From Candidatus Omnitrophota bacterium (GTDB taxonomy: Bacteria > Omnitrophota > Gorgyraeia > Zapsychrales > JANLHA01): a stretch of 64,000 bases of DNA. The notes below the pieces were generated by a model, which was given only the letters and a program-made list of their open reading frames with translations, searched no databases and was not told the DNA's origin. This document shows positions 1-64,000 of this stretch, one piece after another; position 1 is the first letter of the stretch, and each line of letters starts with the position of its first letter. The stretch spans positions 382,331-446,330 of the forward strand of contig JACKFJ010000002.1 in NCBI GenBank assembly GCA_020632535.1, given 5' to 3'. The position numbers and the translations under genes are program-made.

Positions 1-1
1 G

Positions 2-595
2 GATGCTAAAAATATTGCGAAGCATCTTGGAGATTCAAAAGGGATATTGATTCCCGGTGGATTTGGCAGCCGCGGAATTATTGGTAAAGTCAATGCGGTG
101 CAATTTGCTCGCGAGCATAAAATTCCTTTTTTTGGGATTTGTTTAGGAATGCAAGTTGCTTCAATTGAATTTGCCCGCAATGTTTGCGGTCTTAAGGATG
201 CCGATTCTACCGAATTTGAAAAAGAGACAAAAAATCCGATTATCAGCCTTTTGGAAGAGCAGGAAAATGTGACGAGTATGGGAGCGACAATGCGTCTTGG
301 CGCGTATGCTTGTAAGTTGGAAAATGGTACGAATAGTTTTAAGGCCTATAAAAAAGATACCATTGCGGAACGTCATCGCCATCGTTATGAGTTTAATAAT
401 AAATTCAAAAAGCTTTTTGAGAAAAATGGTATGATAATCGCCGGAAAAAATCCACAAACCGGTTTAGTTGAGATCATTGAGCTTAAAGATCATCCTTGGT
501 TTGTGGCCTGCCAGTTTCATCCGGAATTCAAATCCAAGCCGGAAAGGGCGCATCCGCTATTTAGAGATTTTATTGCCGCGGCTTTGTCAAATTAA
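2..595 (+). CDS. pyrG: CTP synthase, C-terminal glutamine amidotransferase domain (5' end lies outside the window)
   Basis: Frame is open from the window edge ([25 protein letters not shown]...). GATase-1 motifs [15 protein letters not shown] and QFHPEF are typical of the PyrG C-terminus. Confidence 0.9.
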
Positions 596-597
596 AA

Positions 598-682
598 TCA
601 TTGTCATTCCCGAATGTTTTTATTGGGAATCCATGAGTAGAATTTTGTATAGATCCCCGATAAGAGGTTTCGGGGATGACGA
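598..682. repeat. Compound palindromic intergenic element (family B)
   Basis: Two internal hairpins, attcccgaat/attgggaat (606-630) and atccccga/tcggggat (653-677), bracketed by gtcat/atgac. Lies between the pyrG stop and tRNA-Leu. Confidence 0.6.
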
Positions 683-781
683 TTTTTGCGCGCGGGTGGC
701 GAATCCCGCTATGCGGGACGAGACAGTTTGCAATAGAGTGATACTGTTCTAATAAAATGTTTGCGTGATATTGTACTTTGC

Positions 782-862
782 GCGCGGGTGGCGAAATGGT
801 AGACGCGCACGTTTGAGGGGCGTGTGGGGTAACCCATGAGGGTTCGAGTCCCTCCCCGCGCA
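782..862 (+). tRNA. tRNA-Leu (anticodon GAG)
   Basis: Hand-folded cloverleaf: acceptor gcgcggg/cccgcgc, anticodon stem cacgt/gcgtg with loop ttGAGgg, 13-nt variable arm, T-arm gaggg-ttcgagt-ccctc, discriminator A. Confidence 0.9.
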
Positions 863-906
863 TTGATTGATCTGATTCCTCAGTCCAAAAAATTGGTATA
901 AATTTT

Positions 907-1611
907 ATGTCCAAATCCATCAAAGTTAATGCGAGTGTTTTATGTGCTGATTTCACCAAACTTGAAGATCAAATCAAGATGTGTGAAGATGCCGGCGCAG
1001 AAATGATTCACGTCGATGTGATGGATGGGCATTTTGTTCCAAATATCACGATCGGACCTGTCATTGTCGAGGCAATTCGTCGTACAACCAGGCTTCCTAT
1101 CGAAGCACATTTGATGATTGAAAATCCCGGCCTTTATGTTGAGGATTTTATTAGCGCTGGCACAGACATTGTTTCGTTGCAAGTCGAATGTTATGGTGTG
1201 CGTACCATGGAATCGCGAGCGTTTGGTCAGTATCCTAAGGTTTTAGAATCGTTTGATGCTTCCGCAGCCAGTCGTGATATTGCTAAGATTAAAGCTAGAG
1301 GAAAGAAAGTTTTTCTTGTCGCGAATCCTGCAACACCACTGTGTTTTGATTCACTTTTAAAGGAGATTGACGGTGTTCTTGTTATGTCGGTGAATCCTGG
1401 TTTTGCCAAGCAGAAATTCATGATGGAGGTTTTGGAAAAAATTAAGGATTTGCGCAGTCGTTTTGACGGTGATATTGAAGTTGATGGCGGTGTTAATGCC
1501 CAAACTGCTCCAGAAATTGTCAAGGCTGGCGCGAATCTATTAGTCTCGGCGAGTTATTTCTTTGGTTCGTCTAATCCTAAGGATGTCGTGAAATTTTTGA
1601 AAAGCCTGTAG
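907..1611 (+). CDS. rpe: Ribulose-phosphate 3-epimerase
   Basis: N-terminal SVLCADF...MIHVDVMDGHFVPNITIGP and C-terminal VDGGVN motifs of the Rpe family. Confidence 0.9.
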   Translation: MSKSIKVNASVLCADFTKLEDQIKMCEDAGAEMIHVDVMDGHFVPNITIGPVIVEAIRRTTRLPIEAHLMIENPGLYVEDFISAGTDIVSLQVECYGVRTMESRAFGQYPKVLESFDASAASRDIAKIKARGKKVFLVANPATPLCFDSLLKEIDGVLVMSVNPGFAKQKFMMEVLEKIKDLRSRFDGDIEVDGGVNAQTAPEIVKAGANLLVSASYFFGSSNPKDVVKFLKSL

Positions 1612-1652
1612 TGATGTTTGAATTGTTGTTTCTGAAGTGGTATAGTTTACCT

Positions 1653-1871
1653 ATGAATCCGCAGCATAAAGAACTTTCCCGCACGGCCGGTCAAGCTGCT
1701 ATGGAGTACCTTATTCTTCTTGGCGTGATGACAATTATTGCCCTGCTTGCTTTTCGAAATTTATTACCCTTATCCATCTCTGAAACCAATAGTCGTTTTA
1801 CGGAAGCCAGTAAAAACATTATTGGTAACGCGGCAACAACTTCGCGGGATGGGCCATTTCCATATTATTGA
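1653..1871 (+). CDS. Flp/Fap-type (class III signal) prepilin-like small protein
   Basis: MNPQHKELSRTAG|QAAMEYLILLGVMTIIALLAF matches the Flp processing motif G-x4-EY followed by a hydrophobic helix. Alternative starts GTG 1611 / ATG 1614. Confidence 0.45.
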   Translation: MNPQHKELSRTAGQAAMEYLILLGVMTIIALLAFRNLLPLSISETNSRFTEASKNIIGNAATTSRDGPFPYY

Positions 1872-1893
1872 TTTACTTAAAATAAATTAAAGG

Positions 1894-2826
1894 CTATCGG
1901 GCTTTACGCTGGTCACGAACAAAAATGCTTTCCGAGAAACTCTTTGCGTATTTTTTAAGTTCCGCGCCCTTTTCGCTGATTTGCGCGACGTGGGCAATCG
2001 GTTGATTCGCGTTGGAAACAATTCCGATCGAGATGGAGAGTAAGCCGGTTTTGATTTCGTTTCCGAGCCGGTCTTTCCCCATGATGTATCCTGCATTGCG
2101 GTCTTCTTCGTTGTAAAATTGTGGAGCAGTTTTATCAAATTCTGCGATGATTTGTTTGCAAACGGGTTCAACGAGTTCATCACTTGTTACGAAAACAAAA
2201 TCATCTCCACCGATGTGTCCAATAAATGATTCTGGTCCACCAACGGCACGTACAACTTTGACAAGGAGGCGAGCTGTGTCACGGATGACTTCATCGCCTT
2301 TTTCAAAACCATATTTATCATTATAAATTTTAAATTTATCAAGATCCGCATAACCTACGGCGAATGTTTTTCCATTGGCGATGCGGTTTTGCAATTCTTC
2401 CATGATCGATGTGTTTCCGGGAAGATGCGTGAGAGGATTGGCGTCTAGACTGCGGCTTGTACGGCGTAAGATCATTTTGATACGCGCTAAAAGAGCGCTA
2501 GGTTCGAATGGTTTGACGATATAATCATCGGCACCAGCTTCAATGCCGCCGACCATGTCCTTGGTTTCGCCCTTCCCAGTAAGCATAATTACGGGAATGT
2601 GTTCGAGTAAAATATCCTTTTTCATTGTCTTGCAAAATTCTTTACCGGTCATAATCGGCATCATAAAATCGCAAATGACTAAGTTTGGATTTTTGGTTTG
2701 GACGAGCTTGAGCCCTTCTTGTCCGTTTGGCGCTTGGATCACTTCGTAAAATTCTGAAAGTGTTAAGTCAAGGACATCAAGAATGTCTGGGTCATCATCG
2801 ATCGTAAGAATGCGTTCTTTATTCAT
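1894..2826 (-). CDS. Response regulator with REC domain and GGDEF-type nucleotide cyclase domain (motif GGDDF)
   Basis: N-terminal REC (ILTIDDDPDI...DFMMPIMTGKEF...TGKG). C-terminal GGDEF fold (ADLDKFKIYNDKYGFEKGDEV...HIGGDDFVFV). Confidence 0.85.
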   Translation of the reverse strand: MNKERILTIDDDPDILDVLDLTLSEFYEVIQAPNGQEGLKLVQTKNPNLVICDFMMPIMTGKEFCKTMKKDILLEHIPVIMLTGKGETKDMVGGIEAGADDYIVKPFEPSALLARIKMILRRTSRSLDANPLTHLPGNTSIMEELQNRIANGKTFAVGYADLDKFKIYNDKYGFEKGDEVIRDTARLLVKVVRAVGGPESFIGHIGGDDFVFVTSDELVEPVCKQIIAEFDKTAPQFYNEEDRNAGYIMGKDRLGNEIKTGLLSISIGIVSNANQPIAHVAQISEKGAELKKYAKSFSESIFVRDQRKAR

Positions 2827-2888
2827 AATGTACTAAGTTTAACATGAGAAGGACATGTCTGCTAAGTTCTTCGAGATAAAATTATGTG

Positions 2889-4394
2889 TTAATCAACTTG
2901 GCCTTTTGCTATGAGTGGCAGGGTAAAATAAAACGTCGAGCCTTTTAAAGGTTCGCTTTCAACCCAAATTTTGCCATTGTGTGCTTCAATGATTTTTTTA
3001 CATAGGGCTAAACCAAGACCTGTTCCTTTAACATTTTGATTAATTTCATTCTCAATACGATAAAATTCGTTAAAAAGTTGACGGGTATTTTCTTCATTGA
3101 TGCCGATTCCGGTATCGGAAATTGAAAATGTGATTTTTTCAATTTCGATAACAGCATTGACTGTGATTGTTCCATCATTGGGTGTGAACTTTACGGCATT
3201 ACTGATTAAATTGATGAAGACACGCTCGATTTGGCTTAAGTCTGTTGGAATTGGTGGACAATTTTGGGGGACATTATTGACGAAGATGATATGTTTTTCT
3301 TTGATTTGCGGTGTTAAAAGATCTTGTACATTCGCGATAATCGGTGGAATGGCGTGCGGCGTCAATTTCATTTCGGTTTTACCTGACTCGATGCGGGAGA
3401 TGTCGAGCAGATCATTGATCAATTGTACAAGGTTATCAGAATGTTTATTGATTTTTTCAAGCCGTTCTTTGACTTTAGCAGGAATTTCGCCGATCGTTCC
3501 GGCAATAAGAAGCGCGGCGTAGCCCTTGATTGATGTTAAAGGTGTTCTTAGCTCGTGTGAAACCGCAGAAATAAATTCGCTCTTGTTTCTGCTGATTGCT
3601 TGAACGTCAGCGAGAGCAGAAGAAAGTTGTTTGGTGCGTTCCTGCACTTTGGCTTCGAGAGCTTGTTGGGAGTGATAAGCTTGTTCAAAGAGGCGCGCGT
3701 TTTCAACGGCCTGTCCGATTTGATCCGCAAGGATGGAAATCAACTCAGTATCACCTTCAGTGACAGCGAAAGCGTCACCCGGATTACCAGCAAAAATAAG
3801 TCCCGTCATGGTGTCTTGTGTCAAAATGGGAGTCATGACAAAATGACGGACATTGAGGATTTCAAGAATTTGATTTTTTAGTTCTGGTGTGCTTTTGTTT
3901 GAAGAAATCATGTTGCCGTCTTTAAGGAGCTTGGAAATTTGCGCGTTATTGCTGATTCTTTCTCCAATGATCGTTTGCTCGTCTTTGGAATATCCTAAAC
4001 AGACACGTAGGCGTAGATCCTTTTTTTCATCAAGGGTGTAGATGAGATATTTTTCAAATCCCAATTCTGTTAGGAGGGAATGGTTGAGACGTTGGAAAGC
4101 TTCGTCCTCGTCAAGGGTTGTGCTGATTAAGCGTGATGTTTTTTGCAAGGCATCCAAACCGGTGAGTCGCTTATCAAGTTCTTCTTGGGCTTTGTTCAAT
4201 TCGAGATCGGTTTTAACAATGAGTTTGGCCTGCTCGTCGAGTTCTGAGAAAGATTCTCCGAGTTTATTCAAAGCGTTTTTAAGAATAGTAATGTGTTGAT
4301 ACGCGGTATAAAGATAATACGCAACCACGCCTGATCCCAGCAGAAGGATGAGAATAATAAATTGATAGATACTTTCAGAAATGCTGTTATCCAT
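2889..4394 (-). CDS. Sensor histidine kinase (TM - coiled coil - GAF-like - HisKA - HATPase_c)
   Basis: H-box SHELRTPLTSIKGY, N-box NLISNAVKFT, G-boxes DTGIGI and GTGLGL, with an N-terminal hydrophobic helix. Confidence 0.85.
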   Translation of the reverse strand: MDNSISESIYQFIILILLLGSGVVAYYLYTAYQHITILKNALNKLGESFSELDEQAKLIVKTDLELNKAQEELDKRLTGLDALQKTSRLISTTLDEDEAFQRLNHSLLTELGFEKYLIYTLDEKKDLRLRVCLGYSKDEQTIIGERISNNAQISKLLKDGNMISSNKSTPELKNQILEILNVRHFVMTPILTQDTMTGLIFAGNPGDAFAVTEGDTELISILADQIGQAVENARLFEQAYHSQQALEAKVQERTKQLSSALADVQAISRNKSEFISAVSHELRTPLTSIKGYAALLIAGTIGEIPAKVKERLEKINKHSDNLVQLINDLLDISRIESGKTEMKLTPHAIPPIIANVQDLLTPQIKEKHIIFVNNVPQNCPPIPTDLSQIERVFINLISNAVKFTPNDGTITVNAVIEIEKITFSISDTGIGINEENTRQLFNEFYRIENEINQNVKGTGLGLALCKKIIEAHNGKIWVESEPLKGSTFYFTLPLIAKGQVD

Positions 4395-4400
4395 GTGATC

Positions 4401-5600
4401 CTAACATATCGCAGTAACAATAATGCTTTCGTTTTGCAAAAGAGTTTCGGGCCCAGTTTCAGACGCATACGTAAAAATCTCACCAAAAGAATACATGCCA
4501 AAGATTGGGACTGCCGTGCCAAGGATTTCGCGAATGCGCTGAATTTCAGTGTTTGCTGATCGACCTAAGATTCGATAACGCGCCAGTGATTCAAAAATAA
4601 AAATTAATTTAGGTGTGCGGCCTTTCATTTGTGCTTTGACTTCTAACGCGGCTTGTTCGGCAGCTTGTAGGCACGAGTCTTTGTTGCCGATCATCAAATG
4701 AATTTGTTTGCCCGCAGTAATTCCATCTTGCAAAACAATGCTATCGTCGTCGAGCGTACTAATAATATTGCGCAATAGGTACTCGCGATTTTGTCCTAAG
4801 GGCGTACCTAAGGGATAGCGGGTGTTTAAATGTGCTAAGCTGCTGGCTTTTAAAGTTTCAGCGGTATCGTCGAAATATTCTTGATAAATTTGTGCCGCCG
4901 GTTTATCGTCGATCAATTTGATGACATTGTTTTCGCTTTTATTAACGATGCGTGGTTTGCCCAGTGGTCGCCAGCCGTGCCGGCAGCTTGTGCCAACTTG
5001 CATTCGTCCACCAAAGAGTACGCCGCATGCGCCGGAAACAAGAACAGTATTATTATAATATTGATAAGTTTTTTGGAAATGAAAATCATCGCTGCTTCCG
5101 GCACCGATAATTGGGAAGATTCCTTCAAATGATTCAGTGAGCCCAGAATTAAAATGTGATAAATTTTGTAGAAGTCCATCAGCAAAGTACATAAAGAGTT
5201 TACGATGCTCTTTGCCATAATCAGAAAGACAGGTTTTTGCTAATTGTAAACCAGCACTTTGAAAATCCTGTAGATGAAGATTGTCAACGGAGCCGGTTTC
5301 GAAACGGATTTCTTCGGAGTACATCAATAAAACGGCGATTCCTCGCATTTCGATTCGGTCGCTAAGGACAATAGCTGCCGTCGAGGATCCGAGTAGGCGA
5401 GTTTTATGAAGCTGATTAACAAGAAAAGGAATAAATTCCGTGGGGTTGTAATGGGAAGTGTTAAGAACAATTGCCAAATCAATGTTGCTTGAGTGCAGAT
5501 TGAATTTGGCTTGTTCCGCGGCTTCTTGCGCAGCCTTGAGCGTGTCGAGGTTTTTACTAAACCCGATCCCGATATAAGTTGACACAAAGAGCTCCTTCAA
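4401..5600 (-). CDS. FIST-domain (FIST_N/FIST_C) signal-sensing protein
   Basis: Length and pattern (IDLAIVLNTSHY..., GFYSFGEI-like MYSFGEIF near the C-terminus) resemble FIST proteins. Sits 6 nt upstream of the kinase in the same operon. Confidence 0.6.
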   Translation of the reverse strand: MKELFVSTYIGIGFSKNLDTLKAAQEAAEQAKFNLHSSNIDLAIVLNTSHYNPTEFIPFLVNQLHKTRLLGSSTAAIVLSDRIEMRGIAVLLMYSEEIRFETGSVDNLHLQDFQSAGLQLAKTCLSDYGKEHRKLFMYFADGLLQNLSHFNSGLTESFEGIFPIIGAGSSDDFHFQKTYQYYNNTVLVSGACGVLFGGRMQVGTSCRHGWRPLGKPRIVNKSENNVIKLIDDKPAAQIYQEYFDDTAETLKASSLAHLNTRYPLGTPLGQNREYLLRNIISTLDDDSIVLQDGITAGKQIHLMIGNKDSCLQAAEQAALEVKAQMKGRTPKLIFIFESLARYRILGRSANTEIQRIREILGTAVPIFGMYSFGEIFTYASETGPETLLQNESIIVTAIC

Positions 5601-5725
5601 TCTAAAAGCATTTTAAAATAATCAACATAATATAGCATAATAAGAGGGGGCATAAAAATAATGTCTCAACTAATTCGGTGGAAGCTTAAAGGCATCTGTG
5701 ATAATATGGGGCATTCCAAATTTAA

Positions 5726-5799
5726 GGCCCCATCGTCTAGCCTGGTTAGGACGTCTGCTTCTCAGGCAGAAAACACCGGTTCAAATCCGGTTGGGGCTA
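5726..5799 (+). tRNA. tRNA-Glu (anticodon CTC)
   Basis: Cloverleaf: acceptor ggcccca/tggggct (G1-U72 wobble), anticodon stem tctgc/gcaga with loop ttCTCag, T-arm accgg-ttcaaat-ccggt. Confidence 0.9.
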
Positions 5800-5812
5800 T
5801 TTCATAAATAAC

Positions 5813-5860
5813 CGAGACACATTGAGTTTTTCATCAAAAGACAATGTGTCTCGATCTTTT
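5813..5860 (+). terminator. Rho-independent terminator after tRNA-Glu
   Basis: Perfect 12-bp stem cgagacacattg / caatgtgtctcg followed by atctttt. Confidence 0.65.
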
Positions 5861-5990
5861 GTAAAAATTCAAGACGGCTGTTACAAAATGACCGGAGAAA
5901 TTCTAACTTCTATAAAACTGGGGCACAATGGGTTATAGAAGGGGATTGTGTTTTTAATTTTTCATTAACCTTGATCCGACGAGGAGAAAT

Positions 5991-6392
5991 ATGGAATATT
6001 TTATCGGTGTCATTTTAGCTTTATCAATTTCATTTTTTTCCACCGCGGTTGGCTTTGATCACGATCGCGCCTTTTATCCGGTGGTCATGATTGTAATAGC
6101 GATACTTTACGCGTTGTTTGCTGTGATAGGCGGATCACTTCAGGCATTGAGCCTTGAGTGTGTGGCCATCGCAGTGTTTATCCTTGTGTCGGTGCTTGGA
6201 TTTAAATTCAATCTATGGTGGGTGGCAGGTGCTTTGTTCGCGCATGGAGTCTTTGATCTCATTCACGGTCATTTGATATCCAATCCCGGTGTACCTGTGT
6301 GGTGGCCCGGGTGGTGTTTTGCTTATGATGTCACGGCAGCGGGATATCTGGCGTGGCTTCTGAAGTGTTCAAAAGTCAAGGTGCATCCGTAA
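5991..6392 (+). CDS. Hypothetical small integral membrane protein (4 predicted TM helices)
   Basis: Long ORF with GAGGAG RBS upstream and hydrophobic segment pattern. I do not recognise a family. Confidence 0.5.
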   Translation: MEYFIGVILALSISFFSTAVGFDHDRAFYPVVMIVIAILYALFAVIGGSLQALSLECVAIAVFILVSVLGFKFNLWWVAGALFAHGVFDLIHGHLISNPGVPVWWPGWCFAYDVTAAGYLAWLLKCSKVKVHP

Positions 6393-6397
6393 GCGTT

Positions 6398-6877
6398 ATG
6401 GACCGAACTCGCCGCCAGCATGTTCTTGTACTAAAAATCCCGCCGATCGTGCTTGTAGGCTTCACGGCTACACTGATGTGGCTTGTTTCATTAGCCGCAC
6501 CGTCTTTCCCATTGTCGATCCCGGCTAAAAATTTGTGCATGGGGGTTCTGGTATCGACAGGAGCAATTATTAGCGGTCTAGGCGTTGCATCATTCCGACG
6601 GGCAAAAACTACGGTCAACCCGATGAAGCCGGAATCGTCATGTGTCCTGGTCGATTCCGGCATCTATGGATTGACACGCAATCCGATGTATTTGGGCTTT
6701 TGCTTGGGTTTGCTTGGATGGGCTGTCTTTTTATCGAATTTCTTTGCGTTTCTACTGCTGCCGGCTTTCATGCTTTATATGAATCGTTTCCAAATTGAGC
6801 CTGAGGAAAAAATTCTCGCCGCTACATTCGGCCAACCGTTCATCGACTATAAGACCAAGGTGCGTAGATGGTTGTGA
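6398..6877 (+). CDS. Isoprenylcysteine carboxyl methyltransferase (ICMT)/phospholipid methyltransferase family membrane protein
   Basis: Motif GIYGLTRNPMYLGFCLGLLGWAVF and C-terminal EEKxL...F...Y of the ICMT/PEMT superfamily. Start moved to the ATG after the upstream stop. Confidence 0.75.
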   Translation: MDRTRRQHVLVLKIPPIVLVGFTATLMWLVSLAAPSFPLSIPAKNLCMGVLVSTGAIISGLGVASFRRAKTTVNPMKPESSCVLVDSGIYGLTRNPMYLGFCLGLLGWAVFLSNFFAFLLLPAFMLYMNRFQIEPEEKILAATFGQPFIDYKTKVRRWL

Positions 6878-6931
6878 GGTGTAATTTCTATTATTTGAAA
6901 TGCCGGTTTAAGGCAATCATGGAGTAAACTT

Positions 6932-7924
6932 ATGAAAGCAATTATTTACACAAAATATGGATCACCGGATGTTTTTCAGCTCAAAGAGATAGAAAAACCT
7001 ACTCCAAAGAATAATGAAGTGCTGATAAGAATCTGTGCGACAACAGTGACATCAGGAGATGTGAGACTTAGAAAGGCTGACCCATTTGCCGTAAGATTTT
7101 TTTATGGTCTAGCGGGTCCTCGAAAAACAATTTTAGGACATGAGTTTGCTGGCATTATTGAATTTGTTGGCAAAGATGTAAAATTATTTAAGAAAGGGGA
7201 TCAAGTTTTTGGATCAACCGGTCTTGGGTCCGGTACTTATGCCGAGTACATATGTCTACCTGAAGATGGGGTACTGGCAATAAAGCCGGCCAATATGACC
7301 TACGAGGAAGCCGCTGCAATTCCTGTGGGAGGACTGACAGCACTCTGCTTCCTCAAAAAAGGAAATATTGAGAAGGGAATGAAGGTGCTTATCTATGGAG
7401 CTTCTGGCGCGAATGGTAGCGCCGCGGTTCAGCTGGCCAAGACTTTTGGGGCAGAAGTGACTGGGGTGTGCAGTACCGGAAATGTAGAGTTGGTGAAGTC
7501 TCTGGGTGCCGATACGGTAATTGATTACACCAAAGAAGATTTTTCCAAAGGCGGTGAGACCTATGATGTTATTTTTGACACGGTAGGTAAGAGTTCGTTT
7601 TCACGGTGTATAGGATCGTTAAAGAAAAAAGGATTCTTGATTTTAGCTGCTGCTGGGCCATCACAAATGGTTCGAGGGCTATGGTCTTCAATGACAAGCA
7701 GCAAGAAAGTAATATTTTGGGTAATGAGCGAAAAGGCCGAAGATTTAATTTTGCTTAAGGATCTTATTGAGGAAGGGAAGTTAAAATCGGTCATAGATAG
7801 AAGATATCCTTTGGAACAAATTGCTGAAGCTCATAGATATGTCGAAAAAGGGCACAAAAAGGGAAATGTAGTTATAGCTTTGGAGCATGACACTGTTTCT
7901 CATGGAACAAAAAAAGATCTTTGA
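6932..7924 (+). CDS. Zinc-type alcohol dehydrogenase-like / NADPH:quinone oxidoreductase (MDR superfamily)
   Basis: GroES-like N-domain ([15 protein letters not shown]) and Rossmann motif [19 protein letters not shown]; C-terminal GHKKGNVVI. Confidence 0.85.
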
Positions 7925-7986
7925 TTTAAATTTAAAAATAGGACGTTTTGTAGATTAGCATAAAAATTCTAATAGGAGCAATAAGC

Positions 7987-8415
7987 TTGGAAAAAGATTA
8001 CCTAATTCTTCAGCCAGCACTCGTAATGATTATATTAACATTCATTGTTTGGGTGTTTATGTATGTTCGCCGCATTCATTATCTTGTAACACACAAGGTG
8101 GATATTCAAAGTCTGTCAGACCCCAAGGCAATGACCGGGCATATTCCTGTGCATATAAATTGGCCTTCTGAAAATTTGAAGAATCTTTTTGAACTCCCTG
8201 TCATCTTTTATGCCTTGTGTGGGTTTTTAGCAATATCACATTGTACGGACACCATATTTTTATACGCAGCTTGGATTTTTGTGGGATGCAGGGGTATACA
8301 TAGCATAATTCATTGTACTATTAATATTGTTATGTATCGTTTTTATGCGTACGCACTTTCATCTTTGGCGTTGTGGTTTATGGCCGGGAAATTAATATTT
8401 TTTATTTTTAAATAA
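7987..8415 (+). CDS. MAPEG-family-like membrane protein
   Basis: About 140 aa with 4 TM. NLKNLFELPVIFY and RGIHSIIH...RF patterns resemble the MAPEG N..EN.P.F / R..H signatures. TTG start. Confidence 0.45.
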   Translation: MEKDYLILQPALVMIILTFIVWVFMYVRRIHYLVTHKVDIQSLSDPKAMTGHIPVHINWPSENLKNLFELPVIFYALCGFLAISHCTDTIFLYAAWIFVGCRGIHSIIHCTINIVMYRFYAYALSSLALWFMAGKLIFFIFK

Positions 8416-8572
8416 AATTTTAATGCCTACACAGGGGAATTGGTTTTTGCTATTCTTATTTTTGGGTCGTGGTTTTAGTGGTGAAATGCTCAGCTAGCGA
8501 CGATGATGGTATTTTCACCTGTTGGGGCTATTTTTAAGTTAACTCTTCGCAAATCATAAATCGAAAATATAT

Positions 8573-9036
8573 TTGGATGGGCCATATTTAAAAAATCCCT
8601 ATGCCCTTATTGGCGCTTTTGCTACATCCTTTTATGGGGTCGTGCGGGCAATCGTGTCGATCTTTTGATAGACATACGTCGAATGCCCACGGGTGTTTTT
8701 AAAAGGAGCGTTACAACAACTTTTCAGAAGCAAAAAATCAAGATTATAGGCTTCGAGGATCTTGTGGCTATGAAAGTTTACGCCGGGAGCCATAAGGACA
8801 TTCAAGATATAATAGGGATATTACAGGTCTCGGCGAAGAAAATAGATATTCTTGCTTTAAGAAAGATAATAAGTCAGTATGGCAAACGCGAGTCTGAACG
8901 TCTCAATCGTCTTTTGCCCAATAGGTTATTTCATTTATTGTGGGAATTCTTCCTTACCCCTAAAGTGTCGAGACGTTCCTCGGTAATTTGCGACGACTAT
9001 TTGATTGACAGAAATAAGGCGCGCGGTATTATATAG
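8573..9036 (+). pseudogene. Nucleotidyltransferase-fold protein (MNT/AbiEii-like), apparently frameshifted
   Basis: Frame 1 reads ...PYALIGAFATSFYGVVRAIVSIF* (stop 8666-8668). The expected continuation RVDLLIDI...IKIIGFEDLVAMKVYAGSHKDIQDI runs in another frame from about 8653. A 1-nt indel near 8650 would join them. Confidence 0.4.
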
Positions 9037-9049
9037 CTAAGGAGCTATT
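9032..9049. promoter_or_regulatory. Candidate ArsR operator (TATAGC-N6-GCTAT) overlapping the arsR RBS
   Basis: Inverted repeat tatagc taagga gctat. The same 6-6-6 palindrome recurs at 9420-9437. Confidence 0.35.
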
Positions 9050-9056
9050 TAGTTAT

Positions 9057-9401
9057 ATGATCATCGAACTCGAAAAAATATTAAAGGTGCTTTCAGACAA
9101 GAATCGGATAAGGATTATCAAGCTCTTAGAAAAGCAGAAACTCTGTGTTTGTGAACTTGCTTTTATTTTGGCGATTAAGCAACCAAGCGTTTCAAGGCAT
9201 TTAAAGAAATTGAAGAGTGTTGGAATTATTGCGGAAGAACAGGATAGTTTTTGGACCAATTATGTTTTGTGCGTGAAGGGTAATAAGTATTTTATGTCTT
9301 TGCTTCGTTATTTGAGTGCATGGCTTAAGGAAGATGGGCAGATTAGGCAAGACTTAAAGAAATTGCGTCAGGTTGATCGGGCCAAGTTGTGTTGTAAGTA
9401 A
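9057..9401 (+). CDS. ArsR/SmtB-family metalloregulatory transcriptional repressor
   Basis: Winged-HTH signature LCVCELAFILAIKQPSVSRHLKKLKSVGII with a CVC metal-site motif. Confidence 0.85.
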   Translation: MIIELEKILKVLSDKNRIRIIKLLEKQKLCVCELAFILAIKQPSVSRHLKKLKSVGIIAEEQDSFWTNYVLCVKGNKYFMSLLRYLSAWLKEDGQIRQDLKKLRQVDRAKLCCK

Positions 9402-9419
9402 AAATTTTTACGCTAATTG

Positions 9420-9437
9420 TATAGCGTATCAGCTATA
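9420..9437. promoter_or_regulatory. Candidate ArsR operator (perfect TATAGC-N6-GCTATA) upstream of the micro-ORF/permease
   Basis: Perfect inverted repeat tatagc gtatca gctata, 19 nt upstream of the 9456 start codon. Confidence 0.35.
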
Positions 9438-9455
9438 TAAATAAAGGAGGCTGTT

Positions 9456-9611
9456 ATGGACACAGAGAGAAAGAAATATGATTCGAAGGAAGTGAACAAG
9501 AAACAGGGATTTTGGAAAAGTCTCATTGAGAAACTGGATAAAAAAATGATTGAGAAAGCAAATCAATCTTCTTGCTGTAGTAAGGATTCTAAGGGTGGCA
9601 AATGCTGTTAA
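9456..9611 (+). CDS. Cys-rich 51-aa micro-protein ([51 protein letters not shown])
   Basis: Absent from the ORF track (under 60 aa). AAGGAGG lies 5 nt upstream of the ATG, and the stop overlaps the permease ATG (9602) by 10 nt, suggesting translational coupling. Two CC pairs at the C-terminus. Confidence 0.55.
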
Positions 9612-10564
9612 AATTTACAGATTGGTTGATTTATGAATTATTGGGTTTGGATCCTGAGGCGCGGCTGCCCCAAGCGTTAAACTTTTTTGTATATGATTTT
9701 ATTAAGATTCTTTTTCTGCTTTTTGTGATGATTTTTGTAATCGGGTTTTTAAGGACGTATTTATCGCAGGAAAAGCTTAAGCAATGGCTCACCGCGCGGG
9801 GGATTTTTGGAAATTTTATGGCGGCCTTATTCGGGGCAATTACACCTTTTTGTTCCTGCTCATCGATTCCGCTTTTTATAAGCTTCCTGAAGGCAGGAGT
9901 ACCACTTGGAGTTACGTTCTCATTTCTTATCGCTTCTCCTTTGATTAATGAGTATTTGGTGGTTTTGATGCTTGGTACTTTTGGATGGAAAATTACCTTA
10001 ATGTATGTAATGAGCGGTCTTTTAATAGGGTTTTTCTCCGGAGTCATTCTTGGAAAGATGCGGCTCGAGAAATTCTTAGTTGCAGACATGCATGCCGACC
10101 TAGAATCAGATCAGCAGACGCAAATGCTTTATACTTTTAAGTCTCGCCTAGTTTTTGGCTGGAAGGAAGCGAGGGATATTGTTTATAAACTTTGGGGTTG
10201 GATTCTTGTTGGGGTAGCTATTGGGGCCGGAATTCATAATTATGTTCCACAGGAAATGATTCAAGGAGCTTTAGGTAAAACAGGGATATTTTCAGTCCCT
10301 ATCGCAACGCTCATTGGGGTTCCAATGTATGGAAGTTGTGCGGCAATTGTTCCTATCGCCGTTGTTTTGTTTGAGAAAGGCATTCCTTTGGGAACGGCCT
10401 TGTCTTTTATGATGGCTATTTCAGCTTTGAGTTTTCCAGAAGCGATTATGCTCAGACGCGCGATGAAATTGAAGCTTATTATGATATTCTTTTTAATTAC
10501 GACGATCGCCATTATTTTAACGGGCTATTTGTTTAATATGCTTCAAAGTGTATTGATTCATTAG
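9602..10564 (+). CDS. Permease of the PF03773 (ArsP/YraQ-like, DUF318) family
   Basis: Polytopic protein with the family-typical [13 protein letters not shown] cysteine motif and a second half repeat ([13 protein letters not shown]). Confidence 0.8.
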
Positions 10565-10713
10565 AGAGGTAATATGAAAAAAGGGGCGGTTTGCGTTCAT
10601 AAAAATATAGGTAAACAAAGATACTAATTTTTCTGATGAAGAAATGTTAGGTGTTTAATAATAAAGAATAAGCAAGAAAAGTTCGATAAACTTATAGAGT
10701 TGGACAAGATGAG

Positions 10714-12138
10714 ATGGAAACAATAAATCTAAGAGTGATGTTTTCAACGCGGGGCGCGCTTGCCAGTCTTTCGTTATCCATGTTGCTGTCGTCACTCGGC
10801 ACAAGCATTGCTAACGTCGCTTTGCCAACATTGATGCAAACATTTAGTACTAGCTTTCAAAAGGTTCAGTGGATTATTCTCGCGTATCTTCTTGCTATTA
10901 CAACGCTGATTGTCAGCGTAGGGCGACTGAGTGATATAATTGGCCGTCGGAGATTGTTGTTGGTTGGACTTTCTCTTTTTGTAGCGGCTTCGGTTTTGTG
11001 TGGTATTTCTTCCTCGCTTTGGATGTTGATCGCTGCCCGCGCGGTACAGGGTCTAGGAGCAGCTATTATGATGGTTCTTACATTGGCGTTTGTTAGTGAA
11101 ATAATTCCAAAGGATAAAATTGGTAGTGCGATGGGGTTGCTTGGAGCAATGTCTGCAATCGGCACAGCTTTCGGGCCGGCTTTGGGGGGTGTACTGATTT
11201 CTAAGATCGGTTGGCAATCAATTTTTCTTGTTAACATACCGCTGGGTATTCTTGCTTTTATATTTGCGTATCGTTATTTGCCCGTTGATCGTCAAGAACA
11301 AATAAAAGATGAGATTAGTTTTGATAATGTGGGTACGTTGATACTTGTTTTAACGCTTGCGGCATATGCGCTTGCGATGACGATTGGGCGTGGTAGTTTT
11401 GGTTTGCTTAATATAGTTTTGCTATTGATAGCTATTTTGGGGAGCTGTCTCTTTATGTTTGTTGAAGCGAAGGTAACGTCGCCTTTGATTCCATTAGACA
11501 TGTTTCGTGATCCATTATTAAGCGCGGGTCTTATTATGAGCGCGCTTGTATCAACGGTGTTAATGGCAACGCTGGTGGTTGGACCTTTTTATCTTTCTTA
11601 TGCGCTTGAACTTAACGTTGCTCATGTTGGAATGGTCATGGCGGCTGGTCCGCTTGTCGTTGCGTTTACGAGTGTGCTTGCGGGGCGCATGGTAGACTGG
11701 TTTGGCGCACAACTTATAACTATTATTGGGCTTATCGGTATAGCAGTAGGTTCGTTCAGTTTGTCTGTTATTCCGATCAGATTTGGTATTCCGGGTTATA
11801 TTTTTCCTGTAGTAATTATTACATTGGGTTATGCGTTGTTCCAGACAGCGAACAACACTGCTGTTATGAAGAATGTTCTTCGGGATCAGCGGGGTGTGAT
11901 TTCCGGTATGCTTAATTTATCTCGCAATCTTGGACTTATTACTGGAGCATCTCTTATGGGTGCGGTTTTTGCGTTTGCATCAGGGACAAGTGACATTGCA
12001 ACGGCCAATCCTGAGGTTGTTGCCAGCGGTATGCGTATCACATTTGTAGTTGCTACGGTTTTGATCGTCTTTGCATTTGTTGTTGCAGTGGTAAGTCAGG
12101 TTCTTGCAACACGCAAAGCACTTTTTGCGAATGCTTGA
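10714..12138 (+). CDS. MFS transporter, DHA2/EmrB-like (14-TM drug:H+ antiporter type)
   Basis: 474 aa, 14 hydrophobic segments, MFS motif A GRLSDIIGRRRLL and motif C-like GPALGGVL. Confidence 0.85.
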   Translation: METINLRVMFSTRGALASLSLSMLLSSLGTSIANVALPTLMQTFSTSFQKVQWIILAYLLAITTLIVSVGRLSDIIGRRRLLLVGLSLFVAASVLCGISSSLWMLIAARAVQGLGAAIMMVLTLAFVSEIIPKDKIGSAMGLLGAMSAIGTAFGPALGGVLISKIGWQSIFLVNIPLGILAFIFAYRYLPVDRQEQIKDEISFDNVGTLILVLTLAAYALAMTIGRGSFGLLNIVLLLIAILGSCLFMFVEAKVTSPLIPLDMFRDPLLSAGLIMSALVSTVLMATLVVGPFYLSYALELNVAHVGMVMAAGPLVVAFTSVLAGRMVDWFGAQLITIIGLIGIAVGSFSLSVIPIRFGIPGYIFPVVIITLGYALFQTANNTAVMKNVLRDQRGVISGMLNLSRNLGLITGASLMGAVFAFASGTSDIATANPEVVASGMRITFVVATVLIVFAFVVAVVSQVLATRKALFANA

Positions 12139-12177
12139 TGATGTGCATTGTGTAAGGAGATAGGCATTGTTCACGTT

Positions 12178-12681
12178 ATGAATAATCAGGAAAGAATTTA
12201 TCATTTTGAAGTTCCTCAAAACCTGCTACCCGAGATCACCGCAGAGCAGGGCATTGCTAATTTTGAAGTTCCGCATGACTTAATACCGCAAATTTCTAAA
12301 GAGTATGGTGTCGTTGATCGGCGCAAGGCGACAAATCAATATATGCAGATAGTGCATGCGCTTATTCTGAGTATTTTGTTGATTGTTTTGATGATATTCA
12401 TTATAAAAAAGTTGTCGAGAATTTTTGGCAAGTTTGATTTGGTGTTAAAGAGTATCAAAAGCATTTTGAATGTTATCGCGCGAATTTGTTTGGCGTTTTT
12501 GATGTCAATGATTCCTGCGACACTTGTTTTTATGGCGACGTGTTGGGTAAGTTGCAAATACTTGATTCAATGTGTTGATGTTCAGACGGTGGCGGCATAT
12601 ATTTTGGGGTTATTGTTTGGTGGGATCATATGGTTTTTCGCTTTTCTTTGGCTGTTGGGTAAGTTTTTCAAAAGGTCGTGA
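12178..12681 (+). CDS. Hypothetical membrane protein with N-terminal 19-aa tandem duplication
   Basis: HFEVPQNLLPEITAEQGIA / NFEVPHDLIPQISKEYGVV (nt 12202-12315) followed by 3-4 TM helices. Start uncertain (TTG 12148 or ATG 12178). Confidence 0.45.
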   Translation: MNNQERIYHFEVPQNLLPEITAEQGIANFEVPHDLIPQISKEYGVVDRRKATNQYMQIVHALILSILLIVLMIFIIKKLSRIFGKFDLVLKSIKSILNVIARICLAFLMSMIPATLVFMATCWVSCKYLIQCVDVQTVAAYILGLLFGGIIWFFAFLWLLGKFFKRS

Positions 12682-12788
12682 TGGTTGTTTTGAATATAAT
12701 CAAATTACATCGTAGGATATTCGCAAGCCCCCCTAAGTTTTAAAGATAAGATTTAAAAAAGTTTTAATCGTGTGCTTTAATAATAATC

Positions 12789-14795
12789 ATGTCTGATTTT
12801 ATTCCTAAAGATTTTTCCTTGAGGCGTACCATTGCATTGAATTCTGGTGTGCATTTTGTTCGGCCAATGCTTATGGCGGGTTTTGTTGGCAGTGCGACAG
12901 GTTTTCTTGTCGTGGGGTTTATTAAATTAATTGAATGGACCACGGCTTTTTTATTTAATCCTGCGATTACAAATACTTTTTGGGTTATCTTTGTTCCTGT
13001 GCTTGGAGGTTTGATTGTCGGACCATGGATAGAATTTTTAGCTCCGGAGGCCAAGGGGCATGGTGTTCCTGAGGTTTTAAAAGCGATTGCCCTGCGCGGT
13101 TCACGGATTAGGCCGATTGTTGGCATTGTTAAGATTGTGACATCGGTTATTTCCATCGGCAGTGGTTTTTCTGTTGGTCGAGAAGGGCCGATTGTGCAAA
13201 TCGGATCGGCTCTTGGCTCGTCCTTAGGTCAATTATTAAAATTGCCAGAATCACGAATCAGAAATTTGGTAGCTTGTGGTGCGGCAGCGGGTATCGCAGG
13301 AGTTTTTAATACTCCGATTGCTGGTGTCATGTTTGCGTCCGAGGTGATATTGCGTGATTTTGGCGCCAATGCTTTAAGTACAGTTGTCGTTGCGGCGGTG
13401 TCCGCTAGTATTGTTAGCCGTATATTTTTAGGGGATCATCCTTCTTTTATGGTGCCTTCGTATCATCTGCATCATCCTTCAGAAATATTCCTATATTTTA
13501 TTCTTGGTATTTTAGCAGCTGTGGCAGCTGTGTCATTTATGGTGACTTTGGAGTGGTCGGAAGTAAAATTTGATAAATGGCGGTTTCCGGTGTGGTTAAA
13601 GCCGGCTTGTGCTGGTCTTTTGGTCGGTTGCTTAGGATATTGTTTTCCTCAGATTTTTGGTTCTGGTCTTTCAGCCATTCAGGATGCTTTGCACGGGAAT
13701 ATTCCACTGCAAATTTTAGTTTCCTTAATTTTTGTAAAAATATTAGCGACTTCACTCTCACTGGGCGGGGGAAGCTCGGGTGGGGTTTTTGCGCCGTTAT
13801 TGTTTATTGGTGCGGTTTTGGGAGGTGCGTTTGGACAGTTGTCTGCTTTGCGTTCGGTGGTGCCGATAGCTCCGAGCGGCGCTTATGCTTTAGTTGGCAT
13901 GGCCAGTGTTTTTGCTGCCGCGGCCCGAGCGCCGATTACTTCGATTTTGATTGTATTTGAATTGACTGGCAGCTATGGCATGATTTTGCCTATTATGGTT
14001 GCGGTTGTAACCGCGACTTCAATAGCAAAAATAATTCGCAAAGATTCTATTTACTTAGGAAAACTAAAAAGTAAAGGGATTGATATTAACTCATTTGAGG
14101 AGGCTCGTGTCTTAGAGGGGTTAAAAGTTAGTGATGTTATGAGTCAAGAATTTCATCTTGTGCGTCAAGACATGGCCGCAAAAGAATTGATTAAGTTTAT
14201 GTCGACAAATATGACAAAAAGCATTTTTGTGATTGATCATAAAAATACTTTAGTGGGGATAGTTAAGTCGGTGGAATTTAATAGAATATTATTGGCTGAG
14301 GGTGAGGATTTTTTGATTGCGCAGGACATCGCAATTTCAGTTAAGGAATATACTTTTCCGGATGAGCCTTTGAATGAAGCGGCAAAACTTATGGCTGCGC
14401 ATCATTTGACCGAAATGCCGGTGGTAGATTCCCTTAATACGACTAAAGTTATTGGAGTTTTAAGGTCTGAGGATGTGTTTCGAGTTTATGCTGAGCATGT
14501 TTCTCGTCGCGGAGAAATTACCAGCCGGCAGGCTCACGATGAGGCGGTTCCGTCGGATATGATGACAGTTGTTTTTACCGTAAATCCTCGCTCATTAATT
14601 GTTGGGAAAACAATTAAAGAATTGAACTTGCCGGAGGGTGTTCACTTTAATTTGGTTAAGCGCGGTGCCAGGTTTTCGGTGCCGCACGGCAATATGCTGA
14701 TGCTGATTAAAGATCGTATTACTGTCATTGTAATGCCTCAGCAAGAAGAGGCCTTGCGGGAGTGGCTTAAGCGAAACAGATTAAAAGATTTTTAG
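12789..14795 (+). CDS. ClC-family voltage-gated chloride channel/antiporter with C-terminal CBS pair and TrkA-C (RCK_C) domain
   Basis: Selectivity motifs GSGFSVGREGP, GVFNTPIAG and GGVFAP. CBS-like repeats lie at about aa 450-570, and the C-terminal LPEGVHFNLVKRG...GDxL pattern is TrkA-C-like. Confidence 0.9.
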   Translation: MSDFIPKDFSLRRTIALNSGVHFVRPMLMAGFVGSATGFLVVGFIKLIEWTTAFLFNPAITNTFWVIFVPVLGGLIVGPWIEFLAPEAKGHGVPEVLKAIALRGSRIRPIVGIVKIVTSVISIGSGFSVGREGPIVQIGSALGSSLGQLLKLPESRIRNLVACGAAAGIAGVFNTPIAGVMFASEVILRDFGANALSTVVVAAVSASIVSRIFLGDHPSFMVPSYHLHHPSEIFLYFILGILAAVAAVSFMVTLEWSEVKFDKWRFPVWLKPACAGLLVGCLGYCFPQIFGSGLSAIQDALHGNIPLQILVSLIFVKILATSLSLGGGSSGGVFAPLLFIGAVLGGAFGQLSALRSVVPIAPSGAYALVGMASVFAAAARAPITSILIVFELTGSYGMILPIMVAVVTATSIAKIIRKDSIYLGKLKSKGIDINSFEEARVLEGLKVSDVMSQEFHLVRQDMAAKELIKFMSTNMTKSIFVIDHKNTLVGIVKSVEFNRILLAEGEDFLIAQDIAISVKEYTFPDEPLNEAAKLMAAHHLTEMPVVDSLNTTKVIGVLRSEDVFRVYAEHVSRRGEITSRQAHDEAVPSDMMTVVFTVNPRSLIVGKTIKELNLPEGVHFNLVKRGARFSVPHGNMLMLIKDRITVIVMPQQEEALREWLKRNRLKDF

Positions 14796-14848
14796 ATTTG
14801 GAATAAAGCTAAATCAAATTCAATATTTACGAAATAATTTTTTTAAAA

Positions 14849-15892
14849 ATGCCGACATTGGTAAAAACTCGAAATCGTACGATCGATGTTCTCAAAGGAC
14901 TTGCGATCGTTCTTGTTGTTTATGGTCACGTCATTCAGCGCTCTATGGTTGTCGGTGGGGCTGATTTCTTCTTAAATCCTGTTTTTAAAATCATTTATAC
15001 ATTTCACATGCCGCTTTTTGTTTTTATAAGCGGCTATTTGATTGCGGCGAGTTTAAAACGCCGCAGCATTAAGGATACTTTTACAATTCGCGTAAAAAGT
15101 TTGTTTATTCCCTTTGTTGTTTGGAGTCTTTTAGACATGGTGGTCAATGATTTGATCAATTCATCGGGTGGGTTTAACGTTTTCGAATATTTATTTTTGA
15201 AACCTTCGGTGTGGTTTCTTTTCACATTGTTTGTTGCTAGTGCTTTGGTTTTAGCGTCGGTAAAGCTACAAAGAAAGTTTGGGTTAGTGATCTTTGCTTT
15301 GATTTATCTTCTTATACTCTTTATCCCTTTTAATGAATACGCGGCTCTTTATTACATCAAATGGTTTTATTTGTTTTACGTAGCTGGTTATCTGATTCAT
15401 GAGTATGGTTCTGGATTTATAGCACGGTTTAATAATACGGCTACATTTGTGACAGCTTTTTTTATCTTTTTTGTTCTTTTGCCATTTTGGACACGCAATG
15501 ATTATATTTATGTGAATAAAATGCATTTTTTGTCAGCAGATTATGTCCTGGAAATCTTACGATACGGTTATGTTTATCTTATTGGATTTGTTGGTATTGT
15601 TTTGGCGTTCTTTATTGGAGCGCATTTGGCGAGAACCAAAACGGTTTCTTTGTTAGGAAACATTGGAATTTATTCTTTGGATATTTATTTGCTGCAGAGG
15701 TATCTTGTCGAAGGTTTGTATCCCAAGATTTTGACAAAGTTTAATTTAAGCTTCGATTACAATTCGCCGTTATTTCTTTGTGTTTTTTGTCCTTTGGTTG
15801 CTGTCATCGCGGTAGCGGTATGTATTTTTGTCACTAAATTATTAATAAGAAGGATCGATATTCTTAACACTTTATTGCTGGGTCACCGGTAA
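14849..15892 (+). CDS. Acyltransferase family 3 (membrane O-acyltransferase)
   Basis: N-terminal RNRTIDVLKGLAIVLVVYGHV and about 10 TM helices, typical of PF01757. Confidence 0.8.
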   Translation: MPTLVKTRNRTIDVLKGLAIVLVVYGHVIQRSMVVGGADFFLNPVFKIIYTFHMPLFVFISGYLIAASLKRRSIKDTFTIRVKSLFIPFVVWSLLDMVVNDLINSSGGFNVFEYLFLKPSVWFLFTLFVASALVLASVKLQRKFGLVIFALIYLLILFIPFNEYAALYYIKWFYLFYVAGYLIHEYGSGFIARFNNTATFVTAFFIFFVLLPFWTRNDYIYVNKMHFLSADYVLEILRYGYVYLIGFVGIVLAFFIGAHLARTKTVSLLGNIGIYSLDIYLLQRYLVEGLYPKILTKFNLSFDYNSPLFLCVFCPLVAVIAVAVCIFVTKLLIRRIDILNTLLLGHR

Positions 15893-17754
15893 TGTTTTCA
15901 CAGTTTGTAAAATTAAAAAGTCTGCTTTCCCTTCTTGGAATTCTCATTATTGTCACTATCGCATTCTCTCCGACGCTGTTTAATGGATTTAGTAAGAATG
16001 ACGACCCCGGACATTTATTAGAAAATCCCACATTGCGCGCTTTGACTCCGGAAAACATCCGTGCGATCTTTCAGAATATTATTAACACCACGTATAACCC
16101 GTTAACGATTCTTTCTTTCGCGCTTGAGTATCGTTTCTTTGGATACAATCCGTTTGTTTATCATTTAAACAATCTGCTTTTACATTTGGGTGTTGTTTCC
16201 TTAATATTTTTCTTTTTTCAAAGAATGGGGCTTTCGCTCTTGGCGGCATCCATTGGCGCTTTGATTTTTGGTATTCATCCGATGCATGTTGAATCGGTGG
16301 CGTGGGTGACGGAAAGAAAGGATGTTTTATACGCATTTTTCTACATGCTCGCACTTCTTGCGTATTGGAATTATGTCAAATTGGGGAAGAGGTCATATTA
16401 TTGGGGAAGTTTGGTGTGTTGTTTTTTAAGTGTTTTGGCTAAACCGATGGCTTTGAGTTTGCCGTTGATTTTATTGTTATGTGATTGGTGGATGGGACGT
16501 AAATGGACGCGTGCAGTATTTTTGGAAAAGATATTTTTTGTCACTATTGTTGTTACGATCGCAAGTGTTACGTATATCTATAACGCGCGCGTTCCATGGC
16601 AAACTGTTAGTGAAGCAATGATGCTGTGGGTTTGGTGTTTGATTTTTTATATTCGTAAATTTTTTGTTCCCGATCAATTTATAACTTTTTATCAATTTCC
16701 GCAGCCGCTTTCGTGGACAAATGCGTCATTTGCATTATCAGGAATCGCGGGTGTCGCTCTTATTTTTTTGCTTTTATATTTCCGTCGTAACAAATTGTTT
16801 ATTTTTGCCATGTTGTTTTATTTTCTTTCGATCTTTTTCCTATTGCGATTCGATGATGTTGAAAATATTAACCCGGTTTCAGATCGTTTTATGTATTTGC
16901 CTAGTGTTGGATTTTGTGCATTATTGGGCGCTGGATTTGCGTGGTTGCTGAGTCATAAAACTGTGCGACATTTGCGTAAATGTCTAATTGTAGGGTTCAT
17001 TGTTATGGCATTGTTTTTGGCAGTAAAAACATTTGTTCAATGTCGAAATTGGCGAGATGGCGCGATTCTCTGGAGCGCGGTGATTGAGCGTTCGCCGAAT
17101 TTAGCAATGGCTTATATTCAGCGAGGAGCCGCATATCATGAAAAGGGCGATCTTGTGTCCGCGAAAGCGGATTATCTGAAGGCAATTGAGTTAAAAAATG
17201 ATCCGTATGCTCATAATAATTTGGCGACGATTTATAAGGAAACGGGGCATTTTGAAGAAGCAGAATCGGAATATACGATAGCCATTAAGATTAAGCCTGA
17301 CTTTTGGGGTGCTTATTTTGATCGTGGTAATCTTTATCGTGAAGCCGGAAAGTTGGTTTTGGCAATCGCGGATTATACAAAAGTATTAGAACTTTTGCCG
17401 GGTTACGCGGAGGCTTACGCGCATCGTGGTACGGCTTATTTATTAAATCAGGAAGATGATCTTGCTTTTCAGGATTTTAATTATGCGATACGTTTTGACC
17501 CGCGCGCTGTCAATGCCGTTAATAATCGGGCGGTGATATACGCAAAGCGCGGTCATTTTGAGAAATCAATTGATGATTTTTCGCTTTCGATTTTTTTAGA
17601 TCCTGAAAATGCTTCGGTGTATTTTAATCGAGGTCTTGCGTATTCACAAAACCGCCAGTATGATCGGGCTATTGTCGATTTTGACAAGGCTTTAGAGATA
17701 GATCCAAATTATCAACAGGCATATCAACACAAAATGGAAATCATAAGACGATGA
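15892..17754 (+). CDS. GT-C-fold glycosyltransferase-like membrane protein (PMT_2/TMTC/DUF1736-like) with C-terminal TPR repeats
   Basis: DD motif after TM1 (FSKNDDPGH), HPMHVESVAWVTERKDVLY (DUF1736-like), at least 9 TM, then about 6 TPR units (AYIQRGAAYHEKGD..., AYFDRGNLYREAGK...). Confidence 0.7.
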   Translation: MFSQFVKLKSLLSLLGILIIVTIAFSPTLFNGFSKNDDPGHLLENPTLRALTPENIRAIFQNIINTTYNPLTILSFALEYRFFGYNPFVYHLNNLLLHLGVVSLIFFFFQRMGLSLLAASIGALIFGIHPMHVESVAWVTERKDVLYAFFYMLALLAYWNYVKLGKRSYYWGSLVCCFLSVLAKPMALSLPLILLLCDWWMGRKWTRAVFLEKIFFVTIVVTIASVTYIYNARVPWQTVSEAMMLWVWCLIFYIRKFFVPDQFITFYQFPQPLSWTNASFALSGIAGVALIFLLLYFRRNKLFIFAMLFYFLSIFFLLRFDDVENINPVSDRFMYLPSVGFCALLGAGFAWLLSHKTVRHLRKCLIVGFIVMALFLAVKTFVQCRNWRDGAILWSAVIERSPNLAMAYIQRGAAYHEKGDLVSAKADYLKAIELKNDPYAHNNLATIYKETGHFEEAESEYTIAIKIKPDFWGAYFDRGNLYREAGKLVLAIADYTKVLELLPGYAEAYAHRGTAYLLNQEDDLAFQDFNYAIRFDPRAVNAVNNRAVIYAKRGHFEKSIDDFSLSIFLDPENASVYFNRGLAYSQNRQYDRAIVDFDKALEIDPNYQQAYQHKMEIIRR

Positions 17755-18605
17755 TGGCGCTTCCGAGAAAAAGGATTCCTTGGCAGGATCGTGCGCGTTT
17801 AGGAAACATGCGAGCTTTCTTTATGACACTGATAGAGGTTGTGATCAGTCCTTTTGATTTCTTTGAAAAGCTTGAGATTGAAGATTCTTTTGAGGGGCCA
17901 TTGTTTTTTGCTTTTCTTAATACATTGTATTTAACCGGCCCACTTTTACCGCACATCATGTCTTGGGTGCATTTTCTCGCTTTTATTTATATTCTCGTCG
18001 TGACGCCAATCCTTTATTTTGTTTTTGCTTTCATTATTCAGAAGTATTTTAATTTTTGGGAAGAAGCCGTGGATTACAAAAAGATTTTTAGTGTACTGGC
18101 TTATGCGACGCCGGCTTTTATTCTTGTATATGTTCCCGTCGTAGGTTATGGACTTGCGATTATCACATATACGGTTTTGGTGTGTCTTGGGCTTATGCAA
18201 ATTCAGAATACGAGTTTTGGGAAAATAATAATGGTCGCGTTGATTGTGCCATTTTTAGTCTTGATTCCGTATGGCGCTGTCCGTTACGCAAATTATTGGG
18301 TCAAAATTCATCCGATCATTGATGTGGAAGTTGAAGCACAGAAAATTCTGGCGGCTCTTTCGATTGCGGCGGAAAACTACGCGGCTCACAATGATGGTCA
18401 TTATCCAATGGATAGTCAATCTTTGACAGACAAGACGCAACAATATCTCGCGTACGATTATTGCGGCACACTTCGAAATGGTTACTATTTTAGTTGTGAT
18501 TTTCGCAGTTATGGCTATTTTTTAAAAGCCAGTCCGCAGGGTTGGCAAGGACGGGGCAAGAAAACATTTTTTGTCACAACTGGCGGACAATTGCGTCAGC
18601 AATAA
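17751..18605 (+). CDS. Yip1-like polytopic membrane protein with C-terminal pilin-head-like domain
   Basis: N-terminus IPWQDRARLGNMRAFFMTLIEVVISPFDFF is Yip1-like, followed by 5 TM. The C-terminus AENYAAHNDGHYP...YDYCG...GYYFSC...SPQGWQGRGKKTFFVTTGG resembles type IV pilin/pseudopilin globular domains. The start overlaps the upstream stop. Confidence 0.45.
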   Translation: MMALPRKRIPWQDRARLGNMRAFFMTLIEVVISPFDFFEKLEIEDSFEGPLFFAFLNTLYLTGPLLPHIMSWVHFLAFIYILVVTPILYFVFAFIIQKYFNFWEEAVDYKKIFSVLAYATPAFILVYVPVVGYGLAIITYTVLVCLGLMQIQNTSFGKIIMVALIVPFLVLIPYGAVRYANYWVKIHPIIDVEVEAQKILAALSIAAENYAAHNDGHYPMDSQSLTDKTQQYLAYDYCGTLRNGYYFSCDFRSYGYFLKASPQGWQGRGKKTFFVTTGGQLRQQ

Positions 18606-18609
18606 ACTG

Positions 18610-19317
18610 CTAAACTTTGGTGGTTAATGATGGTGTAGCGCAGGAATATAGGACTTGTGGTTGTTGGCAGATATTGGCAACGATGCTTGTGGCGTTATTT
18701 TCTAGGGTTTTGGCATCTTCTTTTTCGATACGAAAAAGCCGTTCGAAATCAAAAAATTGCTTTGGGTTTTGGGTAGTGACGCGGATTTTGGCGCGATAAT
18801 GCCCCGGAGCCCAATAATTCATGTTTTTGAGTCGCGCTTCGGCGTCAACGACAAGTTTAAGTTTTCGAAATTCTAAGAATAGAGTTCCCAGTTTGGCGGT
18901 TTTTCCCTCCTTGGACGCGATGATCACGGATTCTTCCCATGAATCTTTAATGGCTTTGAGCAAAGGTTTCATTTCTGAAAAGCGTCCATTATCAATAAAC
19001 AATGTATTGTGCTCATGGGATTTATCGGGCGCAATTGTGAACTTGGAACACATTGTCAAGTCCATGGCGGAAAAATTGCCCATTCTATAGTGAGCCGGCC
19101 GGAAGGCAAACCAGTCCATAAAATGTGAAACTTTTCCACTTTGGTCAGTGATTTCGACGCAGATATTATAAACCAAAACAACCGCGTTTAAAGCTGTTAT
19201 CGTGCCTGCAATCGCGAAAGTAGGACCGTAATGACTATATCCAATTTCAGCAATAGGCGAAATGTGATTACTTAATCGTGGCTTACTGATAAAATCACGC
19301 CAAACATTGATGGCCAT
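18610..19317 (-). CDS. Hypothetical protein (235 aa), no family recognised
   Basis: Long ORF convergent with 17751-18605 and divergent from the giant repeat gene. One hydrophobic segment (FAIAGTITALNAVVLVYNI). Confidence 0.5.
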   Translation of the reverse strand: MAINVWRDFISKPRLSNHISPIAEIGYSHYGPTFAIAGTITALNAVVLVYNICVEITDQSGKVSHFMDWFAFRPAHYRMGNFSAMDLTMCSKFTIAPDKSHEHNTLFIDNGRFSEMKPLLKAIKDSWEESVIIASKEGKTAKLGTLFLEFRKLKLVVDAEARLKNMNYWAPGHYRAKIRVTTQNPKQFFDFERLFRIEKEDAKTLENNATSIVANICQQPQVLYSCATPSLTTKV

Positions 19318-19517
19318 TTTTCCCTCGAAATATTAAATTTTCTTTCTCACGAGTATAGCAAATTCTCCATATTTATAAGTAGAAAAAAATATAATTTCTT
19401 CAAAATCAATTTGAAAATGATGTCGTTTTTGTTTTACCTTTGACGCTTTCATAATATAATAAAATTCATCTTTACGATAAAGTGAGTGTTTCCCTTTTAA
19501 AACTCAAAGGAGCAGCT

Positions 19518-22500
19518 ATGAAATTGCGCAGCATTCTTACCTTCTTTATTTTAGCTATGGGTTTTTATCCCGCAACCAGCGGTTGGTGTCAGGAGCAATC
19601 AACACCAAAAGCTCCGAACATTACTCAGAAGCTCGATATGCTTATCAAGCGCTATGACGATGCCGTAAGTGAGAATAAAGTGATTAAAGAAAAAATGAGT
19701 GCCGCGCAACAGTCCGTCGAGAATTATGAAAAGAGGATCGCTGGTCTTGAGCAAGATCTTGCGACAGCAAATGAAAAGCAAGCCGCTCAAAACAGAGAAA
19801 AAGCGAGTCTTGCGGAGCAAATTTCTGCCCTCAAAGAACAAATTGCCAAAACTCCCAGTACTCCTGCCGTTGATGTTGATAAGCTTACCGCCCCATTGAA
19901 GACCGAAATTACAAAATTACAAAATCGATTAAAAGAATTAGAAAAAACATCCGCGTTAAAAGACATTGACGCGTCGCAATCGGAACAATTGCGCGCGCAA
20001 ATTGCTGCCTTGGAAGATGAATTAAGAATCAAGGGTCAGTTCATCAAGGAAGGCGATGCAAAAGTTGAGGTATTGAATCAGGAAAATGAACAATTGCAAC
20101 AAAGATTAACGCAGGAAAAGCGTCAGTCCAAAGATTTGCAGTCGCGTCTTGCTAGTCTGGAAAGTAAACCAGTAATTAAGGTTGATGAACAGGCGATGGC
20201 TTCACTAAAGCAAGAAATTAAGGATTTGCAGGATAAGCTTAAACTCAGCCAAACGCGCGCGAATGATCGGGCAGCGTCGGATGAAAAGGCATTAAAGAAT
20301 CAAATACAAACTTTGCAGGATGATTTGGCGGGCGCCAAGGCGCAATTAAAGAGTGCGGTAGACGCCAAGAAGCCGCTTGAACAGGAATTGGCAGATCTGA
20401 AGGAAAAAGTCGCTTTAGCTCAAACGTCGAAGGACAAAAATCTGCTTTTGCAGCAGCGCGTTGATTTTTTAAATAAGGAGCTCGCAAATGTTAAAGAAAG
20501 CGCCGCGTCAGAAAAAGGATTAGAAGCTCGTGTGGAACAATTGCAAGCCCAGTTAAAGAAGGCGGAAAAAGTTTCCGCGGAAGAAATTGCTTCCGTGAAA
20601 ACGCCACTACTAGACAAAATTCAAGCGTTGGAAAAACAGCTAAAATTAAAGAACAGTGCGGTCAGTGAAGAAAGTTCGGCTCAGTTAAAAGCACAGATCA
20701 AGGAATTGGAAGCTAAGTTGCGCGTTTCTGAAAACAGTGTTCCTAAAAGAATCGAAGAAGCTCGTCAATCTTTATTGCAACAGGTCGCTCAACTTGAGTC
20801 GAAAGTAAAATCTCTCGAGGGGTATGGTCCGCAGCAGATTGCTCAAGCGCAAGCACCGCTGAAGGCAGAGATCGCGACATTGCAGCAAAAGTTGCGCCAA
20901 GCAGAAAAAGTTTCCGCGATGCAGGCCCCGCAAAAAAAGACGGATGACGCGCAAGTCGCGCAATTGCGCGCGCAGATCGATAGTTTGCAGAATGATCTTA
21001 AAGTGAAAGGCGCGTTTATTAAGGACGGAAATAGCCAAGTTGAAAATTTAATTCAGCAGGTAGAAGCGTTAAAGTCGCAGAAAATTCAGTTAGAGCAAAA
21101 TTTAGCTAAAGAAAAACGTCAGTCGGTAGAGTTGGAAGGACAATTGGCAGCGAAAGAAAGTCAAGCAGATAAAAACATTGTTGAAATGACAGAAAAGATT
21201 GCTGAAGCCAAAGCGCCATTGCAAAAGCAAATTGACACTTTGCAAGAACAGTTGCGCGCGACGCAGAAGTCAGTTCCAGGTAAGATCGAAGAGGCTCGTC
21301 AGCCTTTGTTAAAGCAAGTTGCGGATTTGCAGGAAAAGTTAAAGGCAAGCAGCAGTGTTGAACCAAAGAAAATTGCCGAAGCGCAGGCGCCGTTGCAAAC
21401 CAAGATCAAAGAATTGGAAGAACGCTTAAAGGCTGGACAAGCCAGTGTTCCGAATCAAATCAATGAAGCTAAGGCGCCATTGCAAAAGCAAATTGACACT
21501 TTGCAAGAACAGTTGCGCGCGACGCAGAAGTCTGTTCCAGGTAAGATCGAAGAAGCTCGTCAGCCTTTGTTAAAGCAAGTTGCGGATTTGCAGGAAAAGT
21601 TAAAGGCAAGCAGCAGTGTTGAACCAAAGAAAATTGCCGAAGCGCAGGCGCCGTTGCAAACCAAGATCAAAGAATTGGAAGAACGCTTAAAGGCTGGACA
21701 AGCCAGTGTTCCGAATCAAATCAATGAAGCTAAGGCGCCATTGCAAAAGCAAATTGACACTTTGCAAGAACAGTTGCGCGCGACGCAGAAGTCTGTTCCA
21801 GGTAAGATCGAAGAAGCTCGTCAGCCTTTGTTAAAGCAAGTTGCGGATTTGCAGGAAAAGTTAAAGGCAAGCAGCAGTGTTGAACCAAAGAAAATTGCCG
21901 AAGCGCAGGCGCCGTTGCAAACCAAGATCAAAGAATTGGAAGAACGCTTAGAGGCTGGACAAGCCAGTGTTCCGAATCAAATCAATGAAGCTAAGGCGCC
22001 ATTGCAAAAGCAAATTGACACTTTGCAAGAACAGTTGCGCGCGACGCAGAAGTCAGTTCCAGGTAAGATCGAAGAGGCTCGTCAGCCTTTGTTAAAGCAA
22101 GTTGCGGATTTGCAGGAAAAGTTAAAGGCAAGCAGCAGTGTTGAACCAAAGAAAATTGCCGAAGCGCAGGCGCCGTTGCAAACCAAGATCAAAGAATTGG
22201 AAGAACGCTTAGAGGCTGGACAAGCCAGTGTTCCGAATCAAATCAATGAAGCTAAGGCGCCATTGCAAAAGCAAATTGACACTTTGCAAGAACAGTTGCG
22301 CGCGACGCAGAAGTCTGTTCCAGGTAAGATCGAAGAAGCTCGTCAGCCTTTGTTAAAACAAGTTGCGGATTTGCAGGAAAAATTAAAAGTTACAGAAAGT
22401 ACGGTTCCACAAAGAATCGAAGAAGCTAAAGCTCCGTTGACGGATCGTATCAATTTCTTAGTTGAAAAAATGAAGAGTAATGACGCGCAAACGCAACGGC

Positions 22501-25388
22501 AAGTCAGTGAAGCCAAAGAGCCATTGCAAAAGCAAATTACGGCTTTGGAAGCCCGATTAAAAGCTGGGCAAGAAAGTGTTCCTGTTCAAATCGATGAAGC
22601 CAAAGCGCCACTAGAGAAGGAAGTGAATCAATTGCGCGCGAAGCTGGAAGAAAATAGTCGAACATTGCGTGATAAGGATGCCGCGTATCAGGCGTTGGTG
22701 CAAGAGAAAAATAAGGCGATACAGAATTTAAATAATAAGTCAAATGAGAGCAATGATTTAGCCAAGAAAATCGTTTCTTTAGAGGAGCGTCTTAAAAAAA
22801 CAGATGCTCAATTGCCATCACGAATCGCGGGAGAAAAAGCTCCATTACAAAAGCAGATTGAAAATTTGCAAGTACAGCTTAAAGAGACTCAAAATTCGGT
22901 GCCGCAAAAAATTGCTGAAGCTCGAAAGCCTCTCCTTGACCAAGTTGCGGATTTACAAAAGAAAATACAATCGATTCAGTCAGAACAGCCGCAGAATATT
23001 GCTCAAGCCAAAGAACCGCTTTTAAAACAAATTGAAAATTTACAAGCTCAACTCAAAGTTGCTGAAAATGCTGTCCCGCAGAAAATTGCCCAAGCTCGTA
23101 AAGCGTTGATGGCAGATATTGATGATTTGAGTTTGCGATTAAAGGCGACGGAAGATGCATTACCGTCGAGAATTAATCAGGCCAAGGTACCTTTGGAGAA
23201 TCAGATCAAAGATTTACAAAAACAGTTGAAAGACAAAGACGCCGCGCAGAGTCAACAATTCGCGCAGGCACAAAAAGTTTATGAAGAAAAAGTTAAGAAT
23301 TTACAGGAACAGTTAAAAGCTTCGGAAGTTGCTGGTGTGCAGAAGGCGAATGCCGCGCGTGCTCCACTTGAAAAAGCTTTGCAGGCTTTAGATCGTGAAT
23401 TGCAAGCGAGTCGTGATGCGATTGCGCCTAAAGTCAATGAAGCCAAAGCTTCTTTGCAGAAGGAAATTGATAATTTGCGTGCCCAATTAAAGGCTCAAGA
23501 GAACAGTGTTCCGTTGAAGATTAATGAAGCGAAGGCGCCTTTGTTAAAGCAGGTTGAAGCATTGCAGGCGCAATTGAAAGAAACGCAGAATTCAATTCCG
23601 GCTAAAATTGCGGATAGTCGTAAGCCGTTAACTGATGAAATCAACAGTTTGCAGAACAAACTTAAAGTTTCTGCGGATGATTATGCCAAGAATATTGAAC
23701 AGACGAAATCGTCGTTTGTCGAAAGAATCAAGTCTTTGGAAAATCAAATTAAACTCAATGAAAAAACAGCGCAAGATCGTTTGGCTCAGACCAATGTCGC
23801 CGCTAAAGAACAGAATAATGTTCTAAAGAAAGAATTGGATAGCGCGCAATCTTTAATCGCGCAAAAAGAGCAGGCAATTGTCCGTTTGCAGCGTGACAGT
23901 GAGCAATCGGCTAAGGTTTTAAATAGCAAAGATGAGCAAATTCGAAAGCTCAATGAGAATATCGCGACTCTTCATTCGCAAGTCGACGCGATCAAGAAAA
24001 ACCTTGATGAGAGTTTGGCTAAGATGAGGACAGAATATGACGCAAAGTCTCGTGATTTTAATGACAATATGAAATTAGCCGAGAAATCTTGGGCGGCTAA
24101 AGTTGAAGAGACCAAGTCTTCATTTCAAAATAAAATTAAGCAATTGCAGGATCAATTGAAAGATAGTGAGCGGGCAGGAAATGAAAAAGTCGCTCAGGTT
24201 TCCGCGGCTTTTGAAAACAATATTAAAAAACTGCAGGCTCAGTTGCGAGATAGTGAAAAGGCGTCCGACGAGAAAGTTAGCGCGGCTAAGGCGCCTTTAC
24301 AGGACAAGATCAATACATTGATTGGGGAAATTAAGAATGTCCGCGATTCGGTTACTGCTCAAGTAAGCCGTGCTAAAGAAGCGGTGGTGGAGCAAAATCG
24401 TTTGCTTCAAGCGGAAGCGAAAAAAGCCGCTGATTCGTATGAGCGCAAACTTGTGGAAAAGGATAAGGCATTCTCGAAATTGCAAGAACAAATTAGCGCG
24501 GCAGAAAATAAAGCCAATGGTTTGATGAAAGCCAATGATAAAAGTGCTAATGAACTTGCTGCTGCGGTTCAAGAGAATAAGAATTGGACGCAGAAGTATG
24601 CTAGTCTCGAAGAGAAATTGCGAAACACCGAGAAGACGTTGAACCAAAAGTCTGATGAAGCTCGCAAATCGTTTGAAGACACGATTAAACAATTGCAGGA
24701 AAAGGTGCGCACGACGGAAAATTCTTTTGCCAGCCGCATTAGTCAGGAACAAAAAGGTTTGCAGGATAAAATTAAACAATTAGAACAGCAGAACAGTCAA
24801 ACCCAAAATGCGGCTAATGAGAAAATCGCGGCGGTAACCGCGTCGCTCGAGGAAAAAATTCGTTCATTGAATGATCTTTTAGAGAAGACCAATGCCGCGG
24901 TGGCTCAAAAGATCGCGGCGGAAGTTAAGGGACGTGACGACAAGATTGCGTCGTTTGACAAACAGGCTCAGGAATGGGACAAAGCCATAAACGATAAGCA
25001 AACGCGCATTGATAGTTTGCGCAAGGAAATCGATAAGGCGACGTTGGCTTTATCGGCCGCGCAACAGGAAAATATTTTCTTGAGTAAGAAATTAGAGGAT
25101 GCTAAACGTCAAATGGCCGCGCCATCTTCAGCTGAAGCTATCACCAAGGAATTGACGGAAAAGAATCGTTATCTTGTTGAGCGTTTGGCTGGTGCTCAGG
25201 ATCAGTTAAAGCAAAGCGAAATGCAGATCAATAAGTTGATGGACGAAGCTGGCGCTTCAGAAAAAGACTATTATGATCTTCTTGATGAAAAGGAACTTAT
25301 GGAAGCCAAGCTTCAGGAGTTATATAAAAAGTATAATATTTCGCAAGGGGCTGCTCAGGGAGCCGGACGGAAAATCGTTGTTAAGTAA
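19518..25388 (+). CDS. Giant secreted repeat protein (1,956 aa) built from proline-punctuated 29-residue helical repeats
   Basis: AGGAG lies 6 nt upstream of ATG 19518. Signal peptide MKLRSILTFFILAMGFYPATSGW. K/E/Q/A/L-rich with a recurring unit xPLxxxIxxLQxxLKxxxxxVPxxIxEAK. Confidence 0.85.
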   Translation: MKLRSILTFFILAMGFYPATSGWCQEQSTPKAPNITQKLDMLIKRYDDAVSENKVIKEKMSAAQQSVENYEKRIAGLEQDLATANEKQAAQNREKASLAEQISALKEQIAKTPSTPAVDVDKLTAPLKTEITKLQNRLKELEKTSALKDIDASQSEQLRAQIAALEDELRIKGQFIKEGDAKVEVLNQENEQLQQRLTQEKRQSKDLQSRLASLESKPVIKVDEQAMASLKQEIKDLQDKLKLSQTRANDRAASDEKALKNQIQTLQDDLAGAKAQLKSAVDAKKPLEQELADLKEKVALAQTSKDKNLLLQQRVDFLNKELANVKESAASEKGLEARVEQLQAQLKKAEKVSAEEIASVKTPLLDKIQALEKQLKLKNSAVSEESSAQLKAQIKELEAKLRVSENSVPKRIEEARQSLLQQVAQLESKVKSLEGYGPQQIAQAQAPLKAEIATLQQKLRQAEKVSAMQAPQKKTDDAQVAQLRAQIDSLQNDLKVKGAFIKDGNSQVENLIQQVEALKSQKIQLEQNLAKEKRQSVELEGQLAAKESQADKNIVEMTEKIAEAKAPLQKQIDTLQEQLRATQKSVPGKIEEARQPLLKQVADLQEKLKASSSVEPKKIAEAQAPLQTKIKELEERLKAGQASVPNQINEAKAPLQKQIDTLQEQLRATQKSVPGKIEEARQPLLKQVADLQEKLKASSSVEPKKIAEAQAPLQTKIKELEERLKAGQASVPNQINEAKAPLQKQIDTLQEQLRATQKSVPGKIEEARQPLLKQVADLQEKLKASSSVEPKKIAEAQAPLQTKIKELEERLEAGQASVPNQINEAKAPLQKQIDTLQEQLRATQKSVPGKIEEARQPLLKQVADLQEKLKASSSVEPKKIAEAQAPLQTKIKELEERLEAGQASVPNQINEAKAPLQKQIDTLQEQLRATQKSVPGKIEEARQPLLKQVADLQEKLKVTESTVPQRIEEAKAPLTDRINFLVEKMKSNDAQTQRQVSEAKEPLQKQITALEARLKAGQESVPVQIDEAKAPLEKEVNQLRAKLEENSRTLRDKDAAYQALVQEKNKAIQNLNNKSNESNDLAKKIVSLEERLKKTDAQLPSRIAGEKAPLQKQIENLQVQLKETQNSVPQKIAEARKPLLDQVADLQKKIQSIQSEQPQNIAQAKEPLLKQIENLQAQLKVAENAVPQKIAQARKALMADIDDLSLRLKATEDALPSRINQAKVPLENQIKDLQKQLKDKDAAQSQQFAQAQKVYEEKVKNLQEQLKASEVAGVQKANAARAPLEKALQALDRELQASRDAIAPKVNEAKASLQKEIDNLRAQLKAQENSVPLKINEAKAPLLKQVEALQAQLKETQNSIPAKIADSRKPLTDEINSLQNKLKVSADDYAKNIEQTKSSFVERIKSLENQIKLNEKTAQDRLAQTNVAAKEQNNVLKKELDSAQSLIAQKEQAIVRLQRDSEQSAKVLNSKDEQIRKLNENIATLHSQVDAIKKNLDESLAKMRTEYDAKSRDFNDNMKLAEKSWAAKVEETKSSFQNKIKQLQDQLKDSERAGNEKVAQVSAAFENNIKKLQAQLRDSEKASDEKVSAAKAPLQDKINTLIGEIKNVRDSVTAQVSRAKEAVVEQNRLLQAEAKKAADSYERKLVEKDKAFSKLQEQISAAENKANGLMKANDKSANELAAAVQENKNWTQKYASLEEKLRNTEKTLNQKSDEARKSFEDTIKQLQEKVRTTENSFASRISQEQKGLQDKIKQLEQQNSQTQNAANEKIAAVTASLEEKIRSLNDLLEKTNAAVAQKIAAEVKGRDDKIASFDKQAQEWDKAINDKQTRIDSLRKEIDKATLALSAAQQENIFLSKKLEDAKRQMAAPSSAEAITKELTEKNRYLVERLAGAQDQLKQSEMQINKLMDEAGASEKDYYDLLDEKELMEAKLQELYKKYNISQGAAQGAGRKIVVK
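21213..22385 (+). repeat. Tandem array, 261-bp unit x about 4.5 copies, near-identical (inside the giant gene)
   Basis: Unit starts (gcgccattgcaaaagcaaattgac) at 21213, 21474, 21735, 21996 and 22257. I saw only three variable positions between copies. Confidence 0.95.
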
Positions 25389-25878
25389 AACAAAGTTCAA
25401 GTTTTCAAAACAGGACGAAGCATTCATGCGATTGGCTTTAGGGAAAGCCGGTCAGGGCATTGTGAATGGCCAAACGCCTTTTGGTGCCTGTATTGTTCGT
25501 CGGGGCAAAGTTGTGGCCCTTGAGCATAATCAGGTTTGGCGCACGACGGATATTACGGCGCACGCGGAGGTGCAGGCGATCCGCAGTGCTTGTCGAAAAC
25601 TTAAAACGATTTCACTTTCGGATTGCGTGATTTATACAACGTGTGAACCCTGTCCCATGTGTTTTAGCGCGTGTCATTGGGCTGGCCTTAAAAGAATTTA
25701 TTTTGGCGCGTTCATCGCTGACGCGAAAAGGGCTGGTTTTAATGAGTTGTTTGTTTCTGCAAGCCAGATGAAAAGAATCGGTAAAAGCCCGTTGACAATT
25801 TGCAGTGGTCTGTTAAAAAAGGAAAATGTGGAATTCTTAAAGAGTTGGTCACTTAAGGGAAAGAAGAAAGTTTATTAA
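25378..25878 (+). CDS. CDA-fold nucleoside/guanine deaminase (GuaD/TadA-like)
   Basis: Zinc motifs HAEVQAI and CEPCPMC. Overall similarity to the pattern of Bacillus-type guanine deaminase (GxxPFGAxIV...). Start is either TTG 25378 (overlapping the upstream stop) or ATG 25426. Confidence 0.75.
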   Translation: MLSKTKFKFSKQDEAFMRLALGKAGQGIVNGQTPFGACIVRRGKVVALEHNQVWRTTDITAHAEVQAIRSACRKLKTISLSDCVIYTTCEPCPMCFSACHWAGLKRIYFGAFIADAKRAGFNELFVSASQMKRIGKSPLTICSGLLKKENVEFLKSWSLKGKKKVY

Positions 25879-25884
25879 GCGAAG

Positions 25885-26484
25885 ATGAAAAATCCGGCCA
25901 TTGTTATATATTCTCTCGCGACATTCTTTATTCTGCTGGGGACTTTATGGTTTGCCTGTATTCAAATCCGTTGTGAAGAAATTTCACCGCGCCCGGTTTT
26001 GTCAAAAGCTGTCTCCGTTTCAGCGGCAGGTATTTCACTTCCCGTGGTCAAGAAAGTTCGGTCTGTTTATGCTAAACCTTATCATGATATTCTGTTTTGG
26101 ATTATTGCCGGTGCCGAGGTTTTTGTCGCGACATTCTATGTGTTAGCTGGTGTTTTTCTTTTTAAGCGATTTGTGCTCGCGCGAGTCATGGCCTTGACGG
26201 TATTGGGTATGGATATTGCTTTTAAACTGTTGGTGATTTTATACATGAAGTTCGCAGCGATTCCTTTGAGTGCATTGACGAAGAACGAAAATATATTGCA
26301 ACTGTATTTTATGCCAAGTCAAAAAATCCATCACTCTTTTTCAGCGGTTGTCACAGGTTTAAAATTTTATTTGCCGGGGAATATTTTTTATTTAATGACA
26401 GAATTGGTCTTCTTTGGAGTGTGTTTTACCATTTTATCTCGTCCGGAGATTAAAAATTATTTAATGCGATCACAAAAAATCTAA
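25885..26484 (+). CDS. Hypothetical integral membrane protein (5-6 TM)
   Basis: ORF tightly packed in the operon (7-nt gap), with a hydrophobic periodicity. Confidence 0.5.
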   Translation: MKNPAIVIYSLATFFILLGTLWFACIQIRCEEISPRPVLSKAVSVSAAGISLPVVKKVRSVYAKPYHDILFWIIAGAEVFVATFYVLAGVFLFKRFVLARVMALTVLGMDIAFKLLVILYMKFAAIPLSALTKNENILQLYFMPSQKIHHSFSAVVTGLKFYLPGNIFYLMTELVFFGVCFTILSRPEIKNYLMRSQKI

Positions 26485-26493
26485 AGGGTTAAT

Positions 26494-26916
26494 ATGAATC
26501 GATGTGTTATTTTGGGATTGAGTATATTGCTTGCAGGATGCGCGAGTGTGGAGACAGGGCCAGCAAAACCCAGTAACACCGACATCATGCAGCACAGGTT
26601 TATTTCTCTTAGCCAACTGCGTACCGGTTTGACCCGCGCGGAGGTGGTAACACTTTTAGGTAAGGAAATTGTGATGGGATACGCTTTGGTTGATGAAGCG
26701 GGCGATCAATATAAGCCGATTACCGTTGGGAATCCTTACCGCGTAGAAGTCATCGAAAAGAATAAAAAGATGTATGCCGTTGATTATTATCTGATCGGCA
26801 TTAAGACGGCCGATGATACAGTTAGCGACGATGAATTGGTACCGTTGATATTTAATAATGATCGATTGATTGGCATCGGTTGGGATTTTTTTAATCGGTT
26901 TTTTGCCAAGAAGTGA
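26494..26916 (+). CDS. Lipoprotein with SmpA/OmlA (BamE)-like segment
   Basis: Lipobox LLAGC at residues 13-17. LRTGLTRAEVVTLLGKE resembles the BamE-type fold signature. Confidence 0.55.
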   Translation: MNRCVILGLSILLAGCASVETGPAKPSNTDIMQHRFISLSQLRTGLTRAEVVTLLGKEIVMGYALVDEAGDQYKPITVGNPYRVEVIEKNKKMYAVDYYLIGIKTADDTVSDDELVPLIFNNDRLIGIGWDFFNRFFAKK

Positions 26917-27878
26917 TGCTTTGGGATCATAATAATTTTCCTGAAGGAGTTTTTCTTTCGCATTATTCGATTGCGCGTCCGATCAATTGGCAGGAACAAT
27001 TTGGCAATGATTTGCCGTTGCATTTAGAAATTGGATTTGGTTTTGGGGAATTTTTGATTCAGCAAGCAGGCTGTCCTGTTAAAGAAAATTTTATTGGCGT
27101 TGAGCAGGATTGGTCGCGGATTTGTAAATGTCTCAGTAAAGTTTCCAGTTTGCGAGAAACATCGGTTAATAAGATTTTTGGCGAAAATTTACGGCTCATG
27201 CGTGTGGACGCGACGGTTGCTTTGGAAAGGCTTTTTATTCCACAGTCTTTGAACCGCGTGACATGCCTGTTTCCGTGCCCATGGCCAAAGAAGGGACATG
27301 TCAAACATCGCTTGTTCTCGAATGCATTCCTTTCCTTATTAAATAATCGTCTTAAGAATGATGCTTTAGTCGAAATTGTCACGGATTGGCCGCCCTATTT
27401 GGAGTGGATTTTGGAGCAGGTTAATGAAACTGGTTTTCAGTCGCAAGTTGAGACCATTTCGCCGCAATTTAATACAAAATTTGAACGCAAATGGCAAGCC
27501 GGTGGACAAAATGAATTTTGGAAATTAACTTTAAAGAAAATAAAACATCATGATGTCGGAGTTAAAGAGGATGTGGAGTTGAGGGCTTTATTTGTAAAGG
27601 ACTTTAATCCTGAGCGTTTTCAGTTTGAAAATGTCGTTGGCGAGACATCGATTATTTATAAAGATTTTGTTTTTGATTCGCAACAAAATCTTGGTTTAGT
27701 TCGTTTGATTGTCGCTGAGAAATTTTTAACACAACATGTATGGGTCGCGATCATTAAAACACGTGATCAATGGTGTGTCGCTAAGGCGGATGGACACAAT
27801 GCTTTGCCGACGAGCGGGGTGGCTTTGGCGATTGAGCGTGTTAGTCAAGCGGCTGCTCAAACAACAATTTCGAGTTAA
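26913..27878 (+). CDS. trmB: tRNA (guanine46-N7)-methyltransferase with about 120-aa C-terminal extension
   Basis: LEIGFGFGEFL (SAM motif), IGVE, and CLFPCPWPKKGHVKHRLF (the FPDPWPKKRHHKRR motif). Confidence 0.8.
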   Translation: MMLWDHNNFPEGVFLSHYSIARPINWQEQFGNDLPLHLEIGFGFGEFLIQQAGCPVKENFIGVEQDWSRICKCLSKVSSLRETSVNKIFGENLRLMRVDATVALERLFIPQSLNRVTCLFPCPWPKKGHVKHRLFSNAFLSLLNNRLKNDALVEIVTDWPPYLEWILEQVNETGFQSQVETISPQFNTKFERKWQAGGQNEFWKLTLKKIKHHDVGVKEDVELRALFVKDFNPERFQFENVVGETSIIYKDFVFDSQQNLGLVRLIVAEKFLTQHVWVAIIKTRDQWCVAKADGHNALPTSGVALAIERVSQAAAQTTISS

Positions 27879-27881
27879 AAA

Positions 27882-28718
27882 ATGAAAAAATTAAAGATAT
27901 TCATTTTGTTTTTGATCATGAGTTTTGTGGTCAATATGGCGGTTCCGGAAGTGGCTTTTGCGAAAAAGTCCAAACGCCGTTCCAGTAGTGCTGTTTCAGC
28001 CAAGGCCGCGATCTTTTCTAATTCGACCGCGGTAAAGCGTTATTATGGCAAAAATGTGCATATGCGTGTTCCGCCGGCCAGTACGACCAAGGTTATGACT
28101 GCGCTTTTGGTTTTGGAAAATCTGCCGATGGACAAAGTTCTGACTGTCAGTTCGCGCGCCACGCAAGTTCAGCCGACGACAATTAATCTTCGTGTTGGTG
28201 AAAAATTTACTGTTCGGGATTTATTGCTTGCGATTCTTTTGAAATCAGCAAATGACGCCAGCATTGTGCTTGCGGAAGCTGTCGCTGGATCTGAGGAAAA
28301 GTTTGTCGCAATGATGAATAAACGTGCCCGCGAGATAGGCGCAAGAAACACGAAATTTGTAAATTCTAATGGACTGCCTAGTCGGAAAACACAGTACTCT
28401 TCACCGTATGATATGTATTTGATTTTTCGCAAGGCTGTGGAAAATGATTTCTTCCGTCGAACTCTTAAGTTGCGTTATCATAAAATTACTTCTTCTGGTG
28501 GTCGGCAAGTCATGTTAAAAAGTCATAATAAAATTCTTTTGAATGATTGGAAACAGAAAATTTATGGCAAAACGGGTTATACGCGTGCGGCTAAGTCATG
28601 CTTTGTGGGATATTTAATGAAGGGTAATGACATTTGTATTATCGCGGTGTTCGGTTGTACCCGTCGCTGGGAAGATATTAAACATATTGTTGAGCGTTAC
28701 GGTGGAATTGACTTGTAG
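27882..28718 (+). CDS. D-alanyl-D-alanine carboxypeptidase (peptidase S11, PBP5/6-like)
   Basis: Signal peptide; active-site motifs STTK (SxxK), SAND (SxN) and KTGYT (KTG). Confidence 0.85.
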   Translation: MKKLKIFILFLIMSFVVNMAVPEVAFAKKSKRRSSSAVSAKAAIFSNSTAVKRYYGKNVHMRVPPASTTKVMTALLVLENLPMDKVLTVSSRATQVQPTTINLRVGEKFTVRDLLLAILLKSANDASIVLAEAVAGSEEKFVAMMNKRAREIGARNTKFVNSNGLPSRKTQYSSPYDMYLIFRKAVENDFFRRTLKLRYHKITSSGGRQVMLKSHNKILLNDWKQKIYGKTGYTRAAKSCFVGYLMKGNDICIIAVFGCTRRWEDIKHIVERYGGIDL

Positions 28719-28819
28719 GGTGCTTTTTTAGCCTTTCAAAAATTTGACCTTTAAAATATTTTAGAAATGCATTAGAATAACAACCTGTTTGGACAGTTAA
28801 TGAAACGAAAGGAAGAATT

Positions 28820-29722
28820 ATGAACAATCGGTTATTTGTCGCTGTTGTGGTTCTTGTTATGGGATTTCTTCTCTTTGCTTTTGCGAGTGTACAAAGTAAT
28901 AATAATGCCATTCTTGATCGTGTCGCTATGCAGCAGGATAAGATTTTGAATATTCAACAGAGCTTAAATGTCAAAGCAAGTTCAGGTCAACCCTCTTTTC
29001 AAATCATTTCACAACCCGCCGCCGCACCCGCGGCTACAGCAACTGGTTCTAATGTTGACGTCGGTGCTTTGCAAAATCAAATTAAGATGCTTGAATCGCG
29101 TCTCGCGGCCTTAGAGACAGATGCCAAGCCTATTATTGATCAGGTTAAGGCGCAGCAGGAAGCGTATGAGAAGCAGCGCAAGGAATTGGAAGAAGCAATG
29201 AAGAAGGTTTATGATATTGAGATTGGAAATTCGCCGGTACGCGGCAATAAGAATGCGCCTGTGACCTTGGTGGAATTTACTGATTTTCAATGTCCGTATT
29301 GCAGTCGTTTTCATACGATTTCCAACGATCTTTTGAAAAGTTATCCGGATAAAGTCAAATATGTCGTAAAGAATTATCCTTTACCTTTCCATCAAGAGGC
29401 CAAGCCAAGTGCCAAAGCTGTTCTCGCCGCGAAGGAACAGGGGAAGTATTGGGAAATGGTCGACGCAATTTTGAAAGATAATAGTAATTTGAATTCTGCC
29501 AAATATGAAGAGCTTGCAAAGTCATTGGGTTTAAATGTCGACAAGTTTCGTAAAGATCTTAAGGAAAAGGACGCTCAATTTGAAAAAGTTATTCAAGCTG
29601 ACATGGCTTTGGCGCAAAAAGTCAATGTGCGCGGGACGCCAGCATTTTATATCAATGGGCGTATGGTGCAGCCGGATCCGCAGATGATGAAAACGGCGAT
29701 TGAAGAAGCTTTGAAGAAATAA
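28820..29722 (+). CDS. DsbA-family thiol:disulfide oxidoreductase with N-terminal anchor and coiled-coil segment
   Basis: TM helix, coiled-coil stretch (LQNQIKMLESRLAALE), and a thioredoxin fold with FTDFQCPYCSRFH. Confidence 0.8.
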   Translation: MNNRLFVAVVVLVMGFLLFAFASVQSNNNAILDRVAMQQDKILNIQQSLNVKASSGQPSFQIISQPAAAPAATATGSNVDVGALQNQIKMLESRLAALETDAKPIIDQVKAQQEAYEKQRKELEEAMKKVYDIEIGNSPVRGNKNAPVTLVEFTDFQCPYCSRFHTISNDLLKSYPDKVKYVVKNYPLPFHQEAKPSAKAVLAAKEQGKYWEMVDAILKDNSNLNSAKYEELAKSLGLNVDKFRKDLKEKDAQFEKVIQADMALAQKVNVRGTPAFYINGRMVQPDPQMMKTAIEEALKK

Positions 29723-29835
29723 AATACTGTTCGAGACTAGAGGGTGTTCTGGGTTATCATGAGCGCGAGTATTTAGGCAAGCGCGAATAACTTGGAACAC
29801 CCTCTGATATTTATACCGTGAGCCATTTAAGATTG

Positions 29836-29864
29836 TTTACAAATAAAAGGAATTCTGGTACTAT
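29836..29864 (+). promoter_or_regulatory. Candidate sigma70-type promoter for rpmA-glmS
   Basis: TTTACA - 17 nt - TACTAT, about 50 nt upstream of the rpmA-like start. Confidence 0.3.
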
Positions 29865-29912
29865 AACTCCCTTCGATTTTAAATTCTAGAAATCATGTTT
29901 TGAGGAGGAAGT

Positions 29913-30221
29913 ATGGCAAGAAAAGGTGGTCTTTCATCAAAATTTTATCGTGAAACTGCAGGAATTAAAGTTTCCGGTGGGCAAGTTGTTAAAGCCGGTG
30001 CAATGTTGACCCGTCAGGGTGACCGCTGGAAGCCGGGACTTAATGTCATCGGTCGCATGAGTTTAACATCTATTGCTGCAGGTGAAGTGTATTTTACTCG
30101 CAAGCGCAATGCTTCAGGTGCCGCGATTACTGTCGTTAATGTTCGTCCAGTGACTGTCAAGGCTAAAGTCAAGCCAGCGACACCAAAAAAGACAAGAGCT
30201 AAAGCTAAAGCAAAAGCATAA
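29913..30221 (+). CDS. rpmA: Ribosomal protein L27-like (divergent, with Lys/Ala-rich C-terminal tail)
   Basis: GIKVSGGQVVKAGAMLTRQGDRWKPGLNVIGRMSL aligns with the L27 core LGVKxxGGxxVxAGxIIVRQRGTKxHPGxNVGxGxDHTL. GAGGAGG RBS. No adjacent rplU or obg. Confidence 0.6.
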   Translation: MARKGGLSSKFYRETAGIKVSGGQVVKAGAMLTRQGDRWKPGLNVIGRMSLTSIAAGEVYFTRKRNASGAAITVVNVRPVTVKAKVKPATPKKTRAKAKAKA

Positions 30222-30229
30222 ACAAAATT

Positions 30230-32062
30230 ATGTGTGGCATAACCGGATATGTGGGTCATCGCAATGCTGTCCCGCTTCTGCTCGCGGGGTTGGAAAAACT
30301 CGAATACCGCGGTTATGATTCTAGCGGGATAGGGATTGTTGCGTCCGCAAATGCCAAAATCGAAATTTCAAAAGCGCCAGGTAAGATCAAGGCTTTAAAA
30401 GATCTTCTGGCGTTAAGTCCTTTGTCCCCGTCGACGTTGGGTATTTCTCACAGCCGTTGGGCTACGCACGGCGCGCCCTCAAAAGCTAACGCTCATCCGC
30501 ATTTTGATTGTACGCAAAAAATTCTAGTTGTTCACAACGGCATTATCGAAAATTATGAAGAACTCAAAGATCGCCTTATGCAAAAGGGGCACAAATTTCT
30601 TTCGCAAACCGATACCGAAGTCGTTGCACATTTGATTGAAGAGCATTATCAGGGAGATTTTTTAGCTGCCGTACAAAAGGCTCTTAAAGAGTTGAAAGGA
30701 TCATTTGCTTTAGGCATTCTTTGCCGTGATGATCCGGACACTTTGATTGCCGCGCGCTTGGGGTCGCCTCTGATTATTGGCGTCGGGAAGAATGAAAATT
30801 TTATCGCGTCGGATGTTCCCGCAATTCTTGATCAAACCAAAAAAGTTATTTATCTTAAGGATGGCGAAGTCGCTGTTTTAAAAAGTGACAGTGTGGCCGT
30901 GTACAATCTTGCGAGTAAAAAAGTTTCTGTCAAAGTTGATACTGTTAAATTCAGCGTCGAGAGTGTGCAAAAGCAGGGCTTTGCGCATTTTATGCTCAAA
31001 GAAATGCATGAGCAGCCTGATGTTATCGCGCAAATTTTGAAAGCTCGAGTTTGTGGGGATCAAGTTGTTCTTGACGGTTTGGGTTTAAGTGATGCTCAGC
31101 TTAAAAAGTTTAATCGTATTTTTATTGTAGCGTGTGGGACTGCTTATCATGCCGGACTTTTGGGCAAATATTTGATGGAAAAGTTCGCTCACGTTCCAGT
31201 CGGTGTTGAGGCCGCCAGCGAATTTCGATATCGGGAACAACTTGTTGATAAGAAAACTTTGATTATCGCGATTAGTCAGTCGGGTGAGACCGCGGACACT
31301 TTGGCGGCTGTGAAGGAATGTCGAGCGAAGGGCGCGAAAATAATCGCGATTTGTAACGTGGTTGGTTCGTCTTTGACGCGAGAGTCCGATGGTGTTTTGT
31401 ACACACATGCCGGTCCAGAAATTGGTGTGGCTTCGACAAAGGCGTACACGGCACAGTTGACAATGCTTTATCTTTTAGCTTTGAAGCTTGGGAATGTTCA
31501 CGCGGTTTTATCGAAAGCCGAGCAAAGATTTCTCATTGGTGAACTGCGAAAAATTCCGGAACATTTTCGCGAAATACTTAAAAGCAAAAGTCTTATTGCT
31601 AAAATAGCCAAGCCATATGCACATTTTGGTTGCTTTTTGTTTTTGGGTCGCAACATTAATTATCCATCCGCGCTTGAAGGCGCGCTTAAACTCAAAGAGA
31701 TTTCGTATATTCCCGCGGAGGGTTACGCGGCGGGTGAAATGAAGCATGGCCCGATTGCTTTGATCGATGAATACCGCGGTGTTGTTTGTATCGCTCCGCA
31801 GTCGGACATTTATGAGAAAATGATTTCTAACATGCAGGAAATTCGCGCGCGCAAAGGCAAAATCATTGCCATTGCCACCGCCGGCGATGAAGGCATCAAG
31901 AATCATTCCACAGATGTTATTTATATTCCTAAAACTCACGAACTTTTAACTCCTCTTCTGGCCGCTTTGCCGCTGCAGCTTTTAGCTTATTCTGTCGCAG
32001 TGCATTTGGGCTGCGATGTTGATCAGCCGCGCAACTTGGCCAAGTCTGTTACTGTGGAATAA
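30230..32062 (+). CDS. glmS: Glutamine--fructose-6-phosphate aminotransferase (isomerising)
   Basis: MCGITGYVG Ntn start, two SIS domains, C-terminal DQPRNLAKSVTVE. Confidence 0.95.
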   Translation: MCGITGYVGHRNAVPLLLAGLEKLEYRGYDSSGIGIVASANAKIEISKAPGKIKALKDLLALSPLSPSTLGISHSRWATHGAPSKANAHPHFDCTQKILVVHNGIIENYEELKDRLMQKGHKFLSQTDTEVVAHLIEEHYQGDFLAAVQKALKELKGSFALGILCRDDPDTLIAARLGSPLIIGVGKNENFIASDVPAILDQTKKVIYLKDGEVAVLKSDSVAVYNLASKKVSVKVDTVKFSVESVQKQGFAHFMLKEMHEQPDVIAQILKARVCGDQVVLDGLGLSDAQLKKFNRIFIVACGTAYHAGLLGKYLMEKFAHVPVGVEAASEFRYREQLVDKKTLIIAISQSGETADTLAAVKECRAKGAKIIAICNVVGSSLTRESDGVLYTHAGPEIGVASTKAYTAQLTMLYLLALKLGNVHAVLSKAEQRFLIGELRKIPEHFREILKSKSLIAKIAKPYAHFGCFLFLGRNINYPSALEGALKLKEISYIPAEGYAAGEMKHGPIALIDEYRGVVCIAPQSDIYEKMISNMQEIRARKGKIIAIATAGDEGIKNHSTDVIYIPKTHELLTPLLAALPLQLLAYSVAVHLGCDVDQPRNLAKSVTVE

Positions 32063-32093
32063 ATATAAAATAGGGACAGCCCTATTTATGAAA

Positions 32094-32125
32094 GATTGCT
32101 TCGTCGTTGCGCTCCTCGCAATGGG
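32094..32125. repeat. Family A palindromic element, single arm (inverted orientation)
   Basis: gattgcttcgtcgttgcgctcctcgcaatggg is the reverse complement of cccattgcgaggagcgcaacgacgaagcaatc. Lies between glmS and rsmI. Confidence 0.8.
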
Positions 32126-32134
32126 TTAAAATAT

Positions 32135-32803
32135 ATGCTGTATATCGTTTCTACTCCTATCGGAAATTTGCAGGACATCACGCTTCGTGCTTTGGATGTG
32201 TTAAAAAGCGTTGACCTTATCGCGGCGGAAGACACGCGTCATACTAAAATTTTGCTCACCCATTTTCAAATCTCTGCACCTTTGACGAGTTATTTTGAAC
32301 ATAATGAAGCCAAAAAGAGTGAGTATTTGCTTGGTTTATTGCTGGAAGGCAAGAGGATCGCTCTTGTGACTGACGCGGGAACGCCGGGCATCAGCGATCC
32401 GGGTTATCGGCTTATTTCTCTTGCGAAAGAAAAACAAATTCCTATGACCGTTGTTCCGGGGGCGTGCGCTTTAATTGCGGCGTTGACCTTGTCGGCTTTA
32501 CCGACGGACAGTTTTGTTTTTGCGGGCTTTTTGCCTGTTAAATCCGCGGGTCGTCAGAAAAAGATTCTCGAATTCAGTCAGGAAAAACGTACAGTGATTT
32601 TTTATGAATCGCCACATCGTATTCTAAAGACTCTTGAAGACATTAATGAAGTTTTAAATGATTGGGACGTGGTGGTCGCGCGCGAGATCACGAAGAAGTT
32701 TGAAGAAGTTCGTCGCGGTAAGGCATTAGAATTAATTGAGCATTTTTCAAAGATGACGCCAAAGGGTGAATTTGTCCTGCTTTTGCACCCACCTTTAAAA
32801 TAA
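32135..32803 (+). CDS. rsmI: 16S rRNA (cytidine1402-2'-O)-methyltransferase
   Basis: MLYIVSTPIGNLQDITLRAL...AEDTRHT...DAGTPGISDPG. Start moved from 32096, which reads through the repeat, to ATG 32135. Confidence 0.9.
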   Translation: MLYIVSTPIGNLQDITLRALDVLKSVDLIAAEDTRHTKILLTHFQISAPLTSYFEHNEAKKSEYLLGLLLEGKRIALVTDAGTPGISDPGYRLISLAKEKQIPMTVVPGACALIAALTLSALPTDSFVFAGFLPVKSAGRQKKILEFSQEKRTVIFYESPHRILKTLEDINEVLNDWDVVVAREITKKFEEVRRGKALELIEHFSKMTPKGEFVLLLHPPLK

Positions 32804-32822
32804 ATCCGTGCTTTCGGTTTCC

Positions 32823-32851
32823 TTGACACGTCTGGGATCGCGTGCTATAGT
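32823..32851 (+). promoter_or_regulatory. Sigma70-type promoter of the pyr operon
   Basis: TTGACA (32823-32828) - 17 nt - TATAGT (32846-32851). Confidence 0.55.
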
Positions 32852-32874
32852 TTTGCCAGTTGTTAACCTTTAAT

Positions 32875-32892
32875 TCGGTCCTGCGAGACCGG
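32875..32892 (+). promoter_or_regulatory. Candidate PyrR-binding hairpin in the pyr leader
   Basis: Hairpin tcggtc-ctgcga-gaccgg. GGUCCUGCGAGACC matches 9 of 12 positions of the UCCAGAGAGGCU PyrR box as I recall it. Confidence 0.4.
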
Positions 32893-32952
32893 CAAGGAAA
32901 AACATGAACTCGGTATCACCGAACAAAAAACTACAGAAATCGCGAAACTGTT

Positions 32953-32987
32953 ACCCGTCTTATCTAGAGGACGGGTTTTTTGTTTTT
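32953..32987 (+). terminator. Leader (attenuator) terminator upstream of pyrR
   Basis: Stem cccgtc/gacggg followed by ttttttgttttt, ending 15 nt before the pyrR start. Confidence 0.65.
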
Positions 32988-32989
32988 AA

Positions 32990-34479
<1,490 letters not shown>

Positions 34480-34573
34480 CCACTGCGAGGAGGCCAAAGG
34501 CCGACGCGGCAATCTAGTGGATTGCGAACAAGGTAAGTCCCCGTGGGACTTCGTCACTGCGTTTTTGCAATGG
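34480..34573. repeat. Family A palindromic element, full length (two arms)
   Basis: Left arm ccactgcgaggaggccaaaggccgacgcggcaatc, right arm gattgcgaac...tccccgtgggacttcgtcactgcgtttttgcaatgg. Fills the pyrB-pyrC gap. Confidence 0.75.
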
Positions 34574-34591
34574 AATAATTAAAGGAGAAGT

Positions 34592-35869
34592 ATGGGTTTA
34601 ATAATAAAAAATGCTGTGATTGTCAACGCGGACAAGATGCATACTAAGCCGCAGAATATTCTTTTAGAAAAAGGCGAAATTACCAAAATCGCCGCAGATA
34701 TTCCCGTCGGAAATCACAAGGTTATCGACGCCGCCGGAAAATTAGTTTTTCCCGGATTGATCGATTTGCATGTGCATTTGCGTCAGCCGGGCCGTGAAGA
34801 TAAGGAAACCGTAGAAACTGGTTCGCGTTCCGCGGCCAAGGGTGGTTTCACGTCGATTATGTGTATGCCCAATACCACGCCGGTTATTGACAATGCGATG
34901 ATTGTCGAGGGTATTATTAAAGAAGCCAAACGTGTCGGGTTGGTGAATGTTTATCCCGTCGGCGCGATTACGCGCGGGCAAAACGGCAAAGAATTGACCG
35001 ACATGGCGGAGCTCAAAGCCGCGGGATGCAAGGCCCTTTCCGACGACGGAAAATGTGTGGAAAGTTCTCAGATTATGCGCTTGGCTCTTGAATATGCCAA
35101 AATGATTGAACTGCTTTTGATTCAGCATTGTCAGGATCATTGTTTGACGGGCAGTGGTGTTATGAACGAAGGATACAATTCGATGGTGTTGGGCATCAAG
35201 GGCGATCCGGGGATTGCAGAAACGGTTATCGTTGCGCGTGACATTGAGCTGGCGCATTATTTAAAAACAAAAGTGCATTTAGCGCATATGAGTTTAAAAC
35301 GTTCCGTCGAGCTTATTCGCTTTGCCAAATCACAGGGCATTCAAGTTACGGCTGAGGCATGCCCGCATCATTTTACATTAACGGATGATGCGGTTAAAAG
35401 TTTTGACACGTCGACAAAAGTTAATCCTCCTTTGCGCACCGCCGAGGATGTGGCCGCGATTCGCGAAGGTCTCAAAGATGGCACAATTGATTGCATCGTC
35501 ACCGACCACGCGCCGCACACCAAAGAAGATAAAGAAACAGGATTTGACAATGCGCCGTTTGGGATGATCGGTTTGGAAACGTCCGTCGGATTGACTATGA
35601 CAGAATTGGTTCATAAAAAGGTTTTGACATTGCAGCAAATGGCCGATCGCATGTCAGCCGCTCCGGCGCGGGTGGCTGGTTTGGAGAGGAAGGGAAAAAT
35701 TGTCGAAGGTTATGACGCGGACGTTACGATCATTGATCCTGATAAAGAATGGGAAGTCAAAGTTGAGGATTTTTGGTCCAAGTCAAAGAATTCACCTTTT
35801 ATCGGCACCAAACTCAAAGGCCGCGTTGAGGTAACGATTTGTGGCGGCAAAATTACATATCAGGCGTAG
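34592..35869 (+). CDS. pyrC: Dihydroorotase
   Basis: DLHVHLRQPG metal site and DHAPH motif; 425 aa. Confidence 0.9.
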   Translation: MGLIIKNAVIVNADKMHTKPQNILLEKGEITKIAADIPVGNHKVIDAAGKLVFPGLIDLHVHLRQPGREDKETVETGSRSAAKGGFTSIMCMPNTTPVIDNAMIVEGIIKEAKRVGLVNVYPVGAITRGQNGKELTDMAELKAAGCKALSDDGKCVESSQIMRLALEYAKMIELLLIQHCQDHCLTGSGVMNEGYNSMVLGIKGDPGIAETVIVARDIELAHYLKTKVHLAHMSLKRSVELIRFAKSQGIQVTAEACPHHFTLTDDAVKSFDTSTKVNPPLRTAEDVAAIREGLKDGTIDCIVTDHAPHTKEDKETGFDNAPFGMIGLETSVGLTMTELVHKKVLTLQQMADRMSAAPARVAGLERKGKIVEGYDADVTIIDPDKEWEVKVEDFWSKSKNSPFIGTKLKGRVEVTICGGKITYQA

Positions 35870-35967
35870 CGCCTTGCGGTGGAGCGCTCGGTTGTAAAAA
35901 TATTCTCAATTTCTCGATTTTGTATTATAATCGAGCCTTTCTTGGTCTTTCTTGATCGAATCTATAA

Positions 35968-36039
35968 GGGCCCATAGCTTAATGGATAGAGTATAGGATT
36001 CCGGTTCCTGTGGTATGGGTTCAACTCCCATTGGGCCCT
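35968..36039 (+). tRNA. tRNA-Arg (anticodon CCG)
   Basis: Acceptor gggccca/tgggccc, anticodon stem tagga/tcctg with loop ttCCGgt, T-arm atggg-ttcaact-cccat. Confidence 0.85.
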
Positions 36040-36218
36040 TTTACTTAATATCAGTAATGTGGAGTGTATAACCCATATTTATTCATATATAGAGATAAAT
36101 ATGATGTAATATGACCATATATTGTGTTGTTTTATGTTGTTAGTGTATCGTAAGCCATTTTTTATATTCATAAAAATGGCTTTTAAAATGATGAAAATGA
36201 GCTTTTAAGGAGCATTTT

Positions 36219-37037
36219 GTGCCTGAATTGCCCGAAGTTGAAACAATTGTTCGTGATTTACGCAAAAAAATCATTGATTTGCAAATTACAGACATCACTA
36301 TTCATGATGGGCGCGTTGTTCGTCAATCGACATACAAAGAATTTTCCCGCAAGCTCAAGAATCAATCTATTGCGCACGTTTCCCGCCGTGGCAAGGCGAT
36401 TATTATCGAATTGACTTATCCTAAGAGTTTTCTCGTCGTGCAATTGATGATGACTGGCCAATTGATTGTTTCAAGCGACAGTATTCCACAGCGCGATACA
36501 AAAGTCAGTTTCCAGCTTTCCAATAAGAATTGTTTACACTATAATGACTACCGCACATTCGGGCGATTGCAAGTTGTCGTAAGCCTTGACGAGATTCCTT
36601 ACTTTAAGGCGCTTGGGCCCGAACCTTTGGAGAAGAATTTTACGGTTTCTTGGCTGACTCAAGAATTAAAGAAAAGAAAAATGCCGATTAAGCCACTTTT
36701 ATTAAATCATATGTTTGTCGCCGGGATTGGGAATATTTATGCGTCCGAAATTTTATTTGCCAGCGGCATTGATCCTCGTCGACCGGCATTGAGTTTGGGA
36801 AAAGAAGAGATTTCTTTACTGCATCGCGTGACCAAAAAAATTTTACAACAAGCGATCCGTCATCGCGGGACATCCATGAATACATATCGTGACGCGACGG
36901 GAGCAAAAGGTAAATTTATGAATCGTATCAAAGTTTATGGACGCGAGAAGGAAGCATGTTATTCTTGCGATTCTGTTCTGGTTCGAGAATTTCAGGCGGG
37001 GCGCAGTACATTTTATTGCCCAGAGTGTCAAAAATGA
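36219..37037 (+). CDS. mutM: Formamidopyrimidine-DNA glycosylase
   Basis: (M)PELPEVETI catalytic N-terminus (GTG start) and C-terminal zinc finger CYSC...CPECQ. Confidence 0.9.
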   Translation: MPELPEVETIVRDLRKKIIDLQITDITIHDGRVVRQSTYKEFSRKLKNQSIAHVSRRGKAIIIELTYPKSFLVVQLMMTGQLIVSSDSIPQRDTKVSFQLSNKNCLHYNDYRTFGRLQVVVSLDEIPYFKALGPEPLEKNFTVSWLTQELKKRKMPIKPLLLNHMFVAGIGNIYASEILFASGIDPRRPALSLGKEEISLLHRVTKKILQQAIRHRGTSMNTYRDATGAKGKFMNRIKVYGREKEACYSCDSVLVREFQAGRSTFYCPECQK

Positions 37038-37047
37038 AAAGAGTTTT

Positions 37048-37740
37048 ATGAAGTCACGATTAAAAATGGATGGATTTCTACTCGCATTGCTTATTATTTT
37101 TTCGTTAAGCATTTATTTTTTCCCTCAGGTCTTCTGGGCGCAAAGAAGTTTCGACGACATTTTAGATTTCTTTGGAATTATTATGATTCTTAAGGGCACG
37201 TTTATCCGAATGGCGGCGCGTGGGCGCAAGACGACACGTTCGCCCAAGGGTGGAGGTTTGGCGCAGGATGGACTTTATGCGTATTCGCGCAACCCGATGT
37301 ATTTGGGAACATTTTTGATTGGGACGGGTTTCACATTGATTATTTGGCCGTGGTGGGCAGTTGGAATCTTTACGGTTTTGTTTTATTCACGCTTTTTGCC
37401 ATTGGTTCAATCCGAAGAATCGCATTTAAAAAATCTTTTTGGTCAGGTGTATGTCGATTATTGCGCTCGTGTCCCGAGGATATTTCCTAAATTTGACAGT
37501 ATTCAAAAAATAGATTTGCGCGTCGATTGTCCGTGGGATGAAATTTGGATGACCAAAGAAAGACGTTTTCTTTGGATTTTACCTTTAGTTGTGATGGCCG
37601 CTGAGATTGTGCAAGAAAGCGTAGTTTTTAAATCACCATTTTCTTTGTATCTTTTTCTACCTTTTGTTTTGGCAATGGGTACTTTTCTTTTAAGTTTCTT
37701 TTATGAATACCGTTTAAAACATGGAAAAAATTCAAAATAA
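37048..37740 (+). CDS. ICMT/phospholipid methyltransferase family membrane protein (second paralog)
   Basis: GLYAYSRNPMYLGTFLIGTGF and EESHLKNLFG..Y..Y motifs. Start moved to the ATG after the mutM stop. Confidence 0.7.
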   Translation: MKSRLKMDGFLLALLIIFSLSIYFFPQVFWAQRSFDDILDFFGIIMILKGTFIRMAARGRKTTRSPKGGGLAQDGLYAYSRNPMYLGTFLIGTGFTLIIWPWWAVGIFTVLFYSRFLPLVQSEESHLKNLFGQVYVDYCARVPRIFPKFDSIQKIDLRVDCPWDEIWMTKERRFLWILPLVVMAAEIVQESVVFKSPFSLYLFLPFVLAMGTFLLSFFYEYRLKHGKNSK

Positions 37741-38494
37741 ATTCCGCGTTGTCAGCAATGAAAAACTTTGTCCGCGTTTTTATCGGCTTAGTCTCGACGC
37801 TAAATCTTTGGTAAAAAAGATTAAACCCGGTCAATTTATTCATATCCGTGTAGAGGATAGTTTGGAGCCATTCTTTCGTCGACCATTTAGTGTTTATCGC
37901 GCGCAAAAGAATGCCGAGATTTTTTATGAAGCGATCGGTCCGGGGACAAAAATTCTTTCTCAAAAGAAAAAAGGCGATGAGTTAGATATTCTGGGTCCCT
38001 TGGGTAATTCTTTTGCTTTGCCGCCCAAAGGCACAAAGACTGTTGTGATGGTTGCCGGCGGAATTGGCGTTGCGCCATTTTTAATTTTTTCTGATCTGCT
38101 TAAAGACAAAGGGTATGATCTTATTCTTCTTTATGGCGGCCGCACTAAGGGTCATGTTTTTAACATGAAAGATTTTAAGAAGAATGGATGTAAAGTTTTT
38201 ATCGCTACGGACGATGGCAGCGTCGGCGTTAAAGGACGCGTTTCAAAATTATTTTCAAAGATTCCTTTAGATTCTAAGGCGACATATCTTTATACTTGTG
38301 GACCAAATCCGATGATGGCCGCGGTACAGGATTTTGCGCGGCAAAATCATTTATCCGGCCAAGTTAGCTGTGAAGAAGTCATGGCCTGCGCTTTGGGCGC
38401 GTGTTTAGGGTGTTCCATTGAAACCAAATCAGGTTATAAAACAGTCTGTTACGACGGGCCAGTGTTTGACTTGGATGAAGTGGTATTTCATTAA
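37721..38494 (+). CDS. pyrK: Dihydroorotate dehydrogenase (class 1B) electron-transfer subunit
   Basis: FAD-binding RRPFS, NAD-binding GGIGVAP, and C-terminal 2Fe-2S cysteines CALGACLGC...C. Confidence 0.85.
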   Translation: MEKIQNKFRVVSNEKLCPRFYRLSLDAKSLVKKIKPGQFIHIRVEDSLEPFFRRPFSVYRAQKNAEIFYEAIGPGTKILSQKKKGDELDILGPLGNSFALPPKGTKTVVMVAGGIGVAPFLIFSDLLKDKGYDLILLYGGRTKGHVFNMKDFKKNGCKVFIATDDGSVGVKGRVSKLFSKIPLDSKATYLYTCGPNPMMAAVQDFARQNHLSGQVSCEEVMACALGACLGCSIETKSGYKTVCYDGPVFDLDEVVFH

Positions 38495-38514
38495 AATACC
38501 GTTGCATTGAAATA

Positions 38515-38588
38515 CCATTGCGAGGAACGAAGTGACGAAGCAAACTCTCTTGGCGGAGATTGCCGCGCACCTTCGGTGCTCGCAATGG
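38515..38588. repeat. Family A palindromic element, full length
   Basis: ccattgcgaggaacgaagtgacgaagcaaac ... gagattgccgcgcaccttcggtgctcgcaatgg. Lies between pyrK and pyrD. Confidence 0.8.
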
Positions 38589-38599
38589 GAGAAAAAACT

Positions 38600-39505
38600 A
38601 TGAATCTTGCAATCAAAATAGGTAACGCCACTTTTCCTAATCCCGTCACAGTCGCGTCAGGGACGTTTGGTCACGCGGAAAAATATTTTAATCTTGAAGA
38701 AGTCAAAAAGCTCGGCGCCATTGTTCCCAAAACTGTCACGCTTTTGGCGCAAAAAGGCAATCCGCCTCCACGTATTGTTGAGACTCCGTCAGGCATGATC
38801 AATGCCATCGGCATCGAAAATCCCGGCGCCGATAGTTTTATCACGCAAAAATTACCAATGTTTAAAAAAATCGGCGTGCCTTTAATTATTAGCATTCTTG
38901 GGCATAGTGACGAGCAATTTGTTTCCCTTATTAATAAATTCAATGTTGTCGACGGTATTGCCGCCATTGAGCTTAATTTGTCGTGCCCTAATTTGAAACA
39001 CAAAGTTCTCGTCGCGCAAGATCCTGCTTCGACCGCGCGCGTCGTTGGACAACTTAAGAAGATTTCTCGCTATCCGATTATTGCCAAACTTTCTCCGAAT
39101 GTGACTGACATTTCCGAAATTGCCGTCGCCGCCGAAGAATCCGGCGCGGACGCGGTCAGTTTAATTAATACATTTACCGCCATGGCAATTAATACTAAGA
39201 CTCGTCGTCCGGTTTTAGGAAATTTGACCGGCGGATTAAGCGGACCCGCGATTCGTCCGGTCGCTTTGCACATGGTTTATCGTACAGCACAGCGCGTAAA
39301 GATTCCTGTCGTAGCCATGGGTGGGATTATGTCGACTAATGATGCTTTGGAATTCTTAATCGCGGGTGCGAGCATGGTTGCCGTCGGAACATTTAATTTT
39401 GTCAATCCACGCGCGCCCTTAGAAGCGTTAGAAGGTATCAAAGCGTATATGAAGGAAAATAAAATAAAAGATATTAAGGAATTGATCGGGAGTTTAAAAA
39501 TATGA
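38600..39505 (+). CDS. pyrD: Dihydroorotate dehydrogenase catalytic subunit (class 1B)
   Basis: NPV.VASGTFG, IGIENPG, ELNLSCPN and GGI motifs. Start moved from 38507 (read-through of the repeat) to ATG 38600. Confidence 0.9.
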   Translation: MNLAIKIGNATFPNPVTVASGTFGHAEKYFNLEEVKKLGAIVPKTVTLLAQKGNPPPRIVETPSGMINAIGIENPGADSFITQKLPMFKKIGVPLIISILGHSDEQFVSLINKFNVVDGIAAIELNLSCPNLKHKVLVAQDPASTARVVGQLKKISRYPIIAKLSPNVTDISEIAVAAEESGADAVSLINTFTAMAINTKTRRPVLGNLTGGLSGPAIRPVALHMVYRTAQRVKIPVVAMGGIMSTNDALEFLIAGASMVAVGTFNFVNPRAPLEALEGIKAYMKENKIKDIKELIGSLKI

Positions 39506-40251
39506 GCAAATCGCCGCAATTGATTGTCGCCCTTGACGTGAATACTTTGGCAGAGGTTCGTGAGTTGATGGAAAAGTTAGATCCCGTCGTGGATATTTAT
39601 AAAGTCGGCAGTCAGCTTTTTACGGCATCAGGTCCGGCGGCGGTACGTTTTGTCGAAGTGCGCGGCAAGAAAGTTTTTCTTGATTTAAAGTTTCATGATA
39701 TTCCCAACACGGTTGCCAGTGCAGTTACCTCGTCGGTAGGTTTGAATGTCGCCATTGAGCGTAGTATGGATATTAAGAATCGTAAAAAGCCTTTGTTGCA
39801 AAGTGTTTTTATGTTTACGGTGCACACCTGCGGCGGGGCGGAAATGATGAAAGCCGCGGTTGAAGCCGCGGCCAAAGCCAGTAAAGCAATCGGTGTTGAG
39901 CGTCCTTTGGTTGTTGGTGTAACGGTCTTGACAAGTGACAGCAAACAAGATAATCTGGCGGACTTGGTGTTGGAAAGAGCCAAGCTAGCGAAAGCGGCGG
40001 GGTTGGATGGAGTTGTCGCGTCGTGCCATGAAGCAAAAATGTTACGCGAAAAATTTGGACCGGATTTTGTAATTGTAACGCCGGGGATTCGTCCGGCTGG
40101 TGACGATGTGGGTGATCAAAAACGTGTCGCAACACCTGCGCAAGCAAAAATGAGTGGGAGCAGTTTTTTGGTTGTGGGGCGACCGATTGTTGGCGCGACT
40201 AATCCCTTGCAAGCCGCGAAGAATATTTTAAAAGAGATAAGCGCGCAGTAG
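39502..40251 (+). CDS. pyrF: Orotidine 5'-phosphate decarboxylase
   Basis: LIVALDV, DLKFHDIPNTV and VVGRPI motifs. Confidence 0.9.
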   Translation: MSKSPQLIVALDVNTLAEVRELMEKLDPVVDIYKVGSQLFTASGPAAVRFVEVRGKKVFLDLKFHDIPNTVASAVTSSVGLNVAIERSMDIKNRKKPLLQSVFMFTVHTCGGAEMMKAAVEAAAKASKAIGVERPLVVGVTVLTSDSKQDNLADLVLERAKLAKAAGLDGVVASCHEAKMLREKFGPDFVIVTPGIRPAGDDVGDQKRVATPAQAKMSGSSFLVVGRPIVGATNPLQAAKNILKEISAQ

Positions 40252-40263
40252 ATTTTTCTTACT

Positions 40264-40294
40264 CCATTGCGAGGAACGAAGTGACGAAGCAATC
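40264..40294. repeat. Family A palindromic element, single arm
   Basis: ccattgcgaggaacgaagtgacgaagcaatc; identical over 29 nt to the left arm at 38515. Confidence 0.8.
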
Positions 40295-40318
40295 TTTTAA
40301 AAGCGGTTCTGATTTTTG

Positions 40319-40453
40319 TTGAGGGGCGTCACTTGCTTCTGGCGAAGCAAGTACTCGCCCATAGTTTTTCTAAAGGTAAGATTTCAAGAATGTTTTTTTG
40401 GAGGGCGTCACTTGCTTCTGGCGAAGCAAGTACTCGCCCATAGTTTTTCTAAA
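40319..40453. repeat. Direct repeat, 56 bp x 2 (period 79 bp), each copy containing a hairpin
   Basis: ttgaggggcgtcacttgcttctggcgaagcaagtactcgcccatagtttttctaaa at 40319-40374 and 40398-40453 (1-2 mismatches). Internal stem acttgcttc/gaagcaagt. Confidence 0.85.
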
Positions 40454-40481
40454 TGATAATTTTGATAATTGTGGTAACTAT

Positions 40482-40555
40482 GGGCGGTTAGCTCAGTTGG
40501 TTAGAGCAGTTGACTTACATTCAACAGGCCGTTGGTTCGATTCCAGCACCGCCCA
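40482..40555 (+). tRNA. tRNA-Val (anticodon TAC)
   Basis: Acceptor gggcggt/accgccc, D-arm gctc-agttggtta-gagc, anticodon stem gttga/tcaac with loop ctTACat, T-arm gttgg-ttcgatt-ccagc. Confidence 0.9.
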
Positions 40556-40612
40556 TTCTCTTCGGTCAAAAAATTTCTTTACAAAGTCAAGTCGACCCAG
40601 TACACTTAGTAA

Positions 40613-40727
40613 AAATTTTCAAAGTATTAAAAAGTAAGTTTTTGGTATTTGGGGTGGTCCTGCTGAGCTGGACAACACCCCAAATTTTCTAAGTATTAAA
40701 AAGTAAGTTTTTGGTATTTGGGGTGGT
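40613..40727. repeat. Direct repeat, 46 bp x 2 (period 69 bp), covering the tRNA-Asp leader plus its first 8 nt
   Basis: aaattttc[a/t]aagtattaaaaagtaagtttttggtatttggggtggt at 40613-40658 and 40682-40727. Confidence 0.85.
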
Positions 40728-40797
40728 AGTGTAGCCTGGTTAACATGTCAGCTTGTCACGCTGAAGATCGCGAGTTCAAATCTCGTCCACCCCGCCA
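40720..40797 (+). tRNA. tRNA-Asp (anticodon GTC), with genomically encoded CCA
   Basis: Acceptor ggggtgg/ccacccc, anticodon stem tcagc/gctga with loop ttGTCac, T-arm gcgag-ttcaaat-ctcgt, discriminator G followed by cca. Confidence 0.9.
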
Positions 40798-40961
40798 GAC
40801 TTCCATAAAAGAAAAACCTGCTATCCATTAGGGAGAAGGTTTTCTCTTTGTAAAGTCTGGCGGAGTACTGCGATGTCTGTTCACAGTACCCGCCACACGA
40901 AGGTAGATGCGGGATTCAAGCTATCACAGTACCCGCTAATCTAAAATATGTAATTCAAATT

Positions 40962-42557
40962 CTATCGAACTCTTTTGAAAATTTTTGTTCCATGATTCCA
41001 CGCCCAGCCCGGTTCGTTTTTCCAGTCACCGAATTGCGCGATAGGCTCAAAGTGCTCGGCAATATACTTTCCTAAAAGCGGGCAATAAGATTGTCCAAAA
41101 AAACCTAGTCCCGGTTCTTGAGATGCAAAAGCACGATTGGATATGAGAATATATTTCACGTCTTTGCGCTCTAGTTCGGCGATGATGGTGGCTTCTTGCT
41201 GTGGCGGAATGTTGATATGATTAAAGAAAATCAACTGCCGCGTTGGTGAGGTTTTGTTTGTCAGATAATAGTATAGCGGGTCGTAGGGGAGCGCAAAAAA
41301 TGATTCTTCTTTTGCGATATGCGTTTGGATAAAATTCGTTGTATCTTGTACGGTTGTAAACCATTCTTCCGAATTTCCAGTTGTGATGTGTCCGCGATTA
41401 ACGGTAAGAAATTGTTCCGGTATTTTCTTAATACGGACAGTATCAATTTGAGAAACATAATGCGTAAAGACAAGGACAAAGAACGATCCAAAGACCAGTC
41501 GCTGCAATTTAGGTGAAATTTTTGTCAGAGAATAACCGATTACAAAAAATAACATCATGGTACTAAAAGGCGTGGCCCAAAAACTGCGATATAAAACACC
41601 ACTGACAATATATTCGTGCAAATTGATAAAGTAAAAGAAGCCAAGCAGTACAAATGCGGTCAAAGTTTGCTTGCGTTCTTTCGAGTCGGTTTTGTGAGAA
41701 AAGACTTTGATGAGGCTGGCAATGATTGCGCCGATGATAAAAATAGCAAAGACAAAATTGGCCGGACTGGTCAAAGGTGTTGTGATGATCGCGCTGGCCA
41801 AAGCTCCAAGGGCCTGTAGAGGAGTCGAATGGTATGGCTGGTCATTGCTCATGTAGGGCATGCACTGACGGATTTCATAAACAGGTAATAAGAATAATAA
41901 GAGAAAGTACGTCATCAAGATTAAAAGCGGCACACCGATTGCGGCAACTTGGCCCAATGTTTTTTTGCCGTTGGTAGGCGGAATCTTATAAAAGTGGTCA
42001 TAAAGCCGGTAAAAAGCGATGAAGACAAAAAGGGCAGCGATTCCAAAATTGACTTTAACCATGGCCAGCAGCAAAACAAAGAAGAGGCCAAAATACAAAA
42101 ACTTTGTTCGCGGCTGTTTTATATAAGAGAAAAGCGCGAATGTTATTCCGGTTAGGCAGAAGATTCCGCCGATATGATTGTATGTAAAAAAGAAATCAGG
42201 CTGATACATCCAGAACCACATCGCCGCCATAAAAGCGAAAAGTGTTGGTATAAAGAGAGAAAGGCTTAAAAAGATAAAGACGCCACTTAAGACGGTCAGT
42301 ACGATTTTGCCGATCAGCACGCTGGGGATCGCTATTCCAAAGATTTTTAAGAATAGGGCATAATAATAGGGCATAATCGGACCATAAACCCACCAGTAAT
42401 CGCGATAGGGCATTTGTCCATGCAAAGTTTGAACGAAGGCATAAAGATCACGGCCGTGATCCCCTTGTGAAAGAAGTGTCTGGTAAGCCGCGTGATGAAA
42501 CAGTAGAAAGAGTCCCGCCAGCGGGACTAAGAGAAAAGAAATGAGACGATTATTCAT
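40962..42557 (-). CDS. Polytopic membrane protein, GT-C-fold glycosyltransferase-like (ArnT/PMT_2-like) with C-terminal soluble domain
   Basis: First-loop acidic motif SQGDHGRDLYAFVQTLHGQMPYRDYWWVYGP, about 11 TM, and a roughly 170-aa C-terminal non-membrane region. Confidence 0.45.
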   Translation of the reverse strand: MNNRLISFLLVPLAGLFLLFHHAAYQTLLSQGDHGRDLYAFVQTLHGQMPYRDYWWVYGPIMPYYYALFLKIFGIAIPSVLIGKIVLTVLSGVFIFLSLSLFIPTLFAFMAAMWFWMYQPDFFFTYNHIGGIFCLTGITFALFSYIKQPRTKFLYFGLFFVLLLAMVKVNFGIAALFVFIAFYRLYDHFYKIPPTNGKKTLGQVAAIGVPLLILMTYFLLLFLLPVYEIRQCMPYMSNDQPYHSTPLQALGALASAIITTPLTSPANFVFAIFIIGAIIASLIKVFSHKTDSKERKQTLTAFVLLGFFYFINLHEYIVSGVLYRSFWATPFSTMMLFFVIGYSLTKISPKLQRLVFGSFFVLVFTHYVSQIDTVRIKKIPEQFLTVNRGHITTGNSEEWFTTVQDTTNFIQTHIAKEESFFALPYDPLYYYLTNKTSPTRQLIFFNHINIPPQQEATIIAELERKDVKYILISNRAFASQEPGLGFFGQSYCPLLGKYIAEHFEPIAQFGDWKNEPGWAWNHGTKIFKRVR

Positions 42558-42644
42558 AGTTTTTAAGTATAAAGTTGAAATTTTCTTGTTTATAATAAAA
42601 ATCGATTTTTTATTATAACTGATTTAATCAAAAAGCTCGAGAGA

Positions 42645-44228
42645 ATGATGAAAAAATATTGGATTATAGCGTTACTTTGTTTGGGCGCTTATGGGATTAG
42701 TCTTAATGGTTCCTTTATGTTGGATGATTATCTGGTGCTTTTTAACGAAAGTGGTGTTTCGAACAAAGGTTTCTTAAGTCTTTTTACCGAATACCAGCAC
42801 ATTGTTTATCGTCCGGTAGGTCATTTGCCGCTGTGGATTTTTTATCAATGCTTTGGTTCGCATGCAATTTTCTATCACATCGCCAATCTCTTACTTTTTA
42901 TTGTCGTTTGTATTTTGTTTTGTAAAATTACCAAACTTTTGACGGGAAATCGTTCTTTAGCTTTTCTGGTGACAATATTGTACGCGCTGCATCCAGCCAA
43001 TAGTATGTTGGTCAATTATGTGACGGCCAATATCTTAAGTGTGTTTATTATCACGATGCAAGTGAGTTTTTTGTTTGTCATTTATTATTTAAATACATCT
43101 CAAAAAAGGTTTTTGTATTTTAGTTATTTGTTTTTTCTCTTAAGTTGTTTTTCGCATGAGATGAGCATAATTTTCCCCGCTTTTGTTTTTTGCTTGGTAT
43201 ATTTCCTGCGTGGTTTTGATTTTAAAAAAGCAATGTTCTTTGTTATTCCTTATGGCATATTGACCGGTTTATTTTTATATTTTCGGACGATATTCTTTAC
43301 TTTAAAAGGTTCCGCGTCAGCGATTTCCTCAATGTTGCAAATTGTTGACGTTTACGTTTCCTCGATTATGACGCTGATTTATTGGTATGTGGGTAAGATG
43401 ATTGTTCCGCGAGACATTGTGTTTCTTTGGACAGCTGTGATTGAAGAGCATTATAATCCGCTAGAAATTTATCGTTCATTAGCTTTACTCGCACTTCTTA
43501 TTTATCTTATTTTCTTTCGATGGAAGAAAGGAATTAAACCGTTTGCGTTAAGTATTTTTATCATTGGTTTTGTTCCGGTTTTTGGCGCGAGTTATGCGCA
43601 TTTTCCTTTCGCGGAACCGATGATTGAACCGCATTGGTTTTATTTTTCATCGCTGGGGTTTTTTGTTCTTTTGGCGGTCGGTTTATTTTGGTTGAAAACA
43701 AAAATCAATATTACTTTTTGGAAAGTATGCGTTGGCACATTGATGGTTGTGTATTTTATTTTATTGCAGCAGAATAATTGGTACTGGAGAAATCAGGAAA
43801 GTTATTGTCGTTTTTGGATTACAACCAATGGTGTTAATACGACACCTTTTTATGGTATGGGGCAAGTGCTGTTAAATCGAGGAGATTACAAAGAAGCGAT
43901 TGGGTATTTGGGGCGTGGTTTTACGCTTTCCCGTCGGTATCAAAGCTCATTCTTGACAGCGGATGTGGGGTATGCCTACCTTAAGAGCGGTGACCCCGTT
44001 GTAGCTTCGCAATATTTTAATATGGCTGTTGAAAGAGAGCCCAATTATTCTGTGTCATATTATTATCTTGGTTTATTAGCTTGGGGTCAAGGCGAGAAGG
44101 TGGTTGCAAAGCAGTTCTTTTTAAAAGCGATACAATTGTATCCTAAAAACAAATATTATCGTCAAGAGCTGGGGCGAATTCATGCTGGCTTGGATCCGCT
44201 TGGAAAATATCCATTATTTCAACTTTAA
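42645..44228 (+). CDS. GT-C-fold glycosyltransferase-like membrane protein with C-terminal TPR repeats (TMTC/PMT_2-like)
   Basis: DD motif after TM1 (SFMLDDYLV) and LHPANSMLVNYV (DUF1736-like). C-terminal TPR units (NRGDYKEAIGYLGRG, GDPVVASQYFNMAVEREPNY, GEKVVAKQFFLKAIQLYP). Confidence 0.6.
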   Translation: MMKKYWIIALLCLGAYGISLNGSFMLDDYLVLFNESGVSNKGFLSLFTEYQHIVYRPVGHLPLWIFYQCFGSHAIFYHIANLLLFIVVCILFCKITKLLTGNRSLAFLVTILYALHPANSMLVNYVTANILSVFIITMQVSFLFVIYYLNTSQKRFLYFSYLFFLLSCFSHEMSIIFPAFVFCLVYFLRGFDFKKAMFFVIPYGILTGLFLYFRTIFFTLKGSASAISSMLQIVDVYVSSIMTLIYWYVGKMIVPRDIVFLWTAVIEEHYNPLEIYRSLALLALLIYLIFFRWKKGIKPFALSIFIIGFVPVFGASYAHFPFAEPMIEPHWFYFSSLGFFVLLAVGLFWLKTKINITFWKVCVGTLMVVYFILLQQNNWYWRNQESYCRFWITTNGVNTTPFYGMGQVLLNRGDYKEAIGYLGRGFTLSRRYQSSFLTADVGYAYLKSGDPVVASQYFNMAVEREPNYSVSYYYLGLLAWGQGEKVVAKQFFLKAIQLYPKNKYYRQELGRIHAGLDPLGKYPLFQL

Positions 44229-44260
44229 TCAATAAGAAATAAACTCTAAGGAGAAATGAA

Positions 44261-44581
44261 ATGATTACGTTTGAAGATTTTAAAAAGCTGGAGTTGATTG
44301 TCGCGCAAATCAAAGAAGTTAAGGATCATCCCAATGCGGATCGTTTGTATCTTTTAAGAATTGATACCGGTAAAGAAGAAAAGCAGATTGTCGCTGGAAT
44401 TCGCGCGAATTATAAGCCCGAAGAGCTTGTTGGACGCAAGGTTGTGGTGATCAATAATCTTGAACCGGCGGTGATTCGTGGCGAAGCTTCCAATGGAATG
44501 GTTTTGGCGGCATCTGGAGAGAGCGGGCCGGTCATTCTTTTCCCGGAAAAAGATGTTCCAGTTGGGAGTATTGTAAAATAA
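44261..44581 (+). CDS. Stand-alone tRNA-binding OB-fold protein (Trbp111/CsaA/EMAP-II-like)
   Basis: FEDFKKLELIVAQIKEVKDHPNADRLYLLRIDTG...QIVAGI...VVVINNLEPAVIRGEASNGMVLAA matches the PF01588 domain found at the MetRS C-terminus. Confidence 0.8.
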   Translation: MITFEDFKKLELIVAQIKEVKDHPNADRLYLLRIDTGKEEKQIVAGIRANYKPEELVGRKVVVINNLEPAVIRGEASNGMVLAASGESGPVILFPEKDVPVGSIVK

Positions 44582-44587
44582 TATTTT

Positions 44588-46291
44588 ATGAATCGACGTA
44601 TTTCCCCATTACTTTTAGGCGCATGTGCTACTATTTTTTATGCGTTTTATCGATCCGTTTCTCCTTATTTAGTTTGGGATGATACAAACTGGATACATAT
44701 TAATTCGCATGCTACAGGTTTTCTCCCTTTTACGTCTTTTTCAGCGATCTTTGATAAGTATTTGATACAACCTTTTGCGCAGATTAGCCAAATCGGATAT
44801 CGTCCCTTTAATTCGGTGATCCGCTTGATTGGAAGCGATTATTTTGTTACGCCTAATATGCTTCCACAAATCTGGTTTATGGGTATTGCGATTATTGAAG
44901 GAATTTGTGCGGTATTTATTTTTAAGCTTTTAAGACGGATTTTACGTACAGAACTTTTCGCTTTGGGTGTTTTATTTATTTTCCTTTCTTCGGCGCCAGT
45001 AGTTACATCTAGTTGGATCATTTTTGCTGGGATACAGATTTTGGTTCCGGCGATTATTTGTTTGGGGTTGGATTTATATTTCCAAATCAGGGAAGATAAG
45101 CGTCCGCAATTGGGATTGAAAATTGCGCTTTTTTTAACAATGTTCTTTGGTTCGTTTTATCGAGAGTTTATCGGTGTTTTGCCTTTGCTCATTATTTTTT
45201 TAGAAATTCTATATCAGAAAAAGATTACTAAATTACTGATGGCCGCGGTGGTATCGTTTTTTCATGCTTTATTCCCCACAGCAATGATGCGAATCTTTTT
45301 TCATGATCTTCCGCTAAGTCCAGTTTTTAAAATTGGTCTTTTAGGTGAACGAATGGGTGGAGGCATAGATTTTTTTCTCGACCCCTTTGTGTTGCTATAC
45401 AAATCGACAATTTTGATTAATAATTTTTATAGTCTTATTCCGCCGCTTTTGTGGATGACAGGTTTATTGGCAGGTCTTTTTCTCATTATTAATGAGAAAA
45501 CACGCCATGAAATTTTTAATAAGAAAGTCATTTTTCTCTGCGTTTGGTTTCTCATTTCATTTTTACCGTTTTTAAAGATTTATACTGAACAGGTTCATCT
45601 GGGATATTCTTTATTGCCAGCGATTCTGATTCTCGGAATAGTGATAGAGCGGTTTGTCCTGTGGATTCGAAATGAAGGAAAATTCAAGAACATATCGTTG
45701 GGTTTATTGACGGTAATTTTGGTGATTATCGTTATGGATTATGGCGCGAATTTATACGGTAGTGCCAAAGTGGTTTATGAAATCAATCGCGGAATGAATC
45801 GCGTTGCAGAAGAACTTAAAGAACGTTTGCCGCAAGGATCGGTTGTTGTTGGCAATGCTTTGCACGTGGGTGATATTCAGACATATTCCAAGAATTATTT
45901 TACCGCGTATTATTCCGTAAGTGCCGGAGTGCCATGGCCACAATTTGTAGTTTCTGAAAAATCTGATTTGCAGGCCTTAGCTAAAACCCAAGGCCACGAC
46001 ATCTATTTTTTAAGCATGGATTTTGATTATCCATTGGACAAGGTCGGGTATCATCGCCATAAATTTGTTTATGATGACAATGTTGGTAAAGAATATTTAG
46101 GGAAAATTGAACAGACGGTAGTAGAGTACCTTTATATTGATCCTTTTAAGCGTTTAACGGCGCGACCCTTTATTTCATTTATGGGGCCACCAGATTTAGA
46201 AAATGATTTTTATCGTGGTCCGTGTCGCAACGGTAAACCATTTTGCCGCGAAGTTTATGTGGAGTATCATTTATATAAATATATTCCTTAA
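44588..46291 (+). CDS. Polytopic membrane protein, GT-C-like, with C-terminal soluble domain
   Basis: WDD motif after TM1 (YLVWDDTNWIH), about 11 TM, and a roughly 190-aa C-terminal domain. Confidence 0.45.
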   Translation: MNRRISPLLLGACATIFYAFYRSVSPYLVWDDTNWIHINSHATGFLPFTSFSAIFDKYLIQPFAQISQIGYRPFNSVIRLIGSDYFVTPNMLPQIWFMGIAIIEGICAVFIFKLLRRILRTELFALGVLFIFLSSAPVVTSSWIIFAGIQILVPAIICLGLDLYFQIREDKRPQLGLKIALFLTMFFGSFYREFIGVLPLLIIFLEILYQKKITKLLMAAVVSFFHALFPTAMMRIFFHDLPLSPVFKIGLLGERMGGGIDFFLDPFVLLYKSTILINNFYSLIPPLLWMTGLLAGLFLIINEKTRHEIFNKKVIFLCVWFLISFLPFLKIYTEQVHLGYSLLPAILILGIVIERFVLWIRNEGKFKNISLGLLTVILVIIVMDYGANLYGSAKVVYEINRGMNRVAEELKERLPQGSVVVGNALHVGDIQTYSKNYFTAYYSVSAGVPWPQFVVSEKSDLQALAKTQGHDIYFLSMDFDYPLDKVGYHRHKFVYDDNVGKEYLGKIEQTVVEYLYIDPFKRLTARPFISFMGPPDLENDFYRGPCRNGKPFCREVYVEYHLYKYIP

Positions 46292-46294
46292 TAT

Positions 46295-46819
46295 ATGTTA
46301 AAAGATTTCAAACAATTTGTTCCCTCATCTGTGTGCTTAAAGTGTGACGGCTGCTGCCGTTTTAAAGAAGCAGACAGTCGCTGGCGGCCGTATATTGCTG
46401 AGAATGAAAAGAAAGAAGCGGCTCTTCCAAGCGTTGTGGACAAAGTCTTCGGCAGTCATGTCATTTCTTCTGACGGGAAAATTGCCGCGACACATTGTGG
46501 TGAAGGATTTTTGTGCCATTTTTTTAATTCGAAAGATAATACCTGCGGCATATATCACGCTCGGCCTTTTGAGTGCCAGCTCTATCCCTTTCTTTTGGGG
46601 AAGGAAGGTGCAAAAGCAGTTTTGTATGTGCATTTGAATTGCCCCTTTATTCAGGAGCAGTGGAATAGTCAAATCTATAAAGAGTACAGTCAATATTTGC
46701 AGGATTACTTTCGGAAAAAAGAAGTGCGTGAATTTTTGAAACACAATCCTATGCTTTTGACGGATTATTCTGCGTTTCGTCCTGAACTTGATCATGTGTG
46801 TGACATTGTTTTGGAATAA
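46295..46819 (+). CDS. YkgJ-family cysteine-cluster protein (UPF0153)
   Basis: CLKCDGCCRF (CxxCxxCC) plus a downstream C...CGIYHARPFECQLYPF motif. Confidence 0.75.
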   Translation: MLKDFKQFVPSSVCLKCDGCCRFKEADSRWRPYIAENEKKEAALPSVVDKVFGSHVISSDGKIAATHCGEGFLCHFFNSKDNTCGIYHARPFECQLYPFLLGKEGAKAVLYVHLNCPFIQEQWNSQIYKEYSQYLQDYFRKKEVREFLKHNPMLLTDYSAFRPELDHVCDIVLE

Positions 46820-46825
46820 ATTTCT

Positions 46826-47719
46826 ATGCCTTCAGAACTTTTGTCCTTTAAGCCTCTCGTTGATCGTTATTTGAAAGTTACATCTTCTTCTTTATCCGTA
46901 TTTTCATTTGCGAATATCTTTATTTGGCAGGATTTCTTTCGATTCCAATTCGACGAGATTGATGACAATTTGTGCATTTTTGCCAGTGATCAAGCGGGAA
47001 CATTTTTGTATGTGTCCCCGTTAGGGAAAATGATTAGTCGTAGGGCAGTGCAAGAATGCTTTGATCGAATGCAGAAGCTCAATAAAGCAAAGAGTGTCAC
47101 ACGCATTGAAAACGTAAGCGAGGAACAATTAAAATATTTTCCTGACACGGATTATAAAATTTACAGAAAAAGTTATGATTATATGTACTTTCGCAGAGAT
47201 TTGGTTCAGCTTAAGGGCGACGCGTATAAGTCGAAACGAAATGCGTATAATCATTTTGCAAAGAATTATCCCGCGACATATCGGCCGTATGAGCCATCGT
47301 TGGCTAAGCAATGTATGGACTTGTATGAAGATTGGGCAAAAGCCAAACGTTTAACGCTTAAAGATGATGTCGACCTTTTTATGCTTGAAGATAGTAAGAT
47401 CGTACACCGACGAGTTTTGGAGTCTTTTGCGGCGTTGGATTTGATTGGTCGTGTTGTGGAAGTTGATGGCAAAGTTGTCGCGTATACGTTTGGATATTTT
47501 CTCAATGAAAAAACGTTTTGTGACCTTTTGGAAATTGCTGATAAAAAATATAGCGGTCTTGCGACATATGTTTTTTATCAGTTCTGTAATGATTCGGTTT
47601 TAGCCAATGTAAAATTTATTAATGTCATGGATGATTTCGCGATTAAAAGTGTCAATCGCGTCAAAATGTCGTTTCGTCCCAGTTTGAAATTGCCGGCGTA
47701 TGTGGTCAGCCGGCTTTAA
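46826..47719 (+). CDS. Stand-alone DUF2156 protein (aminoacyl-phosphatidylglycerol synthase C-terminal transferase-like fold)
   Basis: SFANIFIWQDFFRFQF...LCIF, YDYMYFRRDLVQLKGDAYKSKRNAYNHFAKNYP, GRVVEVDGKVVAYTFGY and RVKMSFRP match the conserved blocks I recall for PF09924. Confidence 0.65.
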   Translation: MPSELLSFKPLVDRYLKVTSSSLSVFSFANIFIWQDFFRFQFDEIDDNLCIFASDQAGTFLYVSPLGKMISRRAVQECFDRMQKLNKAKSVTRIENVSEEQLKYFPDTDYKIYRKSYDYMYFRRDLVQLKGDAYKSKRNAYNHFAKNYPATYRPYEPSLAKQCMDLYEDWAKAKRLTLKDDVDLFMLEDSKIVHRRVLESFAALDLIGRVVEVDGKVVAYTFGYFLNEKTFCDLLEIADKKYSGLATYVFYQFCNDSVLANVKFINVMDDFAIKSVNRVKMSFRPSLKLPAYVVSRL

Positions 47720-47726
47720 ATAAAAT

Positions 47727-49085
47727 ATGGAAGTACGAATATATAATTTGCATGTGGATCCGTTGGCGCTTGTCAGGGCTTTTGACGGGACGGCGGGGAT
47801 TTTCTTGCTTGAAAGCAGTATGCGACAGGCAGAACGTGGACGCTATTCTTTTTTTGGATGCGATCCTTTTGTGACGATTTCCGGCGATGATTTAAACGCT
47901 TTTGAAAATTTAAAGAAAAATTACAAGCGGTTTGAGAAGAAAACAGTGATCGGCCATACGCCTTTTTCGAGTGGTCTTGTTGGTTATTTGAGTTATGATT
48001 TTGGCCTGCAATTTGAAAATATTAAGAGTCGTCGCAAGGATCATCATGGTCTTCCGGGATTTTTGTTCGGCTTTTATGATTGTGTTATAACGATTGATCA
48101 CTATAAGAGAAAGGTGATTGTGAGTTCAACGGGTTTGCCGGAGACGAAGAGTCTTTTGCGTAAGAAACGTGCTCAATCTCGTTTAGCGAGTATCGAAAAA
48201 GTTTTATCAACTTTAGAATCAACGGTAAATTTTAAATCACCCAAGACACGCGCGAATTTTAGACTTCGCAGCAATTTTACGAAAGCGGGTTTTTGTGGCG
48301 CGGCACAAAAGGTATTGGATCACATTTGTACCGGTGATATTTATCAGGCTAATTTGGCGCAGGAATTTTCGAGTCAATTTGTACAGCCTGTGGACGCGAC
48401 AAGGTTATATCATGTTTTGCGCAAGCTTTCTCCGTCATGCTTTAGTGGTTATCTTGATATCGGTCGTTCGCAGATTGTCAGTTCGTCTCCAGAATTATTT
48501 TTGCGATTGCGCAAGGGAATAGCTCAAACACGTCCCATGAAAGGGACGCGGCCGCGCGGACAAACCATTATTCGGGATCGGAAATTAAATACGCAATTAT
48601 TGCGAAATGTTAAGGAAAAGGCTGAACTGCTCATGGTTACGGATTTGGAGCGCAATGATTTGGGTCGTGTCTGTGATTATGGATCGGTACGAGTTCAGAA
48701 AATTCGTGAGATTGAAAAATATCGAACAGTTTATCAGGCTACGGCAACTGTGACGGGTAAATTGGCAAAAAATAAAAATGGTTTTGATCTTATTTCAGCT
48801 TGTTTTCCAAGCGGATCGGTTACCGGCTGTCCTAAAATTCGCGCGATGGAAATTATTGATAAGCTTGAAAATTCTCGACGGGGCATTTATACTGGGGCAT
48901 TGGGTTATATGAGCTTTAATGGTGATATGGAGTTTAATGTCCTTATTCGCACGATGTTGGTGACAGGAAACAATGTCCAATTCCATGTTGGGAGTGGCAT
49001 TGTCGCGGATTCTCGACCACAAAGAGAATATGAAGAGACTCTGGTTAAGGCCCGTGCTTTAAAAGAAAGTTTGAGGATGATTTGA
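47727..49085 (+). CDS. pabB: Aminodeoxychorismate synthase component I (chorismate-binding enzyme)
   Basis: Chorismate-binding C-domain motifs SSPELFLR, MKGTRPRG, LMVTDLERNDLG and FPSGSVTGCPKIRAMEII, followed by pabC. Confidence 0.8.
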   Translation: MEVRIYNLHVDPLALVRAFDGTAGIFLLESSMRQAERGRYSFFGCDPFVTISGDDLNAFENLKKNYKRFEKKTVIGHTPFSSGLVGYLSYDFGLQFENIKSRRKDHHGLPGFLFGFYDCVITIDHYKRKVIVSSTGLPETKSLLRKKRAQSRLASIEKVLSTLESTVNFKSPKTRANFRLRSNFTKAGFCGAAQKVLDHICTGDIYQANLAQEFSSQFVQPVDATRLYHVLRKLSPSCFSGYLDIGRSQIVSSSPELFLRLRKGIAQTRPMKGTRPRGQTIIRDRKLNTQLLRNVKEKAELLMVTDLERNDLGRVCDYGSVRVQKIREIEKYRTVYQATATVTGKLAKNKNGFDLISACFPSGSVTGCPKIRAMEIIDKLENSRRGIYTGALGYMSFNGDMEFNVLIRTMLVTGNNVQFHVGSGIVADSRPQREYEETLVKARALKESLRMI

Positions 49086-49086
49086 T

Positions 49087-49935
49087 ATGAAAAATTTAAC
49101 AATATTTTTGGATGGTAAATATCAAACAATTTTACCATCGGCGATGAAAGCTATGACACCGGGATTTTTGCGTGGGTTGGGAGTTTTTGAGACATTATTG
49201 TGCGAAAAGCAAAGGGTGCACTTTTTCAGGGAACATTATCAGCGCTTTGTGCATGGGTGTGACCGCTATATTTTGCCTAAACCAGTCGCGAGTAAAAATA
49301 TGCGTCAGATTGTGGCTAAGCTTTTGCAGCAAAACAAAATTAAAGACGGACGGGTACGGTTTGCGGCGTGGCGAAAAGGCAGTGATTTACATTTTTCTGT
49401 AGCTGTGTTCCCGCGCAAGGCTTTTTCAGAGTCCGTTTACCGTCGAGGATTTTCTGCTTGTGTTTATTCGCGTCCGCTTAATCGTCCAAGCCAATTGCAT
49501 AAGATCAAAAGTCTTGATTATGGATTTTTTCTTAAGGCTTATGAATTCGCCCTGAAACATCATTATGAAGAAGCTATTCTTTTGAATTCGCAGGGGCAAA
49601 TTATCGAAGGCAGTCGAAGCAATATGTTTTTTGTGAAAGATCGTAAACTTTTTACACCATCATTGTCAACAGGCTGCCTCAACGGGATCACGCGTCAGGC
49701 GGTTTTAAAAATTGCCAAAACCATTGGTATTAAGACAGCCAACGTGAATTGTGGTGTTTCAGACTTACAAGGTAGCGACGAAGCTTTTTTAACCAATTCT
49801 TTGGTTGGTATTATGCCTTTGACATATTTTCAGAGTTACAAAATTGGAGACGGACGGCCCGGACGATTGACGCTTAAGCTCACAAAAAGTTATAAAAAAT
49901 TAAGCCAAGGCCGCAGCACTTTTGTGGTAGGATAG
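49087..49935 (+). CDS. pabC: Aminodeoxychorismate lyase (class IV aminotransferase fold)
   Basis: GLGVFETL, EGSRSNMFFV and LNGITRQ motifs; 2-nt gap after pabB. Confidence 0.75.
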   Translation: MKNLTIFLDGKYQTILPSAMKAMTPGFLRGLGVFETLLCEKQRVHFFREHYQRFVHGCDRYILPKPVASKNMRQIVAKLLQQNKIKDGRVRFAAWRKGSDLHFSVAVFPRKAFSESVYRRGFSACVYSRPLNRPSQLHKIKSLDYGFFLKAYEFALKHHYEEAILLNSQGQIIEGSRSNMFFVKDRKLFTPSLSTGCLNGITRQAVLKIAKTIGIKTANVNCGVSDLQGSDEAFLTNSLVGIMPLTYFQSYKIGDGRPGRLTLKLTKSYKKLSQGRSTFVVG

Positions 49936-49978
49936 ACCCAATAAAATTGACCATGAGGATCTCAAAAGGAGACGCACG

Positions 49979-50956
49979 ATGCGATTCGTGAAAACTTTTT
50001 TCATTTGTTTATTTATGATTTTGGGTGTAACGCTCTGTGTGCAGGCCCAGGAAGATTTGGATATTTCTTCGACCGACGCTCGATCATTGAGCAATCCGCA
50101 ATGGCAGAAGACAATTGATCAAATTACCGCTGAGACGCAGTCTTTGATGAAGGAAAACGAAAAATTAAGTTCAGAATACGAATTCCTGCAGGAGAAAGTT
50201 GCGGGTCTCAAGGCTGAATTAACTAAGACAAAAGCGCAAGTCAAAGTTTTGCAATCTTCGAAACAGAAAATTAGTAAGGTCATGAAGGACTCGGGTAAAA
50301 ATGATCCTGACGCCAAAGCCAAGATGGACGATTTACAAAATGAGATTGACGCCATCGAGTCTGAAAATAAAGATTTGGAAAAGCAGCTTTTGGATATTCA
50401 AGAAAAGAATCGCTTATGGAAAATTCAGGCTTCTAAATTAGAAAACCAAAAGCGTGATGCTGTGATGGACACTGGTTATGCGCAAGCGACGAGTGAAGCT
50501 GAAACTAAGGATTTACAGAATCAGCTTCAAAGTGCGTTAGCGAAGGAAAAAGAATTGGTTGCGGCTTTAGCGCGTGTGACGGCAGAGAATGAAGCGCGGC
50601 CCAAACAAGCCGTTGATTTGAGAAAAAAGAATCGTGATCTCGAGGATCGTTTAAAGATTTTAAAGAGACAAATTGTCGCGCAAGAAAAGAAAAATGAAAA
50701 ATTGCAGAGATCAGCTAAGAAAGTTAAGGGGAATTCTAAGGGGGTATCTGGTGATTTGGTCAGACAGAAAAAAGCTTTAGAAGCTGAAATTGCCAGCTTG
50801 ACTAGTCAGTTGGATTCTGTCAGCAAGACCGTGGGACAATCAAGGGAAGTTTTAGAGAAAAAGCGCATGCTTATGGATCAGATCATGCGTCTTGATGCTG
50901 AAAATCAAGAATTGCGTTCCAAGATTGACGCGATGCATTCTACACAGTCTGAATAA
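49979..50956 (+). CDS. Secreted coiled-coil protein (325 aa)
   Basis: Signal peptide MRFVKTFFICLFMILGVTLCVQA, followed by heptad-rich K/E/Q/L sequence throughout. Confidence 0.6.
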   Translation: MRFVKTFFICLFMILGVTLCVQAQEDLDISSTDARSLSNPQWQKTIDQITAETQSLMKENEKLSSEYEFLQEKVAGLKAELTKTKAQVKVLQSSKQKISKVMKDSGKNDPDAKAKMDDLQNEIDAIESENKDLEKQLLDIQEKNRLWKIQASKLENQKRDAVMDTGYAQATSEAETKDLQNQLQSALAKEKELVAALARVTAENEARPKQAVDLRKKNRDLEDRLKILKRQIVAQEKKNEKLQRSAKKVKGNSKGVSGDLVRQKKALEAEIASLTSQLDSVSKTVGQSREVLEKKRMLMDQIMRLDAENQELRSKIDAMHSTQSE

Positions 50957-50964
50957 GGGGGAAA

Positions 50965-51453
50965 ATGATGGATGATATTTTAGAAATTTTAGCGAACGAT
51001 GCGCGCGTGACGCCGCACGAAATTGCCAAAATGACCCGTCGTAAAGCCGCTGACATCAAAAAGGCGATAAAAAAATACGAAGACGATGGCACAATTATCA
51101 AATATAAAGCGGTTTTAGATTTAGACAAAACCCGCGGCCAGTCGTCGTTTGTGCGCGCTTTAATTGAAGTTAATATCACGCCGCAGAAAGATGTCGGGTT
51201 TGATAATGTGGCGGAGCGAATTTATAGTTTTACGGAAGTAACCAGCTGTTATTTGGTGTCCGGCGCTTATGATCTTCTTGTTATTGTTGAGGGAGCAAAC
51301 ATTCATACGGTTTCAAATTTTGTCGCTTCTAAACTTTCTTCGATGGAAGGTGTCCAAAGAACGTCGACGCATTTTTTATTGAAGAAGTATAAGGAAGATG
51401 GTCAGATTTTGAAAAAAGTCAATAGCCGCAAACGCTTAGCCATATCGTACTAA
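50965..51453 (+). CDS. Lrp/AsnC-family transcriptional regulator
   Basis: N-terminal HTH (ILEILANDARVTPHEIAKMT) and a C-terminal RAM/AsnC_trans_reg domain (ALIEVNITP...VTSCYLVSGAYDLLVIVE). Confidence 0.85.
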   Translation: MMDDILEILANDARVTPHEIAKMTRRKAADIKKAIKKYEDDGTIIKYKAVLDLDKTRGQSSFVRALIEVNITPQKDVGFDNVAERIYSFTEVTSCYLVSGAYDLLVIVEGANIHTVSNFVASKLSSMEGVQRTSTHFLLKKYKEDGQILKKVNSRKRLAISY

Positions 51454-51460
51454 GACATAT

Positions 51461-52636
51461 ATGAAAATCGCAAAACGTGTTGAACAGTTAGCCCCGTCGG
51501 GCATTCGTGCTTTTTTTGACCTCGTCTTAGGGATGAAGGACGTCATTTCTCTGGGTGTCGGTGAGCCGGATTTTATCACGCCGTGGCAGATTCGTGAAAA
51601 GGCAATCAGCTCTTTAGAGAAAGGGTATACATCATATACTTCCAATAAAGGCATGCCCGAGTTGCGTCGAGAGATCAATACCTTTTTGGGTCAACGCTAT
51701 GGCCTTTCTTACGATTATAATGAGGAAATTTTAATTACCGTTGGCGTCAGCGAAGGACTGGATCTTGCGTTTCGCGCGATTCTTAATCCCGGCGATAAGG
51801 TGTTGATTCACGATCCGTGTTATGTGTCTTACGCGCCGGTTGTGACATTAGCGGGTGGAGAAGCGGTGATGATTAAAACCGATCTTTCTACGGGATTTAA
51901 ATTGACGCCAAAAGTTATTGAAGCTTATTGCACCAAGGGTGTGAAGGCCCTTATGATTAATTATCCATGTAATCCGACGGGAACTTCTTATACCAAAAAA
52001 GAATTGCAAGCGATTGCGCAGATTGTGCACAAGCATGATTTGATCGTAATCAGTGATGAAGTTTATGATGAATTGACTTACGATTTTGATCATACGCCCT
52101 TTGCTTCACTTAAAGGAATGAAAGAGCGTACGATTTATCTCAATGGTTTTTCGAAAGCTTATGCCATGACTGGGTTTCGCTTAGGCTGGGCTGCGGGTCC
52201 GGCAGAAATTATTGCGGGCATGACCAAAATTCATCAGTACACTATGTTGTGCGCATCAATTACAGCACAAATGGCGGCTTTGGAAGCCTTAAAAACGGGA
52301 TTTAAAGATATTGCCATCATGAAGCGTGAATATCATCGCCGCCGCAATTATATTGTTGGCGCTTTGAATGATCTTGGTTTGCCGTGCCATATGCCGCAGG
52401 GCGCGTTTTATGTTTTTCCATCGATTAAGAAGACTGGCATGAAGTCTATGGATTTTGCTAAAGGTCTATTGCAATCTCAAAAAGTGGCTTTGGTGCCCGG
52501 GAGTGCTTTTGGTGAGAATTTGGATGATTTTATTCGCATTTCTTACGCGTCAAGTTATGACAATTTAAAAGAAGCTATCGCGCGAATTAAAGAATATTTG
52601 AAAGAGAATCGACATGGTAAAAAAACGAAGCGATGA
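51461..52636 (+). CDS. Pyridoxal-phosphate-dependent aminotransferase, class I/II (AspC-like)
   Basis: NYPCNPTG, ISDEVYDEL, SKAYAMTGFRLGW (PLP lysine) and RISYA motifs. Confidence 0.9.
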   Translation: MKIAKRVEQLAPSGIRAFFDLVLGMKDVISLGVGEPDFITPWQIREKAISSLEKGYTSYTSNKGMPELRREINTFLGQRYGLSYDYNEEILITVGVSEGLDLAFRAILNPGDKVLIHDPCYVSYAPVVTLAGGEAVMIKTDLSTGFKLTPKVIEAYCTKGVKALMINYPCNPTGTSYTKKELQAIAQIVHKHDLIVISDEVYDELTYDFDHTPFASLKGMKERTIYLNGFSKAYAMTGFRLGWAAGPAEIIAGMTKIHQYTMLCASITAQMAALEALKTGFKDIAIMKREYHRRRNYIVGALNDLGLPCHMPQGAFYVFPSIKKTGMKSMDFAKGLLQSQKVALVPGSAFGENLDDFIRISYASSYDNLKEAIARIKEYLKENRHGKKTKR

Positions 52637-53006
52637 TACGGATTTTGAAATCCGTTTTTATGAAGACATTTTGAGGGAAAAGCCAGACTTTATTGAAGTC
52701 TTAATCGCCATAGGTGATTTGTATACAAAAAAAGGTTTGACCGAAAAGGGCTTGGACGCGGATTTGCGTCTTTCCCGTTTGCGTCCAGATGATGCGATGG
52801 TGCTTTATAATCTTGCCTGCAGTTATTCTCTTATGCAGGATGTTGACAAAGCGTTTGGCGCGATTAAGCTTGCCCTTGAGTGTGGATATGATGATTTGAA
52901 TTATCTTGAGGTTGATGATGATTTAGAGCATTTGCGTAAAGATGAGCGTTTTCAGGAATACTTTAGCCGTATCCGTCGGGAAAAAGTTCCGCAAACCAAG
53001 TCGTGA
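52614..53006 (+). CDS. Small TPR-like protein
   Basis: 130-aa ORF overlapping both neighbours. Helical-repeat pattern (LIAIGDLYTKKGLTEKGL..., VLYNLACSYSLMQDVDKAFGAIKLALECGY). Confidence 0.5.
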   Translation: MVKKRSDDTDFEIRFYEDILREKPDFIEVLIAIGDLYTKKGLTEKGLDADLRLSRLRPDDAMVLYNLACSYSLMQDVDKAFGAIKLALECGYDDLNYLEVDDDLEHLRKDERFQEYFSRIRREKVPQTKS

Positions 53007-55846
53007 TGAAAATTTTGTCATCCCCCCGTCTTTATTTCCTGATTTTATTCTTTATCTGTCTAGCCGTTTCTTCCGCGTTTTGCCAAACACCACCGCAGTA
53101 CGATATTAAAGCCAACGTTGATGTCATTAGCAAAGAAATTGTCGCCCAACAAAGCACAACTTGGACCAATGATAGTTCGTCAGAGGTCAGTGATCTTGTT
53201 TTTCATATCTATCCCAACCGCAAATATTCGAAAAAAGAAAAAAATTTGCTGTGGCGGTTTGCGGGTTATTTTAAGGTCAATCCTTTTCCAAATGGTTTTC
53301 AAACCGGCAGCATGGAAATTGTTTCTGTTGAGCAAGACGGTCAAGATTTAAAAACTGTAATTGAAGGTGCGGATCAAACTATTTTGAAAGTCAATTTATT
53401 GCGGCCATTGCAGTCTGGAGAAACAGCGCAGGTTGTAATCAACTTCGACGTCGATATCCCTCATATCGCGTTGGGGCGTTTTGGTTGGAATGACAATGTT
53501 TTTCGTTTTTCACGTTGGTATCCTATCCTTAGCGTTTATGAAAATGAAAAGGGCTGGAACAAAAATCCTTTTTATCCCTTTCATCGACCGTTTTTTAGCG
53601 AGGCTTCTTTATACACTGTTTCTTTGACAATCCCACAAGATCAGGTTGTGGCTCATACCGGGAATATGAATTTCCAAAGAATCAATGATGACGGTACAAA
53701 GATCGAGGGATACGAAACCCTCGACCCTGTTCGTGAGTTTACGTTTGCGATGAGTTCGGATTACAAAGTGCTGGTAAAAGATTTTGAAGGCATCCAAATG
53801 CAGTCGTTTTATTTGTCCGGTGGTGAAAACAGCGCGCAGGCCGCGCTTGCGTCCGCGGAAAGTCTCATGAAATTTTACAGCAAACAATTTGGAAAATATC
53901 CTTACGACGCATTTAGTGTCGCGCCGGTAGATTTAGGATACGGCGGAGAACAGATGTCGAATTTGATTTTTATTGATCGCCGCGCGTATCAAATGCCGGG
54001 CATGATGAAACGCTATTTTGATTTTCTTGTCAGCCACGAAACAGGCCATCAATGGTTTTATAATTTGGTTGGTGTCGATGAGTATAAGGAAATGTGGCTT
54101 GAAGAAGGACTGAATTCTTATTTTATCGAGCAATATTTGGTGCAGGAATATGGGGAGAATGGCGAAGTCATTGATTTTCCAAAGTGGTTTAATAAATTCG
54201 AATGGGTTTTTCCTAAGTTGACATTTAAGAACACGCGCGACACGCGTTATAAGATGATCGCGCGTATGGGCAAGGATCATGAAATTGTCAGCAGGCTTTC
54301 AAGTTTTAGTGAACCGAGCGCGATTTTTTCTGTGACATACGGTAAGGGCGCCCGTGTCGTGGGAATGCTTAAGTATTACATTGGCGACGAGGCTTTTGAG
54401 AGAGTTTTTCGAAGAATATTTGCAGAGTATCGTTATAAAAATTTGCGTGTCGTAGATTTTATTCGTATTTGCGAAGAGGAAAGCGGACAGAATTTAGAAA
54501 GTTTTTTTGAGCCGTGGCTTTATGGTGACAAGCAGTTTAATTATAGTGTTGCGGGTGTGAATGGACATACTGTGACTTTGAAAAATAAAGGTGGAATCCA
54601 TATTCCCGCGGAAGTCAAAGTGACATATGTTGATCAAACAACAGAGAAATTCATTTGGAGGGGCGCGCCGGCGACGGAAGATCTTGTTTTAGGTCATCCT
54701 GCAAAGATTACGCGAGTTGATATTGATTCCGATGGTAAATTATTGGACATTGACCGTACGGATAATCATTGGCCGCGTCAATTGCACGCGAAAGTGGTAC
54801 CGCTATATTTGGGGCTTTACGAAATTCCCGCTTTTTTGCCGGATGATGGATATTCTTTGATCGTCGGGCCAGAGTTGGCTAACAATGGCTTTGGGCTCAA
54901 GGCGTCTTTGCAAAAACCATATGATCAGATTTTATACGCGGGGAGTGATTATGAGTTTGGCGAAGAATTATTGCATTCGCGAGTGGGTTATCAGCTTAAA
55001 AATGTTTTTAATACACAGATGGTTTTTGGAACAGAAATTTCGAATACGACCGATTATAAAGATGGTGATGATGACTTGGTTAGTGGTAAAGTTTATTTGC
55101 GCCGTGAACTTTGGCCGGCACAATATAGTTTGTCGGACATGAACGATCACGTCTCGCTTTATTTAGTGCGTAATCAAAGCATCAATGATGGTGCGGATTT
55201 TTTGTCTGGCCGCGAAGGCATACGCAACACGGATTATGGTCGTCGCAAGGAAGCTGTTGTGGGAACGGCTCTGCATTTGGATCGCAGCGGTACATCGCCG
55301 GATCCACGTCAAGGTTATAAGTTGGATGCTTTTGCGGAAAATGCCGGACATTTCCTCGGAGCGACGCAGGCATTTTCCCGTGCCGCACTTGATGTGGGGA
55401 CATATATTCCGGTTACGACAAAAACGAAAGCCGCACTGCGGATCAAGTACGGTGCAGGTTATCCTGATGATAAATCTCTGTTTTTTATTGGTGGTATGGA
55501 TGGATTACGTGGATATGATCGCAAAACGGTGCGTGGGGCGAATATGCTTTTGGGCAGCTTGGAATATCGTTTTCCGATTCTTGAAAATTTAAAATTATCA
55601 TTTTTAGATCATATTCTGGGCTTAGAAACAATCGGTGGGGTTGTTTTTGCTGATGTCGGCGAAGCATGGTTTTCCGCGATTGATTCTTCACCGTTGCGAA
55701 AAGATGCGGGTTTTGGTTTGCGTTTGACAATGAACATAGGCGCTGTTTTTGAAAGAGTGATTGTTCGCGCGGATGTGGCGCAGGCGATCAATGATGATCG
55801 GGAAGATCATCCACGGTTTTGGTTGGGAATTAATCACGCGTTTTGA
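53003..55846 (+). CDS. Outer-membrane fusion protein: M1-family zinc metallopeptidase domain + Omp85/bacterial surface antigen (D15) beta-barrel
   Basis: Signal peptide. HETGHQWFYNLVG...WLEEGLNSY is the HExxH-x18-E motif. The C-terminal ~330 aa carry FFIGGMDGLRGYDRKTVRGANMLLGSLEYRFPI, FADVGEAW, AGFGLRL and a terminal ...GINHAF. Confidence 0.8.
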   Translation: MMKILSSPRLYFLILFFICLAVSSAFCQTPPQYDIKANVDVISKEIVAQQSTTWTNDSSSEVSDLVFHIYPNRKYSKKEKNLLWRFAGYFKVNPFPNGFQTGSMEIVSVEQDGQDLKTVIEGADQTILKVNLLRPLQSGETAQVVINFDVDIPHIALGRFGWNDNVFRFSRWYPILSVYENEKGWNKNPFYPFHRPFFSEASLYTVSLTIPQDQVVAHTGNMNFQRINDDGTKIEGYETLDPVREFTFAMSSDYKVLVKDFEGIQMQSFYLSGGENSAQAALASAESLMKFYSKQFGKYPYDAFSVAPVDLGYGGEQMSNLIFIDRRAYQMPGMMKRYFDFLVSHETGHQWFYNLVGVDEYKEMWLEEGLNSYFIEQYLVQEYGENGEVIDFPKWFNKFEWVFPKLTFKNTRDTRYKMIARMGKDHEIVSRLSSFSEPSAIFSVTYGKGARVVGMLKYYIGDEAFERVFRRIFAEYRYKNLRVVDFIRICEEESGQNLESFFEPWLYGDKQFNYSVAGVNGHTVTLKNKGGIHIPAEVKVTYVDQTTEKFIWRGAPATEDLVLGHPAKITRVDIDSDGKLLDIDRTDNHWPRQLHAKVVPLYLGLYEIPAFLPDDGYSLIVGPELANNGFGLKASLQKPYDQILYAGSDYEFGEELLHSRVGYQLKNVFNTQMVFGTEISNTTDYKDGDDDLVSGKVYLRRELWPAQYSLSDMNDHVSLYLVRNQSINDGADFLSGREGIRNTDYGRRKEAVVGTALHLDRSGTSPDPRQGYKLDAFAENAGHFLGATQAFSRAALDVGTYIPVTTKTKAALRIKYGAGYPDDKSLFFIGGMDGLRGYDRKTVRGANMLLGSLEYRFPILENLKLSFLDHILGLETIGGVVFADVGEAWFSAIDSSPLRKDAGFGLRLTMNIGAVFERVIVRADVAQAINDDREDHPRFWLGINHAF

Positions 55847-55851
55847 TTTAC

Positions 55852-55895
55852 CCCATTGCGAGGAGCCAATCAATTATTCAGGCGACGAAGCAATC
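55852..55895. repeat. Family A palindromic element, single arm with a 15-nt internal insertion
   Basis: cccattgcgaggagcc[aatcaattattcagg]cgacgaagcaatc, immediately after the 55846 stop. Confidence 0.7.
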
Positions 55896-55971
55896 GATAA
55901 TAGATGACGAACGAACTTGGATATACTCATTGTGTCTTGTTTATGAGTATTGAATTTTGGAGGAGAGTATC

Positions 55972-56391
55972 ATGAAGCATTTTCGTGAAGAATTATGGTT
56001 TAATACAGAAACCCGTCGGGCGTATATCAATATTACCCCAGAAGTACAAACCATTATTGATAAGAGTAAGATCAAAGAAGGTTTGTGTTTAGTTAATGCC
56101 ATGCATATTTCCGCGAGTGTTTATATCAATGATGATGAAAGCGGACTTTTGCATGATTATGATGTTTGGTTAGAAAAATTAGCACCGCACGCTCCGCCTT
56201 CACAGTATCGCCATAATGATACCGGTGAAGACAATGCGGACGCGCATTTGAAGCGTCAAGTCATGGGTCGCGAAGTTGTGGTCGCAATCACAAATGGTAA
56301 GTTGGACTTTGGGCCGTGGGAACAAATTTTTTACGGAGAATTTGATGGGCGCAGAAAGAAGCGAGTTTTAATTAAAATTATTGGCGAGTAA
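55972..56391 (+). CDS. yjbQ: YjbQ/UPF0047 family protein (secondary thiamine-phosphate synthase-like)
   Basis: [20 protein letters not shown]...[39 protein letters not shown] matches the YjbQ signature. GGAGG RBS before ATG 55972. Confidence 0.85.
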
Positions 56392-56392
56392 G

Positions 56393-56418
56393 CAATTGCG
56401 GCCGCGCGGCCGCAATTG
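56393..56418. terminator. Perfect 26-nt GC-rich palindrome (possible bidirectional terminator/hairpin)
   Basis: caattgcggccgc|gcggccgcaattg directly after the yjbQ stop. There is no clear T-tract. Confidence 0.35.
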
Positions 56419-56463
56419 GAATTGTGTCGGTCTAATTGTCTTTTGCAAAGTAAAGGAGTTTTT

Positions 56464-57366
56464 ATGAGTTTGTTGGTTTTAGGAACAGTCGCTTTGGATA
56501 ATGTAAAAACACCGCATGGTGAAAGACGCGACATGCTTGGCGGTTCGGCATCGCATTTGGCGATGAGCGCGCGACTTTTTACCGATGTGCATTTGGTTGC
56601 GGTCATTGGTAAAGATTTTCCACAAAAGCATATTCAGTTTTTAAAGCGCAAAGGTATTGATCTTTCGTCCCTTAAGATTGGCTCGGGAAAAAGCTTTCGT
56701 TGGGAAGGTGAATACAAAAAGGAAGACCTTAATGTCGCTTTGACATTAGCAACGGAACTTGGCGTTTTGATTGGTTTTGATCCCCATGTAGCACAGCATC
56801 AGCGAGGTATTCAGAATATTTTTTTAGCGAATATTGATCCCGACATTCAAATGGGACTTCTAAATATGATGAAAAAGCCTCAACTGATAGGTCTCGACAG
56901 TATGAATCTTTGGATTAATCATAAGAAGCCTTCTCTTTTGAATTTGATGAAGCGTGTTGACCTTTTTGTTGCTAATGATGGTGAGGCGCGTGCTTTGACC
57001 GGGGAATTAAATTTGGTGAAAGCCGCGAAAGCGTTGCGTCGTTTTGGACCCAAGCTTATCATTATTAAAAAAGGCGAGCATGGTGTTTTGTTTTATAGTG
57101 ATAAGATTAAATTTTCGTTTCCGGCTTATCCGATTGATGAAGTCAAAGACCCGACGGGTGCGGGCGATACATTCGCTGGTGGCGTTATGGGTTATTTGAC
57201 AAAAGCAGGTAAAATCAATGAAAAAACGTTAAAAGCTGCAGTTATTTACGGCACTACAATTGCGTCATTTAATGTTGAGGGTTTTGGTATGGAAAAAACA
57301 GCGATGTTGACCATGGCCAAAGTCGAAAAGCGCAAAAAGGAACTTTTGGATTTTATTACGTATTAA
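56464..57366 (+). CDS. PfkB-family carbohydrate kinase
   Basis: GG motif (MLGGSASH) and C-terminal DPTGAGDTFAGG. Start moved to ATG 56464, preceded by AAAGGAG. Confidence 0.85.
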   Translation: MSLLVLGTVALDNVKTPHGERRDMLGGSASHLAMSARLFTDVHLVAVIGKDFPQKHIQFLKRKGIDLSSLKIGSGKSFRWEGEYKKEDLNVALTLATELGVLIGFDPHVAQHQRGIQNIFLANIDPDIQMGLLNMMKKPQLIGLDSMNLWINHKKPSLLNLMKRVDLFVANDGEARALTGELNLVKAAKALRRFGPKLIIIKKGEHGVLFYSDKIKFSFPAYPIDEVKDPTGAGDTFAGGVMGYLTKAGKINEKTLKAAVIYGTTIASFNVEGFGMEKTAMLTMAKVEKRKKELLDFITY

Positions 57367-57367
57367 T

Positions 57368-57443
57368 CCCATTGCAAGGAGCGAAGCGACGCGGCAATCT
57401 ATGCGAGATTGCTTCGTCGTCCCTTCGGGACTTCTCGCAATGG
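57368..57443. repeat. Family A palindromic element, full length
   Basis: cccattgcaaggagcgaagcgacgcggcaatc - tatgcga - gattgcttcgtcgtcccttcgggacttctcgcaatgg. Fills the gap after the kinase stop. Confidence 0.8.
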
Positions 57444-57456
57444 TGGGAAAATTATC

Positions 57457-57735
57457 ATGCAAAATTTAACTGATACAATCGGTCTTATCGCGGCAATTGT
57501 ATTGCCTTTCTGGAACATCCCGCTTATTATTAAAATTATCAAGCGCAAATCTTCGGAGGATATTTCGTTGGCGTGGGTGATTGGCGTGTGGGTTTGCATT
57601 GTTTTAATGGCGCCGTCAGGATTTCGCTCGAGCGACATCGTTTGGCGAACATTCAACATCATTAATTTAATATTATTTGGCGCTGTGTTTGTTACGGTTC
57701 TCAAATATCGAAAAGGAAAGAGTCAAAATGGTTAA
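57457..57735 (+). CDS. SemiSWEET/PQ-loop-family small membrane protein (3 TM)
   Basis: 92 aa. IPLIIKIIKRKSSEDISL aligns with the PQ-loop consensus (PQxxKxxKxKSxxxxSL), with Q replaced by L. Confidence 0.6.
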   Translation: MQNLTDTIGLIAAIVLPFWNIPLIIKIIKRKSSEDISLAWVIGVWVCIVLMAPSGFRSSDIVWRTFNIINLILFGAVFVTVLKYRKGKSQNG

Positions 57736-58651
57736 AGAAGTAAAGAAGAAACATTGCGGCATGGCGTCAATCGTCGGGCGCCCCAATGTTGGGAAATCCA
57801 CATTGCTAAATAAAGTTCTCGGTGAAAAAGTTGCGATTGTTTCCAAAGTCCCGCAGACGACTCGTAATCAAATCCGGGGTGTTTATACCGATGAGCGGGG
57901 GCAAATTATTTTTGTCGATACACCGGGCGTGCATAAAGGCCGAGATCAATTAGACCGTTTTATGAATCAAAGCGCGTATGGTATTACGTCCGAAGCGGAT
58001 GTCATTATTCATTTGGTTGACGCCAATGATCGTGTTGGATTAGAAGAGGAAGAACTTGTTGAACGTCTGCATAGTCTAAAAGTACCGATTATTTTGGGTC
58101 TTAATAAAGTTGATATGAAAGGCAAAACGATTCCCGAATATATCACATTGTGGGAGCGCGTTACTGGTAAACCGATTCAGGAAAATCCTCATATGACGAT
58201 TTTGCCTTTATCGGGTAAGGATGGAACCAATGTCAGCAAATTGATTGATATTGTTTTTGACCTTTTACCTGAGGGAGACGCTCTTTATCCGGAAGACACG
58301 ATTTGTGATATCCCGCAAAAGATGGTCATTGCGGATACAATTCGTGAAAAATTGTATGGTCTTTTACAGCAAGAGTTGCCTCACTCGATTGCGGTTATTA
58401 TCGACGTGGTTGAGCCGCGTAAGGGGAAATTGCTTTACATTCAAGCCGTTATTATGGTGGAACGTGATTCACAGAAATCAATTGTCATCGGAAAAAATGG
58501 CGCTCTTTTGAAAAAAACCGGTACTTTGGCGCGTGTGGAATTGGAGCAACTTCTTGAAACAAAAGTTTTTCTGGAGCTTTTTGTCAAATCGCATAAAGAT
58601 TGGCGTGATAGTCCGAACCTTTTGCAGGAAATGGGCTATCAGTTTATGTAG
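57728..58651 (+). CDS. era: GTPase Era
   Basis: G1 GRPNVGKST, G3 DTPG, G4 NKVD, and a C-terminal KH domain (VIGKNGALLKKTG). Confidence 0.95.
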   Translation: MVKEVKKKHCGMASIVGRPNVGKSTLLNKVLGEKVAIVSKVPQTTRNQIRGVYTDERGQIIFVDTPGVHKGRDQLDRFMNQSAYGITSEADVIIHLVDANDRVGLEEEELVERLHSLKVPIILGLNKVDMKGKTIPEYITLWERVTGKPIQENPHMTILPLSGKDGTNVSKLIDIVFDLLPEGDALYPEDTICDIPQKMVIADTIREKLYGLLQQELPHSIAVIIDVVEPRKGKLLYIQAVIMVERDSQKSIVIGKNGALLKKTGTLARVELEQLLETKVFLELFVKSHKDWRDSPNLLQEMGYQFM

Positions 58652-58687
58652 GACAATTCCTTTTATATTTTCTTGGAATATGCTGAT

Positions 58688-59350
58688 ATGGCTGTTACAA
58701 ATAAAAACATTGATCAAGTGATTGCGATTTTGAAGGAAGCGATTAAGGATTTGCCTGATCCGTCGGTGACTCTTGTCGGCAAAAAGTGGAAAACACCCTT
58801 TCATGTTTTGATTTCGTGTCTTTTAAGTCTTCGCACCAATGATAAAACGACATTGCCCGCGTCAGAGCGATTGTTTGATTTGGCAGACAGTCCGGCGGCA
58901 ATGCTCAAATTGAGTCTGGAGAAAATTGAAAAAGCGATTTACCCTGTCGGGTTTTATAAAACCAAAGCGCGTAGCATCCACGGGATTTGTCGCGATATTT
59001 TAGAAAAATTTGATGGTCAAGTGCCGGACCAAATCGATACATTGATGACGATGAAAGGGGTTGGCCGCAAGACCGCGAACCTCGTGCTTACGGAAGGTTT
59101 TGGTAAGCCCGCGATTTGTGTGGATACGCATGTGCATCGAATTTCAAATCGTTTTGGATATGTAAAAACGAAGGATCCTCATGAAACAGAATGGGCATTG
59201 CGCGAGCAATTACCGAAAAAATATTGGATTGAATACAATATGCAGCTTGTTCTGTGGGGTCAAAATGTGTGTAAACCGATTTCGCCGTTATGCTCCATTT
59301 GCCCGCTGATCAAAATTTGTGCCCGTGTTGGCGTAACACATAATCGTTAG
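58688..59350 (+). CDS. nth: Endonuclease III (DNA-(apurinic or apyrimidinic site) lyase)
   Basis: HhH-GPD (MKGVGRKTANLV, VDTHVHR) and a 4Fe-4S cluster loop CKPISPLCSICPLIKIC. Confidence 0.9.
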   Translation: MAVTNKNIDQVIAILKEAIKDLPDPSVTLVGKKWKTPFHVLISCLLSLRTNDKTTLPASERLFDLADSPAAMLKLSLEKIEKAIYPVGFYKTKARSIHGICRDILEKFDGQVPDQIDTLMTMKGVGRKTANLVLTEGFGKPAICVDTHVHRISNRFGYVKTKDPHETEWALREQLPKKYWIEYNMQLVLWGQNVCKPISPLCSICPLIKICARVGVTHNR

Positions 59351-59366
59351 CGCACTTTATGAATTT

Positions 59367-60662
59367 ATGTTAAAACTTTTTCTTTTTTTATCAGAAATTC
59401 TCGATAATCCTGTCGTGGCCGCAAATGGCGATGTGATCGGAAAGCTGTTTGATGTTCCGATGAAGGTTAGTCCCGAGGAAATTTATCCGCGAAGTAAGGG
59501 GATTTTGATTTATCGTGGATTCTTTCGTCGAGAATACGCGTTTATCCGTATTGAGGATGTTAAGGAAATTGATGATATCCTGAAATTGAAAATCGATGCG
59601 GAAAAAGTCGCGTTTCTCAAATCTTGTCCGTCACAAGAATTTACTCTTCGTCACGATATTCTTGATCGTCAGGTCGTGGATACCGAAAATCGTAAAGTTG
59701 TTCGTGTTAATGATTGTCATCTTTTGCGTGTTGATAATAATGTTTATCTCGCGCATGTGGATGTGGGAATGCGAGCATTAATTCGTCGGTTAGAGTGGAC
59801 TCGATGTGTCGATTTTTTTATTAAAATGTTTTCCCCGCGTAATCCGTATCTGACTCAGGAAGAATTTATCCCGTGGAAAAATACGCAAGTTTTTACGGCT
59901 GGTCGTCAAAAAAATGTTTTGCGTATCGATGTGGCTTGGCAGAAGCTCGCGCATCTTCCGCCGACAGAATTAGCGGATATTATGCAGGATTTGGATATTT
60001 TTGGTAAACTCGCGCTTTTTAAATCATTGGACGTGAGTTTGCAGCGGACTGTTTTTGCCGATTTGGCAACACAGGAGAAACAGGATTTGGTCGATCATCT
60101 TGAGGATAAGGAAGCGGCGAATTTGATTGAAAATATTCCCGCGGACGAAGCTACCGACCTTTTGATGACGTTTCCAAAAGAAATGACTTTGCGTCTCATG
60201 CGTTACATGGAGACAAAGCAATCAAAGAAATTGCGTAAGCTTTTAGGTTTTGCTAAGGATTCCGCGGGTGGTTTGATGACAACCGAGTATTTGTATCTTA
60301 ATCAAAGTGCGAGTGTTGGGGACGCTTTACAACTTGTTAAGAATAACGTTACTTATCCTGGGAATATTCAACATATTTACATTGTTGATGATTTTCATCG
60401 TTTGGTGGGAATGACATCTTTTCGGCGATATATTCATCTTGCTCCGGAAGTTCCTATTATGGATACATGCTTTCCCCTCAAGGTTTTTGTTCGTACGTCA
60501 GATGGGATGGAAGAGATCGCGCTTTTGCTTGAAAAATACAAATTCACCTCAATCCCAGTCTTAAGCGATGATGATATTCTTCAGGGAGCGGTTACGACAG
60601 ATGACGTTATGGAAGCGCTGATCTCCATTGCTTGGACGAAATATAAGGAAAAATTAGCATAA
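59367..60662 (+). CDS. Soluble MgtE-like protein: PRC-barrel-like N-terminus + MgtE_N domain + CBS pair, no channel domain
   Basis: LPPTELADIMQDLD...EAANLIENIPADEATDLL (MgtE_N), then DSAGGLMTTEY and two CBS-like units. The ORF ends without any TM segment. Confidence 0.75.
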   Translation: MLKLFLFLSEILDNPVVAANGDVIGKLFDVPMKVSPEEIYPRSKGILIYRGFFRREYAFIRIEDVKEIDDILKLKIDAEKVAFLKSCPSQEFTLRHDILDRQVVDTENRKVVRVNDCHLLRVDNNVYLAHVDVGMRALIRRLEWTRCVDFFIKMFSPRNPYLTQEEFIPWKNTQVFTAGRQKNVLRIDVAWQKLAHLPPTELADIMQDLDIFGKLALFKSLDVSLQRTVFADLATQEKQDLVDHLEDKEAANLIENIPADEATDLLMTFPKEMTLRLMRYMETKQSKKLRKLLGFAKDSAGGLMTTEYLYLNQSASVGDALQLVKNNVTYPGNIQHIYIVDDFHRLVGMTSFRRYIHLAPEVPIMDTCFPLKVFVRTSDGMEEIALLLEKYKFTSIPVLSDDDILQGAVTTDDVMEALISIAWTKYKEKLA

Positions 60663-60844
60663 TTCTGGCTGTGATTTTCCGTCGGGAAATTAATCGGCTT
60701 TTGGGCGGGAAATTTTATTTTAATTATTGCTTTAGAAATAAATTTATGTTATTTAATAAACAGTACAATCGAATGAAAAGAATTTGATTTTAAACAAAAA
60801 TACCCTTGGTGGTTTTTTACGGAGAAAAATTCAAAAAATGTGAA

Positions 60845-60900
60845 AACACAAAAACGTTAAGGGACCTTATTAGCATTAGGGGTCCTTATTTTTTTGTGTT
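60845..60900. terminator. Hairpin flanked by an A-tract and a T-tract (possible bidirectional terminator) in a 260-nt intergenic region
   Basis: aacacaaaaa ... aaggGacc-loop-ggtcctt ... atttttttgtgtt. Confidence 0.45.
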
Positions 60901-60924
60901 GACTTTGGAATTCGCGAAATAAAA

Positions 60925-61956
60925 ATGAAAATAGGAATGACATATAATTTGAAGTCTGACTGGCAAACATCTGACGGAGATGTGGTCGATGGCAACGCTG
61001 AGTTTGATCGGCCGGAAACGATTGATGATCTTGCGCGAATTTTAGAATCGTTTGGGCATACTGTTGTAAAAATCGGTAATGTGCAAAAACTTCTCGCGCA
61101 GATTGATCGTTTAAACGTCGACATTGTTTTTAATATTCATGAAGGTGTTGGTGATCGTAATCGTGAATCGCAGGTTCCAATTATTCTAGATCTTTACAAA
61201 ATTCCTTTTACGGGTTCAGACGCTTTAACATTGGGTATCACTTTGGATAAAATGGTCGCCAAGCAATGTTTTATTGCCGATCAGATTCCGACGCCAAGAT
61301 ATTTTGTCGCTCGTAATGCCGATAATCTGGAAAAATTAAATACCATAGGTTTTCCGCTTATTGTGAAAACGATGTGGGAAGGAACTTCCAAGGGTTTGTC
61401 CGAAAAATCACGTGTTGAAGATCTTGCTGGACTTAAACGTCAGGTTAAACTCATAGTTGAACAATATAAACAGCCGGCTTTGGTTGAGGAATTTATCAGC
61501 GGGACAGAATTTACCGTTGGAGTTATTGGGAATGAAGATCCTAAGGCGAGTCCTGTTGTTCAAGTGAGTATTAATGGTAAAACCGATTTGGGCGATCATT
61601 TTTATACGTTTGCATTAACACAGGGTGATAATGTTCGTTATGTTTGTCCAGCGAAAATTTCGCCAGATTTGACAAAAAAAATTCAGGACATTGCGGTTGC
61701 GGCTTATCAAAGCGTAGGATGCCGGGATTATGGCCGTGTCGATTTTCGTGTTGACGCTAAAAATAATCCCTACGTTTTAGAAATCAATCCCTTACCTTCT
61801 TTAGATCGTAAAGATGTTTTTAATCTTTTTCCTCAGGTCATAGGGACGACCTTTGAGGATACCGTGAATCATATTTTTAACCTAGCCCTGAAACGTTACG
61901 GTTTAACAGACGGCAATTCACAGCCGGCGGCCGTTTCCCAGACGGGCCATAGGTGA
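60925..61956 (+). CDS. ATP-grasp ligase of the D-alanine--D-alanine ligase family
   Basis: Ddl-like N-domain (VFNIHEGVGDRNRESQVPIILDLYKIPFTGS) and an ATP-grasp core (FPLIVKTMWEGTSKG, ALVEEFISGTEFTVGVIG, GRVDFRVD...PYVLEINPLPS). Confidence 0.8.
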   Translation: MKIGMTYNLKSDWQTSDGDVVDGNAEFDRPETIDDLARILESFGHTVVKIGNVQKLLAQIDRLNVDIVFNIHEGVGDRNRESQVPIILDLYKIPFTGSDALTLGITLDKMVAKQCFIADQIPTPRYFVARNADNLEKLNTIGFPLIVKTMWEGTSKGLSEKSRVEDLAGLKRQVKLIVEQYKQPALVEEFISGTEFTVGVIGNEDPKASPVVQVSINGKTDLGDHFYTFALTQGDNVRYVCPAKISPDLTKKIQDIAVAAYQSVGCRDYGRVDFRVDAKNNPYVLEINPLPSLDRKDVFNLFPQVIGTTFEDTVNHIFNLALKRYGLTDGNSQPAAVSQTGHR

Positions 61957-61986
61957 TGCCTCAATAAGAGGCTTGGAGGGGTAACA

Positions 61987-63174
61987 ATGAACCCAGTCGA
62001 AATCGTTTCCAAAAATGTCCAATCCGGCGAGAAAATTGTCGCTAAACCACGTATTCCGCTGACCGAACGTGAGCAGGAAATTTTAGCTTTGTATAAAAAT
62101 GCCACCCCGACAGATTGGGAAGATTGGCGCTGGCAGATTCGTAATCGTATCCGCACCAAAGATGAAATTAGCAAAGTTTTGACTTTGACGCCGAAAGAAA
62201 TCAAAGGGATTGAAGGCAGCGGCACAAAATTAACGATGTCGATTCCGCCGTATTTTGCGAGTTTGATCGATGCGGCAGATTCACGTTGTCCGATTCGTTT
62301 GCAAAGCGTTCCGCTCGCCGATGAACTTAAAACAGCACCAGAAGAAATGCGCGATCCGTGCGGTGAGGATAAAAATTCTCCTGTGCACGGCTTAGTTCAT
62401 CGTTATCCGGATCGTGTTCTTTTTCTCGTCAATGAAATGTGCGCGATGTATTGCCGTTATTGCACACGGTCTCGTATGGTTGGTGATGGTAATCGAACTT
62501 TGAGCACGGCAACGTATGAAAAAGCATTTGAGTATATTCGCTCTAATAAAAAGATTCGCGACGTTCTGATTTCCGGCGGGGATCCTTTGACGATGGGCGA
62601 CAATATGCTTGAATTTATTATTAAAAATGTCAAAGCTATTCCACACGTCGAGTTTGTTCGTATTGGTACGCGCATTCCCGTAACTTTACCGCAGCGTGTT
62701 ACGCCGGAACTTGTTGCAATGCTCAAAAAATATAGTCCGATTTGGATGAGTATTCATTTTAATCACGCCTTGGAAATAACGGATCGAGTCAAATATGCGT
62801 GCAACATGATTGCTGATGCGGGTATTCCAATGGGTAGTCAGACTGTTCTTTTAAAAGGTGTCAATGACAGTCCGGTCACAATGAAAAAATTGATGCATGA
62901 ACTTTTAAAAATTCGCGTGCGTCCGTACTATATTTATCAATGTGATCCGATTATGGGTTCTAAACATTTTCGTACGCCGGTTTCTGTTGGGATGAATATT
63001 ATGGAACATTTGCGCGGGCATACAACTGGTTATGCGGTTCCGACATATGTGATCGACGCTCCCGGCGGTGGTGGAAAAATCCCAGCTAGCCCGGGTTATA
63101 TTGTTTCGCAGGAAAAAGGTAAAACCGTCCTGCGTAATTATGCGAATGAAAAATACACATACTATGATCCGTAG
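61987..63174 (+). CDS. kamA: Lysine 2,3-aminomutase (radical SAM, KamA family)
   Basis: WEDWRWQIRNRI N-terminal signature, CAMYCRYCTRS radical-SAM cluster, ISGGDPL, and C-terminal PTYVIDAPGGGGK. Confidence 0.9.
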   Translation: MNPVEIVSKNVQSGEKIVAKPRIPLTEREQEILALYKNATPTDWEDWRWQIRNRIRTKDEISKVLTLTPKEIKGIEGSGTKLTMSIPPYFASLIDAADSRCPIRLQSVPLADELKTAPEEMRDPCGEDKNSPVHGLVHRYPDRVLFLVNEMCAMYCRYCTRSRMVGDGNRTLSTATYEKAFEYIRSNKKIRDVLISGGDPLTMGDNMLEFIIKNVKAIPHVEFVRIGTRIPVTLPQRVTPELVAMLKKYSPIWMSIHFNHALEITDRVKYACNMIADAGIPMGSQTVLLKGVNDSPVTMKKLMHELLKIRVRPYYIYQCDPIMGSKHFRTPVSVGMNIMEHLRGHTTGYAVPTYVIDAPGGGGKIPASPGYIVSQEKGKTVLRNYANEKYTYYDP

Positions 63175-63260
63175 ATTTGGAGAAAACCCTTGATTTTAAA
63201 GGGGATAGAGAGTAATGTGAAATAGATTTTATGAGTTGTTTGTTTAACCGGGAGGGGAAA

Positions 63261-63647
63261 ATGAAAAAATTAAATGTGTGTTTATTGGCTGTCGCAATGA
63301 TTGCTGTTTTTGCGGCGCCGAGTTTTGCGATGTTACGCAAGGATCTTGCAAGTGCCAAAGGAACAGTTTCGTATGTGAACGCTAGTCGCACAGAAATTAC
63401 GATTAAAGATGGCGCTGGTAAGGAATCGACTTTTACGAGTGATGGGATCAGTGTTGATGTTACACCCGGGAGTCCGGTAGTTGTTTTATATACGATTGGT
63501 ACAAACAAGGCAAAAACGGTTCGTGTTATTCATCCCAAAAAAGCTGGTGCAAAGATGGAAGCTCCGGCGGCAACAACTTATACAGCTCCTAAAGCTACGA
63601 CTTCTGATTCTTACGGTATGCCAAAAGCCAAAAAAAGCAGTTGGTAA
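63261..63647 (+). CDS. Small secreted protein (about 128 aa), unknown function
   Basis: GGGAGGGG RBS and signal peptide MKKLNVCLLAVAMIAVFAAPSFA. Lys/Ala/Thr-rich tail. Confidence 0.55.
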   Translation: MKKLNVCLLAVAMIAVFAAPSFAMLRKDLASAKGTVSYVNASRTEITIKDGAGKESTFTSDGISVDVTPGSPVVVLYTIGTNKAKTVRVIHPKKAGAKMEAPAATTYTAPKATTSDSYGMPKAKKSSW

Positions 63648-63669
63648 ACTGATTCTAGTTCCAAGTTTT

Positions 63670-63698
63670 AAGGCCGCCATTGATTTTCTGGCGGCCTT
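63670..63698 (+). terminator. Rho-independent terminator
   Basis: 10-bp stem aaggccgcca / tggcggcctt with a 9-nt loop, followed by a T-rich tail. Confidence 0.6.
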
Positions 63699-63757
63699 TC
63701 TATTTGTATCGTTTGGATAATTGTGTTATCATGTCCGCGATTTCTTAAGGAGGCTTT

Positions 63758-64000
63758 ATGAAAAAAATAGAAGCGATTGTTCGAAAAGACAAGTTTGAAC
63801 ATGTTTGTCAAGTACTCGAAAGGTCGGGTATTGGCGGAATGACAATTACCGAGGCGAGAGGTTTTGGGCGTCATCGCAATGGTTTGCGTGAAAAAGTTAA
63901 GATTGAGATTTATGCGGATGAATTTCAGGTTGACAAAATAGTTGAAATGATTCGCTTAAATTCTAAAACCGGAACGACCGGTGATGGTAAGATTGCAGTA
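63758..64000 (+). CDS. P-II-family signal-transduction protein with shortened T-loop (3' end outside the window)
   Basis: Not in the ORF track because it is open-ended. AAGGAGG RBS. Translates to MKKIEAIVRKDKFEHVCQVLERSGIGGMTITEARGFGRHRNGLREKVKIEIYADE...TGTTGDGKIAV, the P-II fold pattern. Confidence 0.8.
   Translation, partial: MKKIEAIVRKDKFEHVCQVLERSGIGGMTITEARGFGRHRNGLREKVKIEIYADEFQVDKIVEMIRLNSKTGTTGDGKIAV

Follow-up and report, generated by a model that had tools for sequence, protein, structure and literature searches.

Omnitrophota are abundant, uncultivated bacteria, and a 64,000-nucleotide stretch of one of their genomes (hereafter the window) holds a reading frame of 1,956 codons. 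An earlier note, made from the sequence alone, described its product as a giant secreted protein built from a proline-punctuated repeat of 29 residues. Is this reading frame a genuine gene, and what kind of structure would its product form?

A conserved gene at a conserved locus

Coordinates, strand and length of the 1,956-aa ORF were read again from the window sequence and agree with the earlier description (Table 1). The AGGAG motif ahead of the start codon is also present, although its distance to the ATG is 5 nt rather than 6 nt. A sigma-70-like promoter candidate lies further upstream; matches to the promoter consensus around the gene are no more frequent than expected from shuffled sequence. 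At least seven other assemblies carry an orthologue at this locus. Four of these (L005, L011, L012 and L014) encode collinear proteins of 1,233-2,319 aa and three (L006, L010 and L013) encode fragments. The shared gene order is a hypothetical 235-aa protein on the minus strand, the giant gene, and then DUF3192, TrmB, DacA, DsbA and GlmS. The giant ORF is a genuine, conserved gene of this uncultivated Omnitrophota bacterium. Its neighbours are housekeeping or general envelope genes, and its surroundings show no evident anchoring domain, partner or secretion system. Conserved adjacency makes the divergent 235-aa protein a possible partner.

The N-terminus of the protein reads MKLR, a 13-residue hydrophobic core and PATSGWC, in keeping with the clear signal peptide that had been reported. 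Alignment with the SWA-QES site of the orthologue from L005 suggests cleavage after GWC. Signal peptides, assigned across the giant-protein family by inspecting sequences, are retained by the orthologue and by all relatives whose N-terminus is intact, P0003-P0008 and P0018 among them; this retention supports the claim that the protein is probably exported. Identity as an Lpp-like lipoprotein was rejected because TSGW-C places Trp at position -1 and does not match the lipobox [LVI][ASTVI][GAS]C. The Cys itself is not conserved (SWA-Q in the orthologue from L005). An Omp85 gene within the window indicates that the organism has a two-membrane envelope.

Relatives of the protein are automatically annotated as 'chromosome segregation ATPase' and 'Exonuclease SbcC', and a short-read assembly breaks at the repeat, as would be expected were the protein a cytoplasmic SMC-, SbcC- or cytoskeleton-type coiled coil, or the ORF an assembly chimera. 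This reading is largely refuted. Pfam at E <= 1 finds none of the ABC-type ATPase head halves, hinge or zinc hook of SMC, Rad50 or SbcC, the family as a whole keeps its signal peptide, and several independent assemblies carry collinear intact orthologues at the same locus, which excludes a chimera and confines doubt to the copy number of one tandem array. In this array, full copies of 261 nt each differ from copy one by 3-5 substitutions. An independent Logan assembly of the same run (SRR12358676) equals the window at 100% over positions 10610-21242 and ends 40 nt inside the first copy, so that the number of near-identical copies comes from one assembly.

Two blocks of a 29-residue repeat

Self-identity of the protein is 0.25, 0.23 and 0.29 at offsets of 29, 58 and 87 residues and at most 0.13 at all other offsets. 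The strict 29-residue period once proposed for nt 20590-24350 holds in one block of 17 units and another of 10, and lapses elsewhere. Where about forty units had been estimated, an HMM of the 29-residue unit located 27 clear ones and about 10 that are weak or degenerate, the degenerate units lying at about aa 363-461, 1537-1620 and 1696-1801. The first proline is present in 15 of 18 distinct units and the second in 12 of 18; Ser, Thr, Gly and Asn are frequent at positions 17-20.

Outside the blocks, a larger module had been reported twice. The duplication is real (E = 4e-21), but the copies lie at the positions given in Table 1 and not at aa 170-230 and 505-570. The N-terminal heptad region carries a conserved KLDMLIKRYD motif, and an N-terminal motif is common to the orthologues in L005, L011, L012 and L014. 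As judged by orthologue comparison, the C-terminal module defines a 29-type subfamily, made up of the window protein and its counterparts in L005, L006 and L010-L014. The window protein has the subfamily hallmarks: N-terminal K[IL]DxL[IL]x[KR]Y[DE], C-terminal QQENIFL...KDY[YF]x[LI]LD and the common locus. Its sequence ends in ...GAGRKIVVK; a conserved docking strand at this GRKIVVK tail was considered and dropped, because the tail is present in the three closest orthologues only.

Table 1. Features of the giant gene, its product and its surroundings (positions in the window).
Feature	Position	Strand	Basis or remark
Divergent 235-aa protein, no known family	18610..19317	-	Conserved neighbour of the giant gene
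Sigma-70-like promoter candidate (TTTACC, 16-nt spacer, TATAAT)	19433..19460	+	Consensus match alone
Shine-Dalgarno AGGAG	19508..19512	+	Direct reading of sequence; 5 nt before ATG
CDS of 1,956-aa predicted exported coiled-coil protein	19518..25388	+	ORF plus collinear orthologues
Signal peptide, aa 1-24	19518..19589	+	Inspection plus alignment with orthologue
N-terminal canonical heptad coiled coil, aa 25-362	19590..20603	+	Hydrophobic period 3.49
KGxFIKxG module copy 1, aa 142-225	19941..20192	+	Duplication, inside the N-terminal heptad region
Three to four degenerate 29-residue units, aa 363-461	20604..20900	+	HMM
KGxFIKxG...EKRQS module copy 2, aa 462-560	20901..21197	+	43% identity to aa 142-225
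261-nt (87-aa, three-unit) tandem array, 4.5 copies as assembled	21203..22387	+	98% identity
Repeat block 1, 17 contiguous 29-residue units, aa 566-1058	21213..22691	+	HMM, 28.6-44.6 bits per unit
49-residue (seven-heptad) spacer, aa 1059-1107	22692..22838	+	Motif spacing aa 1022 to aa 1100 = 78
Repeat block 2, 10 contiguous, mutually diverged 29-residue units, aa 1108-1397	22839..23708	+	HMM, period 3.625
Helical region, aa 1398-1786	23709..24875	+	Non-repeat stretches; degenerate units at aa 1537-1620 and from aa 1696
Conserved C-terminal module, aa 1787-1956 (ATLxLSxAQQENIFL...EKNRYLVE...KDYYxLLDE)	24876..25385	+	Orthologue comparison

A motif family spaced by heptads plus one residue

The 29-residue repeat is the compact form of a family motif, S-V-P-x2-I-x2-A-K-x-P-L-x3-I-x2-L-x3-L, which recurs in relatives every 78, 71 or 29 residues. 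A regular expression and a profile together identify 24 copies of L-x7-P-x2-I-x2-A-x2-P-L-x3-I-x2-L-x3-L in the window protein, and 20 of their 23 spacings are whole heptads plus one residue. The same holds among relatives: 98 of 123 spacings of up to 170 aa equal 1 modulo 7, against a chance expectation of about 18, and the commonest are 78 (58 times), 29 (20 times) and 71 (12 times). Between motifs the relatives carry plain heptad coiled coil of 42 or 49 residues. In the window protein, the spacer between the two blocks is the sole site where the family's standard spacing of 78 residues survives.

Among 1.84 billion representatives the motif profile matched only 63 clusters, many of them 1,300-4,100 aa long, and all taxon-labelled members are Omnitrophota. 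By these searches the motif family is rare and undescribed, and restricted to the phylum as far as taxon labels go; the literature on giant genes of Omnitrophota does not mention it. The 78-type relatives are preceded by a gene for a small secreted partner, of which neither the window nor L005 has a homologue. Isoelectric points range from 5.1 to 9.8 across the family, and conserved electrostatics were rejected on this ground.

As in the earlier note, the protein could not be assigned to a characterised family. Pfam searches with the full protein returned coiled-coil noise only, phmmer against PDB sequences returned nothing at E <= 0.01, and a motif profile against the PDB matched only designed coiled-coil peptides (CoilSer and Coil-VaLd), and these only with the half that follows the proline; the whole motif was not found in any solved structure.

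A hydrophobic seam in phase across the prolines

In block 1, hydrophobic residues give a Fourier peak at 3.625 residues with a power of 15.0, against at most 1.7 for any other period, and block 2 has the same period (power 7.35). Elsewhere the values are 3.49 (N-terminal region), 3.60 (aa 1398-1700) and 3.615 (aa 1700-1956). The seam period in the blocks is exactly 29/8, or one heptad plus two hendecads per unit, which upholds the earlier claim that the protein departs from a plain continuous heptad coiled coil. The core residues of the unit are L3, I7, L10, L14, V21, I25 and A28: six positions are hydrophobic in 72-100% of distinct units, Ala28 joins them, and all lie inside a 75-degree stripe. 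At about 22-24% of the unit, they form a narrow hydrophobic face. P22 and P2 each adjoin one of the two 4-4 register shifts in the unit.

Prolines are rare inside true coiled coils, and the two prolines had been expected to split each unit into a long and a short helix. This expectation is not clearly borne out, since the seam stays in phase across both prolines and the AlphaFold monomers are almost continuous helix. The model of aa 1100-1300 (pLDDT 77) has single-residue breaks just before P22, and the proline joints may be real helix breaks. A single-sequence model of aa 547-1001 (pLDDT 62; all helix, with breaks every 87 residues) was judged too weak to interpret. Being monomers, these models do not reach the oligomeric state.

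The breaks before P22, the two prolines per unit and the Ser, Thr, Gly and Asn at positions 17-20 would also suit an alpha-solenoid, in which helix P2-K15, a loop at 16-21 and helix P22-K29 stack as a superhelix. We regard this as very unlikely: six to seven hydrophobic residues per 29, in one stripe, are too few for a core, relatives extend the unit by whole heptads with the phase kept, and the modelled helix runs through most prolines. Foldseek with the aa 1100-1300 model against the PDB gave no solenoid match and nothing below E = 0.1, just generic helical hairpins.

The resemblance to exchangeable apolipoproteins that had been noted stands as a pattern and falls as homology. The Pfam Apolipoprotein model (PF01442; gathering threshold 90 bits) gives 58.3 bits for the full protein and 87.0 bits for the repeat region, and the ApoLp-III model gives 34.1 bits. 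These matches vanish when the sequence is shuffled globally or permuted within units, and the scores thus depend on the ordered amphipathic pattern. Homology was rejected because the reversed sequence scores 90.3 bits, above the real one, and because orthologues score 32.5 bits (L005p) or nothing (L011p and L014p). A Myosin_tail match of 55 bits is generic coiled-coil signal. For proteins of this kind, the Apolipoprotein, Baculo_PEP_C and myosin-tail matches, like the automatic SMC/SbcC names, are artefacts of periodicity.

The pattern nevertheless raises the question of whether the protein binds lipid, with amphipathic helices flat on a membrane or wrapped around lipid and the prolines acting as kinks. 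An exported lipid binder could cover the bacterium's own outer membrane or draw lipid out of host or prey cells, and host-dependent traits of Omnitrophota (PMC10066038) would fit. Besides the Pfam scores near the cut-off, the straight 3.625 seam suits a helix that lies on a surface. Both seam flanks are rich in Lys, Arg and Gln and acidic residues are enriched opposite the seam, in part the class-A pattern of lipid-binding helices; the mean angles of acidic and basic residues differ by +17 degrees for the window protein and by +23 for the orthologue, beside +42 and -8 for control sequences of ApoA-I and tropomyosin. Against lipid binding speak the score of the reversed sequence and those of the orthologues, the period of 29 instead of 11 or 22, and the narrow face. 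The plain heptads of 42 or 49 residues between the relatives' motifs are rod-like and not lipid-belt-like, and net charge is not conserved. On balance we consider a lipid binder unlikely. Slightly less probable again is the more specific proposal of a giant proline-kinked amphipathic belt, an exported bacterial functional analogue of exchangeable apolipoproteins with an independent origin; if it were true, the belt, with its straight hydrophobic seam, would coat or stabilise a highly curved outer membrane, or strip and carry host or prey lipid, in ultra-small, host-dependent Omnitrophota.

A proposed jointed rod in the envelope or on the surface

We favour, with a probability of roughly 0.55, a Sec-exported, almost wholly alpha-helical, segmented homo-oligomeric coiled-coil rod in the periplasm or on the cell surface. 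From its sequence, the product is predicted to be an exported all-helical rod of about 210 kDa; its oligomeric state, its place beyond the inner membrane and its structural or scaffold role are what we infer. The rod would probably be two-stranded, parallel and homo-oligomeric. Against this model count the K24-K29 pair, which would repel in a parallel in-register dimer, the basic and Gln-rich flanks of the seam, the acidic residues opposite it, the scarcity of prolines in true coiled coils and the lack of an evident anchor, partner or secretion system around the gene. Each proline motif would add exactly one residue to the heptad run. Relatives place six or seven heptads between motifs, with periods of 71 or 78, and the window protein and its orthologues would have lost this spacer. 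Since a seam of 3.625 is close to the period of an unstrained helix, the rope would be nearly untwisted, with joints at regular intervals of about 4.3 nm.

The 27 clear units would span about 116 nm, and the whole chain about 290 nm if extended. Omnitrophota cells are about 0.2 um across (PMC10066038), and the predicted rod would thus be comparable in length to the cell (~200 nm). A rod of this size would have to follow or encircle the envelope, stand out from it as a fibril, or pack sideways into a lattice. The earlier suggestion of a major envelope or surface structure is plausible.

A projecting fibril brings to mind a surface adhesin like streptococcal M protein, binding to a host or prey, whose repeat number tunes reach or varies antigens. 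A role as adhesins has been proposed for large ORFs in Omnitrophota and in other ultra-small organisms (PMC10066038). The export signal and the rod-like shape agree with this, and super-repeats differ by lineage (87 aa in 4.5 copies here as assembled, another, 58-aa-based, in the orthologue from L005), with near-identical tandem DNA copies typical of length-variable surface proteins. However, neither LPXTG nor a hydrophobic C-terminal tail is present, sequence inspection and Pfam find no wall or outer-membrane anchor, autotransporter barrel or terminal globular binding domain, and no outer-membrane secretion system is encoded nearby. Distant orthologues share the N- and C-terminal modules and some single units (for example APLxxRINFLVEKMK), which points to structural constraint and not to diversifying selection. 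An adhesin therefore seems improbable to us.

On the rod reading, the motif family, with some members above 4,000 residues and a signal peptide wherever the N-terminus is intact, is a candidate lineage-specific scaffold of the envelope or surface. Its two conserved prolines mark the two register shifts under a rule of heptads plus one residue, with spacers of 0, 6 or 7 heptads. Such heptad-quantised spacers offer a natural experiment on how helical ropes accommodate skip residues and prolines.

Comparison with known systems

Streptococcal M protein, Thermotoga Omp-alpha and Braun lipoprotein Lpp are likewise exported coiled-coil rods of the envelope or surface. They are anchored (by LPXTG, a membrane segment, or a lipobox and peptidoglycan link) and 58-500 aa long, whereas the giant protein has none of those anchors and is 4-30 times longer.

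In the myosin rod, with its skip residues, and in Scy, a stutter-rich bacterial coiled-coil protein with a 51-residue repeat, regular non-heptad insertions lower or cancel the supercoil and make local joints. The regularly placed insertions of the giant protein may be analogous. Unlike it, myosin and Scy are cytoplasmic and have no prolines at their discontinuities, and their sequences are unrelated to it.

Apolipoproteins A-I, A-IV and E and apolipophorin-III share with the giant protein proline-punctuated tandem amphipathic helices with much Glu, Lys, Gln, Leu and Ala and a seam near the unstrained-helix period; in its charge arrangement the giant protein may in part resemble their class-A helices. 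Their repeats are of 11 or 22 residues (seam 3.67) with a wider face, in contrast to 29 residues, 3.625 and a stripe of about 75 degrees, and the relatives of the giant protein carry long plain-heptad stretches.

In the rod of SF-assemblin and beta-giardin, a 29-residue repeat consists of four heptads plus one skip residue (PMC2119799). This family of segmented coiled coils, from algal and Giardia striated fibres, shares with the giant protein this 29-residue arithmetic, a period of about 4 nm and a rod, and it forms filaments. The excised repeat region scores a marginal 32.2 bits with the SF-assemblin model (PF06705; cut-off 30.6); family membership is unlikely, because the match is not reproduced with the full protein or with three orthologues. 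SF-assemblin is eukaryotic, cytoplasmic and microtubule-associated, with about 280 aa, a non-helical head and no prolines in the rod, whereas the giant protein starts with a signal peptide, is about 1,930 residues long when mature and has its register shifts bracketed by prolines. The design common to the two is most likely convergent.

A family of exported giant proteins with a proline-bracketed motif

The product of the giant ORF is more structured than the earlier note had seen: it belongs, as the form with compact repeats, to a rare family of giant exported coiled-coil proteins that had not been described and whose hallmark is a proline-bracketed "plus one" motif. Judged by the taxon labels available, the family is restricted to Omnitrophota (all labelled members, namely L005, P0004, P0013, P0014 and the window protein, carry this label). 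A word-indexed search identified three relatives that have a motif in common with the window protein (L-x7-P-x2-I-x2-A-x2-P-L-x3-I-x2-L-x3-L), but not its 29-residue period; in these relatives the motif recurs at intervals of 78, 71 or 29 residues. One 78-residue spacing is kept in the window protein, from aa 1022 to aa 1100. A profile search, of the kind proposed earlier for the repeat unit, was run with 46 motif copies against 1.84 billion cluster representatives. It matched 63 proteins at E <= 1e-3, of which 23 also passed E <= 1e-10; many of the matched proteins are giant (1,323 to 4,143 aa). A signal peptide is present in every family member whose N-terminus is intact. The relative P0001 (2,823 aa) is the 3' portion of a ~3,900-aa gene split by a 100-N scaffold gap, and the 1,029-aa open frame upstream starts with a signal peptide.

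Among motif spacings of up to 170 aa in the relatives, 98 of 123 equal 1 mod 7 (about 18 expected by chance), the commonest being 78 (n=58), 29 (n=20) and 71 (n=12). Most others equal 2 mod 7, the value that one missed intervening motif would give. The family rule is thus that each motif adds a single residue to an integral number of heptads. This exact register rule is conserved across the phylum-restricted family, in which the window protein and its orthologues are the compact form that lacks a spacer.

Two subfamilies were distinguished. The 29-type (window, L005, L006/P0014 and L010-L014) has a shared locus and conserved end modules, KLDxLLxKYD at the N-terminus and QQENIFL...KDYYxLLDE at the C-terminus. 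The 78-type (P0001, P0002, P0006, P0007, P0008 and P0018) ends in E[IL]+xALDLIE. Directly 5' of the giant gene in P0001, P0002, P0007 and P0008 lies a gene for a small secreted protein, whose stop overlaps the giant gene's start in P0007 and P0008 (loci L007 and L008). Three of these four partners are clearly homologous (34-42% identity), sharing an N-terminal domain (GEIINVNxxYKIAFTDLSxxYLxxGDxVEV...YLEVSExSGAISKL) and a coiled-coil tail, and the L008 partner matches weakly, via its tail. No homologue of these partners was found in the window.

Features of the giant gene, its locus and related loci (window coordinates in nt unless stated)
Feature	Position	Strand
Giant ORF, 1,956 codons	19518-25388	+
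Weak promoter-like site	19433-19460	
Shine-Dalgarno AGGAG	19508-19512	
Duplicated larger module	aa 142-225 and aa 462-560	
Repeat block 1	aa 566-1058	
Repeat block 2	aa 1108-1397	
261-nt tandem unit	21203-22387	
Perfect match to Logan contig L015	10610-21242	
235-aa gene	18610-19317	-
Conserved gene pair	25885-26916	+
947-aa ORF	53003-55846	+
ORF >500 aa	40962-42557	-
ORF >500 aa	44588-46291	+
Small secreted partner	L007 6168-7004	
Small secreted partner, locus of P0001	L002 4093-4890	
Region of the split P0001 gene	L002 4891-8000	
Small secreted partner	L003 7166-7906	
Small secreted partner	L008 6573-7004	

Repeat layout

Self-identity of the window protein peaks at offsets of 29, 58, 87 and 116 residues and nowhere else. 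With an HMM of the unit, 17 full units are seen in an unbroken row, followed after an insert of 49 residues by an unbroken row of 10 diverged units; about 10 degenerate ones lie elsewhere. The earlier note thus overstated the period as strict from 20590 to 24350; its figure of about forty units is close once weak units are counted, and otherwise not (27 clear units). The larger module that it reported is indeed duplicated (43% identity, E = 4e-21), at sites other than the approximate aa 170-230 and 505-570 it had given.

Three 29-residue units make up a 261-nt (87-aa) unit, for which Tandem Repeats Finder gives 4.5 copies at 98% identity, a copy number that rests on one assembly because the independent Logan short-read assembly of the same run (SRR12358676) stops at 21242, 40 nt into the first copy. 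The first four copies are 3-5 substitutions apart, a mosaic of differences that speaks for separate copies. Super-repeats differ between orthologues (87 aa in the window protein, 58-aa-based in that of L005), yet units are still recognisable individually (e.g. APLxxRINFLVEKMK), from which it follows that the arrays are old and that local expansions were added recently.

Export signal and conserved locus

The ORF was borne out, as was its AGGAG, which lies 5 nt from the ATG and not 6 nt as first reported; no terminator-like site was seen on the + strand after the stop codon. The N-terminus, MKLRSILTFFILAMGFYPATSGWC/QEQ, has the basic start, 13-residue hydrophobic core and small-residue cleavage region of a signal peptide, as previously proposed. 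With Trp at position -1, its end is not a lipobox, and the orthologue (...TNSWA/QES) lacks the Cys as well.

A collinear orthologue (1,750 aa, 43% identity) occurs in L005 ("Candidatus Omnitrophota bacterium isolate SJ432"). Metagenome searches that used the conserved C-terminal module as query identified five further loci (L010-L014); in three of them the gene is complete (1,233-2,319 aa) and encodes a signal peptide. L005, L006 and L010-L014 have in common, in parts, the order 235-aa gene (opposite strand, upstream), giant gene, DUF3192, TrmB, DacA, DsbA and GlmS. These collinear orthologues and the shared gene order show that the giant gene is conserved and is no chimera, an outcome that the earlier note had named as refuting; a cytoplasmic protein or an assembly artefact is most improbable.

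The divergent 235-aa protein lacks a Pfam family. Its arrangement is repeated in L005 (63% identity), L012 (30%) and L014 (26%), and its homologues comprise only 20 clusters in 5.8 billion. The one with a taxon label, Omnitrophica, is 100% identical and comes from a "Candidatus Omnitrophica bacterium" MAG. This protein may be a functional partner of the giant protein.

The conserved gene pair, downstream of tadA in orthologous loci, encodes a 199-aa multi-pass membrane protein of no known family (seen in L005, L006, L010 and L011) and a lipobox-bearing DUF3192 protein (LLAG/C; L006, L010-L014). Elsewhere in the window, the 947-aa ORF carries both a Peptidase_M1 domain (aa 284-505, 88 bits) and, C-terminally, an Omp85-type barrel (aa 724-914, 54 bits); it is unusual for an aminopeptidase-N-like domain to be fused to such an outer-membrane barrel. 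Neither of the two ORFs >500 aa matches a Pfam or NCBIfam model.

Anatomy of the unit and a proposed rod

In 18 distinct units, only Leu3, Ile/Val7, Leu10, Leu14, Val21, Ile25 and Ala28 are consistently non-polar, and with 29 residues wound into 8 turns they fit a straight 75-degree stripe. In the power spectrum of hydrophobicity both blocks have their maximum at exactly 3.625 (power 15.0 and 7.35; other periods <=1.7), and the N-terminal 340 residues have theirs at 3.49, a classical heptad value. Core spacings of 4-3-4-3-4-4-3-4 make up one heptad and two hendecads, with the two 4-4 steps centred on Val21 and Leu3, so that prolines 22 and 2 each directly adjoin one register shift.

AlphaFold monomer models, run with Foldseek as had been proposed, are almost continuous helices (aa 547-1001, pLDDT 62; aa 1100-1300, pLDDT 77, interrupted by single residues immediately ahead of P22); a solenoid is very unlikely. 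Foldseek gave no match below E = 0.1. No solved structure containing the whole motif was found, and its second half alone matches designed CoilSer-type coiled coils.

We favour, at a probability of roughly 0.55, an exported structural segmented coiled coil. From coiled-coil geometry, one heptad plus two hendecads would nearly cancel the supercoil and place a joint about every 4.3 nm. Parallel pairing of the chains would give a rope with regular joints and almost no twist; by established rules for coiled coils, beta-branched residues at "a" and Leu at "d" suggest a dimer. With a rise of 0.148 nm per residue, the length would be ~116 nm for the 27 clear units and up to ~290 nm for the mature chain. 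Omnitrophota cells are ~200 nm across (PMC10066038). A rod of this size cannot stand across the periplasm; it would have to extend along the envelope or encircle it, form lateral bundles, or stick out as a fibril. A fibril acting as a surface adhesin is less likely than the exported rod, and is doubtful.

Comparison with known families

Pfam gave only generic coiled-coil matches, in keeping with the view that no known family fits. The excised repeat region scores 87.0 bits for Apolipoprotein (cut-off 90), 77.1 for Baculo_PEP_C (38), 55.2 for Myosin_tail_1 (38.1) and 32.2 for SF-assemblin (30.6). None of the four matches survives global shuffling (two runs) or permutation within units (two runs), and the reversed region retains 90.3 bits for Apolipoprotein and 67.5 for Baculo_PEP_C. 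The matches are thus owed to a pattern that is ordered, amphipathic and punctuated by proline, the part of the suggested apolipoprotein resemblance that holds, and not to descent. Three orthologues score 32.5 bits or nothing for Apolipoprotein, with no match to SF-assemblin.

Two features speak for the main rival, a lipid-surface-binding, apolipoprotein-like belt: the straight seam and charges arranged in part as in class A, the acidic-minus-basic angle being +17 to +23 degrees where control sequences of ApoA-I and tropomyosin give +42 and -8. However, the hydrophobic face is narrow, relatives carry heptad spacers, net charge is not conserved (pI 5.1-9.8), and the reversed control scores even higher for Apolipoprotein; we consider the belt unlikely.

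SMC and SbcC head domains are absent from the window protein. The exported giants P0003 and P0007 bear the public names "chromosome segregation ATPase" and "Exonuclease SbcC"; these automatic names are artefacts, of a sort that coiled-coil similarity alone could trigger. Papers on Omnitrophota giant genes do not mention such coiled-coil proteins. The closest formal analogue of the window protein is SF-assemblin, whose rod likewise has a 29-residue repeat, of four heptads and one skip residue (PMC2119799). The proposed segmented coiled-coil rod is of an already known kind, and it is the proline-bracketed variant that is new, not the kind of system.
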